Shown: piece by piece, positions 1 to 64,000 of the stretch
Position numbering within the stretch: position 1 is the stretch's first letter
How the letters are laid out: each line of letters begins with the position of its first letter
Origin: Eubacteriales Family XIII. Incertae Sedis bacterium
GTDB taxonomy: Bacteria > Bacillota > Clostridia > Peptostreptococcales > Anaerovoracaceae
Assembly (NCBI GenBank): GCA_031266025.1
Contig: JAISBV010000105.1
Location: forward strand, 5,986 to 69,985
DNA length: 64,000 bases
Direction of reading: 5' to 3'
Notes under the pieces: model-generated
Databases searched by the model: none
Told to the model about the DNA's origin: nothing
The model's input: the letters and a program-made list of their open reading frames with translations, nothing else
Translations under genes and position numbers: made by a program

Positions 1-389
1 CCATACTCTCCGACAGGATTATCTCGCCCATACCCATGATCTCCCACAATCGCGGCGCGTATTTTTCAAACGCGAATTTCGGCGGCGTTACGGGCGGCGC
101 CATTACGGCGGGAAATATTTCCATCACATTGTACAATGATACGTTCAATGAGATACTCGGCGGCGCCAACATCACAAGTTGGTTCCCGGGGCTTTCGGGG
201 AACGGGCTTAGCGCCGTAGTTCCGCAGTATACGCCCGCGGGCGTTTCCACGCTTTCCGTAGTTATATCCGGAACGCCGGTAAACGCGTCGAACGACTTGC
301 TTTCGGCCGTCATTCCGGGCAGTGCGCTGCACAGCGGCGGCGACCTTGCCGTTTCACAGAACGCAAACGCGTTTTTCGATATACAATAG
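1..389 (+). CDS. C-terminal fragment of a hypothetical, probably secreted or surface protein. The reading frame is open to the window edge.
   Basis: The frame has no stop from position 3 to the TAG at 387-389. The sequence is G/T/S/N-rich and surface-protein-like. No recognisable motif. Confidence 0.35.
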   Translation, partial: ILSDRIISPIPMISHNRGAYFSNANFGGVTGGAITAGNISITLYNDTFNEILGGANITSWFPGLSGNGLSAVVPQYTPAGVSTLSVVISGTPVNASNDLLSAVIPGSALHSGGDLAVSQNANAFFDIQ

Positions 390-441
390 CAGTATTATCA
401 TAGTAATAACGGACAAATTGCCAAAAAGGAGAAGTGTTGAT

Positions 442-1866
442 ATGACTATTAAAAGTATCATAAAGATTTCGACGGCGGTGATCATATCCGTGTCGGTTTT
501 AGCGGCGACAGTCTATGCCGCAGCCGCGCCGCCCGATGTCGCCGGCAAGTCCTACGCGGCGGCCGTGTCGGCTCTTGCGGAGCTTGACGTCATTACGGGA
601 GATGTGGACGGGCTGTTCTATCCCGACTCCAATCTGACGCGGGCGCAGTTTTGCACCATTGTTGTAAAGGCCATGCGGGCGCCCGTCGCCACAGTCAACG
701 GAACGCCTTCGCAAAATGTAATGAAGAGCGGTTTTCCGGATCTCAGCGGCTACGGTTGGGCGGAAGGTTATATCTCGTACGCGGTCGACAAAGGCGTGGT
801 GACGGGTTATCCCGACGGCAGCTTCAGGCCCGGCAGCAACGTTACCATGAACGAGTTAATTACGATGACTTTGCGCGCGGCCGGTTACAGCGACGCATCG
901 CTTGGCGGCGTTTGGCCCGAAAACTACATAGCAAAGGCCGGCGATACGGGCGCGCTTGCGGGTCTGACCGCGCCGCTGCCCGAATACGCGACCAAGTGGA
1001 TGGCCGCGCAGCTTGTATACAATGTGCTGTCGCTCATAGAAGCGGCCAATCCGCCCGAACAAGAACCTTCAGAGGGCGACTCCAATCCGTCGGAATCGCC
1101 TGCGAGCGGCGCGCTTACATTTGTTTCCGGCGCGTTCGACAGCGACATTACGACGTTCGCCGGCAAACCCATAGCGAGTGACGCCAAAGTTCTGCGTTAC
1201 GGGCGTAAAGCCGACTATTCCAAAGATATGACGCTTTCCGAAAACAAAGACGATTACCTTGAGGATACCGTCTACAAATATAAGTCGGTAGAGACGCCCG
1301 CGTGGTATGAACTCAAAGGGGACAAGATCGCGCGTATCATCCTGCCGCGTGACGTCGGTTTTTCAGGCAGGGCTTACGGTGTGCTTAAGAATACCGTTCG
1401 CGTAACGGACAGCCAAGGCGGCGTTGCGGACGGCTTTGTAACGCTGACGGCGGGCCGAAACATAACTTGGGCGGGAAGTTCGGGGCTCGCGAACGGCGCG
1501 GTTCCGTCGAAGAATGAATACAGTAACGGACAACTCGTTGAGTTTCAGCTCAGAAACGGCGAGGTCACAAATGTGGCCGCCGTCGATAAGACGTTCGGCG
1601 CGCTCAACAGCAATATAGCCGTTGAGCTTGGCTCGAACAGTACATTTGCGGCCATAAAGAGCAAGACGGGCAGTGTCGTCGTCGTTGACGCCGGCAGCGA
1701 CGTCGTAGTCGAGATCAAGGACAAGGCCGTTGTTTACGTTTTAAGCGCAAACGGAGAGTATTCGGTGGGTTCATTGAGCAGCGTACGCGAAAAGGCGTTA
1801 GTTCGCCTGTACGATGTTTCCGACGACAAGGTCAAATCGGCCGACGTTGTGATTATTAAAGAATAA
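442..1866 (+). CDS. SLH-domain cell-surface protein
   Basis: ATG at 442 follows the RBS AAAGGAGAAG. The N-terminus is a signal/TM segment (IIKISTAVIISVSVLAATVYA). SLH-type motifs are present (LAELDVITGDVDGLFYPDSNLTRAQFCTIVVKAM; YAVDKGVVTGYPDGSFRPGSNVTMNELI). Confidence 0.8.
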   Translation: MTIKSIIKISTAVIISVSVLAATVYAAAAPPDVAGKSYAAAVSALAELDVITGDVDGLFYPDSNLTRAQFCTIVVKAMRAPVATVNGTPSQNVMKSGFPDLSGYGWAEGYISYAVDKGVVTGYPDGSFRPGSNVTMNELITMTLRAAGYSDASLGGVWPENYIAKAGDTGALAGLTAPLPEYATKWMAAQLVYNVLSLIEAANPPEQEPSEGDSNPSESPASGALTFVSGAFDSDITTFAGKPIASDAKVLRYGRKADYSKDMTLSENKDDYLEDTVYKYKSVETPAWYELKGDKIARIILPRDVGFSGRAYGVLKNTVRVTDSQGGVADGFVTLTAGRNITWAGSSGLANGAVPSKNEYSNGQLVEFQLRNGEVTNVAAVDKTFGALNSNIAVELGSNSTFAAIKSKTGSVVVVDAGSDVVVEIKDKAVVYVLSANGEYSVGSLSSVREKALVRLYDVSDDKVKSADVVIIKE

Positions 1867-1902
1867 CTTGTTAAAAATCATTGATGATTTGGGGGAAATT
1901 TA

Positions 1903-3012
1903 GTGATTGGTAAATGGAGAATAGCCGGGGCATGGCTTATAGCGGCTGTGCTTGTTCTTTCGTCTGCGGCGGTTTATGCCGGCGACAGAGCTGACGGATC
2001 GTTTTTTTTGAAAAATATAGTCGTGAACGGTGAAGAGATTGTAAATTACAATTTGCAATATCCATTCTTTCTGTACAACGATATAACATACCTGCCGCTT
2101 ACGGCGGACATCCAGGATATCTTCGGCTTTACGGCGGAGGTGAATACGGCGGCCGGCACGCTGAAGTTGAGCAAGACGCCGTCTACGCTGTCCAATATCA
2201 GGGACAATCGCGTGAAAAATAACGCGGAAGACGTGGTCGCCGAAGTAGAGAGCCGGCTTGCGGTTCACATAGTGAACGAAGAAGTTTTACAGGATTCGCA
2301 GGAAACGAATTTCGGCAACGTTATGCTGTATGAATTGGCGCCGGATAAAGACGCGGATCCTCTCGATATGGGCGAAAGCCCTGTATTAATGAAAGACAAT
2401 GTGATATATCTGCCGCTCAGGGCCTTTGCGGGAAGTGATGCTCTGGGTTGGAGTCTCTGCTATGATCCCTATTTCGGGATATGCGTCAGTACGAATGAAA
2501 ACATTCCCGCTCAGAGCTTTTTGCCTGCGCCGGAGGTTAATTATAACATGGGCTTGGCGCATTACATACTTTCCGTCAACAGCAACCTGAGCGCGAGTAA
2601 CGCGCAGGAATTGGTCTTCATGCTTCGAAGGGCCGCGGAGGTGAACGACATAGACGAAAAGATGCTGATGGCCGTTATGGAGAAAGAAAGCCGATTTAAC
2701 TCGGACGCCGTCAGCCGCTCGGGCGCTGTCGGTCTCATGCAATTCATGCCGCAGACGGCCGCGGGACTCGGACTCAGCGTCGAGCAGCTTTACGATCCAA
2801 AGACAAGCATAGACTATGGCGCGGCCTACATCAGCAGGAATATCGAGAATTTCGGCGGCGACGTCAATCTGGCTCTGTCAGCTTACAATCAGGGTTCCGG
2901 CAGCGTCAGCAGGGGAACGTATTCGAGGGGCTACGCCAATAAGGTACAGGCGGCGGTCGGGGATATAGACGCCTATCTCGAACAAGGCGGTTACGTTTCT
3001 GCGGAGCAATAG
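1903..3012 (+). CDS. Lytic transglycosylase (SLT domain) with an N-terminal copper-amine-oxidase-like stalk domain
   Basis: GTG start after GGGGGAA. SLT signature EKESRFNSDAVSRSGAVGLMQFMP...AYNQGSGSV. N-terminal signal peptide. Confidence 0.8.
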   Translation: MIGKWRIAGAWLIAAVLVLSSAAVYAGDRADGSFFLKNIVVNGEEIVNYNLQYPFFLYNDITYLPLTADIQDIFGFTAEVNTAAGTLKLSKTPSTLSNIRDNRVKNNAEDVVAEVESRLAVHIVNEEVLQDSQETNFGNVMLYELAPDKDADPLDMGESPVLMKDNVIYLPLRAFAGSDALGWSLCYDPYFGICVSTNENIPAQSFLPAPEVNYNMGLAHYILSVNSNLSASNAQELVFMLRRAAEVNDIDEKMLMAVMEKESRFNSDAVSRSGAVGLMQFMPQTAAGLGLSVEQLYDPKTSIDYGAAYISRNIENFGGDVNLALSAYNQGSGSVSRGTYSRGYANKVQAAVGDIDAYLEQGGYVSAEQ

Positions 3013-3106
3013 ACAGCCGTATCACGGCGTACAAAAACTTTGTCACAGGTCAGCAGGATACGAACTGCCAAAGCGGTCGCGGAAAATATTACGGAGTACA
3101 ATAACA

Positions 3107-6100
3107 GTGGTCAGAAGGTTGTACGTCGAGAAGAAAGAGGGTTTTGACACGGAAGCGCGCTCCTTGCGGCGCGCGCTTACGGAAAACCTGCATATCGCGG
3201 GTATAGAGAGACTCAGGGTTCTGAACCGCTACGACATCGAAAATATAGACGACGAAACATACGAAACCGCGAAACGGGGCGTTTTTTCCGAGCCGGCTGC
3301 GGATGTGGTTTACGAAGAAGACGCGCCGTTGGGCGGCGCGTTTGTCTTGCGCGTTGAATACCTGCCCGGTCAATACGACCAAAGGGCCGATTCCGCCGCG
3401 CATTGTATAAGGCTGATCAACGCGGCCGCCTCGCCTACGGTTCGTTTCGCGCGCGTAATAGCCATATACGGCAAGCTTTCTCATATGGAGACAGAAGCCG
3501 TGAGGCGCTTTGCCGTAAATCCCGTCGATTCTCGCGAGGCTGCGTCGGAGAAGCCCGATACGCTCGTTCTCAGTCTCGAATCGCCGCCGCCCGTGGCCGT
3601 TGTCGGCGGGTTCGTCGCGTTTACGGCCGATGAGCTTGAGATGTTCAGACAGAACGGGGATTACGCGATGAGCGCAGAGGACATGCTGTTCACGCAGCGC
3701 TATTTCGCGGATACCGAGCGCAGGGATCCGACCGTGACGGAGCTCAAGGTCATAGACACGTACTGGTCAGATCATTGCAGACATACTACGTTCAACGCAA
3801 GCTTCGCGAACGTCGGTTTCGACGACGGGCCTTTCGCCGATTTGGTTCGGAAGGCCTTTAATAAGTATTTGAACGTCAGGAACGAGGTGTACGGGGAAGG
3901 AAGCGAGCGTCCCGTGAGTCTTATGGATATCGCCGTTATCTGCGCGAAATACCTGAAAGGCCGAGACTTGCTCCCCGACCTTGACGAGTCGGATGAAGTC
4001 AACGCGTGCAGCATTCGCGTAAAGGCGGACAATGACGGCGCCGAAGAGGATTGGCTCGTCATGTTCAAGAACGAAACGCACAACCACCCGACGGAGATAG
4101 AACCGTTCGGCGGCGCCGCCACCTGTCTCGGCGGTGCGATTCGCGATCCTCTGTCCGGGCGCGCCTACGTATATCAGGCGATGCGCGTCACGGGAAGCGG
4201 CGATCCGCGCGCGGACATAGGCGATACCTTGCCGGGCAAGTTGCCGCAGCTGCAGATCACGCGTGACGCCGCCAAGGGATACAGCTCATACGGAAATCAA
4301 ATAGGCCTTTCCACAGGGCTTGTCGCCGAGATGTACGACGACGGCTATATCGCAAAAAGGCTTGAGATCGGCGCGGTGATAGGCGCGGCGCCCGCGGCCC
4401 ACGTCAGGCGCGGAGTTCCGGCGCCGGGCGACGTGATCCTGCTTGTCGGGGGAAGAACCGGCCGCGACGGCTGCGGCGGCGCAACGGGTTCTTCCAAGGA
4501 GCATACGGAAGAATCTCTCTCCGCTTGCGGCGCGGAGGTTCAAAAGGGAAATCCGCCCGCGGAAAGGGATATACAGCGGTTGTTTCGCCGTAAGGACGCG
4601 GCGCATTTGATCAAGCGCTGCAACGATTTCGGCGCGGGCGGCGTATCCGTGGCCGTAGGCGAGCTTGCGGCCGGTATAGACGTCGATCTTGACGCTGTTC
4701 CCAAGAAATATGAGGGTCTTGACGGCACGGAGCTGGCCATTTCGGAATCGCAGGAGCGTATGGCGGTTCTTGTCACAGGCGCGGACGCGGCGCGCTTCAT
4801 CGAACTTTCGGAAGAGGAAAACCTCGAGGCCGCCGTCATAGCGAGGGTGACGGATACGGGGCGCTTTCGCATGTATTGGCGCGGCGACGCTATACTCGAT
4901 CTGCGGCGTGATTTTTTGGACAGCGACGGCGTGCGGCGGAGTGTGGATGTATTCGTCGAAAACAGGAACGCCGGCGCGTATTTTGACGCGGATGGAGGCC
5001 GCAGACCGGCCGATTTTCTTGACGATCTGAACTGTTGCGGTCAGCGGGGTTTGACGGAATGTTTCGACAGCACGATAGGCGCGGGAACGGTGCTTATGCC
5101 GCTCGGCGGACTGTGGCAGGAAAGTCCCGCCTTGGGCATGGCCGCCAAACTGCCTCTTACTTCGGGCGAAACGCTCACGACCACGCTGATGACTTTCGGC
5201 TGCGACGTTAAGTTATCCTTGGCGAGTCCTTTTCACGGCGCGCTGTACGCCGTCGTGGATTCTGTTACAAAGATCGTCGCTATGGGCGGCGACCGCAAGG
5301 GCGTCAGGCTGAGCTTTCAAGAATACTTTGAAAAATTAGGCCAAAACCCCAAACGTTGGGGCAAACCCTTTTCCGCGCTGCTCGGCGCGCTCGAAGCGCA
5401 GCTTGCGCTCGAAATACCCGCGATAGGCGGGAAGGACAGCATGTCGGGCAGCTTTATGAACCTTGACGCGCCGCCGACGTTTGTCTCGTTCGCAGTGGGC
5501 GTGACGAGCGCGGAACGGGTGCTGTCGCCCGAGTTCAAAAAGCCCGGCAGCAATCTCGTACTTGTCGACGCGGAGCGCGACGCGGAAATGATGATAGACT
5601 TTGCGCAATACAGGCGCAACATGGATGTTGTAACGGCCTTGACCGCAGAGGGGCGGATACTGTCCGCTTCCGTGATCGGCTGCGGCGGCATATTCATCAC
5701 CGCCGTAAAGATGGCGGCCGGCAATCGCATCGGGGCGCGTCTTTTGAACGTCACGGACGCTGAATTGCGCTTGCCGCGCTATGGCGCCCTGATCCTCGAA
5801 ATAGACGAAGAATTCGACGCGGACGCGTTGCTTGGCGGCGTTCTTTACAGGCGCATAGGCGTAACGACGGCGCTTGCGGAGATATCCGCCGCGCATACCG
5901 CCGATGCGGATGTACCCGCGCTCAGGATGGGATTCGGCGAGATATTTTCAAGATGGGAAAGCCCGCTCGCGGACGTATTTCCTATGACGACGCCCGAACA
6001 ACCTGCGGAGAGCCTTAAAACGCTCAGATTCGATAAACGTTCATCCGTGCGTCCCGCCGTTCGCGCCGCGAGACCGCGCGTGCTGATTCCCGTGTTTCCG

Positions 6101-6868
6101 GGTACGAATTGCGAAGCGGACTCAAAGAAGGCTTTTGAAAAGGCCGGCGCGTCTGTTTCTCTTCATATTTTGCGAAATCTGACGCCGGAGATACTCGAAG
6201 TCTCGATACGCGAGCTTGCGCGCGGCATAGGTGAAAGCCAGATCGTCATGATACCGGGCGGTTTCAGCGGCGGCGACGAACCGGACGGTTCGGCCAAATT
6301 TATAACGGCCGTTTTCCGCAATCCCGCAGTTAAAGAGGCCGTGGCGGAGCTGCTCGAGCGGCGCGGCGGCCTTATGCTCGGCATATGCAACGGATTTCAA
6401 GCCCTCGTGAAGCTTGGGCTTCTGCCATTCGGTGAGATACGGGACGGCGCGGACGACAGTCCGACGTTGACATACAACAGCATAGGCAGACACGTTTCGC
6501 GCATGGTGCGGACGCGCGTGGCTTCGACGCTCTCCCCGTGGCTTTTCGGAGCGGCGCCCGGAGACGTACACACACTGCCCGTTTCACACGGCGAAGGGCG
6601 TTTCACGGCGCCCGAATCATTGCTTCGCGACATGGCTGATAAAGGACAAATAGCGACTCAGTATGTGGATTTCGACGGGAAGCCCACGAGCGATTTTCGT
6701 TTCAATCCGAACAATTCCGTCATGGCCATAGAGGGCGTATGCTCGCCGGACGGCAGGATACTCGGCAAAATGGCGCATTCGGAACGAATAGGGCCGCATC
6801 TGTACAAAAATGTGCCCGGCGATTATGATCAGAAATTGTTTGTGTCGGGCGTAGCGTATTTTGAGTGA
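3107..6868 (+). CDS. purL: Phosphoribosylformylglycinamidine (FGAM) synthase, single-chain large form
   Basis: 1253 aa. AIR-synthase-like repeats (DHCRHTTF, NHPTEIEPFGGAATCLGGAIRD). C-terminal glutaminase with GICNGFQAL and HGEGRF. Confidence 0.95.
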   Translation: MVRRLYVEKKEGFDTEARSLRRALTENLHIAGIERLRVLNRYDIENIDDETYETAKRGVFSEPAADVVYEEDAPLGGAFVLRVEYLPGQYDQRADSAAHCIRLINAAASPTVRFARVIAIYGKLSHMETEAVRRFAVNPVDSREAASEKPDTLVLSLESPPPVAVVGGFVAFTADELEMFRQNGDYAMSAEDMLFTQRYFADTERRDPTVTELKVIDTYWSDHCRHTTFNASFANVGFDDGPFADLVRKAFNKYLNVRNEVYGEGSERPVSLMDIAVICAKYLKGRDLLPDLDESDEVNACSIRVKADNDGAEEDWLVMFKNETHNHPTEIEPFGGAATCLGGAIRDPLSGRAYVYQAMRVTGSGDPRADIGDTLPGKLPQLQITRDAAKGYSSYGNQIGLSTGLVAEMYDDGYIAKRLEIGAVIGAAPAAHVRRGVPAPGDVILLVGGRTGRDGCGGATGSSKEHTEESLSACGAEVQKGNPPAERDIQRLFRRKDAAHLIKRCNDFGAGGVSVAVGELAAGIDVDLDAVPKKYEGLDGTELAISESQERMAVLVTGADAARFIELSEEENLEAAVIARVTDTGRFRMYWRGDAILDLRRDFLDSDGVRRSVDVFVENRNAGAYFDADGGRRPADFLDDLNCCGQRGLTECFDSTIGAGTVLMPLGGLWQESPALGMAAKLPLTSGETLTTTLMTFGCDVKLSLASPFHGALYAVVDSVTKIVAMGGDRKGVRLSFQEYFEKLGQNPKRWGKPFSALLGALEAQLALEIPAIGGKDSMSGSFMNLDAPPTFVSFAVGVTSAERVLSPEFKKPGSNLVLVDAERDAEMMIDFAQYRRNMDVVTALTAEGRILSASVIGCGGIFITAVKMAAGNRIGARLLNVTDAELRLPRYGALILEIDEEFDADALLGGVLYRRIGVTTALAEISAAHTADADVPALRMGFGEIFSRWESPLADVFPMTTPEQPAESLKTLRFDKRSSVRPAVRAARPRVLIPVFPGTNCEADSKKAFEKAGASVSLHILRNLTPEILEVSIRELARGIGESQIVMIPGGFSGGDEPDGSAKFITAVFRNPAVKEAVAELLERRGGLMLGICNGFQALVKLGLLPFGEIRDGADDSPTLTYNSIGRHVSRMVRTRVASTLSPWLFGAAPGDVHTLPVSHGEGRFTAPESLLRDMADKGQIATQYVDFDGKPTSDFRFNPNNSVMAIEGVCSPDGRILGKMAHSERIGPHLYKNVPGDYDQKLFVSGVAYFE

Positions 6869-6888
6869 AGGTTTAGGAGATCATAGAT

Positions 6889-7377
6889 ATGAAAGCAGCC
6901 ATTGTGATGGGCAGCAAGTCCGACTACCCGGTAGCAGAACGGACGGAGCGCATATTGAAAACCTTCGGCGTCGAGTATGAGACGCGCGTGATATCGGCGC
7001 ACAGAACGCCCCGCGCGGCCGAATCCTTTGCCTCGGGCGCCGAAGGGAACGGCATAGAGGTCATTATAGCGGCTGCAGGCAAGGCGGCGCATCTGGGCGG
7101 CGTTATAGCCGCTTACACGCCCGTACCCGTAATAGGACTCCCGGTCAAATCATCTACGTTGGACGGGCTTGATTCGCTGCTTTCCATGGTGCAGATGCCG
7201 AAGGGCGTTCCGGTCGCCACTGTAGCGATAGACGGGGCGGAAAACGCGGGTCTGCTCGCCGTGCAGATACTGTCGGTTAAGTACGGGGAGCTCAGGACGC
7301 GCATGAAGGCGTACAAGGAGGATATGGCGAAGGATGTAGCCGATGCCGACGCGGCTTTTTCGCGAGGTGAGCATTGA
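6889..7377 (+). CDS. purE: 5-(carboxyamino)imidazole ribonucleotide mutase (class I-like PurE)
   Basis: MGSKSD, ISAHRTP and [10 protein letters not shown] motifs. 162 aa. Confidence 0.9.
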
Positions 7378-7402
7378 CCGGTTACAGATAAGGAGATTTC
7401 AG

Positions 7403-8107
7403 ATGGAAAAAAGGGAGCAGCTTTACGAAGGCAAGGCGAAAAAAGTATTCAGAACAGACGATCCCGAGCTTCTGATCGTTTCGTACAAGGATGACGCGAC
7501 CGCGTTCAACGGACAAAAGAAGGGCCAAATCGCGGACAAGGGCGTCGTGAACAACATCATGTCGAATATCATATTCGGCATACTTGCGGACGCCGGCGTG
7601 CCTACCCACCTCGTCAAGCAGCTTTCGGATCGCGAAACCCTTGTAAAAAAAGTAACGATACTGCCGCTCGAAGTCATAATACGCAATGTGGCGGCCGGTT
7701 CCTTTTCTAAGCGTTACGGTGTGGATGAAGGCAGCCTTTTGGCAAAGACCGTACTGGAATTTTCATATAAAAACGACGAGCTCGGCGATCCGCTTATAAA
7801 CGACGATCACATACTTGCGCTCGGGCTCGCGACGGAGCGGCAGCTTGCGCAGGTTCGCGCTTACGCGTTCAAAGTGAACGAGGTCATGAAGGAATTTTTC
7901 CTTACCCGAGGGCTCAAGCTGATTGATTTCAAGATTGAATTCGGGCTCTGCGACGGAGAGATTATACTGGCCGATGAGATTTCGCCTGATACCTGCCGTC
8001 TCTGGGATGTCAAAACCAACGAAAAGATGGATAAGGACAGATTTCGCCGCGATCTCGGCAATGTCGAAGAAACGTACCGGGCCGTGCTTGATCGCGTGCG
8101 GGCTTAG
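7403..8107 (+). CDS. purC: SAICAR synthase
   Basis: Internal ATG at 7403 lies behind AAGGAG. N-terminus MEKREQLYEGKAKKVF, plus LPLEVIIRN and DEISPDTCRLWD. Confidence 0.92.
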   Translation: MEKREQLYEGKAKKVFRTDDPELLIVSYKDDATAFNGQKKGQIADKGVVNNIMSNIIFGILADAGVPTHLVKQLSDRETLVKKVTILPLEVIIRNVAAGSFSKRYGVDEGSLLAKTVLEFSYKNDELGDPLINDDHILALGLATERQLAQVRAYAFKVNEVMKEFFLTRGLKLIDFKIEFGLCDGEIILADEISPDTCRLWDVKTNEKMDKDRFRRDLGNVEETYRAVLDRVRA

Positions 8108-8122
8108 GCGCAGGGGGTTTTT

Positions 8123-9151
8123 ATGATCGGGTTAACATACAGGGACGCGGGCGTGGACACGAAAGAAGGCGAGCGCGCCGTTTCACTCATGAAGGAGCAT
8201 GTCAAGAAGACGTTCAATCCGAACGTGCTCACGGGGCTCGGCGGTTTTGGCGGCCTGTACAAGCTTGATACGGCGGGCGTTTCGGAACCCGTGCTCGTGG
8301 CCGGCACGGACGGCGTCGGCACGAAGCTCAAGATCGCTTTTATGACGGATCGGCATGATACGGTCGGCATAGATTGCGTCGCGATGTGCGTCAACGATAT
8401 ACTGTGTCAGGGCGCGACGCCGCTTTTTTTTCTTGACTATATAGCCGCAGGCAAGCTCAGGGCCGATAAGGCGGCGGAGATCGTAAAAGGCGTGGCGGAC
8501 GGCTGCCTGTCGGCGGGCTGCGCGCTTATAGGCGGCGAAACGGCGGAGATGCCGGGGTTTTACGCCGAAGGGGAGTACGACATGGCAGGCTTTGCGGTCG
8601 GAATAGCGGATCGCTCGCGCGTCATAGACGGCAGCGGCGTACGCGAGGGCGATCTTATAGTGGGACTCTCGTCAAGCGGCGTACACAGCAACGGTTTTTC
8701 GCTCGTTCGCAGGATATTCTTCGACCGGATGGGGCTTGCCCCGGACAGCGTCATTCCGGAGCTCGGCGCGCCGCTCGGCGAAACTCTGCTGACGCCGACC
8801 AAGATATACGCGGACGCCTGCCGCGCTGTTTTTCCTCATGTGCGGGTCAAGGGCATGGTTCATATCACGGGCGGCGGCTTCTTTGAGAATATACCGCGCG
8901 CTCTGCCCGAAGGTCTCGGGGTTTCCGTCCGCAGGGGTTCATGGGAAATTCCCGCGATATTTTCATACATAAGACGCTGCGGCGACGTCGATGAAAATGA
9001 GATGTTCTCGACATTCAACATGGGCGTGGGCATGATAATGATCGTTTCGCCCGGCGACGCGGCGCGCGTAACGGAGCTGCTCGGCAGAGCGGGTGAGAGA
9101 GCCTTCGTAATGGGCGAGGTCGTCGCGAAGGAGGGCGTACGCCTTTGCTGA
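8123..9151 (+). CDS. purM: AIR synthetase
   Basis: YRDAGVD, GTDGVGTKL, DYIAAGKL and GGETAEMPG motifs. Confidence 0.95.
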   Translation: MIGLTYRDAGVDTKEGERAVSLMKEHVKKTFNPNVLTGLGGFGGLYKLDTAGVSEPVLVAGTDGVGTKLKIAFMTDRHDTVGIDCVAMCVNDILCQGATPLFFLDYIAAGKLRADKAAEIVKGVADGCLSAGCALIGGETAEMPGFYAEGEYDMAGFAVGIADRSRVIDGSGVREGDLIVGLSSSGVHSNGFSLVRRIFFDRMGLAPDSVIPELGAPLGETLLTPTKIYADACRAVFPHVRVKGMVHITGGGFFENIPRALPEGLGVSVRRGSWEIPAIFSYIRRCGDVDENEMFSTFNMGVGMIMIVSPGDAARVTELLGRAGERAFVMGEVVAKEGVRLC

Positions 9152-9753
9152 ATATTGCGGTCATGGTTTCGGGCGGAGGAACCAATCTGCAGGCGATCAT
9201 AGACGCGGTCGAGAGCGGGCGTATAGAGGGCGCCCGTATTGTCCTTGTCGTATCGAGCAGGGCCGGCGCCTATGCGCTTACGCGCGCGTCGACACACGGC
9301 ATACCGATATTTGTAGCGGGCAAATCCGAATTTCCGGACGACGAAGAGCGCGGCGCTGCCATAGCGTCCGCCTTGCGCGAAGCGGGCGCGGATTTGATCG
9401 TGTTGGCCGGTTATATGAGCATTCTGAGTCCGCAGCTCGTCGGCGGATTTGCGGGGCGCATAATAAATATCCACCCCTCGCTGATACCCAAGCACTGCGG
9501 CATGGGCTTTTACGGAAAACGCGTACACATGTCGGTTCTTGCCGCAGGAGACGCTGAAAGCGGCGCTACGGTTCATTATGTGGACGAGGGCGTGGATACG
9601 GGCCCTATTATATTACAGGAGCGGGTTCCCGTCCGCGCGGGCGACGACGAAGACAGCTTGGCGGCGCGCGTCCTTGAAGTTGAGCATCGCATATTGGTGA
9701 GGGCAATAAATCGTTTAATTGAGAGCAACCGATTAAACAACAGTACGGTTTAA
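9145..9753 (+). CDS. purN: GAR formyltransferase
   Basis: TTG start behind GAAGGAGGG, overlapping the purM stop. [18 protein letters not shown] and INIHPSLIP motifs. Confidence 0.9.
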
Positions 9754-9793
9754 ACGGCAGTACGGAATGACAGGGGAGAAAGGAATCGAAAGT

Positions 9794-11335
9794 ATGGCGG
9801 CTTTCAGGGCATTAATAAGCGTTTCGGATAAGACGGGCGTCGTGGAATTCGCGAAGGAGCTTGAAGCGCTCGGCGCGGAGATTATATCAACGGGCGGCAC
9901 GGCGAAAACGCTCACGGACGGCGGCGTCAATGTTAAGAGCGTTTCTGAAATCACAGGCTTTCCTGAGTGCCTTGGCGGCAGGGTCAAGACGCTGCATCCC
10001 GCCGTACACGGCGGCATTCTCGCTGTGCGCGGCAATGACGAGCATATGAACAGGCTTGCGGAGCTTGGGATCGGAACGATAGATCTGGTCGCGATCAACC
10101 TGTATCCGTTCAAAGAAACTATAATGACGCCCGGGGTAACGCGGGAGGAAGCCATAGAGAATATAGACATCGGCGGGCCGGCTATGCTGCGTTCGGCCGC
10201 GAAGAACTGCGAGGACGTAACGGTTTTGTGCGATCCGTCCGATTACGGAACGGTCATTTCCGAGCTGAAATCAGGCGGCGTGTCGCGCGATACGCGCGCC
10301 CGTCTCTCGCTCAAGGTATTCGAGCATACGGCGGCCTATGACGCGACGATAGCCGCTTACCTGCGCGGCATTATCGGCGCCGGGCCGCCCGACAGGCTGA
10401 CGCTGACATTTGAAAAGCTTCAGGAACTGCGGTATGGGGAAAATCCGCATCAAGGCGCCGTATATTATAAGGACGCTACGGCGTTCGCGGGCGCGCTTAC
10501 GAATGCGAAACAGCTGCACGGCAAGGACTTGTCGTTCAATAACATCAACGATGTGAACGGCGCGCTTGCCGCGCTCAGGGAGTTCGATGAACCTGCGGTC
10601 ATAGCCGTTAAGCACGCGAATCCTTGCGGCGCCGCTGTGGGAAAATGTATACGCGAGGCCTATCTGAAGGCCTATGAGTCCGATCCCGTGTCGATATTCG
10701 GCGGCGTAATAGCGGCCAACCGTGAGGTAGACGAGGAGACGGCGGAGGAGATAAACAAGATATTTATCGAGATCGTCATAGCGCCCGGTTTTACGGACGG
10801 CGCCCTGAGTGTTCTGACGCGCAAGAAGAATATCAGGCTGCTCGCGCTCGCGGCCCCGACCGAGGCCGCCGCGCGCGCCGAGCTCGATATAAAGAAGGTT
10901 TCGGGCGGCATACTCGTGCAGGACGCGGACGACATACTTTTCGGCGCGGACGCTTGGACGCTCGTTACGGAAAAGGCGCCAACCGACGCCGAGCGCGCCG
11001 ATATGGAGTTCGGCATGAAGGTGGTCAAGCACGCCAAGTCCAACGCGATCGTAATAGCGAAAGACGGCAGAACCTTGGGTGTGGGCCCGGGACAGGTCAA
11101 TCGTATTTGGGCCGTGCAGAACGCCGTGAGACAGGCTGCGGGCTCGCTTGCGGGCGCCGCGCTCGCGTCCGACGCGTTCTTTCCGTTCGACGATTGCGTG
11201 TCCGCGGCGGCGGCGGCCGGAATCACGGCTATCATACAGCCCGGCGGTTCCGTGAACGACGTGGATTCGATAAAGAAGGCGAATGAAATGGGCATTGCCA
11301 TGGTGTTTACCGGAATTCGCCATTTTAAGCATTAA
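9794..11335 (+). CDS. purH: Bifunctional AICAR formyltransferase / IMP cyclohydrolase
   Basis: [19 protein letters not shown] and NLYPF motifs; the C-terminus ends [12 protein letters not shown] 9794 has better RBS spacing than ATG 9767, so the start is uncertain by 27 nt. Confidence 0.93.
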
Positions 11336-11415
11336 ATGTTGTTAGTTGAGCAGCTTTGATTAAAGTTATAATAAACTTTCGAAAAGTTTAGAATAAATAT
11401 CATTTAAGGAGAAGC

Positions 11416-12684
11416 ATGAAAGTACTGATCGTAGGCGGCGGCGGCCGAGAGCACGCTATCGCTTGGAAGCTCAGACAGAGTCCGAGACTCACGGAGCTTT
11501 ACTGCGCTCCCGGTAACGCCGGCATTTCCGAAATAGCCGTCTGTGTAGATATACGTGCCGACGATGTGCGCGGTCTGACGGATTTTGCTTCCGAAAACCT
11601 TATGGATCTCGTCGTTATAGGCCCGGAGACGCCGCTTGCCATGGGTCTTACGGACATGCTGACAGACGCGGGTATACGCGTCTTCGGCCCGAATATCAAA
11701 TGCGCGCGTCTCGAGGCCAGCAAGAGCTTTACGAAACAATTTCTCGAGAGACACGGAATTCCGACCGCACGCCATATGATTTTTCATGATAAGGACGAAT
11801 TGCTCGACCATGTGGGGCAGTTCGGCTTCCCCATGGTGCTTAAGGCGGACGGACTCGCTGCCGGCAAGGGCGTGATCATCGCCGAAACGGCCGCAGAGGC
11901 GCGAGACGCTATAGAGGACATGATGGGACGGCGTGTTTTCGGCGCGGCCGGAGATACGGTGGTAGTGGAGGAATATCTCGAAGGCATTGAGGCTTCGATG
12001 CTGTGTTTCGTGGACGGAAGCACCATAGTTCCGATGGAATCCGTGCAGGATTACAAGAGAGCGTTCGACGGGGACAAGGGACTCAATACGGGCGGCATGG
12101 GCAGCTATTCGCCGAGCCTTATTTTCGACGAGACATTGGAAGACGAGATACGCGAAAAGATATTGGCGCCTATATACGAGGGTTTTAAGGCGGACGGTCT
12201 CGACTTCAGGGGCGTACTGTTTATCGGCTTGATGATCACAGACGACGGGCCCAAGGTGATCGAATTCAACAATCGTTTCGGCGATCCCGAGACTCAGGCT
12301 GTACTGCCGCGCTTGCGAAGCGATCTTTTGGATATTTTCTTGGCCGTTACAAACGACAGACTTGCAGGCGCAGAGCTTCGCTGGAGCGGGATGCGTTCCG
12401 TATGCGTTGTACTTGCGGCCGGAGGTTATCCGGGCGACTGTGAGAAGGGCAAACTTATAAACGGTCTCGCGCTCACGGACGACGACGCGCTCGTGTTCCA
12501 CGCGGGAACCGCGTTCGGATCCGGTTCGCACGACGTCTTCACGGCCGGCGGACGCGTGCTCGGCGTAACGGCGCTCGGCGCGACGCACGAAGAGGCCCGA
12601 GAAAAGGCCTACGCGAATGCCGCGCGTATACGTTTTGACGGCATGCAATACAGGCGCGATATCGGAATTCTGAAGGAGGTCTGA
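11416..12684 (+). CDS. purD: GAR synthetase
   Basis: MKVLIVGGGGREHAIAWKL, an ATP-grasp core and EFNNRFGDPE. Confidence 0.95.
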   Translation: MKVLIVGGGGREHAIAWKLRQSPRLTELYCAPGNAGISEIAVCVDIRADDVRGLTDFASENLMDLVVIGPETPLAMGLTDMLTDAGIRVFGPNIKCARLEASKSFTKQFLERHGIPTARHMIFHDKDELLDHVGQFGFPMVLKADGLAAGKGVIIAETAAEARDAIEDMMGRRVFGAAGDTVVVEEYLEGIEASMLCFVDGSTIVPMESVQDYKRAFDGDKGLNTGGMGSYSPSLIFDETLEDEIREKILAPIYEGFKADGLDFRGVLFIGLMITDDGPKVIEFNNRFGDPETQAVLPRLRSDLLDIFLAVTNDRLAGAELRWSGMRSVCVVLAAGGYPGDCEKGKLINGLALTDDDALVFHAGTAFGSGSHDVFTAGGRVLGVTALGATHEEAREKAYANAARIRFDGMQYRRDIGILKEV

Positions 12685-12686
12685 AA

Positions 12687-13610
12687 TTGTCTGCCGTCAG
12701 AACGAAGAAGAGATTCAGAATCAATTACATGCGTCTTTTTCTCATGCTGCTTTTCATATTCGTGATCGCATACGGTGTTTATATGCTCTATATCGGCGCA
12801 TATGAAACCGAAGATACCGGAGCCGCGTCGCCCGACCGAACCGGTGAACAAACTGAACCGGAACCGCCGCAAGTCGAGACTGCGGCGGAGGACGAAAATC
12901 CGTTCGCGCTATATTACTATTATGAACCTGAAAGACAGGGCCGATATGAAAGCTATGCGGCAAGTCATCCCGTGTTTGCGCCCGATGAAGTCGTCTGGCG
13001 CGTCGACGCGGATATTGACAGGTTTGCTTATACGAATATCTCTACCGTTACGGATTTTACGCCGCCTGTGCTTTTGAACAAGTACCGCAAACTGCCGGAT
13101 GATTATACGCCGCAAAACCTCGTGAATACTTCATCCGGACAGCAGATGACTCAGGAAACGAAGAGCGCTTATGAGGCCATGAGGGACGACGCCGGCGTGG
13201 CGGGCCGCCGTATAAGCGCATATTCCGCCTACAAATCCATAGAATACCAAAAGGGTGTTTACAATAAATATGTTATGGAAAACGGCAGAGACGCGGCGGA
13301 CAGCTTCAGCGCCAGAGCCGGACACAGCGAACACCACTTGGGAACGGCCATCGACCTCGTTGGCGTCGCTGAAACCACGAGCAGCTTCGCGGGAACGCCC
13401 GAAGCCGAGTGGGTGACTGAAAACGCTTGGAAATACGGTTTTATAATACGTTATACGGCAGAGAATCAGGATGTGACAGGTTATGTGCCCGAACCGTGGC
13501 ATATCACCTATGTCGGAAACGACGCGGCCGCCGCCATGCACGAACTCGGCATCGGGAGCTTGGAGGAATACACGGTGAAGTATGTGACGCATAAACCGAA
13601 AAATGATTGA
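12687..13610 (+). CDS. VanY/M15B-type D-alanyl-D-alanine carboxypeptidase, membrane anchored
   Basis: TTG start 9 nt after GAAGGAGG. TM helix (LFLMLLFIFVIAYGVYMLYIGA). Zn-peptidase motifs SARAGHSEHHLGTAIDL and PEPWHITYVG. Confidence 0.8.
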   Translation: MSAVRTKKRFRINYMRLFLMLLFIFVIAYGVYMLYIGAYETEDTGAASPDRTGEQTEPEPPQVETAAEDENPFALYYYYEPERQGRYESYAASHPVFAPDEVVWRVDADIDRFAYTNISTVTDFTPPVLLNKYRKLPDDYTPQNLVNTSSGQQMTQETKSAYEAMRDDAGVAGRRISAYSAYKSIEYQKGVYNKYVMENGRDAADSFSARAGHSEHHLGTAIDLVGVAETTSSFAGTPEAEWVTENAWKYGFIIRYTAENQDVTGYVPEPWHITYVGNDAAAAMHELGIGSLEEYTVKYVTHKPKND

Positions 13611-13687
13611 GTATGGGCGTCGGCCGGCATATAATATAATTAATACAAAGCCATAGTTAGTTCGATTTAAAGAAGAGGAGAAGGGAT

Positions 13688-14947
13688 ATGAGCAAAATGC
13701 AGCACGCACATATGACATTTGACAGAGACGACGTGTTTAACAGAAAACCGTTTGTTGAAAGCATTATGAAATTGATCGGTGAATGGGGTGTGGACATATT
13801 CAACGATGATGAGGCGCTCTCCATAAGCATTGATTCGCCTTGGGGCACGGGAAAGAGCAGTATGCTCGCGATGTGGGTCAATTATATAGCGGAAACGCCC
13901 AGATACAGCCGTTGTAAAGTTGTCTACTACAACGCGTGGCAGAACAATTATTTTGACGACGCGTTGCGTCCTTTGCTTTACGAACTGCAGAGCTGTGACG
14001 ACGGGCCGCAGGTCGAGGTGTTCAGAAAGGCCGGTATAGACCTTTCTGCGGCGCTCGCCGAGGGCGACAGTGAAATACTGCGAATTATGTCGAACCGCGC
14101 CTCCGGCGAGGGGTCGGGTTACTTCGGGGGTTTTCGCAAGATCAACCAAGCGAGCGCGGCCTTCGCGAAAGCCATTGAAAAGTTGGTTCCCTCGAACGGC
14201 AAGCTGATTGTGTTCGTGGACGAATTGGATCGCTGCCGCCCCAATTTCGCGGTCGAAACACTCGAATTGATACGTCATTATATGAGCGCGCCGAACGTCG
14301 TATTCATATTTACTATGGATTTGGCTCAATTGACGCAGCTTGTGCGCCTGATCTACGGCTTCGACAAGGATGCTTGGGGCTATCTGCGCAGATTTTTCAA
14401 TATCAGTTTTCGGATGCCCATGCCTGAAATCACGAAGTATGTGGAAAATCTGCTATACAAGGCGATCAACGACAGCGACGCGCTGAAAGCGCTCAAATTC
14501 GCACGCGTCATGGCGGACATGTACACGTACTTCGGTCTGCACATACGCGATGTGGAAAAGATCACAACCAATTTCATCATATTTTATTCAATGAATAAGA
14601 TTGCGAGTGACCCCAACAAACCGCGTTCACTCATGCGGCTCGGCGTGTATCTGTATTTTATGATCCTGAAATACAAATATCCCGACGTCTACAACGGCAT
14701 ATTCGATAAAAGCGGCTATCATTTGGAAGGTGATCTTGTAGAGGGTAAATATGTTCTTGAACGCAGGTTCAGCGGGCAGGGCGAAATCAAGGATCTGCTC
14801 CGCACGATGCAGGGCAACCGTATATGGGACGAAGACGCGGGCGGCGGATACATCGCCGAATACCTGTTCCCGGAGATAGTGCCGAACGCGAAGAGCATGG
14901 GGCAGCATATACATGAAGCTATGGAATTGTTCGCGGAAGTCGGATGA
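13688..14947 (+). CDS. KAP-family P-loop NTPase, with no obvious membrane insert
   Basis: Walker A SPWGTGKSS. The KAP-diagnostic Walker B block LIVFVDELDRCRPNFAVETLELI. NAWQNNYFDD follows the P-loop. Strong RBS GAGGAGAAGGGA. Confidence 0.75.
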   Translation: MSKMQHAHMTFDRDDVFNRKPFVESIMKLIGEWGVDIFNDDEALSISIDSPWGTGKSSMLAMWVNYIAETPRYSRCKVVYYNAWQNNYFDDALRPLLYELQSCDDGPQVEVFRKAGIDLSAALAEGDSEILRIMSNRASGEGSGYFGGFRKINQASAAFAKAIEKLVPSNGKLIVFVDELDRCRPNFAVETLELIRHYMSAPNVVFIFTMDLAQLTQLVRLIYGFDKDAWGYLRRFFNISFRMPMPEITKYVENLLYKAINDSDALKALKFARVMADMYTYFGLHIRDVEKITTNFIIFYSMNKIASDPNKPRSLMRLGVYLYFMILKYKYPDVYNGIFDKSGYHLEGDLVEGKYVLERRFSGQGEIKDLLRTMQGNRIWDEDAGGGYIAEYLFPEIVPNAKSMGQHIHEAMELFAEVG

Positions 14948-14955
14948 TTTCAGGT

Positions 14956-15100
14956 AACTACTCAAACCCCACGTGATTTTTGCCCATCTCGGAACCTGAT
15001 TCGGATTTTTACCTTCTCACGTACTATTCTGTACGTTCCGAGGGCTAAAATCCGTCTCAGAACCCGATCTGAACGAAACTGACGCGGGGTTTGAGTAGTT
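14956..15100. repeat. About 145-bp palindromic MITE/REP-like element, family A, copy 1
   Basis: Terminal inverted repeats AACTACTCAAACCCC / GGGGTTTGAGTAGTT. The interior closely matches the reverse complement of 29205-29348. Confidence 0.85.
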
Positions 15101-15165
15101 TTGATTGAAATCTTTGAGCAGTAACGATTTCTGACGGTGAGGTCAATTATTAATTACAGTAATTA

Positions 15166-15194
15166 TTGACAATACCCCGTCCGTATTATAAAAT
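15166..15194 (+). promoter_or_regulatory. SigA-type promoter for the riboswitch-controlled transcript
   Basis: TTGACA (15166-15171), a 17-nt spacer, then TAAAAT (15189-15194). Confidence 0.6.
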
Positions 15195-15265
15195 AGCAGT
15201 AGATAAATTATCTGACCAAATTATCTGAAAGAGTATGAAACTCCGTTTCATAATTAGCAAAAAAT

Positions 15266-15450
15266 GTCTTATGTCCGCCTGACCTTGGCGGATAATAGGG
15301 AAACAGGTTGAATGCCTGTGCGGTCCCGCCGCCGTAAGCGGTTAGCCGAATTCACACCCCGCGCTCAGCGCGGAGCGAAAGCCACCGGACGCGTGTCTCG
15401 GGAAGGCCGGATAAGGCGTTGATCCGCGAGCCGGAAGACCTGCATAAGAC
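15266..15450 (+). promoter_or_regulatory. Cobalamin (AdoCbl) riboswitch aptamer
   Basis: P1 pairing of GTCTTATG (15266-15273) with CATAAGAC (15443-15450). Conserved core AATAGGGAAACAGGTTGAATGCCTGTGCGGTCCCGCCGCCGTAAGCGG. B12 box GAGCCGGAAGACCTGC just before the 3' strand of P1. Confidence 0.85.
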
Positions 15451-15520
15451 GTATATATCTGCAACGGCCCGACGAGGAGATCGGCGCTGTTATGTTCGTC
15501 ATACCGCGTAAAAACGGATC

Positions 15521-15548
15521 GCGGCCTCAAACAGGGGCCGCTTTTTTT
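15521..15548 (+). terminator. Intrinsic terminator (riboswitch expression platform)
   Basis: GCGGCC...GGCCGC stem followed by T7, located between the aptamer and the RBS of the downstream gene. Confidence 0.75.
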
Positions 15549-15592
15549 ATTGATCTTCGCGGCGCCCATGAACAATAAAGAAGGAGGACAAT

Positions 15593-18500
15593 ATGTTAAT
15601 CAAACGGATCAAAATTCAGGCGGCATGGCTGCTCGCTGTGATTATGCTGATCGGCCAGGCCGCGCCGGCGTCTTTCGCGGCGGCATCCGAGTCCGACGTG
15701 AGAGCGGCGCTCACAAGAACGTTCACAGACTACTATCAAGGCGCGCAAGAGGGTGTTTTGAGCGATTGGGAAGATCTTGCGGCGGCATATATCTCAGGAA
15801 AAAATTTGAGGGAATATTCACTGCCGCCAACAGGCGCCACGACGTCCACAGCCTTAATACTTTCTCTGCTAAAGGGCGATATGCCGGCCGCGAATGAATA
15901 CGCGACCGTTTTGGCGACGGATGGTCTGACGACGCGGTACTACACATACAGCGACGCCTTGGAATTGATCGCGATGGAAGCGTATAACAGGGCGGCCGGA
16001 TCGGCCGCCGTAAGCTATGACGAAAATACGGCCATAGGTCATCTGCTGTCGGCGAGGGAACAGGACGGCGGTTTCGGTTTCGGCAGCGGCGGCGATCCCG
16101 ACACTACGGGTATAGTGCTTGCGGCTCTTGCGCCGTTTAATAACAATGCATATCCGGACGTACAAAAAGGTATCATTGACGCGCTTTCATATCTGCATAA
16201 AACGCAGCAATCCAACGGCGGATTTTTGGGCACATGGTCGGGCAACAATTCTCAAAGCGCCGCCGTCGTGCTATGGGGATTGGACGCGCTCGGCGAGGAT
16301 ATCGCCGGGGATTGGGCCAAGAACGGATTTACGCCTGTAGACGCCTTGCTGTCCTTCCAAACCCCAAGCGGCGGCTTTGGCCTCGATAACGCGATTGCGG
16401 ACGATACCCTCTCAACGCGGCAGGCGGCGCTTGCCCTTGCTCAGATTGAGAGCGGTCAAAGCATCTTTACGGATTCGATATCGAATGTCGAACTGTACAA
16501 GAGCCTTTCGGCCGGCGTCGTGGGTGAGGACGGAAAGTATTACGAACGTTCCGTGACCGCCCGAAACGACGAAACGCTTTCGGACGTCATTGCCCGCGCT
16601 ATGAGGACGTCCTCTGCGGATTCAAATGAATATTACTGTTACCGCGGCGGCAAGCCGATTGTGGGCGGGCCGGTGTACGTTTCGGGTTTCGACGACGGCG
16701 CGGATATACTCACGATTCACAAGGATTTTGAATACGTAACGTATTTCAAGGCCGAAACGGGCGACAGGCTCGGCGTCAACGGAACCGAGATACCGTTCGG
16801 GGGTTCCGCGACGCTGACATTGATGATCACGTCCGCAGCCGCTGTCTCGTATTCCGCGCCTCTGGCCGGTGTGGGCGTGGATATCAACAGTGACGGATTT
16901 GATGAAGGCGTTACGGACAGCAACGGCAATGTTACGCTCAGCGGATTCATAGGCGCCGGCGTACACGACGCGGTCGTGCTGCCCGGCAGGGTGATTGATA
17001 AAGATGTCACGGCCATGCTGCCCGCGAAGATCACTATGAATAAGGCCTCTGCGGTGCAGACCGCCACGGTCGGCGTGCGCGTGGAAGGCATTTATAAAAA
17101 TATACTGCATATGCCGGCTATAACAGTCGGAAACGACGGAGATAAAGTGCTGACCGTGCTCGACGCGGTCAAGGACGCCTTGGATTACAAAGGGATAACC
17201 TATACAGAAATCGGCGGGTATATATCCTCTGTGGACGGCGTATCCGAAAAACCCGACGCCGGTATCGGTTGGCTTTATAACATAGTATCCGACGAGGCGT
17301 ATCTGAAAGGTGAGAAGTGGCCCGCGGGCATGGGTTCGCAGCCGATAAAGGACGGCGACGAGATCGTCGTATATTACGGAAATTGGCTGTCATTCCCCAT
17401 TATTGAAACCAAGTTGAACGCGGACGGCGGCGTTACCGTAGCAGTGAAAATGTGGGTGACTGATTGGAGCACAGGCATAGCCACGCTGTCGCCTGTTTCG
17501 GATGTAAGCGTGTTGTGGGCGGAAAACACCGCTTACGCGTTCACGTATAATACGGATGCGAACGGTGAAATCGTTATACCGCCGGCCAAGGCGCCTGTTG
17601 GAAAATATACGCTTCAAATCGACAAGAAGGATGCGTCCGATCTGCCGGCGATCATGCGCTTGGCGCCGGACTACGCGATAGAAGTGAAGGGTGGAAGCGT
17701 TGCTCCGTCCACGCCCACGGCGCCTAAGACAGATGATGTATATATAACGGTTACGGGCCCGTCCGGTAACCTGTTCGCGCGCAAGGCGTTCTCATGGTAT
17801 GCCGGTGTGACGCCGCTGAGTGTGCTGCGCCGGACGGGTTTGACGTATGAAACCGATGCCGCCGGCGCCTACGTTAAATCCATAGGCGGTTTCGCGGAAT
17901 TCGATTACGGCCCTAACAGCGGTTGGCTTTACAAGGTGAACGGCGTAGAAACCATAAAGGAATCGGCGGCCGTACACAGATTAAACTCGGGCGATGAGCT
18001 CGAATGGTTCTATACGCGCGACTATACGAAAGAGTCCGGTTCGGGAGCGTGGTCGACGGCGACGCCGGCGCCTGCAGACGACGAGGAAAAGGTCTCCTCG
18101 TCCTTGTCCGAGACCGCAGCCGCAAACGGCGCGGCCGCGTTCGACGACGTCAAAGCTGCAGACTGGTTTTACGATGATGTGGAATACGCCGTTAAAAACG
18201 GCATCTTTAACGGCATAAGCGCCGACAAATTCGGCCCAAACATACCTATGACGCGCGGCATGATAGTGACGGTGCTCGGCAGATTGGAAGGCGTGAACGA
18301 AAGCTCATATACCGGCGGCGGATTCAGCGACGTCGCGCCGGGACAATACTATACAGCTTATGCCGAGTGGGCGAAGGCAAACGGTATAGTAAACGGCGTG
18401 GGCGAAAATATGTTTGCGCCGGACGGGAATGTCTCTCGGCAGGATTTCGCCGTGATGCTCACGCGTTACGCAGAGTTGTCGCAGAAAGATATAAGGGCGA

Positions 18501-18679
18501 CGCGCGATCCCATAACGTTCTCCGACGAAGCGGATATCGCGGACTACGCGAAGCAAGCCGTGCAAGACCTGTACAGCGGCGAGATCATTAACGGCGTCGG
18601 CGGGAACGCGTTCAATCCCAAAGGCAGCGCCACCCGCGCCGAGGCGGCGGCCATGCTGCGCCGCTTCATCGAGAATTGA
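15593..18679 (+). CDS. SLH-anchored surface protein with prenyltransferase/terpene-cyclase-like alpha-toroid repeats and two DUF4430 (transcobalamin beta-domain-like) modules. Putative cobalamin-capture protein.
   Basis: Signal peptide. Repeats of the type QDGGFGFGSGGDPDTTGIVLAAL, QQSNGGFLGTWSGNNSQSAAVVLWGL and QTPSGGFGL. Two DUF4430-like blocks (GIGWLYNIVSDE...DGDEIVVYYGNW; NSGWLYKVNGVE...SGDELEWFYTRDY). Three C-terminal SLH repeats. Confidence 0.75.
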   Translation: MLIKRIKIQAAWLLAVIMLIGQAAPASFAAASESDVRAALTRTFTDYYQGAQEGVLSDWEDLAAAYISGKNLREYSLPPTGATTSTALILSLLKGDMPAANEYATVLATDGLTTRYYTYSDALELIAMEAYNRAAGSAAVSYDENTAIGHLLSAREQDGGFGFGSGGDPDTTGIVLAALAPFNNNAYPDVQKGIIDALSYLHKTQQSNGGFLGTWSGNNSQSAAVVLWGLDALGEDIAGDWAKNGFTPVDALLSFQTPSGGFGLDNAIADDTLSTRQAALALAQIESGQSIFTDSISNVELYKSLSAGVVGEDGKYYERSVTARNDETLSDVIARAMRTSSADSNEYYCYRGGKPIVGGPVYVSGFDDGADILTIHKDFEYVTYFKAETGDRLGVNGTEIPFGGSATLTLMITSAAAVSYSAPLAGVGVDINSDGFDEGVTDSNGNVTLSGFIGAGVHDAVVLPGRVIDKDVTAMLPAKITMNKASAVQTATVGVRVEGIYKNILHMPAITVGNDGDKVLTVLDAVKDALDYKGITYTEIGGYISSVDGVSEKPDAGIGWLYNIVSDEAYLKGEKWPAGMGSQPIKDGDEIVVYYGNWLSFPIIETKLNADGGVTVAVKMWVTDWSTGIATLSPVSDVSVLWAENTAYAFTYNTDANGEIVIPPAKAPVGKYTLQIDKKDASDLPAIMRLAPDYAIEVKGGSVAPSTPTAPKTDDVYITVTGPSGNLFARKAFSWYAGVTPLSVLRRTGLTYETDAAGAYVKSIGGFAEFDYGPNSGWLYKVNGVETIKESAAVHRLNSGDELEWFYTRDYTKESGSGAWSTATPAPADDEEKVSSSLSETAAANGAAAFDDVKAADWFYDDVEYAVKNGIFNGISADKFGPNIPMTRGMIVTVLGRLEGVNESSYTGGGFSDVAPGQYYTAYAEWAKANGIVNGVGENMFAPDGNVSRQDFAVMLTRYAELSQKDIRATRDPITFSDEADIADYAKQAVQDLYSGEIINGVGGNAFNPKGSATRAEAAAMLRRFIEN

Positions 18680-18756
18680 AAAAATCCACAAGGTAAAAAT
18701 TTGGTAAATATTGGCATTGAGTTTGTATTTGGGTGTCAAAAAGGATTTTTTAACCC

Positions 18757-18785
18757 TTGACAGGCAATGCGGAAAATGGTACTAT
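18757..18785 (+). promoter_or_regulatory. SigA-type promoter of the tRNA operon
   Basis: TTGACA (18757-18762), a 17-nt spacer, then TACTAT (18780-18785). Confidence 0.6.
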
Positions 18786-18829
18786 TTTTATTGCGGCGTG
18801 TTTTGCCGTGCAGATGTTGTTCGCAACAC

Positions 18830-18906
18830 GGCGGCGTAGCTTAGTTGGTTAGAGCGTCCGGTTCATACCCGGAAGGTCGGTGGTTCGAATCCACCCGCCG
18901 CTACCA
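18830..18906 (+). tRNA. tRNA with CAT anticodon. Either elongator Met or lysidine-modified Ile2. Not initiator-like.
   Basis: Cloverleaf folded by hand. Acceptor GGCGGCG/CGCCGCT, anticodon loop TTCATAC, T-arm GGTGGTTCGAATCCACC, encoded CCA. Confidence 0.85.
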
Positions 18907-18994
18907 TTTTCTGCTTGCCTTGCAGCAAGCGAAATGTTGCGTCCGACGTCTCGGATTTCGGCGCGGTTCGGCATCGAATGCCGGCGTGTGTTGC

Positions 18995-19071
18995 GGTGGG
19001 TATCGTCAAGCGGTTAAGACCCAGGGTTGTGGTTCCTGTATGCGCGGGTTCGATTCCCGCTACCCACCCCA
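18995..19071 (+). tRNA. tRNA-His (GTG)
   Basis: Encoded G-1 opposite discriminator C. Acceptor GTGGGTA/TACCCAC, anticodon loop TTGTGGT, T-loop GGTTCGATTCC, CCA. Confidence 0.9.
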
Positions 19072-19088
19072 AATTCTGTCTTTGTTAT

Positions 19089-19163
19089 TGGGGTATCGCC
19101 AAGCGGTAAGGCAATGGATTCTGATTCCATCATGCGGAGGTTCGAATCCTCCTACCCTAGCCA
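19089..19163 (+). tRNA. tRNA-Gln (CTG)
   Basis: Acceptor TGGGGTA/TACCCTA, anticodon stem ATGGA/TCCAT with loop TTCTGAT, T-loop GGTTCGAATCC, CCA. Confidence 0.9.
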
Positions 19164-19230
19164 AGCCATGTGCGCGGATTGCGCCGGGAACGACGAAAAT
19201 CCGCGCGTATGAACAGTTTTATATGTACGC

Positions 19231-19305
<75 letters not shown>

Positions 19306-19309
19306 GACA

Positions 19310-19336
19310 AACCCCTTGAGATGAAAGGGGTTTTTG
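19310..19336 (+). terminator. Intrinsic terminator of the tRNA operon
   Basis: CCCCTT-gagatg-AAGGGG hairpin followed by TTTTT. Confidence 0.75.
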
Positions 19337-19406
19337 TTTGATTTGTTTGTGGGCTTAGGGCATATTTGCCGCAATTGAAGCCCGGAGACTGTTACGATAT
19401 GAACAT

Positions 19407-22400
19407 ATGAATATGCAGGAGAAAAAAAAGAAAAAAAACCGCGGGCAATCGGTGCTGCGCAGGATAAGAACGCCATTCTTGGCCGTAATGTTCTTTCAGG
19501 TTGTGTTGGTTTACGGCATGTTCTATCTTCTTGACGTAACGAACGAGTTAAAAGAAGGCGCCGTGGATCTGCTCGTGGAAAAAACCGTTTCGCGAAGCGA
19601 GCAATTCGACAGGGATATGCCGAGACGCTGGGGTGATATAGGCGAATACGCGGATATGGTGACGGAAAATCTCGACGCTTTGCTTATTTCGTATGACAAA
19701 AATATCGAAGATTTTAGCGAGGACAGAATTCTCAGGGAGCGTCTTCTGACTTTGGTCGCGAGCGAGTTCGTGTACGTCTTGCACAAAAATAACGTAGCCG
19801 GCGTGTTCTTGGCGCTCGACGGCGGACAGACAGACCTTTCGGCAAAATCAGGACTTTATTTCCGTGATACGAATTCCGCCGTCGTTATGAACGACTATTC
19901 GGACATCGTAACGGTTCACGCGCCGGAAGAGATCGCGGATCGGATTGCGCTCGGTCGCGATGAGCGTTGGACACCCGGCTTTATAACGGACGACGACGAT
20001 CTGTGGTATAAGATGCCGTTTGACGCGGCGAAAAAATATCCCGCGCTTTCCGAAACAGATCTCGGTTATTGGTCCGTCGGTTTCGGTGATCGCGACGCAA
20101 TCTGTTTTTCTGTTCCGCTGCTTTATAAAGGCAGTCCGTACGGCGTTATGGGCGTAGTGCTCAATTCAGGCTTTACTAAGGCCATTTTGCTCGGTACGAC
20201 CTCTTTCACGAACGAAACAGGCTATATTCTCGCCATAGCCGAGCCGGGCGCGATTCCGGGCGAGTCGGTTTCGCCGTCGCTGCGTTTTTCGGTCGGCGCC
20301 GCGGACGGTTTTTACGCGAACGCCGTTATGCGCGAAAAAACGGATATACTGCTCATATCCGACGACGAATTCGACGGCTTGTATAAAGTCGGCGGGCTTG
20401 ACGGCGAAACGCCGCTGTACGCCGTCAAACGCGACGTGCGCGTCTACAACCCCGCCTCGCCGTTTGTGAACCGGCAATGGGCTGTTATCGGCATTCAGAG
20501 CGAGAACTCAATCTTCGGGTTTGCGCATCAGGTGAACACGCTGATGCTGATCGTCTTCATCGCGTTTCTTGTTATAGGCGTCGTCGGCATAATCATTGTG
20601 GCGCGGGTAGTCAGCGCGCCGATGGGCGCTTTGACGCGTCAACTCCGCGGCAAGGATCCGAACGCGGAGATTAAGCTTAACAGGCTTGGCATCAATGAAA
20701 TAGACGAGCTCTCGGAGGCCATAGAATACCTGAGTGTAAAGGTTGCGGACGCGAACAGGAAACTTGCGGATTTGCTTGAGCTGTCGGAAACGTCGTTGGC
20801 GGTTTTTGAATATCATAACAGAAACAATAACCGCATCATATACACGCGGCAATTTGCGGAACGCTTCGGGCTTGCGCAAACAGACAGAAAATCCATGAGA
20901 CTTCGCGAGTTCATGCAGCATATGCGCAGTCTCAAACCTGTTCGTGAATTCGAACCGGAGCGCCGCGGTAAAGCGAGCGAATGCATTATTCGCGTGAATT
21001 ACGGCGGGGTCGTCAGTTGGCTGCGGATCACCGATACGAAGGAAAGCGTGCGCCGCGCCGGCGTGATTACCGATGTGACGAGAGAAATAGCTGACCGCCG
21101 CCGTCTCGAATACGAGCGCGATTACGATATGCTTACGGACGTTTACAACAGGCGCGCCTTCCATGCCAAGATGTCCGTCTGCTTCAACGATCCGGCCGAA
21201 ATGGGCGTCGCGGCGATTATCATGCTCGATCTCGACAATCTTAAAACCCTGAACGATACTTACGGTCACGATTACGGCGACCGATATATACGCCTTACCG
21301 CCGATGTGTTGAAGAATTTCTCGTCCGAACGAACGGTGGTGGCGCGACTGGCGGGCGATGAATTTGTGGTGTTTTTTCACGGCTTCGACGACAAGGATCG
21401 CGTCAGGAGCATATGCGAGCACATAAAATCGGACATGAACCGCGCCTTCTTGGATTTGCCGGACGGCTCAGGAACGGCGGTTCAGATATCGGCGGGTATT
21501 GCTTGGTATCCCGATGATTCGGATATGGCCGAGGAATTGATGCGCTTTGCCGATTTTGCTATGTATATGGTCAAAAAGACGAACAAGGGCCAGTTCAGGG
21601 AGTTTGATTTCGGCGTATATAATAAGCACGCGTATCTGCTCTACAACAAAGGCGAGTTCGACGACATTATCGAAAATGAAAAGCTGCACTACACATTTCA
21701 GCCGATCGTGGACGCGGCGACAGGGGATATATTCGCATATGAGGCGCTCCTGCGCCCCGAGGGTGAGAATATACACAATCCGTCCGAATTCATTTCGTTG
21801 GCAAAGGCGCATTCGCGCTTAGAGCAGATCGAGTGCATCACGTTCCGCAAGGCTATGGAAGCTTTTTCTGTGTTGGATGTCGCGAAAGAAACCAATTGCA
21901 AGATATTCATCAATACGATCGCCAATCAAAAGATGCCGGATGATTTGGAGCAGATGTTCGAGGAGCGTTTCAGCGCGTTTCTGTCCCGCGTAGTCTGTGA
22001 AATAACGGAAAGCGAGCTGAGCAATGACAGCGTCATGCGGTACAAATTGAATAAAATGAGAGAACTTGGCATGGAACTGGCGCTCGATGATTTCGGCTCG
22101 GGTTATAACAGTGAAAGCACTATGCTCAAATATCCGCCGCAATATTTAAAGATAGACATGATGCTTATAAAGAATATACACGCGGACGCCGATCGGCAGT
22201 CACTGACGAAAAATTTGATCGAACACGGCAAAAAATTCGGTATACGCGTGCTTGCGGAGGGCGTAGAACTCAAGGAAGAGATGGAATATCTGATCAACGC
22301 GGGCATAGATTTGATGCAAGGCTTTTATCTGTGCCAGCCTATGGTCGTGCCCCCGCTTGAACTGCCGGAGATAAAGAGCGAAATCGCGGCCGTACGCGCG

Positions 22401-22409
22401 CGCCGCTGA
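19407..22409 (+). CDS. Membrane sensor diguanylate cyclase/phosphodiesterase (extracytoplasmic sensor, HAMP-like linker, GGDEF, EAL)
   Basis: Two TM segments flank an approximately 330-aa extracellular region. GGDEF domain with an AGDEF variant (RLAGDEFVVFF). EAL domain with YEALLRP, DDFGSGYNS, EGVE and QGFYLCQP. Confidence 0.85.
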   Translation: MNMQEKKKKKNRGQSVLRRIRTPFLAVMFFQVVLVYGMFYLLDVTNELKEGAVDLLVEKTVSRSEQFDRDMPRRWGDIGEYADMVTENLDALLISYDKNIEDFSEDRILRERLLTLVASEFVYVLHKNNVAGVFLALDGGQTDLSAKSGLYFRDTNSAVVMNDYSDIVTVHAPEEIADRIALGRDERWTPGFITDDDDLWYKMPFDAAKKYPALSETDLGYWSVGFGDRDAICFSVPLLYKGSPYGVMGVVLNSGFTKAILLGTTSFTNETGYILAIAEPGAIPGESVSPSLRFSVGAADGFYANAVMREKTDILLISDDEFDGLYKVGGLDGETPLYAVKRDVRVYNPASPFVNRQWAVIGIQSENSIFGFAHQVNTLMLIVFIAFLVIGVVGIIIVARVVSAPMGALTRQLRGKDPNAEIKLNRLGINEIDELSEAIEYLSVKVADANRKLADLLELSETSLAVFEYHNRNNNRIIYTRQFAERFGLAQTDRKSMRLREFMQHMRSLKPVREFEPERRGKASECIIRVNYGGVVSWLRITDTKESVRRAGVITDVTREIADRRRLEYERDYDMLTDVYNRRAFHAKMSVCFNDPAEMGVAAIIMLDLDNLKTLNDTYGHDYGDRYIRLTADVLKNFSSERTVVARLAGDEFVVFFHGFDDKDRVRSICEHIKSDMNRAFLDLPDGSGTAVQISAGIAWYPDDSDMAEELMRFADFAMYMVKKTNKGQFREFDFGVYNKHAYLLYNKGEFDDIIENEKLHYTFQPIVDAATGDIFAYEALLRPEGENIHNPSEFISLAKAHSRLEQIECITFRKAMEAFSVLDVAKETNCKIFINTIANQKMPDDLEQMFEERFSAFLSRVVCEITESELSNDSVMRYKLNKMRELGMELALDDFGSGYNSESTMLKYPPQYLKIDMMLIKNIHADADRQSLTKNLIEHGKKFGIRVLAEGVELKEEMEYLINAGIDLMQGFYLCQPMVVPPLELPEIKSEIAAVRARR

Positions 22410-22428
22410 CGCGCGCGCGGCCGATTCC

Positions 22429-23136
22429 TTACGCTACGGCTGTCTCAAGCGCTATGCGCATCATATTCGTGAACGTCTGCTCGCGTTCTTTTGCGGTGGT
22501 TTCCGCCCCTGTTATAAAGTCGTTGCTGATCGTCAGCACCGCAAGCGCGTTCACGCGATTGTACGCGGCGTTCATATAGAGCGCGGCGGCTTCCATTTCC
22601 ACGCAGAGCACGCCGAGCCGCGCCCATTTCTTCCACCAATCCGGCTCAAGCTCGTAGAACACGTCCCCTGTCAGTATATTGCCCGCGTGAACGGCGAGCC
22701 CGAGTCTGTCCGCCGCCTCCTTTGCCTTTAACAGCAAGGGCCAACTTGCCGTCGGCGCTAAATTTCCGTTCAGGTTGTATATGTGCGCGTAGTTTGAGTC
22801 CGTGGATGCCGACAGGCCCAGTACCACGTCCTTGACCTTGATATCTTCGTTTATTCCTCCGGCCGTTCCGACGCGAATCAGATTTTGCGCGCCGTATTCA
22901 GTGATCAATTCCCAAGAATAAATTCCTATGGACGGCGAGCCCATGCCCGTGCCTTGCACGGATACGGGAACGCCCTTGTAGACGCCCGTAAATCCCAACA
23001 TCCCGCGTATTTCATTGTAACACTTGGCGTTTTCGAGGAAATTTTCCGCTATGAATTTGGCGCGCAGCGGATCTCCCGGAAGAAGTACCGATTCCGCGAT
23101 ATCGTTCTTATTCGCGGCGTTGATATGAGCAGACAT
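22429..23136 (-). CDS. deoD: Purine nucleoside phosphorylase, DeoD type
   Basis: Start set at the internal ATG (23136) behind GAAAGGGAAA. MSAHINAANKNDIAESVLLPGDPLRAKFIAENFL..., GTGMGSPS and VEMEAAALY. Confidence 0.9.
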   Translation of the reverse strand: MSAHINAANKNDIAESVLLPGDPLRAKFIAENFLENAKCYNEIRGMLGFTGVYKGVPVSVQGTGMGSPSIGIYSWELITEYGAQNLIRVGTAGGINEDIKVKDVVLGLSASTDSNYAHIYNLNGNLAPTASWPLLLKAKEAADRLGLAVHAGNILTGDVFYELEPDWWKKWARLGVLCVEMEAAALYMNAAYNRVNALAVLTISNDFITGAETTAKEREQTFTNMMRIALETAVA

Positions 23137-23363
23137 ATTATTTCCCTTTCTTTTTGACGCCTGTAAGACATTGGTTCCGGCGTCCAAACGCTGTTTTCTT
23201 TCTCCAATATAACATCTTTGCGCTCCGATGTATAGTGATTTTGCGGTCGCGCGCGCGTCTTTAAAGCGCCTGAGAATTCTTTCGAAACTTTGCGGCCGAA
23301 ATTTTCGCATTGCGCGAAAACCCTTGTTCTGCTATTATTGTAGTTGAGACGAGGAGGCTCTTT

Positions 23364-23549
23364 ATGATTTATATTTGCGAAAATTGTCATTTTGTATTTG
23401 AGAGAACCGGTGAAATTCTTTATTGTCCCGACTGCGGAAAGCTTGATATACGCGAGACTTCCGAGGAAGAACAGGCCGCGTACGTTGAAACCCGCACAGA
23501 ATCCGTAACCGCTCAAGGGCGGAACCCGGACGGTTCGTTTAAAGAATAA
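23364..23549 (+). CDS. Small zinc-ribbon (rubredoxin-like) protein
   Basis: ATG behind GAGGAGG. CENC...CPDC four-cysteine knuckle pair. 61 aa. Confidence 0.55.
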   Translation: MIYICENCHFVFERTGEILYCPDCGKLDIRETSEEEQAAYVETRTESVTAQGRNPDGSFKE

Positions 23550-23595
23550 CGTCTTTTGGGTATTGCTTAGCATTCAAGGAAAATGTATAATTAAT

Positions 23596-23623
23596 AATAA
23601 ACAATAAACAATAAACAATAAAC
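23596..23623. repeat. Tandem heptamer (AATAAAC) x4
   Basis: Read directly. Lies in the intergenic leader of the 23669 gene. Confidence 0.9.
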
Positions 23624-23668
23624 TTTGTTTTCGGGCGGCGCGCAAGTTCTGCGGAAAGGAGCCGGTCA

Positions 23669-24847
23669 ATGGATATTGGCGCTCTATCAAAATTATCCAG
23701 CATTAAGAGGTTTTTAAAAGGCGGCACTATCATAAAAGAGGGCGACGTGAGCTCCGACGGCATGTATATAGTGTTGCAGGGAAGCGTAGGCACATTCAAG
23801 AATTACAGGAAGCTGAACGAGGTGCAGTTGTCCACGGTAGAAGCCGGAAATTTTTTCGGGGAAATGAGCCTTTTTCTCGGTAAAGGACGAACTTTTACCG
23901 CTGTTGCTCTTAGCGATGTGATTTCTCTTGAAATTGGCAGAACCAACGTTCTTGATGTGTTTTCGAAGCAACCCGAGATTACCTACGCGCTGATGCAGGG
24001 TCTATGTCAGCGGATAGACGCGTTGGATACATCGAATCAATTCCTGAATTCGGAATCGAAAAAAGATTCGGCGTCAAAGATGTCTATTTCCGGCAGCAGC
24101 CCTCTCTTTCCCGAAGAACACGGGAATTACATCCTGCACATAGACAATACGCCTTCGGAATTTCTGTTTGAGGACACCGTAAAATGTCCGATTTGCGGCC
24201 ATAAGTTCTCGAATTACGCGGTACTCGCTTCGAAGCTGCAGCAGGAGTCCAAGGATGAGGATCACCGCATACGCTACAAGGATGTGGAACCCATGTACTA
24301 CGAGGTGATAAGCTGCCCCAATTGCCTGTACAGCGCTATGGCGGATCTGTTCAAAGAGATAGAGGTGACGAAGCGCATGGTAGAAAGCCTTCACGATACC
24401 ATGGCGCCTTATATAGGCAATATCGAGATACATACAGGGGCGGAACGCGATACGTTCACGGTGTTCGCGAGCTATTATCTCGCGATACTCGGCGCTCCGC
24501 GATGTTTTTATGAGCCCCAGCGCATTACGGCGAGACTGTGGCGCAACCTTGGCAGGATATACGACGATTGCAGCGACGAAAACATGGCAAACTACGCCCT
24601 GCAGAAGTCGGTGGCGGATTATTTGTATTCATATTCGCACTTTGATATAGAAGGCAAGAATATGCAACAGCTTTGTTTCGTTATAGGAGAGCTCAAGTTC
24701 AGGCTCGGAGATTTGCTCAAGGCGCGCGAATTTTTGTATTCCGCTATGGTGAACAGGGAAGGTAATCCCGTTATCAAAAGGCAGGCGGAGGATAGATTGG
24801 AAACAGTTAAGGCTATGCTGAAGGACGGCGATAACAAAAAAGTATAG
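23669..24847 (+). CDS. Cyclic-nucleotide-binding domain protein fused to a DUF2225-like zinc-ribbon/helical-repeat domain
   Basis: cNMP-binding motif (FFGEMSLFLGKGRTFTAVA). CPICGHKF...CPNCLYSA zinc ribbon followed by a helical region. Confidence 0.7.
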   Translation: MDIGALSKLSSIKRFLKGGTIIKEGDVSSDGMYIVLQGSVGTFKNYRKLNEVQLSTVEAGNFFGEMSLFLGKGRTFTAVALSDVISLEIGRTNVLDVFSKQPEITYALMQGLCQRIDALDTSNQFLNSESKKDSASKMSISGSSPLFPEEHGNYILHIDNTPSEFLFEDTVKCPICGHKFSNYAVLASKLQQESKDEDHRIRYKDVEPMYYEVISCPNCLYSAMADLFKEIEVTKRMVESLHDTMAPYIGNIEIHTGAERDTFTVFASYYLAILGAPRCFYEPQRITARLWRNLGRIYDDCSDENMANYALQKSVADYLYSYSHFDIEGKNMQQLCFVIGELKFRLGDLLKAREFLYSAMVNREGNPVIKRQAEDRLETVKAMLKDGDNKKV

Positions 24848-24904
24848 CGACCGTCCGAACTGCTTTGCGGCGTTTGACTGCAGTTTCCAAGTGAGGCACT
24901 GTTT

Positions 24905-25510
24905 ATGTACCTGTATCTGTGCGCGCCGGCGGCAAGGGCGGACACTGAGCGCTTATTAACGGATGTTTTTTTTGACTACAGCGGACGTATCGGTTTGGGC
25001 CTGTCGCGGCGCGAGGCGGAATCCGCGCGGCGCGCGGCGGGGTCTTACGGCAAGCCGTATTTCACCGATATGCCGGATGTGCATTTTTCAATATCGCATT
25101 CGGGGCGGTTTTGGGCCTGTCTGATGACCGGCGCGGCGGTGGGTTTGGACGTCGAGGATATAACGGCGAGGCGCGAACGCGACGCCGGGCGTGAAATCGA
25201 CGCCGGAGAACGATATTTGAAAATAGCTCGCAGGTATTTCACAGACGACGAAAGACGCGAGACGGAGGATGCGGCCGCGCGCGGCCCGCACGAGCTTATA
25301 GCGCGTTTTTTTTTCGTTTGGACGAGAAAAGAGGCGTATGTGAAGTACACCGGGCGCGGTATGGGCGCCGGATTGGGCGAATTCTCGGTTCTTGACGGGG
25401 GGCTTGGCGTGTTTTTCGGCGAAGCGCGCGCGCATCCGAGCTTGGCGCTGTCATATTGCCGCGCGAAAGAAATGCCGATAAAGGAAATTATTTCCATCAA
25501 CGGCGTTTGA
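24905..25510 (+). CDS. Sfp-type 4'-phosphopantetheinyl transferase
   Basis: GKPYF, FSISHSG, GLDVEDI and WTRKEAYVKYTGRG motifs. Confidence 0.8.
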   Translation: MYLYLCAPAARADTERLLTDVFFDYSGRIGLGLSRREAESARRAAGSYGKPYFTDMPDVHFSISHSGRFWACLMTGAAVGLDVEDITARRERDAGREIDAGERYLKIARRYFTDDERRETEDAAARGPHELIARFFFVWTRKEAYVKYTGRGMGAGLGEFSVLDGGLGVFFGEARAHPSLALSYCRAKEMPIKEIISINGV

Positions 25511-25529
25511 TATATGAGGAGTGGGCGGC

Positions 25530-27686
25530 ATGCGCAGACTTAAAATAGGATTTACATCGACTACTGTTGATTTTTTTACGACGGCGCGCGACAAATCGAA
25601 TTTGGCGCTTTCGGATTTGACAGACGTCGCGGCGGCTGCCGTTTCCGGAGGGGATACGGATATCATACGTAAGATCATAGATTCTTGCATGGGTATCCCC
25701 ATATTCGTTTTTCTTGACGACGGAGAGGATGTTGACGCTTGGATCCGCGAAAAATCATTCAGGCTTGTGAAGTCGTCGCCCGAGCCTCGGACACTGATCG
25801 ACCGCGATATCGAGAACGCGGCTTTGCAATACGAAGCGCGCATGCTGCCGCCTTTCTTTGAAGCCCTGAACGATTATATGGAACTGAAAAACTTGCCTTT
25901 TGATTGTCCCGGGCATCAGGGCGGCGAATATTTTCTGAAGCATCCGGCGGGGAAATACTTCTACGATTTCTTCGGTGAAATGATATTCAGGGCGGATATC
26001 TGCAATGCGGACGTCGCGATGGGCGACCTGCTCATACACGAAGGCCCGGCCAGCGAGGCGACGCGGAACGCGGCAAAGGTGTTTAACGCGGATACCACAT
26101 ATTTCGTGCTGAACGGAACGAGTACGTCGAACGGCGTCGCGGTCTGCGCCGTCGTAACGCCCGGAGACTTGGTACTGTTCGACAGGAACAGTCACAAATC
26201 CGTCTACGACGCCGCGCTCGTAAAGGCGGGCGGCGTTCCCGTGTATTTGGAAACGGCCAGAAACCCGCTCGGCTTTATAGGCGGGATAGACGAGCATTGT
26301 TTCGATGAGAAATATCTTCGCGATAGGGTAAGAAGACTTGATCCCGAAAAGGCGGCCGCCGAGAGACCGTTCAAGTTGGCCGTTATACAGCTTGGCACAT
26401 ATGACGGATGCATTTACAGCGCGCGTTACGTACTGGACAGTATAGGCCGCCTGTGCGATTATATACTGTTCGACTCCGCGTGGGTAGGTTATGAGCAATT
26501 CATACCTATGATGCGCGACTGTTCGCCGCTGCTGCTTGATTTGACGGCCGATGATCCGGGAATACTCGTCACTCAATCCGTACATAAACAGCAGGCCGGA
26601 TTCTCGCAAGCGTCGTACATACACAAGAAGGATAAACATATCAGCGGGCAGAAGCGATATGTGGATCACAGACGATTCAACAGTTCATACAGACTATATG
26701 CGACTACCAGTCCTTTTTATCCGCTCTACGCTTCGCTTGACGTGAACGCGAGGGTGCAGGACAGGGCTTTGGGCAGGAAACTGTGGGCGGACTGCATCAA
26801 GACCGGTATTGAAACGCGGAAGACAATCTTCAGGGAGTGCAGTCTTTTGAGACCTTTTGTCCCGCCCGTTGTGAACGGCAAGCCTTGGGAATCATTCGAT
26901 ACCGACGTGATAGCGGGCAGCATTGACTTTTTCAGGTTCCGCCCGGGCGAGCGCTGGCACGCGTTTGAGGGCTACGGCGAGAATCAGTATTTTGTGGATC
27001 CCAACAAGCTCATGCTGACGACGCCCGGCATTGACGTCGAAACGGGAGATTATGAAAGCTTCGGTATTCCCGCTGTGATCCTGGCGAATTTTCTGCGGGA
27101 TAACCGCATCATTCCCGAGAAGAACGACTTCAATTCCATATTGTTTTTGATGACGCCGGCCGAGTCCCATGAAAAAATGGACGCTCTTGTTGCGCAGCTT
27201 ATCAGGTTTGAGCGGTTGATCAAGGAGGACGCGTCCCTCGGCGAAACCGCGCCGTATTTCTACAATAAATATATCGAACGATACAGGGGTTACACGATAG
27301 GAAGGCTTTGCGGCGAATTGCACGACTTCTACAGGCGGCACGACGCAAAGTCGCTGCAAAAGAAACTGTTTCGCGAGACGACGCTGCCGGAACAGTATTG
27401 CTCCGCTATGGAAGCGAATCACGCGCTTGTACGCAACGACGCGAAGCTCGTCAAAATAGAAGATATACTCGGCAAAGTCGCGCTTGAAGGCGCGCTCCCT
27501 TATCCGCCCGGCATATATTGCGTCGCGCCCGGCGAAAGGTGGAGCGACACGGCGAGACAGTATTTTCTTGTGCTTCAAGACGGCATCAACCGTTTTCCGG
27601 GTTTTTCGCCGGAGATTCACGGCGTATATATAGAACAGGAAAATGGGCGCGGTGTGGCTTACGGCTATGTTCTCGATGAAGACTGA
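25530..27686 (+). CDS. Large PLP-dependent Orn/Lys/Arg decarboxylase (fold type I, LdcI/AdiA/SpeF-like, with an N-terminal wing domain)
   Basis: FDCPGHQGG, FVLNGTSTSN and the PLP-lysine block SVHKQQAGFSQAS. About 720 aa. ATG 25530 lies 8 nt after GAGGAG; GTG 25521 is also possible. Confidence 0.85.
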   Translation: MRRLKIGFTSTTVDFFTTARDKSNLALSDLTDVAAAAVSGGDTDIIRKIIDSCMGIPIFVFLDDGEDVDAWIREKSFRLVKSSPEPRTLIDRDIENAALQYEARMLPPFFEALNDYMELKNLPFDCPGHQGGEYFLKHPAGKYFYDFFGEMIFRADICNADVAMGDLLIHEGPASEATRNAAKVFNADTTYFVLNGTSTSNGVAVCAVVTPGDLVLFDRNSHKSVYDAALVKAGGVPVYLETARNPLGFIGGIDEHCFDEKYLRDRVRRLDPEKAAAERPFKLAVIQLGTYDGCIYSARYVLDSIGRLCDYILFDSAWVGYEQFIPMMRDCSPLLLDLTADDPGILVTQSVHKQQAGFSQASYIHKKDKHISGQKRYVDHRRFNSSYRLYATTSPFYPLYASLDVNARVQDRALGRKLWADCIKTGIETRKTIFRECSLLRPFVPPVVNGKPWESFDTDVIAGSIDFFRFRPGERWHAFEGYGENQYFVDPNKLMLTTPGIDVETGDYESFGIPAVILANFLRDNRIIPEKNDFNSILFLMTPAESHEKMDALVAQLIRFERLIKEDASLGETAPYFYNKYIERYRGYTIGRLCGELHDFYRRHDAKSLQKKLFRETTLPEQYCSAMEANHALVRNDAKLVKIEDILGKVALEGALPYPPGIYCVAPGERWSDTARQYFLVLQDGINRFPGFSPEIHGVYIEQENGRGVAYGYVLDED

Positions 27687-27717
27687 TCGTGGCAAAGCGT
27701 AACAAAATTGGAGATTT

Positions 27718-29136
27718 ATGCTGTTTTCAAGTGTGACGTTTCTTTATTGTTTTCTGCCGGTCGTGCTGACCGTCTATTTTCTGACGCCCATGCCCGAAGG
27801 TTCCGCGAAGTTTCGCAACATAACGCTGCTTTTGTTCAGCGTTGTATTCTATGCTTTCGGAGAACCCGTCTATGTGTTTCTCATGCTGCTGCAGTCGCTT
27901 GCGGCCTGCCTTTTCGGCGCGCTGATCGAAAAATACAGGGGAGGGCCGGCGTCGTCCGCCGCGCTCGCGGCGTCCGTGATCGCCGGCATAGGGGGTCTCG
28001 CGATATTCAAGTATTCGGACTTCTTTATAAATAATATAAACGCGCTGTTCCATACCTCGGCGACGCCGCTCGGCCTATCGCTGCCTATAGGGATAAGTTT
28101 CTATACATTCCAAATATTAAGCTATACTATTGATCTTTATCGCGGCAAAATCGGAGTGCAGCGCAATCCGCTGACGTTCTCTGTCTATGTCGCGCTCTTC
28201 CCGCAATTGATCGCGGGGCCCATTGTGCGTTATGCCGACGTATCGGACGCGCTCGAGCGCCGCGAGCATTCACTCGCGCGTTTCGCCGCGGGCGCGCGGC
28301 GATTTGTGATCGGACTTGCCAAGAAGGTTCTGATAGCGAATACGCTCGGGGAACTTGCCGTAATCTGTGCGTCAGGCGATGAGCGCAGCGCGCTGTTCGC
28401 GTGGATGTATGCTGTAGCGTACACTCTGCACATATATTTCGACTTCTCGGGTTACAGCGACATGGCTATAGGTCTCGGACATGTATTTGGCTTCAATTTT
28501 CCGGAAAATTTCAACTATCCTTATATTTCGCGCAGCGTTACGGAGTTTTGGCGGCGTTGGCATATGTCGCTTTCGGCTTGGTTTCGCGACTATGTATACA
28601 TACCCTTGGGCGGCAATCGCGTACCCGCGGGCAGACATATACTGAACATACTGTTCGTTTGGCTGTTGACGGGATTTTGGCACGGCGCGGGATGGAATTT
28701 CATACTGTGGGGACTTTATTTCGGGCTGCTCCTGCTGTTTGAAAAATACGCGCTGTCCGGATTTTTGAAACGAATGCCGGCCTTTGCGGCACATGTTTGG
28801 CTGCTGCTCTGCGTTATCGTCGGTTGGGTACTGTTCGACGCGCCCGACGCGGCTTCAGCCGCGCATATGCTTTCGGCTATGTTCGGCGGCGGCGCGTCGG
28901 GTCTTGCCGGATCGGACGCATTGTACTATCTTCGCGGCTACGCCCTTCCTTTGTTCATTGCCGCAGTCGGCGCCTCGCCTCTCCCCGCCCGTTCGGTTCG
29001 GCGCCTTTCCCTTAGCGCGACGGGCGCGCGCTTCTTGCTTATCTTGGAACCGCTGTTCATTCTGCTTCTTATGGCGCTTATTACGGCCTTCCTTGTTGAC
29101 GGCTCGTATAACCCGTTCATATATTTCAGGTTTTAG
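27718..29136 (+). CDS. MBOAT-family membrane O-acyltransferase (AlgI/DltB-like)
   Basis: FYTFQILSYTIDLYRG, FWRRWHMSLSAWFRDYVYIPLGGNR and GFWHGAGWNF. Multi-pass membrane protein. Confidence 0.9.
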   Translation: MLFSSVTFLYCFLPVVLTVYFLTPMPEGSAKFRNITLLLFSVVFYAFGEPVYVFLMLLQSLAACLFGALIEKYRGGPASSAALAASVIAGIGGLAIFKYSDFFINNINALFHTSATPLGLSLPIGISFYTFQILSYTIDLYRGKIGVQRNPLTFSVYVALFPQLIAGPIVRYADVSDALERREHSLARFAAGARRFVIGLAKKVLIANTLGELAVICASGDERSALFAWMYAVAYTLHIYFDFSGYSDMAIGLGHVFGFNFPENFNYPYISRSVTEFWRRWHMSLSAWFRDYVYIPLGGNRVPAGRHILNILFVWLLTGFWHGAGWNFILWGLYFGLLLLFEKYALSGFLKRMPAFAAHVWLLLCVIVGWVLFDAPDAASAAHMLSAMFGGGASGLAGSDALYYLRGYALPLFIAAVGASPLPARSVRRLSLSATGARFLLILEPLFILLLMALITAFLVDGSYNPFIYFRF

Positions 29137-29204
29137 TAAGGGTTGTCTGCGTAATACAAAAATGAGCGCCCGTTCACGGGGTATTGATTAAAGATTTCAA
29201 TTAA

Positions 29205-29348
29205 AACTACTCAAACGCCGCGATTGTTTTGTTCAGATCGGGTTCTGAGACGGATTTTGACCCTCGGAACGTACAAAGCAGTACGTGAGAAGGCAAAAAT
29301 CCGAATCAGGTTCCGAGATGGGCAAAAATGGCGTGGCGTTTGAGTAGT
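29205..29348. repeat. About 144-bp palindromic MITE/REP-like element, family A, copy 2, inverted relative to copy 1
   Basis: Termini AACTACTCAAACGCC / GGCGTTTGAGTAGT. The interior is the near-identical reverse complement of 14956-15100. Confidence 0.85.
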
Positions 29349-29447
29349 CACCTTACAAAAATGTAATATTTCCGTAAGCTTATGAAATTGCCCTCTCTTT
29401 TGAACAGGGATAAAATACAGATATAATTACAGATTGGAGATGAGAGA

Positions 29448-30215
29448 GTGTCAATAATCTTAAAGACAATGAACGTCGAAAAGTATTACGGAAACAAAGG
29501 CAATCTGACGAGGGCTTTGGCCGGGGTCAGCTTCGACGTGCGCGAGGGCGAATACGTGGGCGTGATGGGCGCGTCCGGCAGCGGCAAGACCACGCTGCTC
29601 AACTGTATATCCACCATTGACACGGTGAGCGCGGGGCATATCATCATAGGCGGCGAAGACATCACTGAGATGGGGCATAAATCACTCGCCGGCTTCAGGC
29701 GCGAAAAACTGGGTTTTATATTTCAGGACTTCAATCTGCTCGATACGCTGACGGTTTACGAGAATATCGCGCTCGCCCTGACGATACGCAAGAGACCCGC
29801 GCGCGAGATAGACAGGCGGGTGAAGGAGGTCGCGGATATACTCGACATCTCGGACACGCTGCGCAAATACCCGTATCAGATATCGGGCGGCCAGAAGCAG
29901 AGGGTCGCCGGCGCAAGGGCGCTGATCACCGATCCGACGCTGATTCTCGCCGACGAGCCGACGGGCGCGCTCGATTCCAAATCCGCGAAAGCCCTGCTCG
30001 AAAGCTTCAGGCGCCTCGTGCGCGAGAAAAACGCCACAATACTCATGGTGACGCACGACGCGTTTGCCGCCGGCCATTGCGATCGCATCCTGTTTATACG
30101 CGACGGCAAGCTGTTCCATCAACTGACGCGCGGCAACGATTCGGGTAAGCTGTTCTTCGACAAGATCATAGAAGTGATAAGCCTGCTGGGAGGCGACACA
30201 AATGATGTCCGTTAA
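29448..30215 (+). CDS. ABC transporter ATP-binding protein (BceA/MacB-type)
   Basis: Walker A GASGSGKTT, signature ISGGQKQRV, Walker B LILADEPTGALD, H-loop VTHD. Confidence 0.9.
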   Translation: MSIILKTMNVEKYYGNKGNLTRALAGVSFDVREGEYVGVMGASGSGKTTLLNCISTIDTVSAGHIIIGGEDITEMGHKSLAGFRREKLGFIFQDFNLLDTLTVYENIALALTIRKRPAREIDRRVKEVADILDISDTLRKYPYQISGGQKQRVAGARALITDPTLILADEPTGALDSKSAKALLESFRRLVREKNATILMVTHDAFAAGHCDRILFIRDGKLFHQLTRGNDSGKLFFDKIIEVISLLGGDTNDVR

Positions 30216-32229
30216 ACTCGCGTTTCGCAATGTAAGGAAGTGCATGCGCGATTATACGATATATTTCCTTACGCTGACTCTCGGCGTCTGCATATTCTAC
30301 GCCTTCAATTCCATAGACAGCCAACAAGCCGTCATGGAAATGTCGAGCGGCCAATCGAGCGCGCTGCGCATGCTCGCTCGCATAATCGGCACGTTCTCCG
30401 TTTTCGTTTCTTTCATATTGGCGTTTTTGATACTGTACGCGAACGGATTTTTGATCAAGCGCCGCAAGAAGGAATTCGGCCTCTATATGATCATGGGCAT
30501 GGGCAAGTGGATGACCTCGCGCATATTGATGTGGGAAGCCCTGCTCGTGGGAGCGCTTTCGCTCATTATGGGGCTTGCCCTCGGCATATTCATGTCGCAG
30601 GGCATGGCCGTGGTGACGGCCAAGCTGCTCGGCGCCGGCTTGGGCTCGTTCCGGTTTATATTTTCGAGCCAAGCCTTGATAAAAACCTTGGGTTGCTTCG
30701 GGCTTGCCTTCGCGCTGTCGCTGATTTTCAACATAGCGGTGGTGCAGAAGCAAAAACTCATCGACCTGCTTTACGCGGCCAAGAAAAACGAATACTTCAA
30801 AGCGCCGAGGCCCGCGATCTCCGTGCTGATCTTCACAGCGGCGCTCTGCTGCCTCGGCCTCGCTTACAAAATCGTGCTGAGCGACGGCTTCATAATGCTG
30901 TTGAATACGATATATATTCCGGTCGCTCTGGGCGCGGTCGGCACATTCCTGTTCTTCTTTTCGCTGTCGGGCTTCTTCCTGAGACTGCTGCAGCAGAGCA
31001 GGGGACTGTACCTGAAGAATCTGAATATGTTCGTACTGCGTCAGATCAACGGCAAGATCAACACGGCCTATGTATCGATGACCCTCGTGTGCCTGATGCT
31101 CTTCATCTCCATATGCACGCTGTCGTCAGGCATGGGTCTGGCGGAAGCGCTGACGACGGAGATGCGCGAGAACGCGCCTTTCGACGCGACGTTCTCCGTG
31201 CGAACGGAATACGAAGCGGCATCCGATACCTATTCCGGCATCGATACCGCGGCCGCCGTATCGGGCAGGGGCGCGGGTCTTTCGGCCTTTGCCGCGGAAT
31301 ACGTCGCCGCGCGCTATTACGTCGCGGACGCGACGATCACGCTGTACTTTGACGGTTCCGAGACGATCGTGCCCCCGAATTTCATGAAGCTGTCGGATTA
31401 CAACGCGGTTTTGGCCTTGCAGGGTCTCGAACCCATAGCGCTCGGGCCCGACGAATACGCGCTCAATTGCAACATGAATACGCGCGAATGGCAGGACATG
31501 CTCAGGGACTATGCCTCAAGCGGCGCCGAGTTCGAGATTGCGGGGAGGCGCCTTGTAACCGACCCGTCCAAGCTCTTTACGCGCACACTTGAGGTTTCTC
31601 CGAACAAGGAATTCGCCGTCGCCGCGGTCGTGCCGGACGAGCTGCTTGCCGGCGCGCCGGTCAAGAAGGATTTCCTGCATATAAATTATCCGGAGGAGGG
31701 CGGCGAATACGAAAGCATGTGCGTATCGGCGCTGATCGGCTTCGAGCCGGTCGGACCGGACGGCGTTCAATTGGACGGCGGCCTCGAAACGAGGGTTCGC
31801 GTGCTCGAATACACGCATTCCGCGACCACGACCATCGCGTACATCGCCATATATCTGGGCGTCGTTTCCCTGCTCTTGGCGGCGACGGTGCTTGCGATCG
31901 GTCAACTTTCGGAGGCAGGCGACAATGCGGAGCGCTACGGTCTGCTGCGCAGGATCGGCGCGGAGGACAGTATGATCAACGCCGCGCTGTTCACGCAGAT
32001 ACTCGTGTGCTTCGGCGCGCCCGCGCTGCTCGCGCTCGTACACGCCGCGGTCGGTATCAGAGTGGCGAGCGGCGTCGTGAGCGCGTTCGCGGAGATGAAT
32101 ATCTTCGGAAGCAGCTTTATCGCCGCGCTCGTCATCGTCGCCATATACGGCGCGTATTTTCTCGCGACGTATTTCGGAAGCAAGAGCATAGTAAGCATAT
32201 CAGCAAGAGGAGGTTTTCGAAATGAATGA
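30202..32229 (+). CDS. FtsX-family ABC permease (BceB-like, 10-TM type with a large extracellular loop)
   Basis: 675 aa. N- and C-terminal FtsX TM bundles separated by an approximately 200-aa loop. Overlaps the ATPase gene end. Confidence 0.85.
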   Translation: MMSVKLAFRNVRKCMRDYTIYFLTLTLGVCIFYAFNSIDSQQAVMEMSSGQSSALRMLARIIGTFSVFVSFILAFLILYANGFLIKRRKKEFGLYMIMGMGKWMTSRILMWEALLVGALSLIMGLALGIFMSQGMAVVTAKLLGAGLGSFRFIFSSQALIKTLGCFGLAFALSLIFNIAVVQKQKLIDLLYAAKKNEYFKAPRPAISVLIFTAALCCLGLAYKIVLSDGFIMLLNTIYIPVALGAVGTFLFFFSLSGFFLRLLQQSRGLYLKNLNMFVLRQINGKINTAYVSMTLVCLMLFISICTLSSGMGLAEALTTEMRENAPFDATFSVRTEYEAASDTYSGIDTAAAVSGRGAGLSAFAAEYVAARYYVADATITLYFDGSETIVPPNFMKLSDYNAVLALQGLEPIALGPDEYALNCNMNTREWQDMLRDYASSGAEFEIAGRRLVTDPSKLFTRTLEVSPNKEFAVAAVVPDELLAGAPVKKDFLHINYPEEGGEYESMCVSALIGFEPVGPDGVQLDGGLETRVRVLEYTHSATTTIAYIAIYLGVVSLLLAATVLAIGQLSEAGDNAERYGLLRRIGAEDSMINAALFTQILVCFGAPALLALVHAAVGIRVASGVVSAFAEMNIFGSSFIAALVIVAIYGAYFLATYFGSKSIVSISARGGFRNE

Positions 32230-33046
32230 GACAATACGCCCCGATGAGGGAAATATGGGATTTAAGTGTTTGACGGGCAGTCAAATCAAGTTTTTCGGCG
32301 TTATACTGATGGTGTTCGACCATATACACCAGATGTTTCATGTATATGACGTCCCGCTCTGGTTTACGTGCATAGGGCGCTTGGTGGCCCCGATGTTTCT
32401 GTTCATGTGCGCCGAGGGTTTTCATTACACGCGCAGCAGGAGGAAATACATGCTCCTCCTCCTCGCCGGCTTCGAGTTTATGAATGTGGCGTCCCTGTTT
32501 CTTTCCCGCGCGATGCCGAACGAGGACGTCACGCTGATGAACAATATCTTCGGAACCATGCTGCTCTGTACGGTGTACATGGGGCTCACGGATATGCTGA
32601 AAAGCGGCGTAAGCGAAAAAAAGCCCGGCCGTACGGCGCTTTCGATACTGCTGATGCTCGTCCCCATAGCCATAGGCGCGGTTTCCATGGCGATCATGAA
32701 TATGCCGGACTTTTTGGCCAATCCGAACGCGCTGATGATCATGTACATGATACAGTCGGTTCCGAACGTCATGATCGTCGAGGGCGGGCCGACGCTGGTC
32801 GCCACGGGACTGCTGTTCTACATATTCAGGGAAAAGCGATTGATTCAGGTCGCGGTGCTCGTCTTGGCCGGCGTTCTCACGCTGTTCACATTCGGCCCCG
32901 GCGAAGTGCAGTGGATGATGGTCTTCGCCGCGATCCCGATGCTCATGTACAACGGCAAACGCGGAAAGGGGAGCAAGTATTTCTTCTACATCTTCTATCC
33001 GGCGCATATATACATACTGTATACAATCGCGTACCTCATCAAATAG
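32222..33046 (+). CDS. TraX-family membrane protein
   Basis: ATG overlaps the permease stop and lies 8 nt after GAGGAGG. N-terminal LTGSQIKFFGVILMVFDHIHQMF resembles the TraX signature. Polytopic membrane protein. Confidence 0.6.
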   Translation: MNETIRPDEGNMGFKCLTGSQIKFFGVILMVFDHIHQMFHVYDVPLWFTCIGRLVAPMFLFMCAEGFHYTRSRRKYMLLLLAGFEFMNVASLFLSRAMPNEDVTLMNNIFGTMLLCTVYMGLTDMLKSGVSEKKPGRTALSILLMLVPIAIGAVSMAIMNMPDFLANPNALMIMYMIQSVPNVMIVEGGPTLVATGLLFYIFREKRLIQVAVLVLAGVLTLFTFGPGEVQWMMVFAAIPMLMYNGKRGKGSKYFFYIFYPAHIYILYTIAYLIK

Positions 33047-33050
33047 ATGT

Positions 33051-33196
33051 AACCACTCAACCGACCGTTCTTTTTTCCGCATCTCGGCCCCAAATCGTCG
33101 AATTCACTGCTCAACGTACAATTTCGTACGCCTGCGCGGCGAATTCGCCGATTTGAAACCAATCTCCGAAAAAAATCTCCGGTCGGTTAAGTGGTT
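33051..33196. repeat. About 146-bp palindromic MITE/REP-like element, family A variant
   Basis: Termini AACCACTCAACCGACCG / CGGTCGGTTAAGTGGTT. The interior layout parallels copies 1 and 2 (TTTTCCGCATCTCGG..., central ACGTAC..GTACG). Confidence 0.75.
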
Positions 33197-33253
33197 TTTA
33201 TTAACTTTTGTACAATAACCGGATAATTATTATCCGCTCAACCGACCGGGCAA

Positions 33254-33823
33254 CTAAAACGTCAAAAATACCAATTCCGATTCGTCTCTCTCGCGTGAAT
33301 CGTATTCGACGAGATCGCGAATCAGCGGATCGGTGATCAGGCGCTTCCACACGGTGTGCGAGGCGCGTATGAAACTCTCGGACAGTGGATATTTCTCCGA
33401 GATCAGAGGACATTCATACGGCAGATGCTCCATGGGGAACAGTATCATCCTCAGGGCTCCGTCCGCGTCAAAATGCGGCGCGAGCGGGAAGAATCGGCAT
33501 TGGAACGGTCGCATGTTCCTTTTGCACACGGGAGGCGTCTTGCACCTGATGAAATAGACGTCTCCGCGCCATGACGCCGGAAAATCCCCGTCCTCCGCCT
33601 TTGACGAACTCCATTCAAACAGCTTGTCGCGTTTCGCGAACAGCTTCTCCTCTCCCGGCAGCAGGTATATGCCCAGATTAAAGCCCTGCGCGGCCGCGTC
33701 CTCCTCGCCGGCGCAGCAGCAGGCGCTGCCGCACAAAAGACCGCAGTCTCCGTCCGTTGGCGACACCCTGTCGAGCAGCCTGTACGCGGCCGCGAATACG
33801 CTTCTGCGAATTGAACTTTTCAT
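33254..33823 (-). CDS. Cys-rich protein, putative YkgJ/UPF0153-type metal-chelating domain
   Basis: The CGLLCGSACCC cluster resembles the CxxCxxCC motif. Further cysteines appear in FIRCKTPPVCKRNMRPFQCRFFP. Confidence 0.5.
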   Translation of the reverse strand: MKSSIRRSVFAAAYRLLDRVSPTDGDCGLLCGSACCCAGEEDAAAQGFNLGIYLLPGEEKLFAKRDKLFEWSSSKAEDGDFPASWRGDVYFIRCKTPPVCKRNMRPFQCRFFPLAPHFDADGALRMILFPMEHLPYECPLISEKYPLSESFIRASHTVWKRLITDPLIRDLVEYDSRERDESELVFLTF

Positions 33824-33853
33824 GATATGATTGTATCACGAAGACGCGAAAAA

Positions 33854-34078
33854 ATAAACTGCCCTGCAGCAAAACTACGTGGTATTGGAGAGATGGGCAG
33901 TTTGATACGATAGGAAGTATTTGGAGTGGGTTCAATACCCTACGCTATGAATAAGGAAACGTAGCAAGCTATGGGGTATTGAACCCGTTTGCGTAATAAA
34001 CTGCCCTGCAGCAAAACTACGGGGTACGCGTGCCCGGAGCTTGTGAACGGGTACTGAACCCATTTGCGTAATACTGCC
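33854..34078. repeat. Direct-repeat region in a divergent intergenic spacer
   Basis: The 26-bp sequence ATAAACTGCCCTGCAGCAAAACTACG occurs at 33854 and 33996. GAACCC(G/A)TTTGCGTAATA..CTGCC occurs at 33981 and 34057. Internal inverted repeat GGGTTCAATACCC/GGGGTATTGAACCC. Confidence 0.8.
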
Positions 34079-34236
34079 GAGAAATATTGGCGATTTTCGC
34101 GTTGATATTGTTTGCCGCCATAAAAAGTGCTACAATGTCTGTGTCAGCGGACATATTTTGAATGATAATTTTTTACGGATTCAACGCACGCGTGCATTCT
34201 CACGAACGTGAACAATTACAATATAAGGTTAAGATT

Positions 34237-35835
34237 ATGGCAAAAAAGACAATGGTGTTTTTGTTATTCGCTTTGTTTCTGACCGCATGTTCCGGTACGG
34301 TCTTCGCGAGTGACGCCGACAGTGACGACCCCGATCCGTGGGCGACGGAAGCGGTCGAGTACCTGCGTTCATACGAACTGATTCCGGATGAATTGTTTTC
34401 GCAATACACTTTCCCGGTGCGACGTGACGAATTCGCGGCTATGGTCATTTCCGTCTATAATGAAGCCTGTCAAAATTACGCTGTTTTTGATTCCGTCGCG
34501 AACCCGTTTTCCGATACAGTGGACAACAAATACGCGGTTTATATCAAAAAAGCGAATATAACGGGATTTATCACGGGAACCTCAAAAACCTTGTACAGTC
34601 CGCAAAATACGATTACCCGCGAGGACGCAGCGACGATTTTGTATCGAATGATGACCGTGATGTACCCTGACGCGGCAATCCCGTCCGAGGTCAAAATCAC
34701 GGATAAAGACAAAATATCCGCCTACGCCGCAGAGGCCGTCGAATATTGTTTCGGTTTGTCCGTCATGTCGGGCACGGGCGGCGGCGCGTTTTCACCGAAG
34801 GCCATGCTCACACGTCAGGAGACAATGGTGATTCTGTACAATATTTGCCGGCGCTTTGACGTGATAAAAAACGGCCGGGAAAGCGCTGTCACCGCGCCGG
34901 CGTCAGATTCCGGTTGGCGCGTTGGGATAAACGACGACTGTTTGTACATCTTGGTGCAGGCATATCCATTTTTGCTGAACAATGAAGTGGTGGAGTCCTC
35001 ATCCTATCGTCTGATCAAGCTGCCTTTGGACGCCGAACTGCAAGGCCGCGGCGAGGTTATACTGTCTTGGGATCGTATCGACGCCTATGCGATAGATTCG
35101 GATAAAATTTATTTCTGCGACCGCCCGGATGTATATTCCATGGATAAAAACGGCGATAATATTAAAAAAATCCGCGACTTATCCCACTTTATGGACGGAA
35201 GCGACATTGCCACCCTTCACAAGGAAGGGGACTGGCTGTTCATCGGAGCCGGTTCGCGCATTATCAAACTGCGCACAGACGGTACCTGCCCGAGCTATCT
35301 ATCCAAAGGCGATGCCGGGCATTTCTCGGTTTCCGGCCAATTTTTGTACGCTACGGGTCGCGATCCGATGTCCGACGCCTACAGCCTTCGGATTTGGCAG
35401 ATATCGTTTGACGGCGCGCTTTCGCGGATGCTTTATACGTATGAGCGCAAAACCGGAATGAGCTATTCATTCGCGCTCGGCAAGGATAAAGCCTATTTGA
35501 TTATGGATAATTATGACGATATACAGTCAAACGCCATGTTTATCACGATAGATACAAGCGGAAACGACGCGCCGGTTCAAAGAAAAATAGACAAGTCAAT
35601 AGAATTAATGGTATACGGCGAGGATGTTTTCTTGACAGACTACTCTGAAAATATGTTAAATATGAGCAGTCTTTCCGGAAATCCCGATATTCATATACCG
35701 ATGCCCCCCGAGATAAGATACAACATAAGCATGATAGAGGGCGACTATATTCTCATCAGACTCATCCTCGGCTCGGACTACACCCGCTATTATTTTATCT
35801 ATAATTTTAAAACGAACGTCTTCAAAGATATTTAA
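34237..35835 (+). CDS. Lipoprotein with SLH-like repeats and a DUF5050-like beta-propeller
   Basis: Lipobox LFLTAC at the internal ATG 34237. SLH-type blocks (SPQNTITREDAATILYRMM; GGGAFSPKAMLTRQETMVILYN). C-terminal repeats of the type IYFCDRPDVYSMDKNGDNIKKI. Confidence 0.65.
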   Translation: MAKKTMVFLLFALFLTACSGTVFASDADSDDPDPWATEAVEYLRSYELIPDELFSQYTFPVRRDEFAAMVISVYNEACQNYAVFDSVANPFSDTVDNKYAVYIKKANITGFITGTSKTLYSPQNTITREDAATILYRMMTVMYPDAAIPSEVKITDKDKISAYAAEAVEYCFGLSVMSGTGGGAFSPKAMLTRQETMVILYNICRRFDVIKNGRESAVTAPASDSGWRVGINDDCLYILVQAYPFLLNNEVVESSSYRLIKLPLDAELQGRGEVILSWDRIDAYAIDSDKIYFCDRPDVYSMDKNGDNIKKIRDLSHFMDGSDIATLHKEGDWLFIGAGSRIIKLRTDGTCPSYLSKGDAGHFSVSGQFLYATGRDPMSDAYSLRIWQISFDGALSRMLYTYERKTGMSYSFALGKDKAYLIMDNYDDIQSNAMFITIDTSGNDAPVQRKIDKSIELMVYGEDVFLTDYSENMLNMSSLSGNPDIHIPMPPEIRYNISMIEGDYILIRLILGSDYTRYYFIYNFKTNVFKDI

Positions 35836-35978
35836 ACAGCGTTTTAATATTCTTTGCCAAAGAGTTGCAATTGAGATTGCAAAGGATTTTTCGGGTAAAA
35901 AAACAAATCGCCTTGCCGAAAGGTTCGCATATAGCGATAAAAGTACGAATCTTGCTAAAAAAAGGAGTTTATCATATC

Positions 35979-36971
35979 GTGTCACAATTGATTGACAATT
36001 CATCACAAACGTTGGAACAAGCATTGAAAAACACTCTCCCGCAAACGAACAAAGTTGATGTTCTTACTGCCTATTTCTACTTTTCCGGGTTCTCGCTGTT
36101 GGCCGGCGAACTCAAAGACAAACATATCCGCATACTCGTGGGGAAATCCATTGACCCTGACGCTGTTGTCGAACTCAGCGCGGCTATCAAGTCATACCCA
36201 AATGTTGACCTCAATACCTACCAAAACAAAAAATATTACTCCCTGAACCGTTCTCAAAGGAAGAAAGAATACACGGAAAGTTTCATACGCCTGTTTAACA
36301 AGTCATCGTTGTCAGAGTCTTTTGACAGCACGGTGAGCCAAACAATGCAGACGATTTTCGAGAACAAACTGCGTGACGGCACACTTGAAATACGTATGAC
36401 TTCCGAGGACAATCACGCCAAAACCTTTATTCTCACCAACAAGCCGGAGTTCTCCGCGAACGGTGATTCTAAAGGCGCTGTTTTTATGGGTTCGTCTAAT
36501 TTCACATATTCCGGACTGACCGGACAAGGCGAGCTTGACCATCGGTTCAGCGACAATCAAGACTATGATAAGTATCTGCAACATTTTAATAAACTTTGGA
36601 ACGATGCTAACGCCATCGACATACAAACGAGCGGCAGTAACGACGATTTCATCAGAGAAATAGAAACGCGGCTGTGGCTGCACTCAAAGCCTGACCCGTA
36701 TAAGGTGTTTGTGCGGATTTTGCACGAACTGTATTATCAAACAGACGAGACCGACCTTAAAACGCCCGGTTCCATATCCGGCGGTAAGTTTACAAACTTA
36801 CGTTACCAATTGGATGCAATCAGAAGCGGCATAGACTGTATTAACAAGAATAGCAGTAAGGCTCATCGGCAGAATTATGTTCTGTTGGTTTCTCAAAGAG
36901 AAAAAAAGCGCGGATGGTGTTGCTCTGATCCCCGACAAAATATTATCGCAACAAGCCGTAACGGGAAATGA
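35979..36971 (+). CDS. PLD/HKD-nuclease domain fragment. This is the 5' part of a frameshifted PLD-methyltransferase fusion and is probably a pseudogene.
   Basis: GTG behind AAAGGAG. N-terminus SQLIDNSSQTLEQALKN...VDVLTAYFYFSGFSLLAGELKDKHIRILVGKS. HKD motif NHAKTFIL...GSSNFTYSGL. After about 36835 the frame reads junk until the stop. Confidence 0.7.
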   Translation: MSQLIDNSSQTLEQALKNTLPQTNKVDVLTAYFYFSGFSLLAGELKDKHIRILVGKSIDPDAVVELSAAIKSYPNVDLNTYQNKKYYSLNRSQRKKEYTESFIRLFNKSSLSESFDSTVSQTMQTIFENKLRDGTLEIRMTSEDNHAKTFILTNKPEFSANGDSKGAVFMGSSNFTYSGLTGQGELDHRFSDNQDYDKYLQHFNKLWNDANAIDIQTSGSNDDFIREIETRLWLHSKPDPYKVFVRILHELYYQTDETDLKTPGSISGGKFTNLRYQLDAIRSGIDCINKNSSKAHRQNYVLLVSQREKKRGWCCSDPRQNIIATSRNGK

Positions 36972-39120
36972 CACATACTATCACAATGTGCTTGAATCGC
37001 TGTTCTTCGAACTGCTCAACACCAAAGCAAGACGCAGAAAAGACAAATTCAAAAGCGAAGGTTATTCAGAAATTCCATATCTTAACGGCGGCTTATTCAG
37101 TCCGCAAGTAGGCGACCACTACAAATTCAGCCAGATCACGGACAGCGGCGAGTATGGCATTGTTACCGTTCCTGACGACTGGTTTAAGTCACTGTTCGGT
37201 GTTTTGGAAAGTTACAGCTTTACGGTAGATGAGAACACTGCCTATGATGTCGAACTTTCAATTGATCCTGAAATGCTGGGGCGCATATTTGAAAACCTGC
37301 TTGCTGAAATAAATCCTGAAACAGGTGAGAGCGCGAAAAAAAGCACAGGCAGTTTCTATACCCCACGCGATATCGTTGATTATATGGTAGACACGAGCCT
37401 GTTTCATTATTTACGAGATAAAACCAAAATCGCGGACGACACGCTGAACGCGCTTATTAGTTACGGAAAAGAAGATGATACCGATTATCCGTTGACTGCC
37501 GGTGAGAATGAGAATATTGTTGACGCTCTGTCAACGTTAACAATAATCGACCCGGCATGCGGTTCCGGCGCGTTCCCAATCGGTATTTTGCAAAAGACAG
37601 TGTATGTTTTACAGCAGGTTGACCCAAACGCCAAACTTTGGGCGGCAAAGCAGTACAGCAGCGTAACGTCTGCGGAATTGAAGCAGGAAATCAAACAGAA
37701 AGAGGAGCGCGGCTTATTTGACTATATCCGTAAGCTCGGAGTTATCCGCGAGTCCATATTTGGCGTGGATATTCAGACTATCGCGACTGAAATAGCTAAA
37801 CTGCGCTGCTTCCTGTCACTCATAGTAGAGGAAAACGTTGAAGACGATGAACCGAATCGCGGCATACAGCCCTTGCCGAATCTTGATTTTAAGTTCATTT
37901 CCGCCAATTCTCTCGTGCGTTTGGAGGACAAATCAGAATCAACAGGCCAAATGTCGATTTTTGAGGATATTCAGCATATCGACGAGTTAAAACGTATTCG
38001 TGATGAATATTTCACCGCCGACGCCGATGAACGTATTGAACTTCGTCAAGAATTTGATAGTACTCAAAAGGAAATGTTGATGAAGACAATTCAAAATTAC
38101 GGGAAAACAGCAAGCAACAGATATTCTTTGCTTTATTCGTGGAAACCTTTTGAAAACGAGTCTACAACGTGGTTTGACCCGGAGTGGATGTTTGGAACAA
38201 ATAATTTTGACATTGTTATCGCGAATCCTCCTTATATTCACTTGGAGCATATCAAGGAGCAGTCTGCGTATTACAGGACACTCAATTTCAGTGTTTATGA
38301 GGCTCGCGGTGACATCTACGCATTGTTTTATGAGAAGGGCGTGCAACTTCTGAAAGATAATGGTTTCCTTTGCTACATTACCTCTAATAAGTGGATGCGC
38401 GCGGCATACGGAAAATCGCTCCGCCGCTTCTTTGCAGACTTTACAAACCCGATACAACTAATCGACTTTGCCGGACAGCAGATTTTTGACGCTACCGTCG
38501 ATACGAATATACTTTTGCTGTCAAAGTCAGCCAATCAACAGGCAACCAACGCCGTAATTGTCAAAGACAATGACAGTATATCGAATATGCGCGTTTATGT
38601 TAAGCAAAACAGCGTAACAATTCCGTTTACCGCATCCGAGAGTTGGACTATACTCTCGCCGATCGAGCAGAGTATCAAGCGCAAAATCGAGGCAGTCGGC
38701 ACTCCGTTGAAAGATTGGGATGTAAAAATTAACTACGGAATCAAGACAGGCTGCAATGAAGCATTTATTGTTGATGGTGCCACCCGCGCCCGTCTTATAG
38801 CTGCCGATCCAAAGAGTGCAGAGATTATACGACCGATTTTGCGGGGCAAGGATATTAAGCGGTATGGGTATGACTTCAATGGTAAGTATCTTATTGCCTT
38901 ATTCCCGTCACAGAATTATGACATTGGTAACTACTCCGCCGTTAAAGAATATCTTCTTTCTGCTGAATGGTCAGATAATGTGCCATACGGACATGGCATG
39001 GAAAGATTGGAACAAACAGGCAAAAAATATACTATTGACGGAATAAGCTTTACAGCACGCAAAAAGACAGGTAACAAGTGGTTTGAAACGCAAGACCAAA
39101 TAAGTTATTGGGTCGTATAA
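36877..39120 (+). CDS. Eco57I/MmeI-type gamma-class N6-adenine DNA methyltransferase with a TaqI-like target-recognition domain. This is the 3' part of the frameshifted fusion and its C-terminus appears truncated.
   Basis: The frame is open from 35 nt upstream (TVLTRIAVRLIGRIMFCWFLKEKK). IPYLNGGLF, GSFYTPRDIV, motif I DPACGSGAF, motif IV IANPPYI. TaqI_C-like block GIKTGCNEAFIV...ILRGKDIKRY. Ends right after WFETQDQISYW. Confidence 0.85.
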   Translation: MFCWFLKEKKSADGVALIPDKILSQQAVTGNDTYYHNVLESLFFELLNTKARRRKDKFKSEGYSEIPYLNGGLFSPQVGDHYKFSQITDSGEYGIVTVPDDWFKSLFGVLESYSFTVDENTAYDVELSIDPEMLGRIFENLLAEINPETGESAKKSTGSFYTPRDIVDYMVDTSLFHYLRDKTKIADDTLNALISYGKEDDTDYPLTAGENENIVDALSTLTIIDPACGSGAFPIGILQKTVYVLQQVDPNAKLWAAKQYSSVTSAELKQEIKQKEERGLFDYIRKLGVIRESIFGVDIQTIATEIAKLRCFLSLIVEENVEDDEPNRGIQPLPNLDFKFISANSLVRLEDKSESTGQMSIFEDIQHIDELKRIRDEYFTADADERIELRQEFDSTQKEMLMKTIQNYGKTASNRYSLLYSWKPFENESTTWFDPEWMFGTNNFDIVIANPPYIHLEHIKEQSAYYRTLNFSVYEARGDIYALFYEKGVQLLKDNGFLCYITSNKWMRAAYGKSLRRFFADFTNPIQLIDFAGQQIFDATVDTNILLLSKSANQQATNAVIVKDNDSISNMRVYVKQNSVTIPFTASESWTILSPIEQSIKRKIEAVGTPLKDWDVKINYGIKTGCNEAFIVDGATRARLIAADPKSAEIIRPILRGKDIKRYGYDFNGKYLIALFPSQNYDIGNYSAVKEYLLSAEWSDNVPYGHGMERLEQTGKKYTIDGISFTARKKTGNKWFETQDQISYWVV

Positions 39121-39179
39121 GTTCGGCAGTTAAATTGCGTTCGCCGCCATCGCAGATCGAAGTATCAATTGTTGGAGGA

Positions 39180-39791
39180 TTATTGCGTTGAAATAGATTC
39201 GCGTTTAATGAACGCGTCAACTGTCATGCGGTCAACTTTCAAAATCCTTGCTATTTGCGTCTTGGGAACCTCGTGCAAAAGCAAGTCGCGTATGAAATCC
39301 TCTTTACCGGACAGCTTAACTTTTGACGATTTACTGCCTATAGGTCTACCTAATACAACGCCTTCGGCACGTTTACGAGCGAGTGCTTCTTTGGTTCGTT
39401 GGCTGATCAGATTGCGCTCTATTTCGGCGGACAAACCGAATGCGAAAGCAAGAACCTTGCTCTGTATGTCATCGCCCAACCGATAGTTATCTTTTATCGT
39501 CCACACGCGGCAGTTTTTGTTCATACAAATATTCAAGATGTCCATAATCATAAACAGCGTGCGGCCTAAACGTGATAGCTCGGCGCATATAATCAGGTCT
39601 CCGTTTTTAACCTTGCTGAGCAGTTCACCGAGTTTACGTTTGTTGTAATTCTTGGTGCCGCTGATTGTTTCCTCAATCCATCCGTTTATGTCGATGCCGT
39701 TGTTCTCCGCGAATTTATTGATTTCGTACCGTTGGTTCTCAACCGTCTGCTTGTCGCTGCTGACGCGAATATAACCGTAAATCATTTGCAT
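39180..39791 (-). CDS. Small serine recombinase (resolvase/invertase family)
   Basis: YGYIRVSSDKQ nucleophile motif, ELSRLGR, and a C-terminal HTH (KTQIARILKVDRMTVDAFI). 203 aa. Confidence 0.9.
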   Translation of the reverse strand: MQMIYGYIRVSSDKQTVENQRYEINKFAENNGIDINGWIEETISGTKNYNKRKLGELLSKVKNGDLIICAELSRLGRTLFMIMDILNICMNKNCRVWTIKDNYRLGDDIQSKVLAFAFGLSAEIERNLISQRTKEALARKRAEGVVLGRPIGSKSSKVKLSGKEDFIRDLLLHEVPKTQIARILKVDRMTVDAFIKRESISTQ

Positions 39792-39807
39792 AACCTCCCA
39801 TTATAAA

Positions 39808-39831
39808 TTAATGATTGGATTTTATCATTAA
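39808..39831. promoter_or_regulatory. Perfect palindrome TTAATGAT-N8-ATCATTAA upstream of the recombinase gene. Candidate recombinase binding or crossover site, or an auto-operator.
   Basis: Read directly. Begins 17 bp upstream of the recombinase start codon. Confidence 0.4.
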
Positions 39832-39863
39832 GGCGAAAGAAAGCAAAGAGTAATTATCGCATC

Positions 39864-39893
39864 TTTACAGCGCAACGCCAAGTGAAGTATAAT
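39864..39893 (+). promoter_or_regulatory. SigA-type promoter for the kinase operon
   Basis: TTTACA, an 18-nt spacer, then TATAAT (39888-39893). Confidence 0.5.
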
Positions 39894-39955
39894 GTGATTA
39901 CTGAAAGCAAGGCAAAACCGATCTGACGCTTACGGGAGATTTCAAGGAGATTTCA

Positions 39956-40795
39956 ATGGATCAAATCAAAGATTTGAAAATACAGGACATATCTCACTTC
40001 GATGTTGAAATAAGCGCGCTGTCGGGTAAAAGACGCAAGGTATATGTCAAAGACAAGCACAAGAAATACATGCTCAAGTTGGCCGACATAAAACAGAACG
40101 GAGAGCAAATACCCTCGCATATATCGGAATATACATCCTGCAAGTTGATTGATGCACTGGGCTATTCTGTACAAGAGGTCTGTTTGGTTACATGGCATGA
40201 AAATGAGGCGGTCTTGATAGAGCTTTTTGACGAGCAGATTGTAACATTCACCGGATTTGGGGATTCAACCCTTGAAAGCGGCAATTTGGAATACGATTTG
40301 GACAGTATGGCGGATGGGTTGGTAAGCGCAAAATTCGCGGAAAACCCCGTATCTTTCTTATGGAATACATTTATTCTCGACAGTTTTGTGTGCAACTTGG
40401 ACAGGCATCCGAATAACTGGGGATTTTTCAGAAAAGGCGACGTTTATTCGCCGGCGCCGCTGTTTGATTTGGGAAATTCTTTGTTCTCTGTAAACGCGAA
40501 CAAATTAAATAAAAATACGGATGTAAATAAATTGATAGAGTTGTACGGTAAATCGGCAATACTTTACAGGGGCGAGCGCTTGGGATTCAGAGATGTATTG
40601 CGCGCGCGCGATAATGAACATTTGCAAAAAGCGTTGGCAGTCTTTAAGACGAAATTAAACGCTGCGGACACAAAGAAAGAATTGCGCGATATTTTGGCAA
40701 ATGTTTTGTTGCTAAATAAAGAATACGATAATTATTGTGAGTTCTTGGAGCAGATGATTGACGCGCAGACGAGGTTTTTCGAGGAGACGCTATGA
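39956..40795 (+). CDS. HipA_C-like serine/threonine kinase consisting of the kinase core only
   Basis: Gly-rich loop ALSGKRRKVYV, lysine block KYMLK, catalytic NLDRHPNNWGF (D149), Mg-binding SPAPLFDLGNS (D171). 279 aa. Confidence 0.8.
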   Translation: MDQIKDLKIQDISHFDVEISALSGKRRKVYVKDKHKKYMLKLADIKQNGEQIPSHISEYTSCKLIDALGYSVQEVCLVTWHENEAVLIELFDEQIVTFTGFGDSTLESGNLEYDLDSMADGLVSAKFAENPVSFLWNTFILDSFVCNLDRHPNNWGFFRKGDVYSPAPLFDLGNSLFSVNANKLNKNTDVNKLIELYGKSAILYRGERLGFRDVLRARDNEHLQKALAVFKTKLNAADTKKELRDILANVLLLNKEYDNYCEFLEQMIDAQTRFFEETL

Positions 40796-41199
40796 AAACC
40801 AAACCTACTGAATTAAAGAGGGACACTTTGTATATAGGTCTTTATACGAACGGTAAGATTTTCAGAATAGGAACATTTTCTTTGCTTCTTGAAAGCAACG
40901 GCAAACACATATATGAATTCGATATCGACGAAGAACGTTACAATGAAGCTATGAAGATGACGGACAGGATAATACCGGGTTTCAATCCAAAGAACGGATG
41001 GAAACAACGGCACGACAAAGAGATGCAATTTGTATACGAACGTACATTTCATCCGCAGCGTCAGGATATGGAAGATATTTTGAAGCCTTACAGTATGACG
41101 CCCAAAGAATACAATAAATGGAATTTTCTTAAAAAGAGCAAAGGAAAATGTTATCAAGATGATTGGCGTTTGACAGATGTTTTTGAGGAAACCTATTGA
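40792..41199 (+). CDS. Small protein coupled to the kinase, possibly a HipS-like / HipA N-terminal-subdomain homologue
   Basis: ATGA overlap with the kinase stop. LYIGLYTNGKIFRIGTFSLLLESNGKHIYEFDIDEERY and HPQRQDMEDILKPYSMTPKEYNKWNFLKKSKGKCYQDDWRL resemble HipA N-terminal segments at motif level only. Confidence 0.45.
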   Translation: MKTKPTELKRDTLYIGLYTNGKIFRIGTFSLLLESNGKHIYEFDIDEERYNEAMKMTDRIIPGFNPKNGWKQRHDKEMQFVYERTFHPQRQDMEDILKPYSMTPKEYNKWNFLKKSKGKCYQDDWRLTDVFEETY

Positions 41200-41427
41200 T
41201 ACGTCGTTCAATTGTCTTAAGGGCAAGCCGGATCTCACTTGAGGTGGGAAATATTCCCGGCGAAGTTATATTGGACTTTTATTGTCTGTTAAGATATAAT
41301 ACATCTTAGTTGTAGGAACAACAACATAAGCCTTGTTTTATGTTCGGGAGCCAAATTCGAAACGCGTCTCGGCCGCCGCGGCGGCGGTAAAAATTAATCT
41401 TAAAAAGCAGAAAGGAACAGTCGCAAA

Positions 41428-42303
41428 ATGAAAAGAGTAGGTTGGATCGGGGTCGGTAAAATGGGCAGTCGTATGTCGCGCAGACTTTTGGAGCAAGGCT
41501 ATACTCTGAATGTCTATGATGTTGATCCGACGAATATCGCGGCGCTCAAAGAGAGCGGCGCGGGCGTCGCCGGAAGTCCCGCGGAGCTTGCAAAAATGTC
41601 GGACTATGTGTTCTCCATGATTCCGAATTCCGCCGTTTTAAAAACGGTATTGGAGCAGGAGAACGGGCTTTTGCAAGTGAGGGGCGGCTATACGCTGATA
41701 GATATGAGCACGCTCGACCCGGCAAGTTCCTTATTGTTCGCGGAAAAATTGTCCGAGGCCGGTATCGGATATCTGCGCGCGCCCGTGACAGGAAGTACGG
41801 AATACGCCGAAAAAGGCACGCTTGGCGTCATGGTTTCGGGAGACGAAGCCCTCTTTAACGAAATTTTACCGCTGTTCAAAATCTTGGGGAACAGACAGAC
41901 ATACCTTGGAGACGCGGAACAGGCGCGGTATATGAAGATTTCCGTTAACCTTATGGTAGGCGTCACCATGCAGATGCTGGCCGAAGCGCTTGTTTTGGGT
42001 GAGAAAGCGGGAATAAAGTGGGACGATTTGATAGATATGATTTCGGACAGCGCCGCAGCGGCGCCCATAGTCAAATTTAAGGCCGATGCGCTCAAAAATA
42101 GAGATTTTTCGCCTATGTCCACGGCGCGCGTAGCGGAAAAAGATTTGCAATTCGCGCTCGATATAGCCAAGGATGAGGGTATATCGCTGCCGCTTACGGC
42201 TTTGACGACGCAGTATTACGCGGCGATGCGTTTGCACGGGCTCGGCGATATCGACTACAGCGGGATTTTACTCCTTAATGAAAAATTCAACAAAATTGAA
42301 TGA
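41428..42303 (+). CDS. NAD(P)-dependent beta-hydroxyacid dehydrogenase (3-hydroxyisobutyrate / 6-phosphogluconate dehydrogenase-like family)
   Basis: Rossmann motif VGWIGVGKMGSRM. Family-typical C-terminal helical domain. Confidence 0.8.
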   Translation: MKRVGWIGVGKMGSRMSRRLLEQGYTLNVYDVDPTNIAALKESGAGVAGSPAELAKMSDYVFSMIPNSAVLKTVLEQENGLLQVRGGYTLIDMSTLDPASSLLFAEKLSEAGIGYLRAPVTGSTEYAEKGTLGVMVSGDEALFNEILPLFKILGNRQTYLGDAEQARYMKISVNLMVGVTMQMLAEALVLGEKAGIKWDDLIDMISDSAAAAPIVKFKADALKNRDFSPMSTARVAEKDLQFALDIAKDEGISLPLTALTTQYYAAMRLHGLGDIDYSGILLLNEKFNKIE

Positions 42304-42388
42304 CGGCGCCGGTTCTTAATTTGACCGTTTACCGCCTATTCATGGAAACAACAGTTTTTGAGATGCTGCATATGGTAAAAAGGAGACG

Positions 42389-42489
42389 TTACTGCTCAAA
42401 GGTTCAATCAAGACTACTCAAACGCCGCGATTGTTTTGTTCGAATCAGGTTCCGAGTCCGGGCAAAAAAGGCGTGACGTTTGAGTAGTT
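42389..42489. repeat. Family A repeat, internally deleted copy with its conserved outer motif
   Basis: TTACTGCTCAAAGGTTCAATCAAGAC followed by TACTCAAACGCC...GACGTTTGAGTAGTT. About 65 bp of the central part are missing relative to 29205-29348. Confidence 0.8.
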
Positions 42490-42503
42490 ACAAGGAGACA
42501 AGT

Positions 42504-44165
42504 ATGATGTTTAAAAAATTCGTTTCCGCGCTGCTTGCGGGCGGTCTTATCATCACATCGGCGTTCGCCGCGCTTCCCGCGTCGGCAAAGACTATTCCCG
42601 CCGGGCAGACTGTCGGTACGGTGCTGTTTTACGTCACGAACAGCGGCGGAGAAGAAATCCTCGCGTCGCATATAGCCGTGTCGGAGATGGAAGCGGACAT
42701 GAAGGCCGGGAAGATCAGCACACAGAATCACAACTATTCGCTGTTAGACCGCTTCGTCACGACACTTCATCAGGAGGCTCAGGGCTTCACCGTGCCGGAG
42801 TTCATTGATTACGCGAAGTCAAAGTCGTCGCTCGCCGAGATTCGCGCGCTGCCCCTGTCGCTGTCCGGCAATTCCGTTATACGTTTCTGGGAGATAGACC
42901 AGACGGGCTATGACGACTTGGATACCTATACGTATGACGATCTGTACGGCGTTAAGCGTTACAATTTCCCACTGTTGTATGAATATTGGGATTACGCCAA
43001 ACAAGACTACGGTGATCCTGCCGGCAAGCTGACGCACGAACAGGTTATAGACCGCATATTCGAAAGCGGAGAGCCTGAGATATTCATACTTTCCGTTCGC
43101 GGTTTCTCTCAACGCTATATGGTGACGGACGAGAAGTACGGCGTTGATTACAATATGGAAAATTATTGGCAGAGCAAAGGAGTTATGGATAACGAGCGCA
43201 CGGTTCGCATCATGAAGCCCATGACGAGGGAAGAGCTTTACAACAAGACGCCTACGGCGTCGGATACCCGTTACTGGGTGGCGAATATATGTCTCAATCA
43301 GGAAAACGCGCCGGATTTGGCGTCGCTCGGCGCTGTGGCGGCCCCGACGGCCGTGATGACCGAGGCGGGCGACAATTATTACATTCGCTTTTCCTGCGCG
43401 ACGAACGAAGCGACTATACTGTACAATCACAATTTTATTTCGCCAAGCTATACGCCCACGTCGCTGTACGGCGGCAGCGCGGTGACTGTTCCCAAGGAAC
43501 ATTTCCCGAGCGGCGAGGTGACCATGACGGCCCGCGCCGTTAAGGACGGTTACAGCGATGCGGGAGTCGTGACGCTGAAGCTTAAATCTGCGGGCGTCGA
43601 ACAGAATCCCGATACGTCGGTGGCCTACACGGATGTTACCGACGGCGCGTGGTACGCGGACGCGGTGGCTTATGTGATGGGCAAAGGATTGTTCGACGTC
43701 AAACGCGCGGGCACATTCGGAACCGGCGATCCCATGACGCGCGCGATGCTCGCTTCGGCGCTGTATCGACTCGAAGGCTCGCCGGAAGTGACGGAGTACG
43801 CGGACTTTCCCGATATCACGCGCGGTACGCCGTTGTCGGCTGCCGTGTCGTGGGCATACAGCGCGGGTGTGGTAAGCGGCATGAGCGACGGTTCGTTCTT
43901 GCCGGACGGAGAGATAACGCGCGAACAGATCGCGGCGATGCTGTATCGCTACGCTAATTACAAGGGCGCGGATACAAGCGTTAAAGGCGATCTCTCGGCG
44001 TTTACCGACGCCGCCGGAATCTCGGGCTACGCGACGGAAGCCGTAGTCTGGGCGAACGGCGCAAAACTCATAAACGGCATGGGCGACGGTACGCTTGCGC
44101 CGCAGGGCAAATCCACGCGCGCGCAAGTAGCGCAGGTGCTCTTCAATTACGGAGACGCGCGATGA
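42504..44165 (+). CDS. Secreted SLH-anchored surface protein of unknown function
   Basis: ATG behind AAGGAG. Signal peptide FKKFVSALLAGGLIITSAFAALPASA. Three C-terminal SLH repeats. Confidence 0.75.
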   Translation: MMFKKFVSALLAGGLIITSAFAALPASAKTIPAGQTVGTVLFYVTNSGGEEILASHIAVSEMEADMKAGKISTQNHNYSLLDRFVTTLHQEAQGFTVPEFIDYAKSKSSLAEIRALPLSLSGNSVIRFWEIDQTGYDDLDTYTYDDLYGVKRYNFPLLYEYWDYAKQDYGDPAGKLTHEQVIDRIFESGEPEIFILSVRGFSQRYMVTDEKYGVDYNMENYWQSKGVMDNERTVRIMKPMTREELYNKTPTASDTRYWVANICLNQENAPDLASLGAVAAPTAVMTEAGDNYYIRFSCATNEATILYNHNFISPSYTPTSLYGGSAVTVPKEHFPSGEVTMTARAVKDGYSDAGVVTLKLKSAGVEQNPDTSVAYTDVTDGAWYADAVAYVMGKGLFDVKRAGTFGTGDPMTRAMLASALYRLEGSPEVTEYADFPDITRGTPLSAAVSWAYSAGVVSGMSDGSFLPDGEITREQIAAMLYRYANYKGADTSVKGDLSAFTDAAGISGYATEAVVWANGAKLINGMGDGTLAPQGKSTRAQVAQVLFNYGDAR

Positions 44166-45481
44166 GCATAAATGCACGCGCGGCGATATTCGCGTTCGTG
44201 TTTGCCGCAGTCTTTGTCATTGCGTGGCATATGTCCGCGATATCCGCGTCGGCGCTCACGCCTGACGGGCCGTGCCGCGTAATGCTCTCCTTCACGGGCG
44301 ATCCGAGATACACGGTCACTGTAACATGGACGGATGCCGAAAACGGCGGCGGCGCCGTCCGTTACGCCGCATCGAAAGGATTCTTGAACGCGCGCGAAGT
44401 TCGCGCCGTTCCCGTTACGGGCGCCGCGCCCGCAGAAATCTCGGGGCGCCGTTTCAGCGCGGAGCTTACCGGTCTGTCGCCCGGAACTACATACTACTAC
44501 AGCGTATCGGGCGATCCGGACGGGGTATATTCCTTCACGACCGCCGAAGCGGAGTCGGGGAGTTTTTCATTTATGTATCTTGGAGATATCCAGGTAACGG
44601 AGCGGGCCGAATCCGATTTTTCGGCGTGGGGCCGCTTTGTGAGCGGCGCGTACAAAAAGAACCCGGGTCTTGCCTTCGCATTGCAGGGCGGAGATATCGT
44701 TGAGAGCGGTATTAACACTGAGCAGTGGGACGCGTTTTTGGATAACGCCGCGCCTGTGTTTTCAAGGCTTGCGTTTATGCCGACCAACGGTAACCATGAG
44801 AGCAATTTTCTTTCCGGTAAGCCGGAGCTGTATTTAGACGTATTCTCATTGCCGCGAAACGGCCCCGAAGGCTTTGAAGAAGAATTTTATTCATTCGATT
44901 ACGGCGACGCTCATATCACCGTACTCAACTCATGGGTATTTTCGGGCGAACAGAAGCTTGGCGACGGAGATTTCGCGGAGATCGACGCTTGGGTGGCCCG
45001 CGACCTTTCATCGTCGGACGCGACGTGGAAGATAGCCGTAACGCATGTGCCGCTGTACGCCGTGCACAGCGACGCCGCGGCTGACAAGGCGAAAAATCAC
45101 TGGGCGCCGCTGTTTGAATACTATGGCGTATCACTTGTTTTCGTCGGGCATCAGCATGTGTATTCGAGACTTAAGCCGCTCACGGGCGGCGCGGAGGATT
45201 TCGGCGACGGCGTGACGTATATAATGGGCAACTCGGGGCGCAAATTTTATGAATCGGCGGATGAAACGCTCGCGGAACGCACGATATACAATACGTCCGT
45301 ATATCAGATTGTTCGCGTCGACGGTGATAAGCTCACCGTGCAGACGTTCGACGAAGAAGGACGGGAGCTTGATTTTGTCGAGCTGTCGCCGCGCCGCGCC
45401 GCCGAGCCCGGATACATTGACGTGAGTGAGGATGCGTGGTACGCGGACGCCGGATACGATATTCGGAAAAAGGCGTCCTGA
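44162..45481 (+). CDS. Purple-acid-phosphatase-like metallophosphoesterase
   Basis: ATGA overlap with the upstream gene. FN3-like N-terminal domain. Motifs LGDIQ, GGDIVE, NGNHE, VTHVP and GHQHVY. Confidence 0.85.
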   Translation: MSINARAAIFAFVFAAVFVIAWHMSAISASALTPDGPCRVMLSFTGDPRYTVTVTWTDAENGGGAVRYAASKGFLNAREVRAVPVTGAAPAEISGRRFSAELTGLSPGTTYYYSVSGDPDGVYSFTTAEAESGSFSFMYLGDIQVTERAESDFSAWGRFVSGAYKKNPGLAFALQGGDIVESGINTEQWDAFLDNAAPVFSRLAFMPTNGNHESNFLSGKPELYLDVFSLPRNGPEGFEEEFYSFDYGDAHITVLNSWVFSGEQKLGDGDFAEIDAWVARDLSSSDATWKIAVTHVPLYAVHSDAAADKAKNHWAPLFEYYGVSLVFVGHQHVYSRLKPLTGGAEDFGDGVTYIMGNSGRKFYESADETLAERTIYNTSVYQIVRVDGDKLTVQTFDEEGRELDFVELSPRRAAEPGYIDVSEDAWYADAGYDIRKKAS

Positions 45482-45503
45482 CAATCCGATTCGGCAGTTG
45501 TCT

Positions 45504-45726
45504 CAATTGGGTTACAGTTCAGAGGTATGTTGACGGGATACATAAATAGGAAATTATTCGTTCATTTCGTCATTCCGGGCTTGTCCCGCTTGTACCGGCT
45601 GCCTTGGGCCGGTGGAATCCAAAAACAGTAAGATGGATTCCGGGACAAGCCCGGAATGACATCATTTTGGATTCTAAAGGTGTAATACCTTATTTCGCAG
45701 CTAACCTCTGAACTGTAACTCAATTG
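45504..45726. mobile_element. Composite MITE-like element with 23-bp terminal inverted repeats enclosing a family B hairpin repeat
   Basis: CAATTGGGTTACAGTTCAGAGGT / ACCTCTGAACTGTAACTCAATTG (one mismatch). Inner GTCATTCCGGGCTTGTCCCG (45569) / CGGGACAAGCCCGGAATGAC (45641). Confidence 0.7.
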
Positions 45727-45918
45727 GCAATCCAATATTTATCTGTTAATAAATCTTCTTGTAATTCTGCTTCAAACATCATATAATATTAATCGAACAT
45801 TGCCGCATGCATATGGTTCGGCGGTTCGGCAGTATTGTATTTGTTGATGGGGAGGTGATTTGCCATAGAGATACTCATAAGTTCAATCGTTGGAATTGTT
45901 GCCGCGGTCGTTGGACTG

Positions 45919-47406
45919 TTGATCGGATACATGATCAGAAAATCAGTGGCGGAAAAGGCGATCGGAAGCGCGGAGCAAGCCGCTAAAAACATTGTCTTGG
46001 ACGCCGAAAACAGATCAGAGGCAATGAAGAAAGAATTGATCGTAGAGGCCCGCGAGGAAGTTCATCAGCTGAAAAATGAGGTCGACAAAGAGATAAAGGA
46101 GCGGAGGGCGGAAATCCAAAGGTCAGAGCAACGAATTATTCAAAAAGAAGAATCCATAGACAGAAAAACGGAGAATTTGGAGCGAAAGGAAGATAATTTC
46201 CAAAAGAAAGAGCAAAATCTGATCGACAAGGAGAACGAGCTTGACGCGCAGATCGACAAACAGTTCGCGGAGCTTGAAAGGATATCCGGGTACACCGCCG
46301 AAGAGGCAAAACAGCTTCTGTTATCGAATCTTGAAAAAGAAATCAGGGTCGAAGCCTCGATCATGATAAAGGATATAGAAAACAAGGCAAAAGAGGAGGG
46401 GGACAAGAAAGCCAAAGAGATTATCAGCGGCGCGATACAGCGATGCGCGGCCGATCATGTGGCTGAAAGCACGGTTTCCGTGGTTCCGCTTCCGAACGAT
46501 GAGATGAAGGGGAGAATCATCGGCCGTGAAGGGCGCAATATCAGGGCGATCGAGACGCTTACGGGCATAGATCTTATCATAGACGACACGCCCGAGGCTG
46601 TTATATTGTCCGGCTTTGATCCGGTCAAGCGTGAGATCGCGAGACTGTCGCTCGAAAAACTGATCGTAGACGGACGCATACATCCGGCCCGTATAGAGGA
46701 GATGGTCGAAAAAGCCGAGCGGGATGTGGCGAATACGATCAAGGAAGAGGGCGAGCAGGCTACATTTGACGTGGGCGTTCACAATCTGCACCCTGAGTTA
46801 GTGAAGCTGCTCGGACGGCTTAAGTACAGAACGAGCTACGGACAGAACGTGCTGAAACACTCCGTCGAGGTGGCGCATTTGGCGGGCTTGATGGCGGGAG
46901 AGCTCGGCTTGGACACGAAGGTCGCCAAGCGCGCGGGCTTACTGCACGATATAGGTAAGGCTCTGGATCATGAGGTCGAAGGCACGCATGTGGACATAGG
47001 CATCGACATCCTGCGCAAGTACAAAGAAACGGAAACGATTATCAACGGCATGGCCGCGCATCACGGGGACTATGAGCCTAAAAGTCTCGAGGCTGTGCTG
47101 ATTACAGCGGCCGACGCTCTTTCCGCGGCCCGGCCCGGCGCTCGGCGCGAGACGCTCGAAACATATATCAAGCGTCTGCAAAAACTCGAAGAGTTGGCGA
47201 ATACAACAAAAGGCGTGGAGCACTCTTACGCGATACAAGCGGGACGTGAGATACGCATCATAGCGAAGCCGGACGAAGTCAGTGACGATGAAATGTCGTT
47301 TTTGGCGCGTGAGATCAGCAAGAAGATAGAGAGCGAACTTGAGTACCCGGGACAGATCAAAGTCAACGTCATACGTGAGACGCGCGCCGTCGATTACGCG
47401 AAATAG
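45919..47406 (+). CDS. rny: Ribonuclease Y
   Basis: Coiled-coil N-terminus, KH domain ([15 protein letters not shown]), HD domain (HSVEVAHL...LLHDIGKA). The membrane anchor appears to be encoded upstream of the first canonical start codon, so the 5' end is uncertain (frame open from 45859). Confidence 0.9.
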
Positions 47407-47435
47407 TTTGCGCGGACGCACGGTACAGTTTGACG

Positions 47436-48608
47436 ATGAATATTTATTTGGACAACAGCGCTACCACAAAGCCGCATGACGAAGTGATCGAATACATGGT
47501 CTCGGTCATGCGTGAAAGCTACGGCAATCCGTCCTCGCTTCACGGCGCGGGGCTTGCGGCCGAGCGGATCGTGCGCGAGGCGCGCGGAAGGGTGGCGGCC
47601 GTATTCGGCGCAAAGACCGCTTGCGTGATCTTTACGTCGGGAGGCACCGAATCCAACAATACCGCTATTATACGCGGCGCGTTATCACGCCGCAGACAGG
47701 GCCGGCGCGTTATCACGACGCGGGCCGAACATCCCTCAGTGCTCGAAAGCTGCGCGGCGCTTGCTGCGGAAGGCTTCGATATAGTCTATGCCGACGTGGA
47801 CTCGGACGGGCGCGTTATACCCGCGTCCGTGGAGGCCTTGGCGAACGATAATACCGTCCTTATATCCTGCATTCATGTGAACAACGAAACCGGCGTCATT
47901 CAGCCTACAGACGCCGTTTTCGATATTGCCGAGGCCTGCGGGAGACGCGCCGGCAGACGCATAGGCGTACATGTTGACGCCGTACAGTCCTTCGGCAAAT
48001 TGTCCGTAGCGTCATTGGCGCGCCGCGCGGATTTCATTTCTGTGAGCGCTCACAAACTGCACGGGCCCAAAGGCGCCGGCGCCCTGTTTGTCGCGCGCGA
48101 CGCCCGCATAGAACCGCTGATAGTCGGCGGCGGACAGGAGCGAGGGCTGCGCTCGGGCACGGAGAATGTACCCGCCATAGCGGGTTTCGGTTTGGCCGCG
48201 CTTATGGCCGGCCGCGACCCGAACGCGCGCGCGGAGCGGATCGCCGCGTGCAAGCGGCGTTTGCTCGAGGGGATAAGCGCGGGCGTAGATGATATAAAGT
48301 TGAACGGATCTTGCGGAACGGACGCCGTTCCGCATATTTTGAATATAAGTTTTCTCGGCGTGAAGGGCGAGGTTCTCTTGCATGATCTCGAGCGGCACGG
48401 CGTATTTGTTTCTACGGGCGCCGCCTGTTCATCCAAGAAGAAAGGCGGAAGCCGGGTGCTTGCGGCTATGGGACTCTCCGCGGCGGAAAGCGAAGGCGCG
48501 ATACGTTTCAGCTTGGGGGATTTCAATACGGAAGAGGAAATGGATCGCGCGGCGGAGGCCGTATGTTCCTGTGTCCGGCGCTTTCGCAATCTCGGCCGGT
48601 ACAGATAA
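47436..48608 (+). CDS. Cysteine desulfurase (NifS/IscS type)
   Basis: YLDNSATT, SGGTESNN and the PLP-lysine block SAHKLHGPKG. TTG 47430 is an alternative start. Confidence 0.88.
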   Translation: MNIYLDNSATTKPHDEVIEYMVSVMRESYGNPSSLHGAGLAAERIVREARGRVAAVFGAKTACVIFTSGGTESNNTAIIRGALSRRRQGRRVITTRAEHPSVLESCAALAAEGFDIVYADVDSDGRVIPASVEALANDNTVLISCIHVNNETGVIQPTDAVFDIAEACGRRAGRRIGVHVDAVQSFGKLSVASLARRADFISVSAHKLHGPKGAGALFVARDARIEPLIVGGGQERGLRSGTENVPAIAGFGLAALMAGRDPNARAERIAACKRRLLEGISAGVDDIKLNGSCGTDAVPHILNISFLGVKGEVLLHDLERHGVFVSTGAACSSKKKGGSRVLAAMGLSAAESEGAIRFSLGDFNTEEEMDRAAEAVCSCVRRFRNLGRYR

Positions 48609-48653
48609 TCCGGCCTAAGCGTCAATATATAATCAAAACTGCATATAATCAAA

Positions 48654-48690
48654 ACTACTCAACCGACCGTTCTTCGGTCGGTTGAGTAGT
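48654..48690. repeat. Minimal family A hairpin with a 16-bp perfect stem
   Basis: ACTACTCAACCGACCG-ttctt-CGGTCGGTTGAGTAGT, located between nifS and thiI. Preceded by a direct repeat of ATAATCAAAACT. Confidence 0.8.
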
Positions 48691-48707
48691 AACATTTAGG
48701 GTGATAT

Positions 48708-49901
48708 ATGGATAACCGTAATATATTTATAGTAAGATGCGGCGAAGTGGCGCTCAAGGGCTTGAATAAGCCGTACTTTGAACGTATGTTGGCGGAGCGC
48801 GTGAAGAAGCTGCTGCGCGGATACGGGAACACGGACGTCAGGCGGGAAGACGGTCTCATATTCGTGCGCGCTGAGCGCGGCTATACCCGCGAGGAAATCA
48901 TAGCGGTCATCACAAAGGTATTCGGCGTCGCGTCCGTAAGCCCCGCAGAGGAAACGGCGTCCGAGCTCGACGCCATAGGCGCCGCCGCCGTCGATTTTCT
49001 GCGCGCAAGAGCGGAGCGTGACGGAATCAAGACTTTCAAAGTGGAAGCCAAGCGAGCAGACAAGCGCTTCCCGGTCAAATCTCCTGAGATTGCAAGTCGT
49101 GTCGGCGCGTATGTGCTCAAAGTCTGCGACAATCTCCATGTGGACGTACACAAGCCCGATTGCAGGCTCTTCGTGGATGTGCGCAAGGATTGCACGTATT
49201 TATACGACAGGAAGATACCGGGATTCGGCGGTCTGCCGCTCGGTACGAACGGTAAAGGTCTGTCGCTGCTCTCGGGCGGTATAGACAGCCCCGTCGCCAC
49301 ATTTATGATGGCTCGGCGCGGTATGCGCGTTGACGCCGTACACTTTCATTCATTCCCGTATACGAGCGAGAGAGCCCGCGAAAAAGCAGAGACGCTCGCG
49401 GGTATGCTTGCCGTCTACTGCGGTCGCTTCGATATGCACGTTATCAACATGCTGCCTATACAGGAGGTAATAGCGGAGCGCTGTCCCGAAGAAGAAATGA
49501 CGATATTGCTCAGGCGTTTCATGATGCGCATATCCGAAAGGGTAGCGGTCGAAACGGCTTGCGGCGCTTTGATCACAGGTGAAAATCTCGGTCAGGTGGC
49601 CAGTCAGACGGCTGAGGCGCTGTCCGTAACGGACGCCGCGACCGGACTGCCGGTCATGCGTCCGCTCATCGCGTTCGACAAGATCGAAATAATAGAAAAG
49701 GCGAAGGAGATAGGAACATACGAGACGTCTATACTGCCGTATGAGGATTGCTGCACGGTGTTTCTCCCCAAGCATCCCGTCACGAAGCCCAAACTCAAGA
49801 ATATACTGCGATCCGAAGAAAAGCTCGATACGGAAGCGCTGACGGTCGCGGCGGCGGATTCGCGGGAAACGGTCGTTATCTATCCGAGCGTCGACATGTA
49901 A
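48708..49901 (+). CDS. thiI: tRNA 4-thiouridine synthase
   Basis: THUMP-type N-terminus, PP-loop LLSGGIDSPVA, 397 aa. Confidence 0.9.
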   Translation: MDNRNIFIVRCGEVALKGLNKPYFERMLAERVKKLLRGYGNTDVRREDGLIFVRAERGYTREEIIAVITKVFGVASVSPAEETASELDAIGAAAVDFLRARAERDGIKTFKVEAKRADKRFPVKSPEIASRVGAYVLKVCDNLHVDVHKPDCRLFVDVRKDCTYLYDRKIPGFGGLPLGTNGKGLSLLSGGIDSPVATFMMARRGMRVDAVHFHSFPYTSERAREKAETLAGMLAVYCGRFDMHVINMLPIQEVIAERCPEEEMTILLRRFMMRISERVAVETACGALITGENLGQVASQTAEALSVTDAATGLPVMRPLIAFDKIEIIEKAKEIGTYETSILPYEDCCTVFLPKHPVTKPKLKNILRSEEKLDTEALTVAAADSRETVVIYPSVDM

Positions 49902-49965
49902 CAGGGATATTTCATAGGTCTCCCCCCCCCAATAGGTATGCCCTCAAAAGCGCTGTGAACCGCGC

Positions 49966-50592
49966 TCATTCCGTCAAACCGTTCCATCTCGCGCTGTCGC
50001 GATCCCACGCGGGAAACTCAAGCACGGACGGCGCGGGCATATCCAATCCGAGCACGGCGATAATATCGGCGTTTCCGTCATAGATGGGCATAAAAGCCGA
50101 CAGGAACGGGGCGCCCTCGTCGTTCTCCCACGCGAATATTTCGGCGGTTCCCCGTCCTTCGAACGCCTCGCGTATCGCATGCGTGGCTTCGCGTCTCGAG
50201 TTGAAACTGTACAACGGCGGGTCGTATCTTGAAACGCTCATGCTGACGATATACTCATCGTTTTCCGCGTCGTAGTCGTAGAGTATATACGCGTTGCGGG
50301 CGCCTGAACCTATGCGCATATCGTTGAGTGTATCAAGACGCTCATAGTACCGGGTATAGTCGGTTTCGAGCCCCGAGGCTATCATATCCCTGTGCCAGTT
50401 CGCGAATTTGCCGTTCAGGCTGCTGCCGCCCGATTTTACATTTTTGAGCGCCCGTTCCATCGTCAGGGTGACCCTGACGGGTATGACGAGTTCGCCCGCG
50501 TCGTCGTACTCAGGCTCGGTCGGGGCGCAGCCGTACAGCGCCGCCGTAAAGCACAATATAAATAGGATTACGATTGCTCTTTTGCGTACCAT
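49966..50592 (-). CDS. Lipoprotein with a Cache/PDC-like fold (tentative)
   Basis: Lipobox AALYGC. Pattern AYILYDYD...SAFMPIYDGNADIIAVLGLD is typical of Cache sensor domains. Confidence 0.5.
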   Translation of the reverse strand: MVRKRAIVILFILCFTAALYGCAPTEPEYDDAGELVIPVRVTLTMERALKNVKSGGSSLNGKFANWHRDMIASGLETDYTRYYERLDTLNDMRIGSGARNAYILYDYDAENDEYIVSMSVSRYDPPLYSFNSRREATHAIREAFEGRGTAEIFAWENDEGAPFLSAFMPIYDGNADIIAVLGLDMPAPSVLEFPAWDRDSARWNGLTE

Positions 50593-50803
50593 GGTATGCT
50601 CTTTCTCCTGTAAGGGTTAACAAAAAACGTGTTGTTTCCTAAGAGTTTATCATATTATTGGTTTTTGGGCAAGGTTCGATTCGTTCGATTCGCGAATATT
50701 ATACTTTCGCGAGACATATTGCTATGATATAATGACCGTAAAGCGGTCATTATTGATTAAAACGCTCTCCGGCTGCGCATATTGTAAACATGAGAGGAGC
50801 AAC

Positions 50804-52465
50804 ATGAAGATAAAGTTTTGCGGAGCGGCGACCTCCGTTACCGGTTCTTGCCACCTTGTTTCCGGGGACGGATTTAATGTGTTGTTGGACTGCGGACAAT
50901 TTCAAGGATCAAAGGCGAGCGAGGCGCTCAATTTCGAGGAATTTCCGTTTAATCCCGCCGATATAGACTTCCTGTTGCTCAGCCACGCGCATATCGACCA
51001 CTGCGGGCGTATACCCCTGCTCGTCAAGAGGGGTTTTTCCGGCAAAATATATTGCACGGACGCCACGGCGGACTTGGCGCGCGTGATGCTTATGGACAGC
51101 GGCTACATTCACGAGAAAGAAACCGAATGGAAGAACCGTAAGGCCGAGCGCGCGGGAAAACAGCTCAGTTCGCCGCTGTATACGGTAAAAGACGTTGAAA
51201 ACGCGCTTAAGTATCTTGCGCCCGTTATGTACGATCAATTGACAGAGCCGAACGACAAGGTGAGATTCGTGTTTAATGAGGCCGGTCATATTCTCGGTTC
51301 GGCGATCACGGAGCTTTGGGCGGAAGAGGACGGACGCACGACAAAGTTGGTCTATTCGGGCGACCTCGGCGTTGCGAACCGTCCGATTCTGCGCAATCCC
51401 AAGATCATCAAAAAAGCCGATTACGTCGTCATGGAGAGCACGTACGGGAACAGGCGCCACGGGTCTTTGGACATGGGCGTAGACCGTCTCATGGATATAG
51501 TGCTGAGCACGGCGCGAAAGGGCGGAACAGTCGTGATTCCGTCATTTGCCGTGGGGAGAACACAGGAGCTGATATTCGAGTTCAACCGTTATTATGAGAA
51601 GAACGAAGGGGCGCGGCGCGAGCTTGACGACATCATGTTCTATGTGGACAGCCCCATGGCTACGACCGCGACGGAGGTCTTTCGCAGGAACGCGCAGGTA
51701 TTCGACGACGAGACAAAGAATTATATATTGAAAGGCGACAATCCTCTTGACTTCAAGAATCTGCGTTTCACGCGCACAAGCGATGAATCGCGAGCCTTGA
51801 ACGACCGCGAGGAGCCTAAGGTCATACTGTCCGCAAGCGGCATGTGCGAAGCCGGCCGTATACGGCATCACCTCAAGCATCACCTGTGGAATCCCAAATC
51901 GAGCATAGTGTTCGTCGGTTATCAGGCCGAGGGCACGCTCGGACGCGCGCTGCTTGACGGTTTGAAAAATGTGACGCTGTTCGGGGAAGAAATATGCGTG
52001 AACGCGGATATATACAACCTTGAGGGCTTTTCGGGTCACGCTGATCGCGACGGTCTTATGGATTGGATTTCCGGCTTTCACACCGAACCCGAGATGATAT
52101 TCCTCGTTCACGGCGAACTTGACCAAAAACGCGCTCTCGCCGCAGGTATAAAACAGGAGCTCGGCCATGAAACAACGGCGGTGGAATGCGTTTCCGAATT
52201 TGATCTGAACCGAGGCGCCGCCATAACAGGTCATGATATACGGCGAAGCTTCGCGGAACAAGAGCAGCTTTCATCCGTCAGGGAAAAATTGGCGTCGATA
52301 CACGGCGCCATCGAGAGCATATTGTACAATACAAGCTTGGTATTCGGCGCGAATCTGCCGCCCGAGCGTGTTATTGAGATAGGCGACGCCGTGCGTGTAT
52401 TGGAGAAGGATACACTGCGCTTGGGTTCGGCGGTGAGTCTCGAAAATACCGGAACAGCCGAATAA
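50804..52465 (+). CDS. MBL-fold beta-CASP RNA-metabolising hydrolase
   Basis: Internal ATG behind GAGAGGAG. HAHIDHCG motif, ESTYG, beta-CASP region, and SGHAD near the C-terminus. Confidence 0.85.
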   Translation: MKIKFCGAATSVTGSCHLVSGDGFNVLLDCGQFQGSKASEALNFEEFPFNPADIDFLLLSHAHIDHCGRIPLLVKRGFSGKIYCTDATADLARVMLMDSGYIHEKETEWKNRKAERAGKQLSSPLYTVKDVENALKYLAPVMYDQLTEPNDKVRFVFNEAGHILGSAITELWAEEDGRTTKLVYSGDLGVANRPILRNPKIIKKADYVVMESTYGNRRHGSLDMGVDRLMDIVLSTARKGGTVVIPSFAVGRTQELIFEFNRYYEKNEGARRELDDIMFYVDSPMATTATEVFRRNAQVFDDETKNYILKGDNPLDFKNLRFTRTSDESRALNDREEPKVILSASGMCEAGRIRHHLKHHLWNPKSSIVFVGYQAEGTLGRALLDGLKNVTLFGEEICVNADIYNLEGFSGHADRDGLMDWISGFHTEPEMIFLVHGELDQKRALAAGIKQELGHETTAVECVSEFDLNRGAAITGHDIRRSFAEQEQLSSVREKLASIHGAIESILYNTSLVFGANLPPERVIEIGDAVRVLEKDTLRLGSAVSLENTGTAE

Positions 52466-52631
52466 TTCAGAAATTTTCAACTTGCCGGAATTGTGTTATT
52501 TCAGAAAAACAAGCAAAATACGTAGAAAGACGCGGGTATCTCCGGTATAATATTACTGCTCAAAGGTTTAATCAAGACCGGTCACGGTATATTAAACCGC
52601 AGAGGCCGCAGCGTTAGTAAGAGGCATACCA

Positions 52632-54425
52632 ATGTCGTTACTTAAGGACATTTCAACCGGCGTGCAACAGGTGGCCGAGGCTATATCCATAGCTATAGGC
52701 GTAGAGGTAGAAATTGTCGACGATGAGCTTACGCTGATCGGAGGAACCGGCGCGTATCGCGACAAGGTGGGCGCAAAGGAAGAATCGGGCAAACTTGACG
52801 GGGAATATTTGTACGCGCGAATGCTGCGAAGCGATGTGACCGCGTATATAGAGGACACGGGCAAGTATCCGAATTACGGCGCGTCGCTGCTCACGGGCGC
52901 GGCGCGTGAGCTTGCCGAAATATGTACGCCCATCAAACTTCACGGCGCCGTCATAGGCGTTATAGGGCTTGTGGCTGTCCGGGAAGAGCAGAGGGACATA
53001 CTGCGCGACCGGCACGGAAGCATGGCTACCTTTGTCGAAAAGATGGCCGACCTGCTTGCGGCGAAAGCCGATCAGCGGGCGCTGCTGAACGCCGCCGAGA
53101 GCGCCATGAACGAGTTGACGACGGTTATAGAAACTACGCACGAGGGTATATTCGACGTTGATCGCAACGGTTATATCAAGCACTGCAATAACACGGCCGA
53201 GAATCTGTTTTCCGTATTAAGGGGCGATATCATCGGCAGTCATATCAGCAAATACATGCTCGGAGCGCCGGCGCTTGACGTTATCAAGACAGGAAAAGGT
53301 TATACTGAACGAGAAGAGGTTTATAAGACGTGGATGGGTACGCGTCATTTCATAGTGACCGCCAAACCCTATTTCAGCGGTGAGGAAGCCAAGGGCGTCG
53401 TGATATCGTTCAGGGATATAGAAGAGGCTAAAAAGCTCGTCTACAGTATTAACACGGGCGCGCTCAAATACACGTTTGACGATATCATAGGCGACAGCGA
53501 AGCCATGCGGCGCATAAAGAATCAGGCGCTGATAACGGCTCGCGGCAGCTCCACGGTTCTTATAACGGGCGAGAGCGGCACGGGCAAAGAGATGTTCGCG
53601 AAAGCCATACATTATTCCGGTCTGCGCAACAGCGGCCCGTTTGTAACCGTCAACTGCGGCGCGATACCCGAAAACCTGCTTGAGAGCGAGTTGTTCGGCT
53701 ACGAAAAAGGCGCGTTCACGGGCGCGAGCGAGAACGGCAAGGCCGGAAAATTCGAATTGGCGGACGGCGGCACCATATTCCTTGACGAGATAGGGGATAT
53801 GCCGTTGCATCTTCAAGTGAAGATATTGCATGTGCTGCAGAATATGCGTTTTGAGCGCGTGGGCGGCAGTAAGACCGTTATCGTGGATGTACGCGTCATC
53901 GCGGCTACAAACAAGGATCTCGAAGCGATGATTCGCCGCGGTGAGTTCAGGGAAGACCTGTATTACCGTCTCAGCGTTATACCTCTTACGGCGCCGCCGC
54001 TAAGGGGCAGACGTGAGGATATTCGTCTTTTGACGGACTATTTTCTGGACAAATACAACGCTTTTATGAGCAAGAAAATCGTGGGATTCACGGATCGGGC
54101 CGAGAGCGTGTACGAAAACTACGATTGGCCGGGCAACGTCAGAGAGCTTGAAAACGCTGTGGAATACGGGGTCAACATGGCGCACGGCGACAGGATAGAC
54201 ACGGACGCCGTACCCGCGCGGCTTATGCGCGACGGCGGAGCGGCTTCGGCGGCCAAAGAGGAAGTTTCGCTTTCGGAGCGGCTCCGTTTGTACGAAAAGG
54301 AGCTGATAAAGGCAAAGCTTAAGCAATACGGCGGAGACGGCCGCGCCAAGAACGCCATAGCGAAAGAACTTGGGATATCGAGGGCGACGCTGTATCGCAG
54401 ACTGACGGAGCTTGACCTCATGTAG
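52632..54425 (+). CDS. Sigma54-dependent transcriptional activator (sensor, PAS, AAA+, Fis-type HTH)
   Basis: [23 protein letters not shown] (GAFTGA loop), and C-terminal [16 protein letters not shown]. Confidence 0.9.
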
Positions 54426-54487
54426 TTTTAGGCCTTTGGGTTTGCAGTATTCGGAAAAATCACGTATAACAGAAGGAGGTATTAACA

Positions 54488-55852
54488 ATGTCATTGAGAG
54501 AATCTTTACCGAAAGTAACAACAGCTTTGCCGGGCCCCAAGGCAAAGGCGGCGCTTGAGAAGAGATCCCGCGTTATCCCGGTAGGCATCAAGTCCATCTA
54601 TCCGCTTGTCATAAAGCGCGGCGAGGGCGCCATGTTCGAGGATATAGACGGGAATATCTTTCTTGATTGGGTCGGGGGAGTGGGTGTAATGAATATCGGC
54701 TACAGTCATCCCGAGCTTATTGCGGCCGTGAAGGAACAATCCGAAAAATATTTTCATTCCATGATGAACATCACGACTCACGAAGGTTATCTGAATTTGG
54801 CGGAAGCCCTGAACGCCGTCGCGCCCGTTAAGGGGGACGTCAGGAATACTATGTTCGTAAACAGCGGCGCCGAAGCCGACGAGAACGCGGTCAAGATATC
54901 AAGGGGATTCACGGGCAGACCGAATATCATAGTGTTTACGGGCGCTTTCCACGGACGCACAATGCTCACGATGACGATGACGGCCAAGAAAGCCTACGCG
55001 GTCGGCATGGGGCCTTTCCCGGACGGCGTCTACAGGGTGGAGTTTCCGAACGTGTACAGGAGACCCGCCGGCATGAGCGAGGCGGATGCCGTCGCTTACT
55101 ATGTCAGCAAGTTGGAGGAAGTGTTTATCGAGGTTTCGCCGGCCCAGTACGTGGCGGCTATCGTGTTCGAACCCGTGCAGGGCGAGGGCGGCTTTGTCCC
55201 GGCGCCTATTGAGTGGGTCAAAGCGGTCAGAGCCATATGCGACAAGCACGGCATAATGATGGTTACGGACGAAGTTCAGACGGGCTTCGCGCGCTCGGGC
55301 CGTATGTTTGCTTCCGAATATTATAAAGAGGCCGGCTGCGCTCCCGACATCATAACCATGGCAAAATCCATCGCGGGCGGACTGCCGCTCAGCGCCGTCG
55401 TCGCCCGCAAGGAGATATTCGACGGTACGCCGGGAGGCACCATAGGCGGCACATATTGCGGTAACGCCGTCGCCGTCGCGTCCGCGCTGAAGGTTCTCGA
55501 AGTAATGAAGAAAGAGGATTATCCCGGCAAGGCTCTGAAAATCGCCGACAAGTGCGTGAAGCGTTTCAACGAGTGGAAGAACACATACGAATGTGTCGGA
55601 GACGTCAGAGGCGTCGGCGCCATGCTCGGCATCGAATTTGTCAAAACCAAGGCGGGTAAAGAGCCGTTCGCCGAGATAGTGAACGCCATTGTGGCGGGCG
55701 CCTGGACGCGCGGGCTCGTGCTCGAAAGCGCGGGAACCTACGGCAACGCGATCCGCTTCCTGTGTCCGCTCTGCGTTACGGACGCTCAGCTTGACGCGGG
55801 TCTCGACATATTCGAACAGTCACTTAAGGACGCTGTAAAGAACGTCAAATAG
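54488..55852 (+). CDS. Class III PLP aminotransferase (4-aminobutyrate/omega-amino acid type)
   Basis: GVGVMNIGYSHPE, DEVQTGFARSG and MAKSIAGGLPLSAV (PLP lysine). Confidence 0.85.
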   Translation: MSLRESLPKVTTALPGPKAKAALEKRSRVIPVGIKSIYPLVIKRGEGAMFEDIDGNIFLDWVGGVGVMNIGYSHPELIAAVKEQSEKYFHSMMNITTHEGYLNLAEALNAVAPVKGDVRNTMFVNSGAEADENAVKISRGFTGRPNIIVFTGAFHGRTMLTMTMTAKKAYAVGMGPFPDGVYRVEFPNVYRRPAGMSEADAVAYYVSKLEEVFIEVSPAQYVAAIVFEPVQGEGGFVPAPIEWVKAVRAICDKHGIMMVTDEVQTGFARSGRMFASEYYKEAGCAPDIITMAKSIAGGLPLSAVVARKEIFDGTPGGTIGGTYCGNAVAVASALKVLEVMKKEDYPGKALKIADKCVKRFNEWKNTYECVGDVRGVGAMLGIEFVKTKAGKEPFAEIVNAIVAGAWTRGLVLESAGTYGNAIRFLCPLCVTDAQLDAGLDIFEQSLKDAVKNVK

Positions 55853-55930
55853 TTTTCGCGCCCGCCGTTCCGGAAGCCGGATCGGCGCTTCTCGGCTCGG
55901 CGTTCGCAAAGCAGATGATATTTATAGCCG

Positions 55931-55969
55931 CGCCGCCCGGATTGCAGAAATCTGCCAATCCGGGCGGCG
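55931..55969 (+). terminator. Candidate intrinsic terminator
   Basis: 14-bp stem CGCCGCCCGGATTG / CAATCCGGGCGGCG. The T-tract is weak. Confidence 0.45.
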
Positions 55970-56057
55970 TTGTGCGGCTTTCCTTCTCCGGCACATCTTT
56001 AATAAATTACAATATTGCACATCTTTTCATTAAATTTCATTTTATCTTCTTAAAATC

Positions 56058-56086
56058 TTGCATATGGGCCCGGTATATGTTATAAT
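56058..56086 (+). promoter_or_regulatory. SigA-type promoter for the CYTH-glyA unit
   Basis: TTGCAT, a 17-nt spacer, then TATAAT (56081-56086). Confidence 0.6.
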
Positions 56087-56119
56087 GCCTTCGTTGTGAT
56101 ATGTAGGAGGTAATACGCG

Positions 56120-56746
56120 TTGGAAATCGAATTGAAATATAAGATACGCGATAAAGAATTGCTGACGGTCATTTTGGACGACGACATTGTAACGGGCGTT
56201 GAGGAAAAGGGTACCCGCGAACAGGTATTTATGAAAGCCGCGTACTTCGATACGGAAGACTATGTGCTGTCCGAGAACGATATAGCGTTCCGCGTCCGCA
56301 TGGAAGGCAGCCGTATCATAGCGTCGCTCAAGTGGAACGACGCGGGCGGCGACGGTCTGCATACGCGTGAAGAGATCAATGTTCCCGTCGACGACCCCGC
56401 CTGTTTTCTCATGCCCGACCCCGGTATATTCAGGGAGAGCGAAGTGGGCAAAGACGTAGAGGAGCTGCTCAACGGCAAACCGCTCGTCAGTATCCTCGAA
56501 ACGAAATTCTTAAGAAGCCGCGTCAGGGTGGACACGGGCGGCGCCATCTGTGAGATTTCACTTGACGACGGCGACATCATCACCGATTTCGGAGAACGAC
56601 ATATCACGGAAATGGAAGTGGAGCTGTTTTCGGGCGACCAAGAAGGTCTTCTGAAGTTTGGCGCCGCGCTGTCCGAAAAATACGCTCTCGAACCTGAGAC
56701 AGAGAGCAAATACGCGCGCGGGCTCAAACTGCTCGGAAGAGCTTAG
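56120..56746 (+). CDS. CYTH-domain triphosphate tunnel metalloenzyme
   Basis: TTG start 10 nt after GGAGG. N-terminal EIELKYKI (ExExK) motif and alternating charged beta-strands. Confidence 0.75.
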   Translation: MEIELKYKIRDKELLTVILDDDIVTGVEEKGTREQVFMKAAYFDTEDYVLSENDIAFRVRMEGSRIIASLKWNDAGGDGLHTREEINVPVDDPACFLMPDPGIFRESEVGKDVEELLNGKPLVSILETKFLRSRVRVDTGGAICEISLDDGDIITDFGERHITEMEVELFSGDQEGLLKFGAALSEKYALEPETESKYARGLKLLGRA

Positions 56747-56780
56747 TCAATAGTTTGTTACATTAAACAGGAGGACGTAT

Positions 56781-58043
56781 ATGTATTTTAACCACCTCGA
56801 CACAGTCGACCCCGATATCGCCGCGATGATCAAGCGGGAAATGGGCAGGCAGGAGCACAAGCTTGAGATGATAGCTTCGGAGAATTTCGCGAGCCCCGCC
56901 GTTATGGAGGCCTGCGGAAGCGCGCTGACAAACAAATACGCCGAAGGTTATCCCGGCAAGCGTTATTACGGCGGCTGTGAGCATGTGGACGAGGTGGAAA
57001 GCTTGGCGATAGAACGCGGCAAGGCGCTGTTCGGCGCGGAATACGTCAATGTGCAGCCGCATTCCGGTTCGAGCGCCAACCTCGTTGTGTACTACGCGCT
57101 GCTGTCTCAGGGCGATACCATACTCGGTATGGATTTGTCCAACGGCGGGCATCTGACCCACGGCAGCAAAGCCAATATGTCCGGCAAATACTTCAACTTC
57201 GTATCTTACGGAATTGATGTTGACAGCGAAATGATAAATTACGAGCAGGTCTTGGCGCTTGCGAAAAAATGCAGACCAAAGATGATAGTCGCCGGAGCGA
57301 GCGCCTATCCGCGGACAATAGAAGCCGACAAGTTCAGGGAGATCGCCGACGAAGTGGGCGCGCTGCTTATGGTGGATATGGCGCATTTCGCGGGTCTTGT
57401 GGCCGGCGGACAGCATCCGAATCCCGTAGAGCACGCGCATGTAGTCACCTCCACAACGCACAAGACGCTGCGCGGGCCGAGGGGCGGCGTGATATTCGCG
57501 AAAGCGGAGTTTGAAAAACAACTGAACAAGGGCGTGTTTCCGGGTATGCAGGGCGGCCCTTTGATGCACATCATAGCGGGTAAGGCGGTTTGCTTCAAGG
57601 AGGCGACCCGGCCCGAATTCAAAGATTATCAAAAGCGCGTGCGCGGTAACGCGTATGTGTTGGCGCGTGAGCTTATGAACAGAGGCTTTCGTCTCGTATC
57701 AAGCGGCACGGATAACCATCTCGTGCTTGTAAATCTTATGAATAAAGGTATTACGGGCAAGGACGCCGAGATTTATTTGGACGCCGCGAATATCACGACA
57801 AACAAAAATACGATATTGAACGATCCGAACGGGCCTAACGTGACGAGCGGCATCAGGCTCGGAACGCCCGCGCTGACGACGCGCGGCTTCGGCGAGGATG
57901 AAACCGTGCGCGTGGCGGAAGCCATATCGCTTGTGCTCGATCACCCGGGCGACGTCGCCTACGCGGACAAAGCGCGCGCCATAGTCAAAGAATTGTGTGA
58001 CGCGTTTCCGTTATATAATGTAAGGCAGTTCGATATCAAATAA
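56781..58043 (+). CDS. glyA: Serine hydroxymethyltransferase
   Basis: [26 protein letters not shown] and [14 protein letters not shown] (PLP lysine). Confidence 0.95.
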
Positions 58044-58061
58044 ATGACCCGGCAACAGTAC

Positions 58062-58132
58062 GGTCATTCCGGGCTCGTCCCGGAATCCAAAAATATACTA
58101 TGGATTCCGGGACAGATCTTCCCGGAATGACC
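58062..58132. repeat. Family B hairpin repeat (GTCATTCCGGG...CCCGGAATGAC)
   Basis: GGTCATTCCGGGCTCGTCCCGGAATCC...GGATTCCGGGAC...CCCGGAATGACC. Same motif as the core of 45569-45660. Confidence 0.75.
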
Positions 58133-58152
58133 GGGAAATAGTATATGTAAAT

Positions 58153-59442
58153 ATGGGAAAAATTGATCTCGAAAAACTCATATTATTCGGTAATGTGCGC
58201 GAGGACGCCGCAGTTTGCAAGGCGGTCGAGATATCCGGCGCGCTGTACAGCGAAAGCTCCTCGCTTTCCGCGAGCGACGGGCCGGTGCGCATGTATTATG
58301 ACGTGCAGCGAGAGCTTTTGTCAAAATATGAAAATATACGGGGCAACCGAGGCGCAAAACGCGCGCCGACATACTGGAAACGCCATATTTTGGGACTCAT
58401 CATCGGGGATGAGAACGCGTTTTCACTCTCTTCGGAACGCGGCTGTTTCGACAATGATCTCATAGCCTTGGCCGCTGTTGAAATACCGACGCTGAAAGCG
58501 CTCTATGAATTGGACTGGAATCGCATAGCCGCTGTATTCGGCGGCGAGACCTCATGCGTCGCGAACATGCGTCCAACGCCGGCCGAAGGCGAATCCGCCG
58601 GCGCCGCGCCGGACGCCGTGCTTTTGACGCCCGACGCGAACGACGCGGCCCGTGCTCTGGCCGAATACTACTCGCGTGAAGGCTGCGGCGTATTGGCCGA
58701 TTACGCCGCGTTCAGATGGGAGACCGGGCTTGTGGGCGTGAGAGACCGCGATTCCGTCAGTTTCGATGATTTGATCGGTTATGAACGGCAGAAGGAACAG
58801 ATCATCGAAAACGCGGAATTTTTCGTCAGCGGAAAACCGTACAGCAATATGCTACTTTATGGGGATCGCGGTACGGGCAAATCGTCGAGCGTGAAGGCGC
58901 TTTTGAATATGTTCAGACCGCGCGGCCTCAGGCTCGTGGCTTTGCCAAAGGCGGATATAGACGCTCTGCCGGTTCTGACGGACGCGCTCGCGCCGCGCGG
59001 CTGCAAGTTCATCGTATTTATAGACGATCTGTCATTCGAAGAAAACGAAACGGGGTACAAATCCTTTAAATCCGCGCTTGAAGGCAGCGTGCGTTCGCAG
59101 CCCGCGAATATTCTGGTTTGCGCCACGTCGAATCGCCGCAATATCATAAAAGAAGTTTGGCGTGAGCGGGAAGACAGGGATGAGATCAACTTGAACGACG
59201 CGCTTCAGGAAAAGCGTTCATTGGCTGATCGCTTCGGCTTGACGGTCACGTTCAGCGCGCCCGACAAATCCGAATACCTTGATATCGTGCGCGGCTTGGC
59301 GCGGCGCGAAGGGCTTGAGACCGACGAGAATGAGCTCACGGGCTTGGCCTTGCAGTGGGAGCTTAGGCACAGCGGACGCTCGGGGCGCGCGGCGCGGCAA
59401 TTCGTAAACTATATGCTGTCCAGAACGGCGTTCGAGCGTTGA
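58153..59442 (+). CDS. DUF815-type AAA ATPase
   Basis: YGDRGTGKSS Walker A, FIVFIDDLSFE Walker B and CATSNRRN. The start is uncertain because the RBS is weak. Confidence 0.7.
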   Translation: MGKIDLEKLILFGNVREDAAVCKAVEISGALYSESSSLSASDGPVRMYYDVQRELLSKYENIRGNRGAKRAPTYWKRHILGLIIGDENAFSLSSERGCFDNDLIALAAVEIPTLKALYELDWNRIAAVFGGETSCVANMRPTPAEGESAGAAPDAVLLTPDANDAARALAEYYSREGCGVLADYAAFRWETGLVGVRDRDSVSFDDLIGYERQKEQIIENAEFFVSGKPYSNMLLYGDRGTGKSSSVKALLNMFRPRGLRLVALPKADIDALPVLTDALAPRGCKFIVFIDDLSFEENETGYKSFKSALEGSVRSQPANILVCATSNRRNIIKEVWREREDRDEINLNDALQEKRSLADRFGLTVTFSAPDKSEYLDIVRGLARREGLETDENELTGLALQWELRHSGRSGRAARQFVNYMLSRTAFER

Positions 59443-59488
59443 TTCGTCCGCATTCGAAACATATGCGCGACATTGGAGGTTCCGGCGT

Positions 59489-60232
59489 TTGAGAAGTTTC
59501 CTGCGAAATCCCTTTTCCCTGATACTGATCCTTATTATGGCCGTACGCGCCACGAGAGGCGGCAGCTTCAGCGACCCCGTCGCTTGGCTTTTCGATATGA
59601 TCATGCTCATTCCGGGGCTTGCCATAGGCATTTCCGTACATGAGTTTGCCCACGCGAAGGCCGCGGATATGCTCGGTGATCCTACGCCGCGCACGGAAGG
59701 GCGCGTTACGCTGAACCCTGTCAGGCATTTCGACGCCATAGGGTTTTTAGCTTTGCTGCTTATAGGCTTCGGCTGGGGCAAACCCGTCCGGATATCACCG
59801 TACAATTTCAAAAATATACGCAGGTCAAGCTTTATCGTGTCCATAGCCGGCGTCGTAATGAACTTCATAATCGCTTTCTTGTTTTTCGGAATATATTACG
59901 GTTTCAATATTTACGTGTTTCGCGGCGGCTTCATAAATTCGCAATTGTCCGCCGCGCTTACGCCCATCCTTATGAACATAATTTGGATCAATCTGGCGCT
60001 TATGATATTCAACCTGCTGCCCGTTCCTCCGCTTGACGGCTTCAACATCCTAACGGAGATATTCGACCTCAGGCGTTATCAATTTTGGAATACCCTGTAC
60101 AATTACGGCTTTGCTATACTGATTGTTCTGATTATGCTCGGCGTTACGGGCCGCGTTATGACGCCGGCGCTCTCGTTTGTCGTCAACTTTATGGATACGG
60201 TATGGAGGTTCCTGCTGCAGTCCTTGTTATAG
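59489..60232 (+). CDS. M50-family (site-2 protease-like) membrane metalloprotease
   Basis: TTG start 10 nt after GGAGG. HEFAHA zinc motif and NLLPVPPLDG. The last 30 codons lie in direct-repeat copy 1. Confidence 0.85.
   Translation: MRSFLRNPFSLILILIMAVRATRGGSFSDPVAWLFDMIMLIPGLAIGISVHEFAHAKAADMLGDPTPRTEGRVTLNPVRHFDAIGFLALLLIGFGWGKPVRISPYNFKNIRRSSFIVSIAGVVMNFIIAFLFFGIYYGFNIYVFRGGFINSQLSAALTPILMNIIWINLALMIFNLLPVPPLDGFNILTEIFDLRRYQFWNTLYNYGFAILIVLIMLGVTGRVMTPALSFVVNFMDTVWRFLLQSLL
60129..60217. repeat. 89-bp direct repeat, left copy (attL-like), inside the M50 gene 3' end
   Basis: Base-for-base identical to 62302-62390. Confidence 0.95.
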
Positions 60233-60419
60233 CGCCCCGTCCATTTTCATTATTGGGGCGATTTCAAAAAGTCAATGGTTTTGGGAAAATGCAAAACAAA
60301 TGTAAACAACCTCCGTTTTGAGCGGAGGTAAAGAAAAAAATCGAAAGTTTCGGATTGATTGAATTGCAATCTGTTCGGAGTTTTCGAGGAAATTCAATAC
60401 AATATTCGGAGGTATGTTT

Positions 60420-61556
60420 ATGATAAATTCAATCGCATTTAAGGATTTCCGTGGTCTTGACGATGTTACCCTTTCGCTGTCGCAAGTCACTATGCTTACA
60501 GGGACAAACGGCGTGGGAAAAACCTCGGTACTTGAAGGTCTTTACTGCCTTTTCTCAGAGACAAGATTGGATGTTTCCCCGCTGTCCCGTTACAACAAAT
60601 CAATAGGAATAATGATCAATCAGGCGGCAAATGTTCCGGTTGGTTTCGCAGCAAGACAGAATTACAACTATAGGTTGTTCTGGGACGAGTGTCCTTCATA
60701 CGAACAAGCAGAATGTTCGGTATCCGCCAAGACAAACAACGGGCTTGCTTGGTCGTGGAAGTATCGCAAAGCAAAACTATCAGATTTGAGTTCGCAGATT
60801 ACGATGAACAACCCTGTGTCAGTAGATTCATCTACAGAATTTGCTCTTTGGAACTGGCAGACTACCGGACGAGTAAATGATAAGAAATCGCATCAATTTT
60901 TAAATGTTAATGAAAAGTTTAGCCGTGCACAAATCCTTGCGCAGGACGGTGGGTTATATCTGTTACCACTCGAAGGCAGAGCAATGAGCATTTGTAAGTA
61001 TCTTGATTTTGCATCAATTCGCTTGCAGCCTCAGAAGCTTTCTTTCAACACATCAAAGCAATTAACTGAGGCGTTGAAAATTATCAATCCTCGCGTCACT
61101 GATGTTCGCCTAACTGACATTGAAAGCGGATTGTCTGTTGTGCTTGATGACAGCAATTCTGTTACTCTTGGCACGATTGGGAATGGCGCAGTTACTTGGG
61201 CAAGTGCCTTGATTGCAATCTTTGATGTGATTGAATCTATAAAGAATGAACCACAAATGGATACGCCCGTTCTTTTGCTGATTGATGAAATGGGAGCAGG
61301 AATACATTACAGCATAATGCTTGATGTATGGAAGTATATTAATGCTTTCGCAAAACAAAACCCTAAAGTGCAGTTTGTTTTTACTTCTCATAGCGATGAT
61401 TGTATAAGGGCATACTGCAAAGCATTCTCGGATAGCGATGTAGCAAGAATAGTCCGCTTACACCAAAGCGCAGTAGACCATAAGGTTATTCCAACAGACT
61501 ATTTGAAAAGTCAGTTCAGTAAAATTGCTGAAGGGGACTGGGAGGTGCGCGGATGA
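60420..61556 (+). CDS. ABC/SMC-like AAA ATPase (AAA_15/AAA_21 type) of a two-gene candidate defence module
   Basis: ATG 60420 lies 7 nt after GGAGG; ATG 60414 is too close. N-terminal IAFKDFRGL plus Walker A GTNGVGKTS, Walker B VLLLIDEMGAGIH, H-loop FTSHS. Confidence 0.8.
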   Translation: MINSIAFKDFRGLDDVTLSLSQVTMLTGTNGVGKTSVLEGLYCLFSETRLDVSPLSRYNKSIGIMINQAANVPVGFAARQNYNYRLFWDECPSYEQAECSVSAKTNNGLAWSWKYRKAKLSDLSSQITMNNPVSVDSSTEFALWNWQTTGRVNDKKSHQFLNVNEKFSRAQILAQDGGLYLLPLEGRAMSICKYLDFASIRLQPQKLSFNTSKQLTEALKIINPRVTDVRLTDIESGLSVVLDDSNSVTLGTIGNGAVTWASALIAIFDVIESIKNEPQMDTPVLLLIDEMGAGIHYSIMLDVWKYINAFAKQNPKVQFVFTSHSDDCIRAYCKAFSDSDVARIVRLHQSAVDHKVIPTDYLKSQFSKIAEGDWEVRG

Positions 61557-62260
61557 CTAATAGATATAAATGGCTACTTGTTGTTGAGGGTGAAACGGAT
61601 GTTACAACATATAAGGACTTGTTAAAACGGTATGGTGTACCATCGGGGGATATTGCTTTATTCTCGGCAAGTGGAAAAGGCAACGTATGTAATGCTGAAA
61701 ATTGGGCATTCGTTCAATTCGATGATACTGATTTGCTCAGTACACTCATTCAAGATTCTGGTCGCACAGATTTTTGTGGCGTGATTTTGCTTGTGGATAC
61801 TGACGCAGATGGTAGTGCTATTTTTGAAAATTATAAGCGAAATACAGACACACGCCTACACTATGTTACAACGAGTAAGCCGCAAAAAGAACAAAGAGGG
61901 GAATGTTGGTATTTAGATTCACTAAACGGCGTTCAGGAAATACCCGTTTTGGGTATTGCGGTTCCGATGAATGGATCAGGATGTTTGGAAACAGACTTAC
62001 TTAACTCATATGGATTTCCGGTAGAAGGTCAAGATGAATATGCACAGTTTGTTGATATAATACAGAAATCGAGCTCTAATTGGCAAATTCCGCTTAAAAA
62101 TGATGGCACGAATTGGTGGAAGGAAAATAGCAAGGCAAAACTGGACAAGTTTATTTACTCCGCATTATCTCATGGATTTATGGTATCTCGCAGAACGCCG
62201 CAATTACCCTGTGAACCCTCGGTTATCGGGTATATTAAATTGGCTATCGGAATCTCGTAA
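61553..62260 (+). CDS. Toprim-like (OLD/DUF4435/DUF4276-like) protein coupled to the ATPase
   Basis: ATGA overlap with the ATPase stop. LLVVEGETD (E12/E14/D16), SASGKGNV, LLVDTDADG (D82/D84/D86), GCLETDLL (E146). Confidence 0.6.
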   Translation: MTNRYKWLLVVEGETDVTTYKDLLKRYGVPSGDIALFSASGKGNVCNAENWAFVQFDDTDLLSTLIQDSGRTDFCGVILLVDTDADGSAIFENYKRNTDTRLHYVTTSKPQKEQRGECWYLDSLNGVQEIPVLGIAVPMNGSGCLETDLLNSYGFPVEGQDEYAQFVDIIQKSSSNWQIPLKNDGTNWWKENSKAKLDKFIYSALSHGFMVSRRTPQLPCEPSVIGYIKLAIGIS

Positions 62261-62301
62261 ATACTGATACGACAACTATCTGTGAAGGGTCTTGTGCCTC
62301 A

Positions 62302-62390
62302 TGATTATGCTCGGCGTTACGGGCCGCGTTATGACGCCGGCGCTCTCGTTTGTCGTCAACTTTATGGATACGGTATGGAGGTTCCTGCTG
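62302..62390. repeat. 89-bp direct repeat, right copy (attR-like). Orphan duplicate of the M50 gene 3' end.
   Basis: Identical to 60129-60217. In the M50 frame it continues NPLLS and stops at TAG 62406-62408. Confidence 0.95.
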
Positions 62391-62609
62391 AATCCGCTGC
62401 TTTCGTAGTTACGGTTACCGATACTTTTGAGCTGAGGATCTGTCGGAAAATAACCTATGCATTTGACTTGCCCTTTTGTTCCCCGGCCGTGTTGCCGGAA
62501 CCCTTGAATACTACAAGTATTCGCGGAACCCGGCGCCTTGCCGGGACACAAAATTGCTGCGCCAACTGTACACTTTATTTTCCGACAGACCCTGAGTTCC
62601 GGCGATAAA

Positions 62610-62636
62610 TTAGCACTCTAATGTTTAGAGTGCTAA
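62610..62636. promoter_or_regulatory. CIRCE operator (HrcA binding site)
   Basis: Perfect TTAGCACTC-N9-GAGTGCTAA, 74 bp upstream of the clpB start. Confidence 0.9.
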
Positions 62637-62709
62637 TTTTGTGGTATAAACAGTTTAATAGGTTTTCGGCGGATTCGGTTCCGGTGCGTATGAGGAGGGA
62701 GGCACGATC

Positions 62710-64000
62710 ATGAATTTCGAAAAATTTACGCAGAACGCACAATCTGCGATGTTGGAATGTCAGAATATAGCGATTTCGGAGGGGCATCAGCAAATAGACG
62801 CGGAGCATATGCATCTTGCCCTGCTCATGCAGCAAGACGGTCTTATTCCCAAGCTTCTGAAACTTATGGACGTGAGCGCGGCGGAGATGATAGGGGAGCT
62901 GCAGTCGGAACTTGAGCGGCTGCCCAAGGTGCAGGGCGCGGGCGACAACATGTACACGACGCGGCGGCTCAATCAGATATTGGCGGCGGCCGGCAAGATA
63001 GCGGGGGATTTCAAGGATGAATTTGTCAGCGTGGAGCACATATACCTCGCCGTCATAGACGAGAGAGGAACGGCGGGCGCGAAGATACTGCGCAGACACG
63101 GCGTGACGCGCGAGAGCTTTCTGCGGGCGCTGACGACTGTGCGCGGCAATCAGCGCGTTACGAGTCAAAACCCCGAAAACAACTATGACGCGCTGAACAA
63201 ATACGGACGTGATCTCGTGCAAATGGCGAGGGAGGGTAAGCTCGACCCCGTTATCGGCCGCGACGCGGAGATACGCAATACTGTGCGTATACTGTCCAGA
63301 AGGACGAAGAATAACCCTGTTCTGATAGGCGAACCCGGCGTCGGCAAGACGGCCGTAGTCGAGGGATTGGCGCAGCGCATAAGGAGCGGGGATGTGCCGG
63401 AAGGGCTGAAGGACAAGACGATATACGCCCTCGACATGGGCGCGCTCATAGCCGGCGCCAAGTTTCGAGGCGAATTCGAAGAACGTCTTAAATCCGTGCT
63501 GAACGAAATAGAGAAGTCGGACGGCCGCATACTGCTGTTTATAGACGAGCTGCACAATATCGTCGGCGCGGGCAAGGCCGAGGGCGCGATGGACGCGGGC
63601 AACCTGCTCAAGCCGCTTTTGGCGCGCGGCGAGCTGCACTGCATCGGCGCCACGACCTTGGACGAATACAGGAAGTATATAGAGAAGGACGCCGCGCTCG
63701 AACGCAGATTTCAGAAGATATTCGTAGACCAGCCCACGGTTGAGGATACGATATCCATATTGCGCGGCCTGAAAGAACGATTTGAGATACATCACGGCGT
63801 CCGTATTACGGACGGAGCGCTCATAGCCTGCGCGACGCTTTCGGATCGTTACATCAGCGACCGCTTTCTGCCGGACAAAGCCATAGACCTCATGGACGAG
63901 GCCGCCGCCAAGATCCGCACGGAGATAGACAGCATGCCGGCCGAGCTCGACGAAGCGGCCCGCAAGATCATGCAGCTTGAAATAGAGAAGCAGGCGCTCG
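62710..64000 (+). CDS. clpB: ClpB disaggregase, N-terminal about 430 codons. The gene runs off the window and is absent from the ORF track.
   Basis: ATG behind GAGGAGGGAGG. Hand translation gives [39 protein letters not shown]..., Walker [10 protein letters not shown], Walker B LLFIDELH, and the start of the M-domain. Confidence 0.9.

What the first reader, a model, noticed from the sequence alone, without database searches (positions are those of the whole stretch)
35979..39120. PLD(HKD)-nuclease fused to an Eco57I/MmeI-type N6-adenine methyltransferase and TRD, broken by a frameshift near 36835
**Frame 0 (35979 onward).** It encodes an HKD phospholipase-D-type nuclease module (NHAKTFIL...GSSNFTYSG). 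Its N-terminus (LIDN..., AYFYFSGF..., IRILVGKS) is the kind usually seen in PLD-helicase restriction proteins.

**The break.** At about 36835 the meaningful reading switches to frame +1. Frame 0 gives SSKAHRQNYVLLVSQREKK... until a stop at 36971. Frame +1 gives TVLTRIAVRLIGRIMFCWFLKEKK...IPYLNGGLF...DPACGSGAF...NPPY...TaqI_C-like TRD. Removing a single base around 36837 would create one ORF of roughly 1,080 aa.

**Why it matters.** A single-chain restriction-modification enzyme with a BfiI/NgoFVII-style PLD nuclease, rather than PD-(D/E)xK, is an uncommon architecture.

**Alternative.** The segment just before the break (LRYQLDAIRSGI) looks like the lead-in to a helicase motif I. A helicase module may therefore have been deleted at this point.

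The A7 run at 36901-36907 is not the lesion, because frame +1 reads sensibly across it.
Basis: partly seen in the sequence, partly recalled or inferred. Interest (0 to 1): 0.6.

Follow-up and report, generated by a model that had tools for sequence, protein, structure and literature searches.

The report
Deletion-scarred restriction-modification operon remnant
This is not one fused gene broken by a single-base frameshift. It is the wreck of a known two-gene DNA-defence operon (nuclease-helicase gene plus methyltransferase gene) that lost about 3 kb across the gene boundary and a second piece at its 3' end, so it is ordinary gene decay.

Summary
The sequence features are real. There is a PLD/HKD nuclease module at 35979-36852, an Eco57I-type N6-adenine methyltransferase core from 36853, and a change of reading frame between them.

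The cause is not a single-base indel. In relatives the two parts belong to two adjacent genes that overlap by 4 nt:
- R: a ~1098-aa PLD-SNF2 helicase.
- M: a ~1100-aa methyltransferase with a TaqI_C target-recognition domain.

Window 35980-36852 aligns to the first 873 nt of R, and 36853 onward aligns from nt 628 of M in the same relative. A 3,046-bp deletion therefore joins R codon 291 to M codon 210 out of frame.

M is also cut at codon ~962 (39115). About 20 nt of an inverted spare specificity cassette survive there, next to an intact serine invertase (39180-39791, minus strand). That invertase is the orthologue of the one that flips such cassettes in relatives.

The missing parts are nowhere else in this 82%-complete metagenome-assembled genome.

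The intact system is widespread. It was catalogued in 2023 (PMC9881135), and this scan has found it before on other DNA. Its alternative (a deleted helicase) is half right.

The parts
35961..35966 (+). Shine-Dalgarno-like AAGGAG, 12 nt before the GTG start of R'
   Evidence: Sequence read directly. The start position agrees with the N-termini of the homologues (MSRLINN / VSQLIDN).
35979..36852 (+). R': the first 291 codons of a PLD(HKD)-SNF2 helicase gene. It covers the PLD nuclease domain, a linker and the Q-motif lead-in, and ends just before helicase motif I.
   Evidence: Pfam PLDc_2 E=1e-10. It is 68% identical to residues 1-293 of the 1098-aa P0121, which carries SNF2-rel_dom and Helicase_C. 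blastn aligns it to L005 4709-5581 without gaps. ORF1 residues 1-292 align to R residues 1-292.
36411..36515 (+). Single HKD-type catalytic motif (NHAKTFILTN ... GSSNFTYSG)
   Evidence: Coordinates. The motif is conserved in P0121-P0123.
36850..36855 (.). Deletion junction 36852|36853. It joins R codon 291 to M codon 210, and 3,046 bp are missing relative to L005.
   Evidence: The two blastn segments abut exactly: window 35980-36852 = L005 4709-5581, and window 36853-38753 = L005 8628-10528. The flank comparison shows at most a few nt of microhomology.
36853..36971 (+). Out-of-frame tail of ORF1: 39 codons of methyltransferase DNA read in the wrong frame, ending at stop 36969-36971
   Evidence: Translations. 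Homology to R stops at ...CINKN.
36853..39115 (+). M': codons ~210-962 of an Eco57I/Cj0031-like N6-adenine methyltransferase-TRD gene. It holds part of the helical domain, the whole catalytic domain and the first part of the TRD. The first in-frame ATG is at 36877.
   Evidence: 79% identity to residues 210-962 of the 1100-aa P0002. Pfam Eco57I E=7.5e-39. PADLOC REase_MTase_IIG E=1e-129 to 1e-130. Motif I is at 37549-37575 and NPPY at 38224-38235.
38812..38876 (+). IR1: the copy inside M of the inverted repeat used for cassette inversion in relatives (encodes ...AEIIRPILRGKDIKRYGYDF)
   Evidence: The window stretch matches the inverted cassette of L001-L003 in reverse (12000-11936, 85%) and of L006. 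IR1 pairs of 85 nt and 345 nt are present in L001 and L006.
39105..39115 (+). 3' breakpoint of M'. Only the first ~10 nt (TTATTGGG..) of the second shufflon repeat, IR2, remain.
   Evidence: IR2 in L001 is TTATTGGGACGATTTTTCTAAGC.... The side-by-side comparison is. tblastn homology to P0002 ends at residue 962, which is window 39111.
39109..39130 (-). ~20-nt remnant of the outer edge of the lost inverted TRD cassette. It is the reverse complement of the start of IR1 and encodes ..AELIRP on the minus strand.
   Evidence: Inverted repeat I9, 38817-38834 / 39111-39128. There are 19-20 nt matches at 95% to the IR1 start of M in L017, L051, L054, L064 and L086, in reverse orientation. Comparison. 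This is short, so the evidence is moderate.
39180..39791 (-). Intact small serine recombinase (invertase), 203 aa, orthologue of the shufflon invertase of relatives
   Evidence: Pfam Resolvase E=5.9e-35. 86-91% aa identity to the resolvase next to the inverted cassettes in L001 and L006. The YIRVSSDKQ active-site stretch is present.

Best explanation
**What the region is.** Window 35979-39791 is the decayed remnant of a horizontally acquired, phase-variable restriction-modification module. In intact relatives the module has four parts:
1. R, a ~1098-aa protein with an N-terminal single-HKD PLD nuclease and an SNF2-type ATPase.
2. M, a ~1100-aa protein with an N-terminal domain of unknown fold, a helical domain, a gamma-class N6-adenine methyltransferase and a TaqI_C-type TRD. 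M overlaps R by 4 nt.
3. One or more silent inverted copies of the TRD tail.
4. A small serine invertase that swaps these tails.

**What happened here (shown).**
- A 3,046-bp deletion removed R codons 292-1098 and M codons 1-209. R' and M' now abut out of frame at 36852|36853.
- A second deletion removed M codons ~963-1100 and nearly all of the inverted cassette. About 20 nt of the cassette edge remain beside the invertase gene.

**Consequence (inferred).**
- No ATP-dependent restriction is possible.
- The 330-aa R' product is a PLD domain with a 39-residue nonsense tail.
- M' lacks its own ribosome-binding site, its N-terminal third and the end of its TRD. It is most likely inactive even though its catalytic motifs are intact.
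- The absence of further stops or frameshifts suggests the deletions are recent.

**How the intact ancestor worked (inferred from the domain set).** M reads and methylates a target. At unmethylated targets R is recruited, translocates DNA with its SNF2 motor, and cuts when two single-HKD PLD domains pair. The invertase periodically changes the target specificity.
For: - **R' identity.** ORF1 residues 1-293 match residues 1-293 of 1,07x-1,13x-aa proteins. 72 of the 73 hits of at least 800 aa carry the helicase part. Pfam finds PLDc_2, SNF2-rel_dom and Helicase_C in P0121, P0122 and P0128.
- **M' identity.** The best homologues are 1,040-1,110 aa. The window matches only residues 210-962 of P0002.
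- **Two adjacent genes in relatives.** R (4708-8004) and M (8001-...) are separate genes in L001-L006. R lies directly upstream on the same strand in 63 of 69 genome loci with enough upstream DNA.
- **Exact deletion junction.** blastn segments abut at 36852|36853 and map 3,046 bp apart in L005. Flank and protein comparisons agree.
- **Shufflon in relatives.** Inverted M C-terminal cassettes and an 86-91% identical resolvase are present, with IR1 and IR2 inverted repeats. The window breakpoint lies at the IR2 edge, and a reverse-complement IR1 remnant follows it.
- **Missing parts absent.** They are not found elsewhere in the assembly.
- **Foreign island.** GC is 0.40-0.45 against 0.50-0.60 in the flanks. 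The locus was not found in the 4 same-genus genomes searched.
- **Literature.** Type II RM CDS homologous to Cj0031, with an adjacent PLD+SNF CDS, are listed among confirmed programmed-inversion loci (PMC9881135).
Against: - An assembly artefact, or a deletion variant coexisting with intact copies, is therefore not formally excluded.
- The cassette remnant at 39109-39130 is only ~20 nt long.
- M' remains an uninterrupted 747-codon ORF with intact AdoMet and NPPY motifs, so residual methyltransferase activity is not excluded.
- dS is saturated, so relaxed selection could not be tested.
Confidence: 0.88

Rival explanations
1. One reading: a single-chain PLD-nuclease/MTase/TRD restriction enzyme (~1,080 aa) inactivated by a one-base frameshift near 36835. 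It would be intact after resequencing or a one-base repair.
For: A -1 shift anywhere in 36835-36968 gives one long ORF. The summed length of ~1,077 aa resembles the homologue lengths. Two database proteins (P0124, P0242) do join a PLD domain to an Eco57I-type MTase in one frame.
Against: - The junction flanks map 3,046 bp apart, in two different genes of relatives.
- No homologue of either half has this join. 72 of 73 long PLD relatives carry the SNF2 helicase.
- All ~1,100-aa MTase relatives have a different, non-PLD N-terminal 209 aa.
- P0124 and P0242 join at other points. P0124 lacks MTase motif I, and P0242 retains helicase motifs I/Ia. They look like further independent deletions.
- The 3' end of M' is also truncated.
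Confidence: 0.02
2. Assembly artefact or population mixture: the organism carries an intact R-M-shufflon locus, and the metagenome assembler produced the short joins or assembled a minority deletion variant.
For: The genome is a fragmented metagenome-assembled genome (162 contigs, 82% complete). Invertible loci with repeats are hard to assemble. The 3' break lies at a shufflon repeat edge. The only database record of the 747-aa protein is this contig (P0001: 1 member, 1 contig).
Against: - The 5' junction has no repeat that could mislead an assembler, only a few nt of microhomology.
- None of the ~4.5 kb of missing sequence is present on any other contig of the bin.
- Both joins are clean and lie inside an otherwise continuous 80-kb contig.
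Confidence: 0.07
3. A functional reduced system: after the deletions, M' (translated from ATG 36877) survives as a solitary adenine methyltransferase, and/or R' acts as a free PLD nuclease. Both would be kept by selection.
For: Both remnants are free of further stops or frameshifts. The catalytic motifs are intact. The amino-acid divergence on the window branch (dN 0.061 for M, 0.048 for R) is no higher than in intact relatives. R' keeps its start codon and an AAGGAG.
Against: - M' lacks a recognisable ribosome-binding site before 36877 and starts inside ORF1.
- It lacks the N-terminal 217 residues, including most of the DUF7814/MmeI_hel helical domain (one search shows only profile positions 119-164 of 228).
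- It ends in the middle of the TaqI_C domain, at residue 962 of a domain spanning 870-1019.
- dS is saturated, so no selection test was possible.
Confidence: 0.05

Closest known systems
Two-gene PLD(HKD)-SNF helicase + Cj0031-like 'Type II' RM methyltransferase loci with programmed TRD inversions (Milman, Yelin & Kishony, NAR 2023, PMC9881135). PADLOC models: REase_MTase_IIG for M and candidate 'HKD+Snf2' (C3a139) for R.
   Same: - Both remnants are clear orthologues: 68% aa identity (R') and 79% (M') to members.
- Gene order and strand are the same.
- The serine invertase is the same (86-91% aa).
- The IR1 sequence inside M is the same.
   Different: - The window copy lacks the whole SNF2 helicase.
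- It lacks the first 209 codons and the last ~140 codons of M.
- It lacks the inverted spare cassette, apart from ~20 nt.
Type IIG single-chain restriction-modification enzymes (Eco57I, MmeI, BpuSI, Cj0031)
   Same: The methyltransferase core has the same layout: a helical spacer, a gamma-class N6-adenine MTase with NPPY, and a C-terminal TRD. Pfam hits are Eco57I, MmeI_Mtase and MmeI_hel.
   Different: - In this family the only recognisable nuclease, the PLD domain, sits on a separate helicase protein.
- The N-terminal 210 aa of M have no Pfam hit at E<=10.
- A confident model of that domain (pLDDT 87) has no PDB fold match below E=0.01.
- The apparent PLD-MTase fusion in the window is a deletion scar.
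Type ISP enzymes (LlaGI, LlaBIII) and class 1 DISARM DrmD/DrmMI; 'Type-2 BREX-related' HKD-Swi2/Snf2 + N6-MTase systems (PMC12839542)
   Same: The functional parts list of the intact ancestor is the same: nuclease, SF2/SNF2 translocase, adenine methyltransferase and TRD. PADLOC gives DrmD, BrxH and DrmMI/PglX as weaker hits.
   Different: - Type ISP enzymes are one polypeptide with an Mrr-type nuclease.
- DISARM and BREX-related systems have further core genes (DrmA/B, DUF499, DUF3780), which are absent from the relatives' loci.
- Scores are far below the family cut-offs.
PLD-family restriction nucleases (BfiI, NgoFVII/NgoAVII, SauUSI)
   Same: There is a single HKD motif per chain (HxK...GSxN), which implies that the active site forms by pairing two copies. 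SauUSI likewise couples a PLD domain to a helicase.
   Different: No direct Pfam match of the window protein to RE_NgoFVII. The window gene is a member of the SNF2-fused clade, not a stand-alone or TRD-fused PLD enzyme.

Membership tests
PLD-SNF2 helicase + Cj0031/Eco57I-like MTase R-M module with invertible TRD (PMC9881135) | The upstream gene encodes an N-terminal PLD domain followed by an SNF2-type helicase | tested here: not met
   The PLD domain is present. The helicase is entirely absent: homology to R stops at residue 292, just before motif I. The sequence identity shows this is a truncated orthologue, not a different family.
PLD-SNF2 helicase + Cj0031/Eco57I-like MTase R-M module with invertible TRD (PMC9881135) | The downstream gene encodes a ~1,100-aa Eco57I-type N6-adenine MTase with a TaqI_C TRD | tested here: not met
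   Only residues ~210-962 are present. The Eco57I domain is met. TaqI_C is not detected in the window ORF, although it is detected in P0002.
PLD-SNF2 helicase + Cj0031/Eco57I-like MTase R-M module with invertible TRD (PMC9881135) | R lies directly upstream of M on the same strand | tested here: met
   The remnants keep this order and strand. 63 of 69 relatives show the same arrangement.
PLD-SNF2 helicase + Cj0031/Eco57I-like MTase R-M module with invertible TRD (PMC9881135) | An inverted silent TRD cassette bounded by inverted repeats, plus an adjacent serine invertase | tested here: inconclusive
   The invertase is intact and orthologous. IR1 inside M is present. Only ~20 nt of the cassette remain.
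Type IIG single-chain R-M enzyme | Nuclease, methyltransferase and TRD naturally encoded in one polypeptide | tested here: not met
   PLD and MTase derive from two genes that lie 3,046 bp apart at this junction in relatives. The M N-terminal domain has no nuclease signature.
Type IIG single-chain R-M enzyme | Gamma-class N6-adenine MTase motifs (AdoMet-binding D/E-x-x-x-G-x-G, and NPPY) | tested here: met
   DPACGSGAF at 37549-37575 and NPPY at 38224-38235. Eco57I E=7.5e-39.
Type ISP (LlaGI-like) single-chain nuclease-helicase-MTase | All modules in one reading frame in intact members | tested here: not met
   In relatives, R and M are separate ORFs that overlap by 4 nt in different frames.
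Simple frameshift pseudogene | The flanks of the frame change are contiguous in intact homologues (an indel of 1-2 nt) | tested here: not met
   The flanks correspond to L005 positions 5581 and 8628.
PLD-superfamily nuclease | HxK(x)n...GSxN catalytic motif within a PLDc_2 fold | tested here: met
   PLDc_2 E=1e-10, 42 bits against a cut-off of 27. The motif is at 36411-36515. Catalytic activity was not tested.

The most novel reading that the evidence does not exclude
Large deletions across the R/M gene boundary recur in this family (the window, P0124 and P0242). They could be a natural route by which single-chain PLD-methyltransferase enzymes arise. Alternatively, the window's M' could still act as a solitary adenine methyltransferase next to a live invertase.
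Probability: 0.04. Interest if true: 0.45.

Novelty: new member of a known kind. Interest (0 to 1): 0.2.

Why it matters
**Value for annotation.**
- A tempting 'novel PLD-type single-chain restriction enzyme' is shown to be a deletion scar. It should not be repaired by one base, nor entered in catalogues as a new architecture.
- The case is a clean example of how a defence operon is disarmed: the nuclease motor and the specificity tail are removed, while the invertase is left behind.
- Adding up ORF lengths can mislead. Here 330 + 747 aa came close to the homologue length by chance.

**A side result on the intact family.** The only recognisable nuclease is the PLD domain on the helicase protein. 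The N-terminal domain of the methyltransferase is an orphan fold.

Tried and rejected
- **Search for the missing pieces elsewhere in the genome.** tblastn with the N-terminal 225 aa and C-terminal 150 aa of P0002 found nothing beyond the window locus.
- **Intact locus in close relatives.** It was not found in the 4 same-genus genomes or in the other family and order genomes searched. Only two short weak DNA hits turned up.
- **dN/dS to test for relaxed selection.** dS was saturated in all comparisons, so the test was uninformative.
- **Recombinase-mediated origin of the 3' deletion.** This was considered because the left break sits at the IR2 edge and the right break at the IR1' edge. IR2 and IR1' are in inverted orientation, however, and recombination between them would invert rather than delete. 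A microhomology ('GG') deletion is the simpler explanation. This is not resolved.
- **Nature of the M N-terminal domain.** There was no Pfam hit at E<=10. The AlphaFold model had pLDDT 87, but the best Foldseek PDB hit was E=0.011 with TM below 0.25.
- **Stand-alone PLD proteins with the same ends as ORF1.** The short hits (P0130, P0160, P0162, P0173, P0195, P0246) all run on into helicase motif I, so they are contig-end fragments.
Full report
**1. What is in the sequence**

Two ORFs on the + strand fill the finding.

- ORF1 runs from the GTG at 35979 to the stop at 36969-36971. An AAGGAG lies 12 nt upstream of the start.
- ORF2 runs from the ATG at 36877 to 39120. Its frame is open back to 36835.
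- ORF1 has a PLD domain (Pfam PLDc_2, E=1e-10). ORF2 has Eco57I (E=7.5e-39), N6_Mtase and weak MmeI_Mtase, MmeI_hel and DUF7814 matches.
- The HKD-type motif is at 36411-36515. MTase motif I (DPACGSGAF) is at 37549-37575 and NPPY is at 38224-38235.
- The A7 run at 36901-36907 encodes the KEKKS that all homologues share, so it is not a lesion.

**2. The two halves come from two different genes**

*The methyltransferase half.* A search with the ORF2 frame returned thousands of relatives. The closest are 1,040-1,110 aa long and 60-79% identical.

- Their first ~209 residues (MKLLELDKGYSKANF...YQEF) have no counterpart in the window. Homology begins at AVRLIGRIMFCWFLKEKKS.
- tblastn of P0002 against the whole assembly matches only residues 210-962. 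These correspond to window 36853-39111.

*The PLD half.* An exhaustive HMMER search with ORF1 found 703 relatives.

- The full-length ones are ~1,070-1,130 aa and match ORF1 residues 1-293 with their own residues 1-293.
- They are PLD-SNF2 helicases, with SNF2-rel_dom, Helicase_C and ResIII domains.
- After ...LRYQLDAI(K/R)xGIDCI(R/N)KN they continue NGVIIADVVGLGKS, which is helicase motif I.
- 72 of the 73 hits of at least 800 aa carry the helicase.
- Short hits are contig-end fragments that also run into motif I.

**3. In relatives these are neighbouring genes**

- On the contigs that encode P0003, P0008, P0009 and P0017, a 1098-aa PLD-SNF2 gene (locus 4708-8004) is followed by the methyltransferase gene starting at 8001. 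The two overlap by 4 nt and are in different frames.
- Among 80 loci from species-representative genomes, 69 have at least 3.4 kb of DNA upstream of M. In 63 of these, R lies directly upstream on the same strand.

**4. The break is a 3,046-bp deletion**

- blastn gives two abutting segments: window 35980-36852 = L005 4709-5581, and window 36853-38753 = L005 8628-10528. L006, L004 and L001 give equivalent results.
- The junction is 36852|36853 (...AAGAATA|GCAGTAAGG...), with at most a few nucleotides of microhomology.
- The deletion removed R codons 292-1098 and M codons 1-209.
- R and M are in different frames and 3,046 is not a multiple of 3, so the join is out of frame. ORF1 runs 39 nonsense codons into methyltransferase DNA.
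- A one-base 'repair' would create a chimera that no relative possesses. The sum 330+747, close to 1,080 aa, is coincidental.

**5. The 3' end is also deleted**

*What relatives carry downstream.*
- In L001-L003, L006 and several genome loci, M is followed by an inverted copy of its last ~230-310 codons and a ~200-aa resolvase.
- Inverted-repeat pairs flank the exchangeable parts. IR1 is 85-345 nt long and encodes AEIIRPILRGRDIKRYGYEF. IR2 is ~40 nt long and reads TTATTGGGACGATTTTTCTAAGC.
- This is the gene-altering programmed inversion catalogued for Cj0031-like Type II RM genes with an adjacent PLD+SNF gene (PMC9881135).

*What the window retains.*
- It has IR1 inside M' at 38812-38876.
- M' homology stops at 39111-39115, after only the first ~10 nt of IR2.
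- The next ~20 nt (39109-39130) are the reverse complement of the start of IR1. This is the outer edge of a lost inverted cassette.
- Sixty nucleotides further on is the stop codon of an intact 203-aa serine recombinase on the minus strand (39180-39791). It is 86-91% identical to the relatives' invertase.
- Both invertase orientations occur in relatives: 5 on the plus strand and 3 on the minus strand.

A second deletion of roughly 1.2-1.5 kb therefore removed the last ~140 codons of M and the spare cassette. Pfam TaqI_C spans residues 870-1019 in P0002, so the TRD is cut through its middle. TaqI_C is accordingly not detected in ORF2.

**6. Context**

- The segment from about 35.8 to 41.3 kb has GC 0.40-0.45, against 0.50-0.60 in the flanks.
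- It lies between an SLH-domain protein gene and a 3-hydroxyisobutyrate-dehydrogenase-type gene.
- It also carries a HipA-like kinase pair, matching PADLOC candidates PDC-M03A/B.
- The locus was not found in the 4 same-genus genomes or in the other relatives searched.
- Together these point to a small foreign defence island in decay.

**7. How it works, or no longer works**

*The intact ancestor (inferred from domains).*
- M recognises and methylates a target.
- At unmethylated targets, R translocates DNA with its SNF2 motor.
- R cuts when two single-HKD PLD domains pair, by analogy with PLD nucleases and with Type I, ISP and III collision models.
- The invertase switches specificity.

*A side test on M.* Its N-terminal ~210 aa show no nuclease signature.
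- There is no Pfam hit at E<=10.
- There is no D...ExK pattern among the conserved residues.
- The model is confident (pLDDT 87), but no PDB fold match is better than E=0.011.
- PLD is therefore the only recognisable nuclease of the system.

*The window copy.*
- Restriction is abolished because the motor is gone.
- M' has no ribosome-binding site before ATG 36877, lacks 217 N-terminal residues and ends mid-TRD. It is most likely inactive, although this is inferred rather than shown.
- No further stops or frameshifts exist in either remnant, and amino-acid divergence is not raised. The deletions therefore look recent.

**8. Caveats**

- The genome is an 82%-complete, 162-contig metagenome-assembled genome.
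- I rate an assembly artefact as unlikely. The 5' junction has no repeat, and none of the missing ~4.5 kb appears on any other contig.

**9. Novelty**

- The intact system is widespread.
- It was catalogued in PMC9881135 and is modelled in PADLOC, as REase_MTase_IIG for M and the candidate 'HKD+Snf2' for R.
- Earlier notes of this scan describe intact examples on other DNA.
- The window holds a broken member. Decay is recurrent in the family:
  - P0124 and P0242 are other R-M deletion fusions.
  - L005, L039, L042 and L082 show other truncations.
- Interest is low.

Noticed in passing
window 38817-38834 and 39111-39128; invertase at 39180-39791 (-): The start of IR1 inside M' and the ~20-nt remnant of the lost cassette form an 18-nt inverted repeat 276 nt apart, next to an intact invertase. 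If the crossover site lies within these 18 nt, the 276-bp segment could still flip, with no productive outcome.
   Followed up: partly
proteins P0124 (483 aa) and P0242 (879 aa): These are two other database proteins that join this PLD domain in frame to an Eco57I-type MTase, at different points. P0124 joins PLD residue ~222 to M residue ~554. P0242 joins PLD plus helicase motifs I/Ia to M at about residue 367-420. They look like independent R-M boundary deletions, so this kind of decay recurs.
   Followed up: partly
L004:8001-8666 and alignment A1 (the N-terminal ~210 aa of M in relatives, deleted in the window): This is a conserved domain (E60, R71, R102, S104, R126, G132, RFSVEVVNK). It has no Pfam match, a confident AlphaFold model (pLDDT 87) and no PDB fold match. 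It is an orphan domain of a very common defence methyltransferase and may be the docking site for R.
   Followed up: partly
window 39956-41199 (+): A HipA_C-like kinase (279 aa) is translationally coupled to a 135-aa partner. They match the PADLOC candidates PDC-M03A and PDC-M03B. This is part of the same low-GC island and is already the subject of another note of this scan.
   Followed up: partly
L006:8001-12259: In this relative, M is split into 843-aa and 260-aa ORFs at the point where a 345-nt IR1 begins. This may be a frameshift or an inversion intermediate captured by the assembly.
   Followed up: no
L014, L056 (genome-contig loci): There are two (L014) and three (L056) tandem same-strand copies of the M-type methyltransferase gene, with no R match between them.
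   Followed up: no
L005:10559-14107: The relative closest in DNA has its M gene cut at residue 849, with IS-type transposase genes (HTH_Tnp_1, rve) nearby. This is another independent 3' truncation of the specificity tail.
   Followed up: no

Follow-up and report, generated by a model that had tools for sequence, protein, structure and literature searches.

The gene pair considered here lies in a 64-kb window, by which we mean the whole stretch of 64,000 nucleotides that was analysed, and consists of a short HipA-like kinase (A) followed directly by a small protein (B). In HipS-HipT, a small protein neutralises a short Hip kinase. The question that the locus raises is what B is to A: whether it represents the N-terminal subdomain that full-length HipA carries and the kinase lacks, encoded separately and in reversed order, or a partner of a different kind, and what such a partner would do to the kinase.

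A is a minimal, CtkA-like kinase of the HipA superfamily

The Pfam HipA_C model (PF07804) matches A with 48.8 bits at a cut-off of 30.5 (E 8.7e-13). The HipA_C catalytic landmarks that a first-pass annotation of the window had quoted for the 279-aa kinase are all found in the protein, namely SGKRRK at residues 23-28, KYMLK at residues 37-41, which contains the ATP-binding lysine K41, NLDRHPNNWGF at residues 147-157 and FDLGNS at residues 170-175. The catalytic residues D149, H151 and N154 do not vary among 8 homologues, nor does the Mg-binding D171. The Gly-rich loop at residues 23-28 is atypical and reads SGKRRK, as opposed to (S/A)GAxPK in relatives.

To place A among kinases of known structure, a profile built from A together with seven homologues was searched against PDB sequences. 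It aligned with CtkA (3akj) over nearly the full length at E 2e-28, with approximately 21-24% identity, and with HipA of S. oneidensis at 7.8e-5 only. In the latter alignment, profile position 14 falls on HipA residue ~167, which leaves about 150 N-terminal residues of HipA without a counterpart in A and bears out the earlier statement that the kinase is devoid of the HipA N-terminal subdomain. The AF2 model of A (pLDDT 76, pTM 0.79) likewise came closest to CtkA in Foldseek, with TM scores of 0.73-0.75 for CtkA, 0.55-0.59 for Legionella HipT and 0.5-0.57 for HipA, each at a probability of 1.00. CtkA of Helicobacter pylori (JHP0940; 3AKJ, 3AKK, 3AKL), itself a minimal HipA-like core, is thus the closest solved relative of A in both structure and sequence, although it is longer (325 aa versus 279 aa). 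A is a core kinase of the HipA superfamily, CtkA-like and without the HipA N-subdomain 1. Because family match, fold and catalytic residues agree, A is probably active as a minimal HipA-superfamily kinase, a prediction that we base on its motifs and its fold.

B is translationally coupled to A in a low-GC defence islet

The coordinates of the locus are collected in Table 1. The two reading frames overlap in an ATGA, in which the start codon of B occupies positions 40792-40794 and the stop codon of A positions 40793-40795; the translational coupling that had been noted for the 135-aa ORF is exact, and B has in addition a GAGGAG Shine-Dalgarno sequence of its own.

Table 1. Positions of the A-B gene pair, its expression signals and neighbouring genes in the window
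Feature	Position	Strand	Basis
Kinase A ORF, 279 aa	39956..40795	+	HipA_C match; PDC-M03A match; CtkA profile match; Foldseek; invariant residues
Partner protein B, 135 aa, ATGA-coupled to A	40792..41199	+	ORF read; PADLOC match; AF2 model
GAGGAG Shine-Dalgarno of B, in the 3' end of A, 5 nt ahead of ATG	40781..40786	+	sequence
Promoter-like site upstream of A, TTTACA + 18-nt spacer + TATAAT	39864..39893	+	consensus scan
Perfect 11-bp tandem duplication, GGAGATTTCAA x2, at kinase RBS	39935..39956	+	exact in sequence
PLD-like ORF, part of split type IIG RM gene	35865-36971		
Methylase ORF, part of split type IIG RM gene	36877-39120		
Mpi-family serine invertase, divergent from A	39180-39791		match 2e-100

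The pair is located at the right-hand end of a stretch of 40-45% GC (~35600-41300); elsewhere the genome has 50-61% GC. The same stretch carries a type IIG restriction-modification (RM) gene, apparently split by a frameshift into a PLD-like and a methylase ORF. A-B lies in this small low-GC defence islet. ORF and profile annotation revealed no HTH gene flanking A-B, and the upstream neighbour is the divergent serine recombinase. In these respects (kinase first, no HTH gene, a divergent recombinase alongside) the first-pass description of the neighbourhood was confirmed.

Homologous loci retain B as a partner of the kinase

In order to find relatives of B, a word-indexed search was performed, which returned six, and a HMMER profile search of 1.84 billion representatives, which returned 13, all of them 100-170 aa long except for one 5333-aa repeat protein. 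A search across 185,579 GTDB species genomes gave one match only, and tblastn and pattern searches with B gave no match in INPHARED phages, PLSDB plasmids or IMG/VR. The B family is rare.

Where the locus could be compared, a kinase gene followed by a B gene was found in the window and L001, in L002/L003, in L004/L005, in L015 (with the kinase truncated by the contig end), in a divergent pair of L006 (3173-4392) and in L008. The kinase-first order, whose conservation among homologues had been proposed as a check, is hence kept in at least six divergent lineages, with a stop/start overlap between kinase and B in every paired homologous locus. In the four closest paired lineages, identity to A amounts to 37-43% for the kinases and identity to B to 46-68% for the partner proteins, with lower values for the L006 and L008 pairs; between loci, B is conserved more than the kinase (46-52% versus 40-43%). 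The flanking genes differ at each locus, comprising sugar-acid genes, an ATP synthase operon and GntR/PfkB genes, and the invertase is never adjacent elsewhere, which indicates that the A-B cassette is an autonomous two-gene unit.

Several loci depart from the simple pair. In L007 (MAG Clostridiales Nc350_bin154) a single 460-aa ORF comprises the kinase, a Pro/Ala-rich linker of ~45 residues and B, and in L014 the B ORF remains open upstream to the contig end through a Pro/Asp-rich linker similar to that of L007. L016 retains an intact B next to a kinase that has lost its catalytic core by deletion and of which only remnants, at profile positions 2-25 and 220-266, are left. L006 carries, besides its pair, an orphan B that is 83% identical to B of the window and has no kinase remnant. 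In L008, a B-like domain is fused to DUF2442 and HTH_17 (P0033). L015 and L014 were also considered as orphan copies of B and rejected, since in each the upstream ORF extends to the contig end.

Among the loci compared, a small sample of about 8 independent ones, every kinase of the clade of A came with a B domain. CtkA-like kinases further removed from A (22-28% identity), which lie on plasmids and one phage contig, are preceded by small ORFs and lack a B domain. Gene order, natural fusion and decay patterns together identify B as a genuine conserved partner of the kinase.

Kinase-first Hip modules that are already catalogued

Kinases without a HipB gene and with a putative antitoxin encoded downstream have been described before, namely in hipJS (HipS), hipIN (HipS-like plus HIRAN) and hipMP (resolvase-like), while HipL combines kinase, HipS-like domain and HIRAN in a single chain; the short kinases of clade XI (279-321 aa) lack N-subdomain 1 (Gerdes et al. 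2021, PMC8262856). Compared by described layout, A-B shares with hipJS, hipIN and hipL (PMC8262856) the short core kinase without N-subdomain 1 and with a Gly-rich loop near its N-terminus, the putative antitoxin gene downstream, the lack of HipB and a fused kinase-partner form, represented by HipL there and by L007 here. In contrast, the partners there are HipS or HipS-like proteins with or without HIRAN, whereas B has neither HIRAN nor detectable similarity to HipS.

A second entry of this kind is PDC-M03, listed in PADLOC as a phage defence candidate and part of the PDC set that was picked by 'guilt-by-embedding' in RM, BREX and DISARM loci (Payne et al., bioRxiv 10.1101/2024.01.29.577857). 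Both genes of the window are adjacent on the same strand and match their respective models, A matching PDC-M03A at 2e-18 and B matching PDC-M03B at 1.8e-6, and 17 of 22 members of the B family match the M03B models, with a best value of 1.7e-10. B covers only positions ~28-118 of the 232-250 in the M03B models, i.e. the N-terminal ~40%, and the C-terminal half of M03B is absent from it. The DUF2442 and HTH region of P0033 was considered as an equivalent of that C-terminal half and rejected, as the C-terminus of P0033 does not match it.

HipBST of E. coli O127:H6, Legionella and Haemophilus resembles A-B in having a short kinase without N-subdomain 1 and a separate protein of ~100-135 aa that plausibly controls it. 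Its layout of hipB (HTH), hipS and hipT is not that of A-B, in which the order is reversed with the kinase first, HipB is missing, B is not a Couple_hipA protein and the kinase is nearer to CtkA than to HipT. Given that hipJS, hipIN, hipL and PDC-M03 are already catalogued, the kinase-first, HipB-less layout is not new. Judged by model matches and described layout, A-B appears to be a further, domain-minimal member of the PDC-M03/clade-XI-type class. A literature search found no experimental paper on kinase-first, HipB-less modules.

Comparison of B with HipS and the HipA N-terminal subdomain

The first-pass annotation had taken B for the missing HipA N-terminal subdomain, citing a motif-level resemblance to HipA N-terminal segments. 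We compared B with HipS and HipA at the level of families, profiles and predicted structure. Pfam and NCBIfam assign no domain to B, and neither Couple_hipA nor HipA_N matches any of 22 B-family members even at E<=10. A profile of 22 B sequences searched against all PDB sequences at E<=10 retrieved no HipS or HipA chain; its matches to an rRNA methyltransferase and to MMP9 were discarded as chance (E>0.1). Direct comparison of B with an alignment of the HipA N-subdomain 1 in hhalign gave probabilities of 0.9% (P 0.06) and 0.25% (P 0.24), and in the reciprocal search of 28 B-family proteins with a HipA-N HMM, filters off, no score exceeded 3.1 bits. As a positive control, the HipA-N profile found all three solved HipS structures over their full length, namely those of Legionella (7VKB_B, 5.6e-14), Haemophilus (HI_0666, 7CZO_A, 1.9e-9) and E. 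coli O127 (7AB3_B, 2e-8), which demonstrates that the approach is sensitive enough for HipS.

The AF2 model of B is highly confident (pLDDT 96.3, pTM 0.88). Foldseek of this model against a PDB library that included HipS and HipA gave a best E of 0.8 and TM scores of at most 0.26, with no Hip chain among the best 50 matches, and against PDB and BFVD gave nothing below E 0.15. HipS as published consists of four N-terminal strands, three helices that form the HipT interface and a fifth strand. The model of B has strands at 7-19, 22-34, 39-45 and 71-74, helices at 79-82, 93-100 and 109-116 and a strand at 125-128, in agreement with the order of elements in HipS, plus one extra helix at 47-54. The insignificant hhalign segments are also collinear, pairing B 25-44 with HipA 14-31 and B 93-116 with HipA 74-95. 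Element order in the model and collinear segments would be compatible with a very remote homology and are not evidence for it.

Altogether, the motif-level resemblance is at chance level in every statistical test, and the identification of B as the missing subdomain was not upheld by Pfam, the PDB profile, hhalign, the reciprocal HMM search or Foldseek. Of the permuted bipartite Hip module that had been proposed, the bipartite, kinase-first and HipB-less organisation and the conserved partner stand, and the role of B as HipS or N-subdomain 1 is not supported.

A toxin kinase held in check by its partner as the favoured model

The reading that we favour, at a probability of roughly 60%, is that A-B is a mobile kinase-toxin cassette in which A arrests growth and B neutralises or autoinhibits it, with a toxin-antitoxin or abortive-infection role in the defence islet. 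A and B would be produced from one transcript, B by translational coupling, and B would bind the kinase and hold it in check as an antitoxin-like or autoinhibitory subunit. Removal or displacement of B, for example upon phage infection or loss of the element, would set A free to phosphorylate an essential cellular protein, and growth would stop. HipA is known to target GltX and HipT to target TrpS; by analogy, the target of A may be an aminoacyl-tRNA synthetase or another component of translation. Toxin-antitoxin or abortive-infection behaviour would be the outcome.

Several patterns point to this model. A kinase that is never seen without B among the loci compared, a B that survives alone, the coupling of the two genes and the fusion of B to an HTH are together the hallmark of a toxin paired with a protein dedicated to neutralising it. 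L016, with the kinase core deleted and B kept, and the orphan B of L006 display a toxin/antitoxin-like asymmetry. Antitoxins usually combine a toxin-binding domain with a DNA-binding domain, and the B-DUF2442-HTH_17 protein of L008 has an antitoxin-like architecture. The defence setting, i.e. the PADLOC matches and the low-GC islet adjoining the type IIG RM gene, counts for the model as well. Precedent exists too, in the control of a Hip kinase by its small partner in HipS-HipT and in the kinase-first operons hipJS, hipIN and hipL. Toxicity, target and trigger are inferred, as is inhibition by B, which is read from genomic patterns only, since no similarity of B to HipS or any known antitoxin was detected. 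Other features count against it. The covalent fusion in L007 is a poor fit for a classical labile antitoxin and suits a sensor or regulatory domain equally, B of the window carries no domain for DNA binding and has no HTH gene nearby, a layout that does not account for autoregulation, the Gly-rich loop of A (SGKRRK) is unlike the (S/A)GAxPK found in related kinases, the independent loci are few, and descriptions of CtkA, the nearest relative with a solved structure, are of a secreted pro-inflammatory kinase and not of a toxin.

Fusion in cis and the missing DNA-binding domain are explained at least as readily by a sensor-type regulator as by a labile antitoxin. B could then act positively, as a regulator, sensor or substrate adaptor without which the kinase would not work; a phage-sensing domain that turns the kinase on would be one example. 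Attachment through a flexible linker is typical of regulatory and sensor domains, the varied C-terminal modules that accompany B-like domains (DUF2442 and HTH in L008, a 110-aa half in PDC-M03B) suggest an adaptor, and B is the more conserved of the two proteins. We nevertheless regard such an activating role as distinctly unlikely: loss of the kinase with retention of B in L016 and the orphan B of L006 are expected of an antitoxin and not of activators, which would be useless on their own, and the strict co-occurrence of kinase and B fits the neutralisation of a toxin. Highly improbable, in our estimate, is that A is no toxin at all but a kinase of the CtkA type, exported or working in signalling and assisted by an accessory protein, that lies next to RM genes by coincidence. 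This would follow the precedent of its closest solved relative, H. pylori CtkA being described as a cell-translocating, pro-inflammatory kinase, but neither a signal peptide nor secretion genes were seen near A-B, the housekeeping genes around the cassette are unrelated from genome to genome, as for a mobile toxin-antitoxin or defence cassette, and the PDC-M03 match and the decay pattern of L016 also speak against it.

A separate question is that of ancestry, since homology of B to HipS would not exclude the toxin/inhibitor model. B might share its origin with HipS or the HipA N-subdomain 1, have diverged strongly from them and dock on the N-lobe of the kinase at the place that this lid occupies in HipA, which would make the pair a permuted split HipA. 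The element order of the B model and the two collinear hhalign segments are in keeping with this, but the succession of a beta-meander and helices is a widespread topology, and the Couple_hipA, PDB profile, hhalign, reciprocal HMM and Foldseek comparisons were negative with a control profile that works. Two further points in its favour are the match of B to PDC-M03B, a possible counterpart of HipN, and the term 'HipS-like' that has been given to the partner domains encoded downstream in hipIN and hipL; a low bootstrap for the HipS/HipS-like alignment is stated by the same authors (Gerdes et al., PMC8262856). On this evidence a split HipA seems unlikely. A tentative reading, which we consider possible while leaning towards doubt, is that B is unrelated to HipS and represents a new modular kinase-control domain, a trigger-sensing inhibitor of CtkA-like kinases in abortive infection that would exist on its own, as a C-terminal extension of the kinase, joined to DUF2442 and HTH, and as the N-terminal half of PDC-M03B. 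If so, the 'HipS-like' label for the downstream partners of clade XI would be wrong for the B group.

Kinase-first Hip modules (hipJS, hipIN, hipL and PDC-M03) have only been catalogued. For the way in which their small partners work, A-B and its relatives offer a compact experimental handle, consisting of a 279-aa kinase, a 135-aa partner, a single-chain fusion, a kinase-deletion allele and orphan partners. Should B turn out to inhibit the kinase or act as a sensor without being related to HipS, a new mode of control for HipA-family kinases would be added and a habit of annotation corrected; should A-B be merely another toxin-antitoxin module, it would be an ordinary one, one more defence or addiction accessory of a Clostridiales MAG. 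Most useful at present are the negative result for HipS obtained with a working positive control, the affinity of the kinase to CtkA and the alleles in which the pair is naturally fused, deleted for the kinase core or reduced to an orphan B.

The divergent invertase and the signals upstream of A

We also considered whether the Mpi-type invertase belongs to the module, either by way of an invertible promoter or as a 'HipP'-like resolvase antitoxin, and rejected this on two grounds: no convincing inverted repeats were seen around the promoter, and no recombinase adjoins the pair in any of the homologous loci. The predicted promoter of A is a sigma-70-type site with 11 of 12 consensus matches, situated in the 164-bp divergent intergenic region.

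The perfect 11-bp tandem duplication that the first-pass annotation had placed in the RBS and start region of the kinase is exact, and it is present as well in L001, an independent assembly of identical sequence. It is absent upstream of the kinases in homologous loci. The 64-kb window contains four distinct duplications that are perfect, in tandem and built on a unit of at least 9 nt, compared with ~0.2 per window in block shuffles; such duplications being this rare by chance, the 11-bp duplication is a real slippage-type event. The proximal copy of GGAGATTTCAA carries the Shine-Dalgarno sequence GGAG, 6 nt ahead of the ATG of A, and supplying this Shine-Dalgarno sequence is the sole role that we assign to the duplication.

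Genomic context of the kinase and its partner

The genes for the HipA_C/CtkA-like kinase (A) and its coupled partner protein (B) lie in a stretch of 40-45% GC at window ~35600-41300, flanked by DNA of 50-61% GC. This low-GC islet also holds a restriction-modification gene and an invertase gene, which suggests that it is a horizontally acquired defence islet. To its right, housekeeping genes run from 41428 on, the first being 3-hydroxyisobutyrate-dehydrogenase-like.

To the left of the pair, a type IIG restriction-modification enzyme appears to be split into two ORFs, PLD-like nuclease and methylase, which share 95 nt and are read in different frames. The match of the methylase ORF to the two best type IIG profiles stops at positions ~949 of 1110 and ~1004 of 1148, and only 60 nt separate the end of this ORF from the invertase gene. 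Possible explanations are a pseudogene, a frameshift introduced by assembly, and phase variation at the locus.

The invertase, a Mpi-family serine recombinase, is encoded divergently from kinase A. No convincing inverted repeats bounding an invertible segment were found within window 33000-43000; a weak 15-nt pair (39155-39169 and 41195-41209, 87% complementary), which forms an exact bracket around the genes for the invertase, the kinase and B, is no more than chance would give. Separately, an inverted repeat with arms of 26 nt (81% complementary) and a loop of 24 nt occupies 42413-42488, in the gap that separates the dehydrogenase gene from the ORF after it.

Coordinates of the window genes and of related loci on other contigs
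Location	Positions	Strand	Feature	Profile match
Window	35865-36971	+	PLD-like nuclease ORF, part of type IIG enzyme	
Window	36877-39120	+	Eco57I/N6-methylase ORF, part of type IIG enzyme	
Window	39180-39791	-	Serine recombinase, master DNA invertase Mpi family	NF009949, 2e-100
L006 (JGI 3300042616)	3173-4392		Divergent kinase and 155-aa B-like protein	
L006	6001-6402		Orphan B, 83% identical to B	
L007 (JAISWZ010000388.1, MAG Clostridiales Nc350_bin154)	2186-3568		Natural kinase-B fusion, one ORF, 460 aa	
L008	462-2073		Divergent HipA-like kinase (273 aa), then overlapping P0033 (271 aa)	
L011 (Selenomonas plasmid NZ_CP017043.1)	2745-4704		CtkA-like kinase locus	
L014	3-494		B ORF	
L016	1998-2675		B gene, 59% identical to B, with kinase remnants upstream	

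Homologous loci

In L007, kinase and B domain are joined in a single protein by a ~45-aa Pro/Ala-rich linker, and the B ORF of L014 is open upstream to the contig end through a repeat-like Pro/Asp-rich linker. The B gene of L016 is intact and the kinase upstream is reduced to two remnants, ~24 aa from its N-terminus and ~47 aa from its C-terminus, its catalytic core being deleted. L006, which carries many small uncharacterised ORFs (DUF4869, cpYpsA and a small number of PHROG families with no assigned function), encodes an orphan B ~1.6 kb downstream of a divergent kinase/B-like pair, with no kinase remnant beside the orphan; this B may be a decoy that a mobile element carries against kinases, or it may just have been left behind.

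In P0033 of L008 a B-like domain is combined with DUF2442 and HTH_17, which places the B domain in one protein with a DNA-binding module. Positions 18-49 of the profile built from B-family sequences, the beta-hairpin part, match ten repeated stretches in the giant protein P0024 (5333 aa, E 1e-6); these repeats suggest that the hairpin motif is generic and not specific to Hip proteins.

CtkA-like kinases on plasmids (L009, L010 and L011) share 22-28% identity with A; in place of a downstream B, a small ORF overlaps them on the upstream side. On the Selenomonas plasmid the kinase is followed by a 'recombinase family protein' gene, an order that resembles hipMP, and in Campylobacter fetus a CtkA-like kinase is followed by a Fic protein gene.

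Follow-up and report, generated by a model that had tools for sequence, protein, structure and literature searches.

The locus described here lies within a 64-kb stretch of DNA (64,000 nucleotides, referred to throughout as the window), and holds the following features, listed with the comparison loci (L numbers) and matched proteins (P numbers) that bear on them:

59489–60232, plus strand: intact site-2/M50 protease gene (open reading frame; Pfam Peptidase_M50, 7.7e-13; 100% match to P0001/P0241)
60129–60217, plus strand: repeat copy 1 (R1), the last 30 M50 codons preceding a 4-codon tail
60218–60243, plus strand: QSLL tail, stop codon and 11 nt (cagtccttgttatagcgccccgtcc), 26/26 identical to L001 10697–10722
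60244–60395, no strand: AT-rich leader, 152 nt, 36% GC, with no match in L085, L001, L081 or other loci
60414–61556, plus strand: cargo gene A, ABC-type ATPase (AAA_15/AAA_21) of AbiLi/PDC-M38A type (Pfam AAA_15, 5.9e-16)
61553–62260, plus strand: cargo gene B, 235-aa Toprim-like putative nuclease (DUF3226/AbiLii/PDC-M38B-like; weak Pfam DUF3226 and Toprim matches)
62261–62301, no strand: 41-nt spacer from the cargo to R2, homologous neither to L085 nor to the sequence preceding R1
62302–62390, plus strand: repeat copy 2 (R2), within an orphan M50 3' fragment
62391–62408, plus strand: alternative M50 tail, NPLLS-stop (aat ccg ctg ctt tcg tag), homologous by alignment to the HPLLSI tail of L079
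62436–62592, no strand: MITE-like palindrome, 157 bp, with 18-nt terminal inverted repeats GG(A/G)TCTGTCGGAAAATAA and TGA on both flanks
62610–62636, plus strand: CIRCE operator (TTAGCACTC-N9-GAGTGCTAA; regular-expression match)
62710–64000, plus strand: 5' part of clpB, cut by the window end (annotated neighbours in L001 and L079; ClpB homologues)

The M50 gene encodes 247 aa from a TTG codon (231 aa from the start annotated by JGI) and terminates in ...RFLLQSLL-stop. Base-by-base comparison of R1 with R2 gave 89/89 identity, bearing out the original prediction of two identical 89-bp direct repeats, the first supplying the last 30 codons of a gene that ends QSLL-stop at 60232 and the second being an orphan duplicate of the same codons. 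In the M50 frame, this orphan is an open reading frame of 35 aa (62301–62408) ending NPLLS-stop; its ATG arises at the junction, where the final base of the 41-nt spacer completes it, and JGI annotated it as a gene. Each half of the repeat occurs exactly twice in the window (0 matches in 100 shuffles), and similarity ends abruptly at all four repeat edges, with no homology detected in the 80 nt upstream (shuffle fraction 0.47) or the 80 nt downstream (0.71). A 13-nt repeat at 60316 and 62425 is at chance level.

Between the repeat copies, the DNA is AT-richer than its surroundings, as had been noted from the sequence (GC of 0.39–0.46 over 60200–62300, about 40%, versus 0.51–0.61 in the flanks, about 55%), and it contains two genes only, 60414–61556 and 61553–62260, coupled by a 4-nt overlap. 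The anticipated lack of an integrase, transposase or recombinase between the repeats held when open reading frames, Pfam and defence profiles were examined, and the sole recombinase in the window is a small resolvase at 39180–39791, 20 kb away, in another island. No terminal inverted repeats were found at the insert ends, and an Rfam scan of 60000–62800 returned nothing but a sub-threshold match on CIRCE. The 152-nt leader carries a terminator-like hairpin on the minus strand (60309–60329; terminator scan), and its similarity to vapC, as a remnant, or to the L081 flank was not significant.

Comparison with L001 indicates that the window-specific, probably foreign DNA extends from about 60243/60244 to 62607. 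Synteny with L001 breaks at 60242/60243, not at 60218 where foreign DNA had been proposed to start; the 26 nt in between, being identical to L001, are not visibly foreign. We considered and rejected the possibility that this perfect identity marks the QSLL tail as element-borne, as the syntenic alignment has many identical runs of at least 32 nt. On the other side, the intergenic DNA after R2 had been described as native-looking and is mostly the 157-bp MITE-like palindrome, which folds as a single long hairpin (−74.3 kcal/mol, z = −8.1); L079 carries a related copy, downstream of its clpB. Synteny with relatives picks up again at 62608, beside CIRCE (blastn against L001 and L079).

The space between M50 and clpB varies among relatives. 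It is empty in L079, L082, L002 and L124, all relatives at no more than 74% identity and with other M50 tails; in L001 it holds VapBC, joined on the left at the same nucleotide, after ...tagcgccccgtcc; and in L081 it holds other DNA. Thus, rather than all relatives carrying both repeat copies with the same cargo, which would have spoken against an insertion, we found empty junctions or other cargo. The spacer is a small gene-turnover spot between conserved neighbours, and a lineage-specific gain of foreign DNA is supported for the insert. An empty M50–clpB site ending in NPLLS, which the original prediction proposed to look for, was not among the relatives, the nearest tail being HPLLSI in a relative at 73% identity. 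The 89-bp core was likewise not seen beside other cargo: a 43-nt degenerate core gave 0 matches in the metagenome_contigs and viral_contigs collections, which evidently do not include the source samples, since even L001 was not found there.

Genome and metagenome searches did not recover a conspecific genome (the highest M50 identity being 83%), a scan of M50 in species-representative genomes found nothing closer than 61%, and alignment of the M50 C-terminus to metagenome contigs recovered distant relatives only. No match came from exact-protein look-ups of M50, the 380-aa ATPase or SHMT, and the ClpB search did not return the 100% protein. L151, a 93% ClpB match, was set aside as a comparable locus, as it has tRNA genes, not M50, upstream of clpB. 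A sliding-window comparison of the flanks with L001 and L079 revealed no clear recombination breakpoint in the form of mosaic identity.

The cargo is horizontally acquired and of foreign origin. Gene A, whose likely true start is at 60420 (378 aa) and whose product is 100% identical to P0121, matches the PADLOC PDC-M38A profile (3.3e-28; residues 3–379 against profile positions 1–383 of 383) and the AbiLi profile (1.5e-26; 1–340 of 340), both over their full length. Gene B, with a start overlapping the gene A stop (ATGA), itself matches PDC-M38B weakly (8.6e-4 to 2.6e-3), and matches are found across its family of 22 sequences to DUF3226 (15/22), PDC-M38B (11/22, best 8.5e-8) and AbiLii (6/22, best 1.9e-5). 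A Toprim signature (E12-G13, D16, D82-x-D84 and E146) is invariant in all 22. The family is rare, with 41 clusters at 50% identity among 1.84 billion representatives, and the structural model of gene B is confident (pLDDT 93), with no PDB or BFVD neighbour and no significant Toprim-nuclease neighbour in Foldseek searches.

Homologues of the cargo are scattered across phyla. The nearest (88% aa) lies in L085, on an ICE/IME-like element from a sister sample that carries a relaxase and a large serine recombinase, where it adjoins an Eco57I/ResIII restriction-modification module, a neighbourhood in keeping with phage defence. DNA homology between the window and L085 is limited to 60396–62238, which suggests that the two genes travel without accompanying DNA. 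Against phages, plasmids and IMG/VR, the cargo DNA had no match, and the cargo protein had only distant matches, on small Klebsiella plasmids.

These profile matches argue for an AbiL/PDC-M38-type ATPase plus Toprim-like pair, probably a distant cousin of PARIS, and presumably for a putative abortive-infection or anti-phage system. As in AbiL of Lactococcus and PDC-M38, there are two co-oriented, overlapping genes, the first an ABC/Rad50-like ATPase with a full-length profile match and the second small and Toprim-like, with family members that match PDC-M38B and AbiLii; here, however, the partner itself matches weakly (E about 1e-3), belongs to a rare family and has no solved structural neighbour. 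AbiL has been grouped with PARIS as an ABC ATPase plus TOPRIM system (PMC13064643), and PARIS combines a sensor ATPase with a Toprim effector in a two-gene layout (PMC11464382). That logic, of an ABC ATPase (AriA) with a Toprim/DUF4435 tRNA nuclease (AriB), is shared by the cargo, and the AriA profile matches the N-terminal Walker A region of gene A. Assignment to PARIS itself was rejected: the AriA match is partial (residues 3–50, with a C-terminal piece at 255–330), there is no DUF4435 match, and AriB was matched by 1/22 partner-family members (0.0059). The cargo proteins are also smaller, at 378 and 235 aa versus 53–55 kDa for AriA and 35 kDa for AriB (PMC11464382, PMC10802454).

In both of the nearest M50 relatives the protein likewise ends in QSLL, which is lineage-typical in the M50 tree, and tails of the xP[ILV]L type, to which NPLLS conforms, are common among M50 relatives; QSLL and NPLLS are two different natural M50 tails. 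As the repeat copies precede two such tails, the 89-bp repeat is an identity tract between two M50 3' alleles and no transposon target duplication. The M50 gene is intact because the insert side of R1 brings a complete alternative tail; both post-repeat sequences being genuine tails, the insert starts exactly where a homologous gene continues, which is predicted by homology-based recombination and not by target-site duplication. Duplication by a transposase or another staggered-cut insertion would account for perfect direct repeats immediately flanking a foreign segment, but terminal inverted repeats and a transposase are missing, 89 bp is far beyond known target duplications, and an insert that opens with a bona fide in-frame M50 tail effectively refutes this explanation.

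We therefore favour, at a probability of roughly one half, reading the locus as the scar of a homology-driven insertion or displacement that left an orphaned M50 3' end, and not as a novel type of mobile element. On this view, host recombination functions would have brought in DNA of a related strain through homology in a flanking core gene. This could have happened by integration of a circular molecule made up of an M50 3' end plus cargo, with one Campbell-type crossover inside the 89-bp tract, or by homologous recombination at one side of a linear piece and illegitimate joining at the other (homology-facilitated illegitimate recombination), which would push the old M50 3' end downstream, as proposed for orphans of Rhs and T6SS effector loci. 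Of the two mechanisms offered in the original prediction, the Campbell-type crossover fits better, and a moving cassette is unsupported beyond this single occurrence.

Such an origin calls for two M50 alleles identical over 89 bp with unrelated tails, or for later gene conversion of the fragment, and a second allele of this kind was not observed among the relatives compared. Simple crossover logic would make NPLLS the resident tail, whereas the M50 tree makes QSLL the lineage-typical one; the two would be reconciled only by a mirror-image version with the right anchor in clpB, or by an earlier recombinant allele.

A site-specific integrative element that targets and restores the M50 3' end, with the repeats as attL and attR, is a possible but rather doubtful alternative, either with its integrase supplied in trans (CIME-like, cis-mobilisable) or as a larger island that has decayed and lost its integrase. 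Such elements classically leave direct repeats that derive from the 3' end of a gene, the insert bringing its own version of the tail, as seen here; L001 has other cargo (VapBC) with its junction at precisely this nucleotide, the closest cargo homologue sits on the ICE/IME-like element with its relaxase and large serine recombinase, and CIMEs are a documented category. However, there is no integrase here, and the non-coding parts of 152 nt and 41 nt offer no space for a pseudogene. Nor did we find a second M50 fragment in L001, a direct repeat of at least 22 nt touching M50 in the other M50 loci fetched with flanks (up to ~145), or the core in the metagenome and viral collections searched. Large serine recombinases leave identity of only a few bp, and a perfect 89-bp core in a coding region that diverges fast (R1 is 74/89 identical to the closest relative, L001) would imply a single-species element. 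Hence, of the proposal that the insertion regenerates the M50 3' end as integrative islands do, the lineage-specific foreign insert stands, and the att-site part found no evidence.

Another alternative is an artefact of assembly or a mis-threaded graph; in its favour, the sequence was assembled from short metagenome reads, as part of a MAG. In one version the chromosome is really empty (A-R-B), and X-R-Y, which exists apart from it as a 2.17-kb circle or tandem array, was wrongly built into it; in the other, sequences of two strains were joined through the 89 bp that they share, and the two tails could in principle come from co-existing strains. An independent k = 31 Logan assembly (SRR14710922) contains a contig exact over 60129–61850, which starts at the first repeat base, fitting a graph that branches at the left end of the repeat, and continues into the QSLL side only. 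That break is just what would be expected if the A|R and X|R junctions were both present, and the X|R junction has no overlap able to make a false join, so that reads with the junction must exist. JGI and NCBI hold the same 80-kb contig, a 2.2-kb circle with no replication gene would be unlikely to persist, and X-R would be real biology even then, as an excised or tandem form. We regard an artefact as unlikely. The Logan contig passes from the repeat into the QSLL side with no branch, which sits awkwardly with the homology-driven origin and could be explained by graph simplification beside the MITE.

Quite improbable, in our estimation, is a further reading in which the cassette is a recombinase-free mobile unit whose portable copy of the M50 3' end serves as a "homing arm". 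A 2.17-kb circle would pop out when the 89-bp repeats recombine and, after transfer, could re-insert via host RecA alone into any strain with a matching M50, the gene always being restored. If true, this would be a general and so far unnamed route for minimal defence cassettes without their own integrase.

If instead the locus is the scar of a homology-driven insertion, as we favour, it would offer a clean, datable snapshot of a minimal defence pair entering a chromosome without mobile-element machinery, with an orphaned gene end as the only scar. It would add one example of host recombination at flanking core genes driving defence-gene turnover, and a small, rare Toprim-like family of which no relative has been solved gains a confidently predicted structure; current concepts are left unchanged by the finding.

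Among known systems, CIMEs and other integrase-less att-flanked islands share with this locus the flanking direct repeats and the lack of integrase or transfer genes, but here no cognate M50-targeting ICE or integrase was found, the 89-bp repeat is perfect and the site is not reused in relatives. In MGE-free hotspots of HGT and defence genes between core genes, accessory content likewise differs or is absent between conserved neighbours; double crossover there leaves no duplication, whereas here one non-canonical junction would have left the 89-bp repeat. [quoted passage not shown] As in those loci, an intact gene that has gained a different 3' end, and different genes after it, precedes the displaced old fragment, which keeps a stretch of the conserved part, and a recombinase is not needed. 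The present case differs in that the gene is a housekeeping membrane protease in which only the last 4–5 codons differ, the cargo is functionally unrelated to it, and there is a single instance instead of an array.

The window carries two copies of an 89-bp repeat, one inside a Peptidase_M50 gene and the other downstream of two cargo genes. As originally observed, positions 60129-60217 and 62302-62390 were perfectly identical (89/89), and the interval between them was AT-rich (39%-46% GC vs 51%-61% in the flanks) and held two coupled plus-strand genes overlapping by ATGA. Each half of the repeat was present in just two places in the window and absent from shuffled controls, and local alignment of the 80-nt flanks of both copies was no better than that of shuffles, so all four repeat edges are sharp.

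Features of the M50-clpB region in the window
59489-60232: Peptidase_M50 gene, intact
60129-60217: repeat, copy 1
60414-61556, plus: gene A, ABC-type ATPase
61553-62260, plus: gene B, putative Toprim
62301-62408: 35-aa orphan ORF
62302-62390: repeat, copy 2
62436-62592: MITE-like palindrome (157 bp)
62610-62636: CIRCE operator
62710: clpB start

Reading of the ORFs bore out the two gene ends that had been claimed: the M50 gene containing copy 1 terminates in ...LLQSLL-stop, and copy 2 is an orphan followed by aat ccg ctg ctt tcg tag (NPLLS-stop). The cargo flank and copy 2 together form an ATG at 62301, from which the orphan ORF follows the M50 frame to NPLLS; this ORF is hydrophobic (MIMLGVTGRVMTPALSFVVNFMDTVWRFLLNPLLS) and is annotated by JGI as a hypothetical protein. 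QSLL is the M50 tail of the two nearest relatives, and NPLLS aligns with the tail of locus L079 (cat cct ttg ctt tca) and with xP[ILV]L-type tails of many relatives. Both sequences following the repeat are thus genuine M50 tails, and the order of M50 body, repeat, first tail, cargo, cargo flank, repeat, and second tail places the foreign DNA between two allelic forms of the same gene end. Target duplication by a staggered cut was rejected, as the insert opens with an in-frame allelic M50 tail, which is directly explained by recombination via M50 homology.

A Logan contig (k = 31) from SRR14710922 (L083, 1-1722) matched window positions 60129-61850 exactly. On the right it ends in 30 nt that overlap a paralogous system of the same sample (88% aa identity), indicating that contig ends mark graph branches, and on the left it starts with the repeat's first base, as expected if the reads contain both the M50-repeat junction and the junction of the cargo flank with the repeat. 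Beyond the repeat, the contig continues on the QSLL side, and no branch leads to NPLLS; we attribute this to removal of a short unitig between the repeat and the multi-copy MITE, and graph simplification or low coverage could account for it. The same one-sided path would fit a circular or tandem form, joining cargo flank, repeat, and QSLL side, that could be present in this sample together with an empty site. The cargo flank and the M50 DNA share no sequence able to produce a false join, and from these comparisons we considered the duplication real.

The sequence comes from a 'Clostridiales Family XIII' MAG (NCBI MDR1246992-4; 80,372-bp contig, in JGI too). No conspecific genome was found; the best M50 matches were 83%, 78%, and 73%-75% identical, and the closest among species-representative genomes 61%.

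M50 tails and M50-clpB spacers of relatives (M50 identity to the window)
L001: 83%; tail QSLL; VapBC, minus strand
L081: 78%; tail QSLL, different codons; unrelated AT-rich DNA, contig ends before clpB
L079: 73%; tail HPLLSI; empty (172 nt)
L082: 74%; tail QSIL; empty (~60 nt to CIRCE)
L002, L124: more distant; tails not compared; empty

The nearest relative, L001, is syntenic with the window (84%-90%) over 50003-60242, with synteny resuming at 62608; its order is M50, VapBC, CIRCE-clpB, and it lacks the repeat. The foreign insertion originally predicted thus stands, with its boundaries widened from 60218-62301 to 60243-62607, the window-specific DNA by this comparison. The M50 end of L001 (cag tcc ttg tta tag cgccccgtcc) is identical to window 60218-60243; this identity of QSLL plus 11 nt was rejected as the mark of a shared mobile end, given that the neighbouring alignment (3.5 kb) contains about nine identical runs of at least 32 nt. 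Empty M50-clpB junctions, which relatives had been predicted to show, were found in four loci (L079, L082, L002, and L124), the tails compared being HPLLSI and QSIL, not NPLLS. With relatives' spacers either empty or differently occupied, this spacer is a spot of small-scale turnover that was ancestrally empty. Synteny around the locus differs in L080 and L151; in the latter (1-1062; Family XIII, ClpB 93% identical), the DNA upstream of CIRCE-clpB holds tRNA-Met, tRNA-Pro, and tRNA-Trp genes (minus strand) and a gene for a glyoxalase in place of M50, so that not every member of the clade has M50 linked to clpB. The MITE-like palindrome, located between the orphan fragment and CIRCE, has 18-nt terminal inverted repeats (GG(A/G)TCTGTCGGAAAATAA) with TGA on each side, folds into one long hairpin (-74.3 kcal/mol, z = -8.1), and has no Rfam family; a related copy lies 3' of clpB in L079 (6593-6660).

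A single crossover in the repeat, or left-anchored homology-facilitated illegitimate recombination, would make NPLLS the resident tail, the incoming DNA running from the repeat and QSLL through the cargo and its right flank, and the donor being a close relative with the cargo already just downstream of its own M50. A neighbour-joining tree of M50 with the tail left out grouped the window protein with the QSLL proteins P0002 and P0003 of relatives and placed HPLLSI elsewhere, which favours QSLL as the native tail. Fitting this placement, a mirror version would have the cargo already present and an incoming fragment running from the repeat and NPLLS to CIRCE-clpB, anchored on the right in clpB and joined illegitimately on the left between 62301 and 62302. 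Every version would need two alleles with identical repeats and different tails, or later gene conversion of the fragment; sliding-window identity gave no clear recombination breakpoint in the flanks.

The repeats might instead belong to a trans-mobilized or decayed integrative element at the M50 3' end. As originally observed, however, only the two cargo genes and no recombinase lie between them, and the rest of the window held housekeeping genes and one small resolvase within a separate low-GC island. None of the other M50 loci with flanks (up to ~145) had an exact direct repeat of at least 22 nt touching M50. The core pattern of the repeat, for which a search beside other cargo had been suggested, had no match in viral collections or in a metagenome collection evidently devoid of relevant samples. 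The VapBC of L001 (10706-11345; PIN + PhdYeFM, minus strand, vapC stop codon overlapping the M50 stop) has its left junction at the same nucleotide as the window insert (after tagcgccccgtcc), yet is accompanied by no second M50 fragment. An integrative element is thus possible but unsupported.

Second low-GC island of the window (35500-41500; 37%-46% GC)
35865-36971: PLD-like nuclease ORF, overlapping the type IIG gene
36877-39120: type IIG restriction-methyltransferase (REase_MTase_IIG, 1.9e-130)
39180-39791, minus: small serine recombinase (resolvase)
39956-40795: HipA_C-like protein, matching PADLOC PDC-M03A

Long flanking repeats were not found around this island. Elsewhere, a KAP-family P-loop NTPase (13688-14947; PADLOC candidate PDC-S20, 4.5e-56) sits amid purine biosynthesis housekeeping genes.

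Gene A (378-380 aa; Pfam AAA_15 and AAA_21) matched PADLOC PDC-M38A (3.3e-28) and AbiLi (1.5e-26) across the full profile lengths; the AriA, PtuA, Old, and GajA profiles matched mainly at the N-terminal Walker A region, and matches to PDB sequences were marginal and confined to PtuA and OLD ATPases. Gene B (235 aa) gave weak Pfam matches to DUF3226 and Toprim and its family is very small: an exhaustive HMMER search of 1.84 billion representatives yielded only 41 clusters at 50% identity. Its invariants in a 22-member alignment (E12-G13, D16, D82-x-D84, E146, D198-K199) give a Toprim-like E...DxD signature, with 11/22 members matching PDC-M38B, 6/22 AbiLii, and 15/22 DUF3226. The AlphaFold model from this alignment was confident (pLDDT 93.4) and had no structural neighbour below E = 0.03 in PDB or BFVD; the putative Toprim assignment therefore follows motifs and weak profile matches, not fold comparison. 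AbiL has been grouped with PARIS as ABC ATPase + TOPRIM systems (PMC13064643; PMC11464382), and we file the pair as AbiL/PDC-M38-like, not PARIS, and as a putative new member of the AbiL/PDC-M38 group. If the pair works analogously, holding and sensing would fall to the ATPase, and its Toprim partner would act as the nuclease effector.

Homologues of gene A at 50%-74% identity are scattered among Chitinispirillales, Spirochaetia, Peptococcaceae, Ruminococcus, Holosporaceae, Polyangiaceae, and others. The nearest cargo homologue (88% aa) lies on a 21-kb contig of a sister sample (L085), directly after an Eco57I methylase and ResIII helicase restriction-modification module; its neighbours (1-17167) include a TraG-like ATPase (P-loop), a MobA/MobL relaxase, a large serine recombinase with DUF4368, and TnpW, which make the context ICE/IME-like. 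The paralogous system occurs in SRR14710922 as well (L084). DNA similarity between the window and L085 is confined to 60396-62238 (82.8%); the travelling unit is the bare gene pair. Neither the 152-nt leader left of the cargo (36% GC) nor the 41 nt to its right matched any of the loci compared. Within the leader, upstream of the plus-strand cargo genes, a terminator-like hairpin with a T-rich run (60309-60329, minus strand only) may be left over from genes that once occupied this spacer on the minus strand.

Taken together, the locus is real and explicable by known processes, and a recombinase-free 'homing-arm' cassette seems very improbable. [quoted passage not shown]

Follow-up and report, generated by a model that had tools for sequence, protein, structure and literature searches.

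A compact ABC-ATPase and Toprim-like gene pair in a variable insertion hotspot of an Anaerovoracaceae bacterium, a putative divergent sister of the PDC-M38 defence candidate

The window analysed here is a 64,000-nucleotide stretch of an Anaerovoracaceae genome (assembly GCA_031266025.1, contig JAISBV010000105.1), in which two adjacent genes, A and B, lie between a resident site-2 protease gene and clpB (Table 1). A preliminary reading made from the letters alone (the sequence-only reading) had described them as open reading frames of about 378 and 235 amino acids joined by an ATGA overlap, and both were present as described. The ATG at 60420 is most likely the start of gene A, because a GGAGG ribosome-binding site at 60408-60412 precedes it with a spacer of 7 nt, whereas an alternative upstream ATG at 60414 leaves a spacer of just 1 nt. 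The ATG of gene B overlaps the TGA of gene A by 4 nt and is preceded by GGGAGG; the 4-nt overlap was also seen in the called genes of several loci of the close family. Measured against the nearest relative, dN/dS was 0.06 for gene A and 0.13 for gene B. Both genes are real and are under purifying selection.

Table 1. Features of the gene pair and its insertion slot, in window coordinates
Feature	Position	Strand	Description or basis
Peptidase_M50 gene (resident site-2 protease)	59489..60232	+	Open reading frame; homologues carry PF02163
Left 89-bp direct repeat	60129..60217	+	3' end of the M50 gene; perfect copy
AT-rich leader of the inserted segment	60244..60419	+	Alignment with the syntenic relative L144, hairpin search, sequence
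Gene A	60420..61556	+	378-aa ABC ATPase, AAA_15/AAA_21 type
Gene B	61553..62260	+	235-aa divergent Toprim-like protein (putative), remote kin of DUF3226
Right 89-bp direct repeat	62302..62390	+	Incomplete duplicate of the M50 3' end
Right end of the non-syntenic segment	62391..62600	+	M50-like tail and about 190 bp
CIRCE-type palindrome	62610..62636	+	Perfect, TTAGCACTC-N9-GAGTGCTAA, upstream of clpB

The M50 protein ends in FLLQSLL, its closest homologues (83% and 78% identity) likewise end in QSLL, and the last 104 nt of its gene contain the left copy of the repeat; the JGI annotation calls this gene shorter, at 231 aa. Homology to a syntenic relative, L144, stops at about 60243. The leader that follows carries a hairpin (60309-60329). 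A promoter scan turned up no convincing sigma-70 promoter in it, leaving the cassette without a clear promoter of its own; scanning the cassette for Rfam families, promoters and terminators was otherwise uninformative. The right copy of the repeat sits within the non-syntenic segment and is followed by a diverged M50-like tail, NPLLS and a stop, at 62391-62408 and then by about 190 bp without counterpart in L144. Synteny with L144 resumes at the palindrome upstream of clpB (start at 62711), and the variable slot is therefore bounded on the right by 62610-62636. From the CIRCE consensus, we take this palindrome to be an HrcA operator.

The pair had been proposed as the only cargo of the cassette, and indeed nothing else lies between the two 89-bp repeats, both of which are perfect. 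Logan contig L143, an independent assembly, begins exactly at the left repeat and matches positions 60129-61850 with 100% identity. The left junction is therefore confirmed, and an assembly artefact is ruled out on that side, which the contig covers up to 61850. Horizontal acquisition, also proposed earlier, was borne out by composition (GC 0.41 in the cassette vs 0.55 in the flanks) and by slot contents: in the syntenic relative with an 83%-identical M50 protein, the M50-clpB slot holds a PIN/Phd (PhdYeFM) toxin-antitoxin pair instead. That relative came from a later protein search with M50; a metagenome scan with the same protein had given relatives at no more than 67% identity, and a truly empty M50-clpB site was seen in neither. 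Further copies of the 89-bp repeat were absent from the window and from viral contigs. No flanking repeats of at least 12 bp were found at other loci of the family; the 89-bp repeat is thus peculiar to this window, and the family as a whole does not share it as a terminal structure. The A and B pair has spread horizontally and resides here in a variable hotspot.

Homologues fall into about 115 protein clusters for gene A and 39 for gene B, the latter among 5.8 billion proteins, and A-B adjacency recurs among the homologous loci. Twelve distinct loci of the close family have an intact gene A and sequence beyond its 3' end; a full gene B follows in 10 of them, a C-terminal remnant of B is left in one (L013), and B is absent from one (L003/L007). 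The one lineage that keeps A with B absent is Chitinispirillales, and a Polyangiaceae metagenome-assembled genome (MAG) carries four tandem, diverged copies of A together with three of B.

All identifiable relatives are termite-gut MAGs, spread over many phyla, and the insertion sites differ in every genome. Most sites are without any recombinase; at some there are candidate vehicles, either an ICE that carries a serine recombinase or a tyrosine integrase. With the nearest relative, nucleotide homology extends over the two open reading frames and the ribosome-binding site and no further (window 60396-62238). The copy in that relative is carried by an ICE-like conjugative element, where a split type IIG-like restriction system lies immediately upstream of it. 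The usual setting is a solitary, AT-rich two-gene islet among housekeeping genes, without defence neighbours. The expectation that homologues would be found near defence genes needs qualification, as most copies are solitary and do not sit in defence islands. An association with defence is suggested by that one lineage together with the toxin-antitoxin-occupied hotspot.

The sequence-only reading called gene A an ABC-type ATPase, and every motif that it quoted for A and B was found in the translations. Gene A has the lead-in IAFKDFRGL (residues 5-13), a Walker A motif GTNGVGKTS (28-36), a Walker B motif LLLIDEMGAGIH (285-296) with D289-E290, and FTSHS (321-325), which contains the H-loop histidine H324. 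Q171, a Q-loop candidate, is invariant, and a G-rich, signature-like motif lies at 249-256, so that the motif set is complete: Walker A, Q-loop, signature-type motif, Walker B with its D-E pair, and H-loop. Ten residues were invariant in 51 homologues (G28, N30, G33, K34, Q171, G254, G256, D289, E290 and H324). Pfam AAA_15 matched at 5.9e-16 (59.5 bits; cutoff 32.1), and two PADLOC models matched over their full length, PDC-M38A (PDLC04611; 3.3e-28, 1-383/383) and AbiLi (PDLC02336; 1.5e-26, 1-340/340). NCBIfam gave only P-loop-level matches, and PHROGs matched only with unnamed families. The AF2 model of gene A (pLDDT 86) had GajA as its best Foldseek match in the PDB (1.1e-12); retron Eco8, PtuA, Rad50 and OLD came next, and every one of these matches had a probability of 1.0 and a TM of about 0.4-0.5. 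Residues 46-250 of the model are beta-rich with short helices only and no coiled coil; the variability of the family is concentrated in a beta-rich region at about 46-200, which we call Insert 1. The profile matches and the predicted fold place gene A among ABC ATPases of the OLD/GajA/PtuA/AbiLi class.

Gene B, proposed earlier as an OLD-type Toprim protein, is much harder to place. Its motifs are VVEGETD (10-16), SGKGNV (40-45), LLVDTDADG (79-87) and LETDLL (145-150). The acidic residues singled out for a conservation check, E12, D82 and D84, were invariant in 27 homologues, as were G13, D16, E146 and T147, and a helical C-terminal region is also conserved (W177, W188, N192, D198, K199 and F200). 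In the AF2 model (pLDDT 89), beta1 spans 7-11 and beta3 76-83; E12 follows beta1, D82-x-D84 closes beta3, and E146-T147-D148 opens the helix after beta4. In the predicted fold, the conserved acidic residues occupy the positions that catalytic residues have in Toprim domains. Foldseek gave nothing significant in the PDB (best E 0.07, to flavodoxin/CheY-like folds) and nothing at E<=0.001 in BFVD (best E 0.02). The BFVD local matches of highest probability were to Toprim domains of DnaG and twinkle (0.72 and 0.54), below significance, with about 85 aligned columns and an rmsd of about 3.8 A. The acidic layout, the order of secondary structure and the invariance thus fit the proposal, and a significant structural match is the part that did not materialise. 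Searching PDB sequences with the gene B profile and with a genuine DUF3226 profile gave no meaningful match, so there is no solved homologue to anchor the fold.

Known families come close to gene B and stop short of their thresholds. The window protein scored 6.4e-5 with Pfam DUF3226 (23.3 bits; gathering cutoff 27), 1.5e-3 with Toprim (19.1 bits; cutoff 23.1) and 0.011 with OLD-like_TOPRIM, also below its gathering cutoff, and matched PDC-M38B sub-threshold over residues 73-175 only (8.6e-4). Across the 27 family members, DUF3226 was matched by 23 (best 2.4e-6), Toprim by six, OLD-like_TOPRIM by three, PDC-M38B by 11 and HEC-01B by 10; NCBIfam and PHROGs had no match for gene B. Some B-family members were labelled independently in IMG as RNase M5, a Toprim RNase. 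An hhalign comparison of gene B with genuine DUF3226 partners was collinear and aligned each of the three acidic motifs with its counterpart (E 8.8e-4, probability 23%), while the C-terminal half aligned with negligible confidence; gene B has DxD where DUF3226 has D-A-N/D. An exhaustive HMMER search of 1.84 billion representative proteins with the gene B profile returned 48 matches, all of them members of its own family or fragments; none linked it to DUF3226. As judged by these profiles, the gene B family is tiny and isolated, and it is the new part of the pair, captured by no current model above threshold. We regard its product as a putative nuclease, Toprim-like but highly divergent.

The closest catalogued system is PDC-M38, a PADLOC candidate consisting of an ATPase and a DUF3226 protein, with AbiL next. 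The distant relatives of gene A (27-36% identity) are genuine PDC-M38 pairs, its next-nearest kin, in which the ATPase matches at 7.3e-81, the partner at 1.7e-35, and DUF3226 at 4.8e-50. PDC-M38 and our pair share the order of ATPase and Toprim-like partner, sizes of about 345-380 and 205-260 aa, the full-length match of gene A to PDC-M38A and the register of the acidic motifs of gene B with those of DUF3226 partners. However, gene A scores 97 bits vs 271 for genuine members, and gene B reaches just 8.6e-4 on part of a model that genuine partners match at 1.7e-35. The profile searches therefore tie gene A to catalogued systems along its whole length and leave gene B below threshold. A full-text literature search for DUF3226 and PDC-M38 yielded no main-text papers; PDC-M38 appears solely in a supplementary table, as a phage-defence candidate (Payne et al. 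bioRxiv 10.1101/2024.01.29.577857). The description of the pair as an undescribed module accordingly stands for the gene B family and falls for the architecture, which PADLOC has catalogued as candidate PDC-M38 and which also resembles HEC-01 and AbiL.

AbiL is a lactococcal abortive-infection system consisting of the AbiLi ATPase and AbiLii, a RloB-type Toprim protein (PMC11464382). It too is a two-gene pairing of an ATPase with a Toprim-type partner, and the AbiLi model matches gene A end to end, but the window gene B has no AbiLii/RloB match, and AbiLii was matched weakly in two of the 27 family members (1.9e-5). HEC-01, an ABC ATPase and TOPRIM protein embedded in Hma systems, has the same architecture; HEC-01B matches were weak and limited to about 40 residues around the N-terminal E-motif in 10 of the 27 members of the B family, and HEC-01A was absent from the top matches of gene A. 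HEC-01 gave no protection in its one published assay (10.1101/2024.01.29.577857), and other systems combining an ABC ATPase with a TOPRIM protein are published analogues (10.1101/2024.01.29.577857).

The likeness to PARIS, on which the sequence-only reading had drawn, did not extend to membership. In PARIS, the ABC ATPase AriA (about 55 kDa) sequesters AriB (about 35 kDa), a DUF4435 Toprim tRNase (PMC11464382). The split ATPase/Toprim operon is common to both, and PARIS offers a working model for an ATPase that restrains and then releases a Toprim nuclease. However, gene A lacks the helical/coiled-coil insertions of AriA, and the products of A and B are, as suspected earlier, the shorter ones, at about 43 and 27 kDa vs 55 and 35 kDa. 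AriA models cover only the two ends of gene A, that is, its N-terminal 50 or so residues (best stretch 3-50) and a C-terminal piece, and for gene B there was neither a DUF4435 match in Pfam at E<=1 nor an AriB model among its PADLOC matches. We therefore reject PARIS membership. The best structural matches of gene A are GajA, Eco8 and TsOLD (6P74), which have the ATPase class and a Toprim acidic motif in common with the pair. Those proteins, however, are single chains that contain both the ATPase and the Toprim domain as well as a helical dimerisation insert, whereas here there are two open reading frames and gene A is without such an insert. Neither a GajB helicase nor a reverse transcriptase was found among the open reading frames near the pair, and the cassette holds no helicase gene. 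Membership of OLD and Gabija was rejected, given the separate reading frames and Old/GajA models that match only the N-terminus of gene A; so was Septu, since gene B has no HNH (PtuB) match and the PtuA similarity of gene A is partial.

Taking these comparisons together, we consider the pair to be a very divergent sister of the PDC-M38 candidate and most likely a new branch of modules in which an ATPase sensor is paired with a Toprim effector. By analogy with OLD, PARIS, AbiL, HEC-01 and PDC-M38, we put the probability that A and B form a translationally coupled sensor-effector module of the ABC-ATPase and Toprim class at roughly 60%. Its role may lie in anti-phage defence or in abortive infection. 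The compact gene A ATPase would probably hold gene B inactive in a complex, with the variable, beta-rich Insert 1 sensing an infection cue, and ATP binding or hydrolysis would then release or activate gene B. Gene B, as a Mg2+-dependent Toprim-type nuclease using E12, D82, D84 and E146/D148, would cut nucleic acid, either tRNA or DNA, and the resulting growth arrest would abort propagation of the phage or mobile element. The complex, the sensing by Insert 1, the nuclease activity and its substrate, and the defence phenotype are all proposed by analogy with known systems. Since gene A is without the coiled-coil or dimerisation inserts of PARIS, OLD and Gabija, the sequestration model of PARIS may not transfer. 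Another novel reading, less radical than the self-inserting element considered below and held only tentatively, is that the pair is a genuinely new defence family with a B-type Toprim effector whose substrate and assembly are unlike those of PARIS and OLD.

The pair could instead be an addiction or selfish-stability module resembling a toxin-antitoxin system, with B as a toxic nuclease and A as its ATP-dependent neutraliser. The pair would then persist because cells pay for losing it, and any phage defence would be incidental. A compact and translationally coupled two-gene operon is what such a module would look like, and in the syntenic relative a PIN/PhdYeFM pair occupies the very same M50-clpB slot. 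Copies are for the most part solitary islets, and that of the nearest relative travels on an ICE-like element. However, an ABC ATPase of 378 aa that carries a variable insert would be a costly and rather sensor-like antitoxin, and the closest profiles of gene A are abortive-infection and defence ATPases (AbiLi, PDC-M38A, AriA and PtuA). Moreover, one lineage keeps A without B, the opposite of what is predicted if B were the selected part. We consider this explanation unlikely, and the distinction from abortive infection is in any case partly semantic.

A role as a DNA repair or recombination accessory, acting on host or mobile-element DNA, appears very improbable. The RecF/RecR system also brings together an SMC-like ABC ATPase and a Toprim protein, and the products of A and B are similar in size to RecF and RecR, which have about 360 and about 200 aa. 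RecF is even the best NCBIfam match of gene A, and Rad50 heads are among its Foldseek matches. That RecF similarity, however, is confined to the P-loop region, in the N-terminal 45 residues (8.5e-9, 35 bits; cutoff 172), and gene B has no RecR match in NCBIfam or Pfam. Patchy, cross-phylum, AT-rich islets fit accessory cargo and not housekeeping repair, for which tandem arrays of diverged paralogues are also atypical. Scarcely credible, finally, is an autonomous, homing-like element without a dedicated recombinase, in which a Toprim nuclease cuts the target and a Rad50/RecF-like ATPase drives recombinational capture: homology restricted to the reading frames and ribosome-binding site, recombinase-less islets at unrelated sites in many phyla of one ecosystem, and the unusual 89-bp duplication of a target gene end would suit it, but no other locus has flanking repeats of at least 12 bp, delivery vehicles exist at some loci, recombination through the M50 3' end explains the duplication equally well, and we know of no precedent for such a self-inserting element.

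Modules pairing an ABC ATPase with a Toprim protein, such as OLD, Gabija, PARIS and AbiL, hold a prominent place in prokaryotic immunity; the mode of infection sensing by the ATPase and the target of the nuclease have been worked out for few of them. The pair described here is among the smallest versions, with an ATPase that lacks an oligomerisation insert and a partner missed by every current model. As gene B falls below model thresholds, the family would probably escape the defence-finding models now in use. Should the pair prove inactive in defence, as HEC-01 was in its only test, it would stay an uncharacterised accessory pair. Its distribution among termite-gut members of many phyla, together with a hotspot for small cargo, nevertheless provides a clean record of gene flow within one ecosystem for a putative immune module.

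[quoted passage not shown] In view of a GGAGG at 60408-60412, gene A most likely starts at the ATG at 60420 and is therefore 378 aa long; the ATG of gene B at 61553 shares ATGA with the TGA of gene A and is preceded by GGGAGG. Two perfect 89-bp direct repeats enclose the pair (NCBI proteins MDR1246993 and MDR1246994) and no other cargo, and the cassette has a GC content of 0.41, versus 0.55 in the flanks. The window belongs to a Clostridiales Family XIII MAG from termite gut. An independent assembly, Logan contig L143, begins precisely at the repeat edge and matches 60129-61850 at 100% identity.

Gene A matched AAA_15 (5.9e-16) and AAA_21 in Pfam. Among PADLOC models, PDC-M38A (3.3e-28, 1-383/383) and AbiLi (1.5e-26, 1-340/340) were matched at full length, and AriA, PtuA, Old and GajA only in part. 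In an alignment of 51 homologues, G28, N30, G33 and K34 of Walker A, Q171, G254 and G256, D289 and E290 of Walker B, and H324 were invariant. Gene A is an ABC ATPase whose catalytic motifs are complete. The structures nearest to its AF2 model (pLDDT 86) are GajA (1.1e-12), retron Eco8, PtuA, Rad50 and TsOLD. In the model, residues ~46-250, from Walker A to the signature motif, are beta-rich with short helices only and include a disordered loop at 62-79; this stretch also varies more than any other in the protein. So built, gene A lacks the helical dimerisation or coiled-coil inserts, in contrast to OLD, GajA and AriA.

Relatives of gene B are few, with 39 clusters in a set of 5.8 billion proteins. 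An exhaustive profile search (HMMER) through 1.84 billion representatives gave 48 matches, seemingly all members of the family or short pieces of members. The acidic residues expected of a Toprim are indeed conserved among homologues (E12, D82, D84 and E146 are invariant, as are G13, D16 and T147), and so is a C-terminal block (W177, W188, N192, D198, K199, F200). Pfam matches of the window protein were all sub-threshold: DUF3226 (6.4e-5, 23.3 bits, cutoff 27), Toprim (1.5e-3) and OLD-like_TOPRIM (0.011). Across the family, DUF3226 was matched by 23/27 members and the PADLOC models PDC-M38B, HEC-01B and AbiLii by 11/27, 10/27 and 2/27, again below threshold, and several members are independently labelled RNase M5, a Toprim RNase, by IMG. 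The elements of the AF2 model (pLDDT 89) follow what we take to be the Toprim order. Foldseek searches of PDB and BFVD with this model gave no significant match, the highest-probability local matches in BFVD (not significant) being DnaG/twinkle Toprim domains, and no solved structure was matched by the gene B profile or by a genuine DUF3226 profile. Current models thus do not recognise the gene B family.

Features of the window and of the gene B model
Feature	Position	Remarks
tRNA genes (+)	18830-19305	four, clustered (Met, His, Gln, Cys); no relation to the A-B pair
Left 89-bp repeat	60129-60217	tail 60218-60232 (QSLL-stop)
Non-syntenic segment	~60244-62600	leader, A, B, partial second M50 3' end, ~190 bp more
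Gene A (+)	60420-61556	
Gene B (+)	61553-62260	
Right 89-bp repeat	62302-62390	tail 62391-62408 (NPLLS-stop)
CIRCE-type palindrome	62610-62636	perfect, TTAGCACTC-N9-GAGTGCTAA; 75 nt upstream of clpB start (62711)
Gene B beta1 (AF2)	residues 7-11	then E12
Gene B beta2 (AF2)	residues 34-38	after a helix
Gene B beta3 (AF2)	residues 76-83	after helices; ends in D82-x-D84
Gene B beta4 (AF2)	residues 129-137	after a beta-hairpin insert
Gene B helix after beta4 (AF2)		begins at E146

When species-representative genomes were scanned with the gene A profile, two groups of relatives emerged: a close family (35-69% identity) and a distant group (23-36%). In the distant group the ATPase is followed by a ~210-aa protein with an LLVEGxDD motif. 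Two of these partners and one ATPase were scanned, and their scores (A 7e-81, B 1.7e-35, Pfam DUF3226 4.8e-50) are those of genuine PDC-M38. Profile-profile alignment of the gene B family with these DUF3226 partners was collinear over residues 2-220 but weak (E 8.8e-4, probability 23%), pairing VVEGxTD with LVEGxDD, VDTD with VDAN and GCLETD with GELED. PDC-M38 is one among 145 candidates from guilt-by-embedding, none assayed; HEC-01, of similar architecture (ABC ATPase + TOPRIM), was assayed and gave no protection (10.1101/2024.01.29.577857). The AAA15/21 ATPase + Toprim systems named in the PARIS paper are OLD, Gabija, retron effectors, PARIS, AbiL and MADS3-4 (PMC11464382). From these profile, motif-alignment and catalogue comparisons with PDC-M38 and its kin, we place the window pair as a very divergent branch of the known ATPase + Toprim class; the PDC-M38 and AbiL models capture only half of the pair. 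The sequence-only reading, which left family membership open, was right about the class, but its "split OLD / PARIS-like" label does not hold in the sense of membership; tests for PARIS, Gabija, OLD and Septu each failed. Its "undescribed" module holds for the gene B family, and not for the architecture of an ATPase with a stand-alone Toprim-like protein, which is already catalogued as candidate PDC-M38.

We suggest, with a probability of roughly 0.6, that the pair acts as a sensor-effector of the abortive-infection or defence type. Beyond the observed anatomy, conservation and context, its complex, trigger, substrate and phenotype are modelled here on PARIS and OLD. A would bind and restrain B, the variable beta-rich insert of A would sense a cue, and an ATP-driven change in A would free or activate B, a putative metal-dependent Toprim nuclease that may cut tRNA or DNA.

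The insertion site was defined by alignment with a syntenic relative, L144 (M50 83% identical), with the gene order SHMT-DUF815-M50-[slot]-clpB. On the left, the native sequence extends 11 nt beyond the M50 stop, to ~60243, and synteny returns at the CIRCE-type palindrome; these borders delimit the non-syntenic segment. The palindrome is single-copy in the window and is kept in L144, and it suggests that clpB is controlled by HrcA in this lineage. The slot between M50 and clpB is a hotspot for small cargo: in L144 (6706-7345) a PIN toxin/PhdYeFM antitoxin pair on the opposite strand replaces A-B. This occupant speaks for A-B itself being a toxin-antitoxin-like addiction module, a reading that we consider rather unlikely and that overlaps conceptually with a defence-type sensor-effector. 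A RecF/RecR-like repair pair is very improbable, and a self-inserting selfish element slightly more so.

The partial second M50 3' end matches the resident gene perfectly over 89 bp and then runs into a diverged tail. The two M50-like tails differ in sequence and use different codons; the left copy shares its QSLL ending with the closest M50 homologues, and more distant ones have tails such as HPLLSI. The duplication and the differing tails point to arrival of the cassette by recombination through the 3' end of the M50 gene. One route that would fit is Campbell-type integration, by a circle that bore this homology; the other is a reduced integrative element, with the repeat as its att-like core. 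No recombinase was found in the cassette.

In 12 distinct close-family loci, the available sequence continues past an intact A. A full B follows in 10 of them, and the 4-nt overlap often recurs. One of the others, an Oscillospiraceae MAG (L013:9105-9344), is a decaying copy, with only the C-terminal third of B (profile positions 163-234) left after A. The other, a Chitinispirillales MAG (L003/L007:8001-9137), has A alone (69% identity), within a sialic-acid/capsule-type polysaccharide cluster (NeuB, Capsule_synth, Stealth). Most loci are solitary two-gene islets among ordinary genes, usually AT-rich and at a different insertion site each time; in most, neither flanking repeats nor a recombinase was found. 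Among the exceptions, a Spirochaetia copy has a tyrosine integrase at a distance of 1 kb. A termite-gut Polyangiaceae MAG (L142:4748-12534) holds four A copies in tandem, which have diverged (54-64% identical, one frameshifted), and three B copies (46-71% identical, one without its N-terminus), which looks like local diversification of the module.

The nearest relative (L138:1535-14048 and L139) is 88% identical in A and 81% in B at the amino-acid level, with dN/dS of 0.06 and 0.13, respectively. Its nucleotide homology to the window is confined to 60396-62238, the ORFs and ribosome-binding site. There the pair is carried by an ICE-like element (TraG, MobA/MobL, large serine recombinase, PrgI, TnpW). 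Within this element, an HTH regulator and a restriction-modification system that is type IIG-like and split (methyltransferase/helicase-nuclease) directly precede the pair, and an SDH-type (S49) protease follows it. L139 and a contig identical to the window copy both come from sequencing run SRR14710922, so the two variants (83% nucleotide identity) co-occur.

The identifiable members of the close family (L007-L017) span Bacillota, Spirochaetia, Chitinispirillales, Holosporaceae, Deltaproteobacteria, Synergistaceae and Polyangiaceae. All are MAGs with termite-gut-style isolate names; the prefixes Nt197 and Lab288 occur in PMC7024585, and the remaining isolates are, judging by their names, probably from termites. 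The distant group (L018-L059), genuine PDC-M38 pairs, is concentrated in sponge-symbiont-named MAGs. Each group derives from host-associated communities, and genes appear to flow within the ecosystem.
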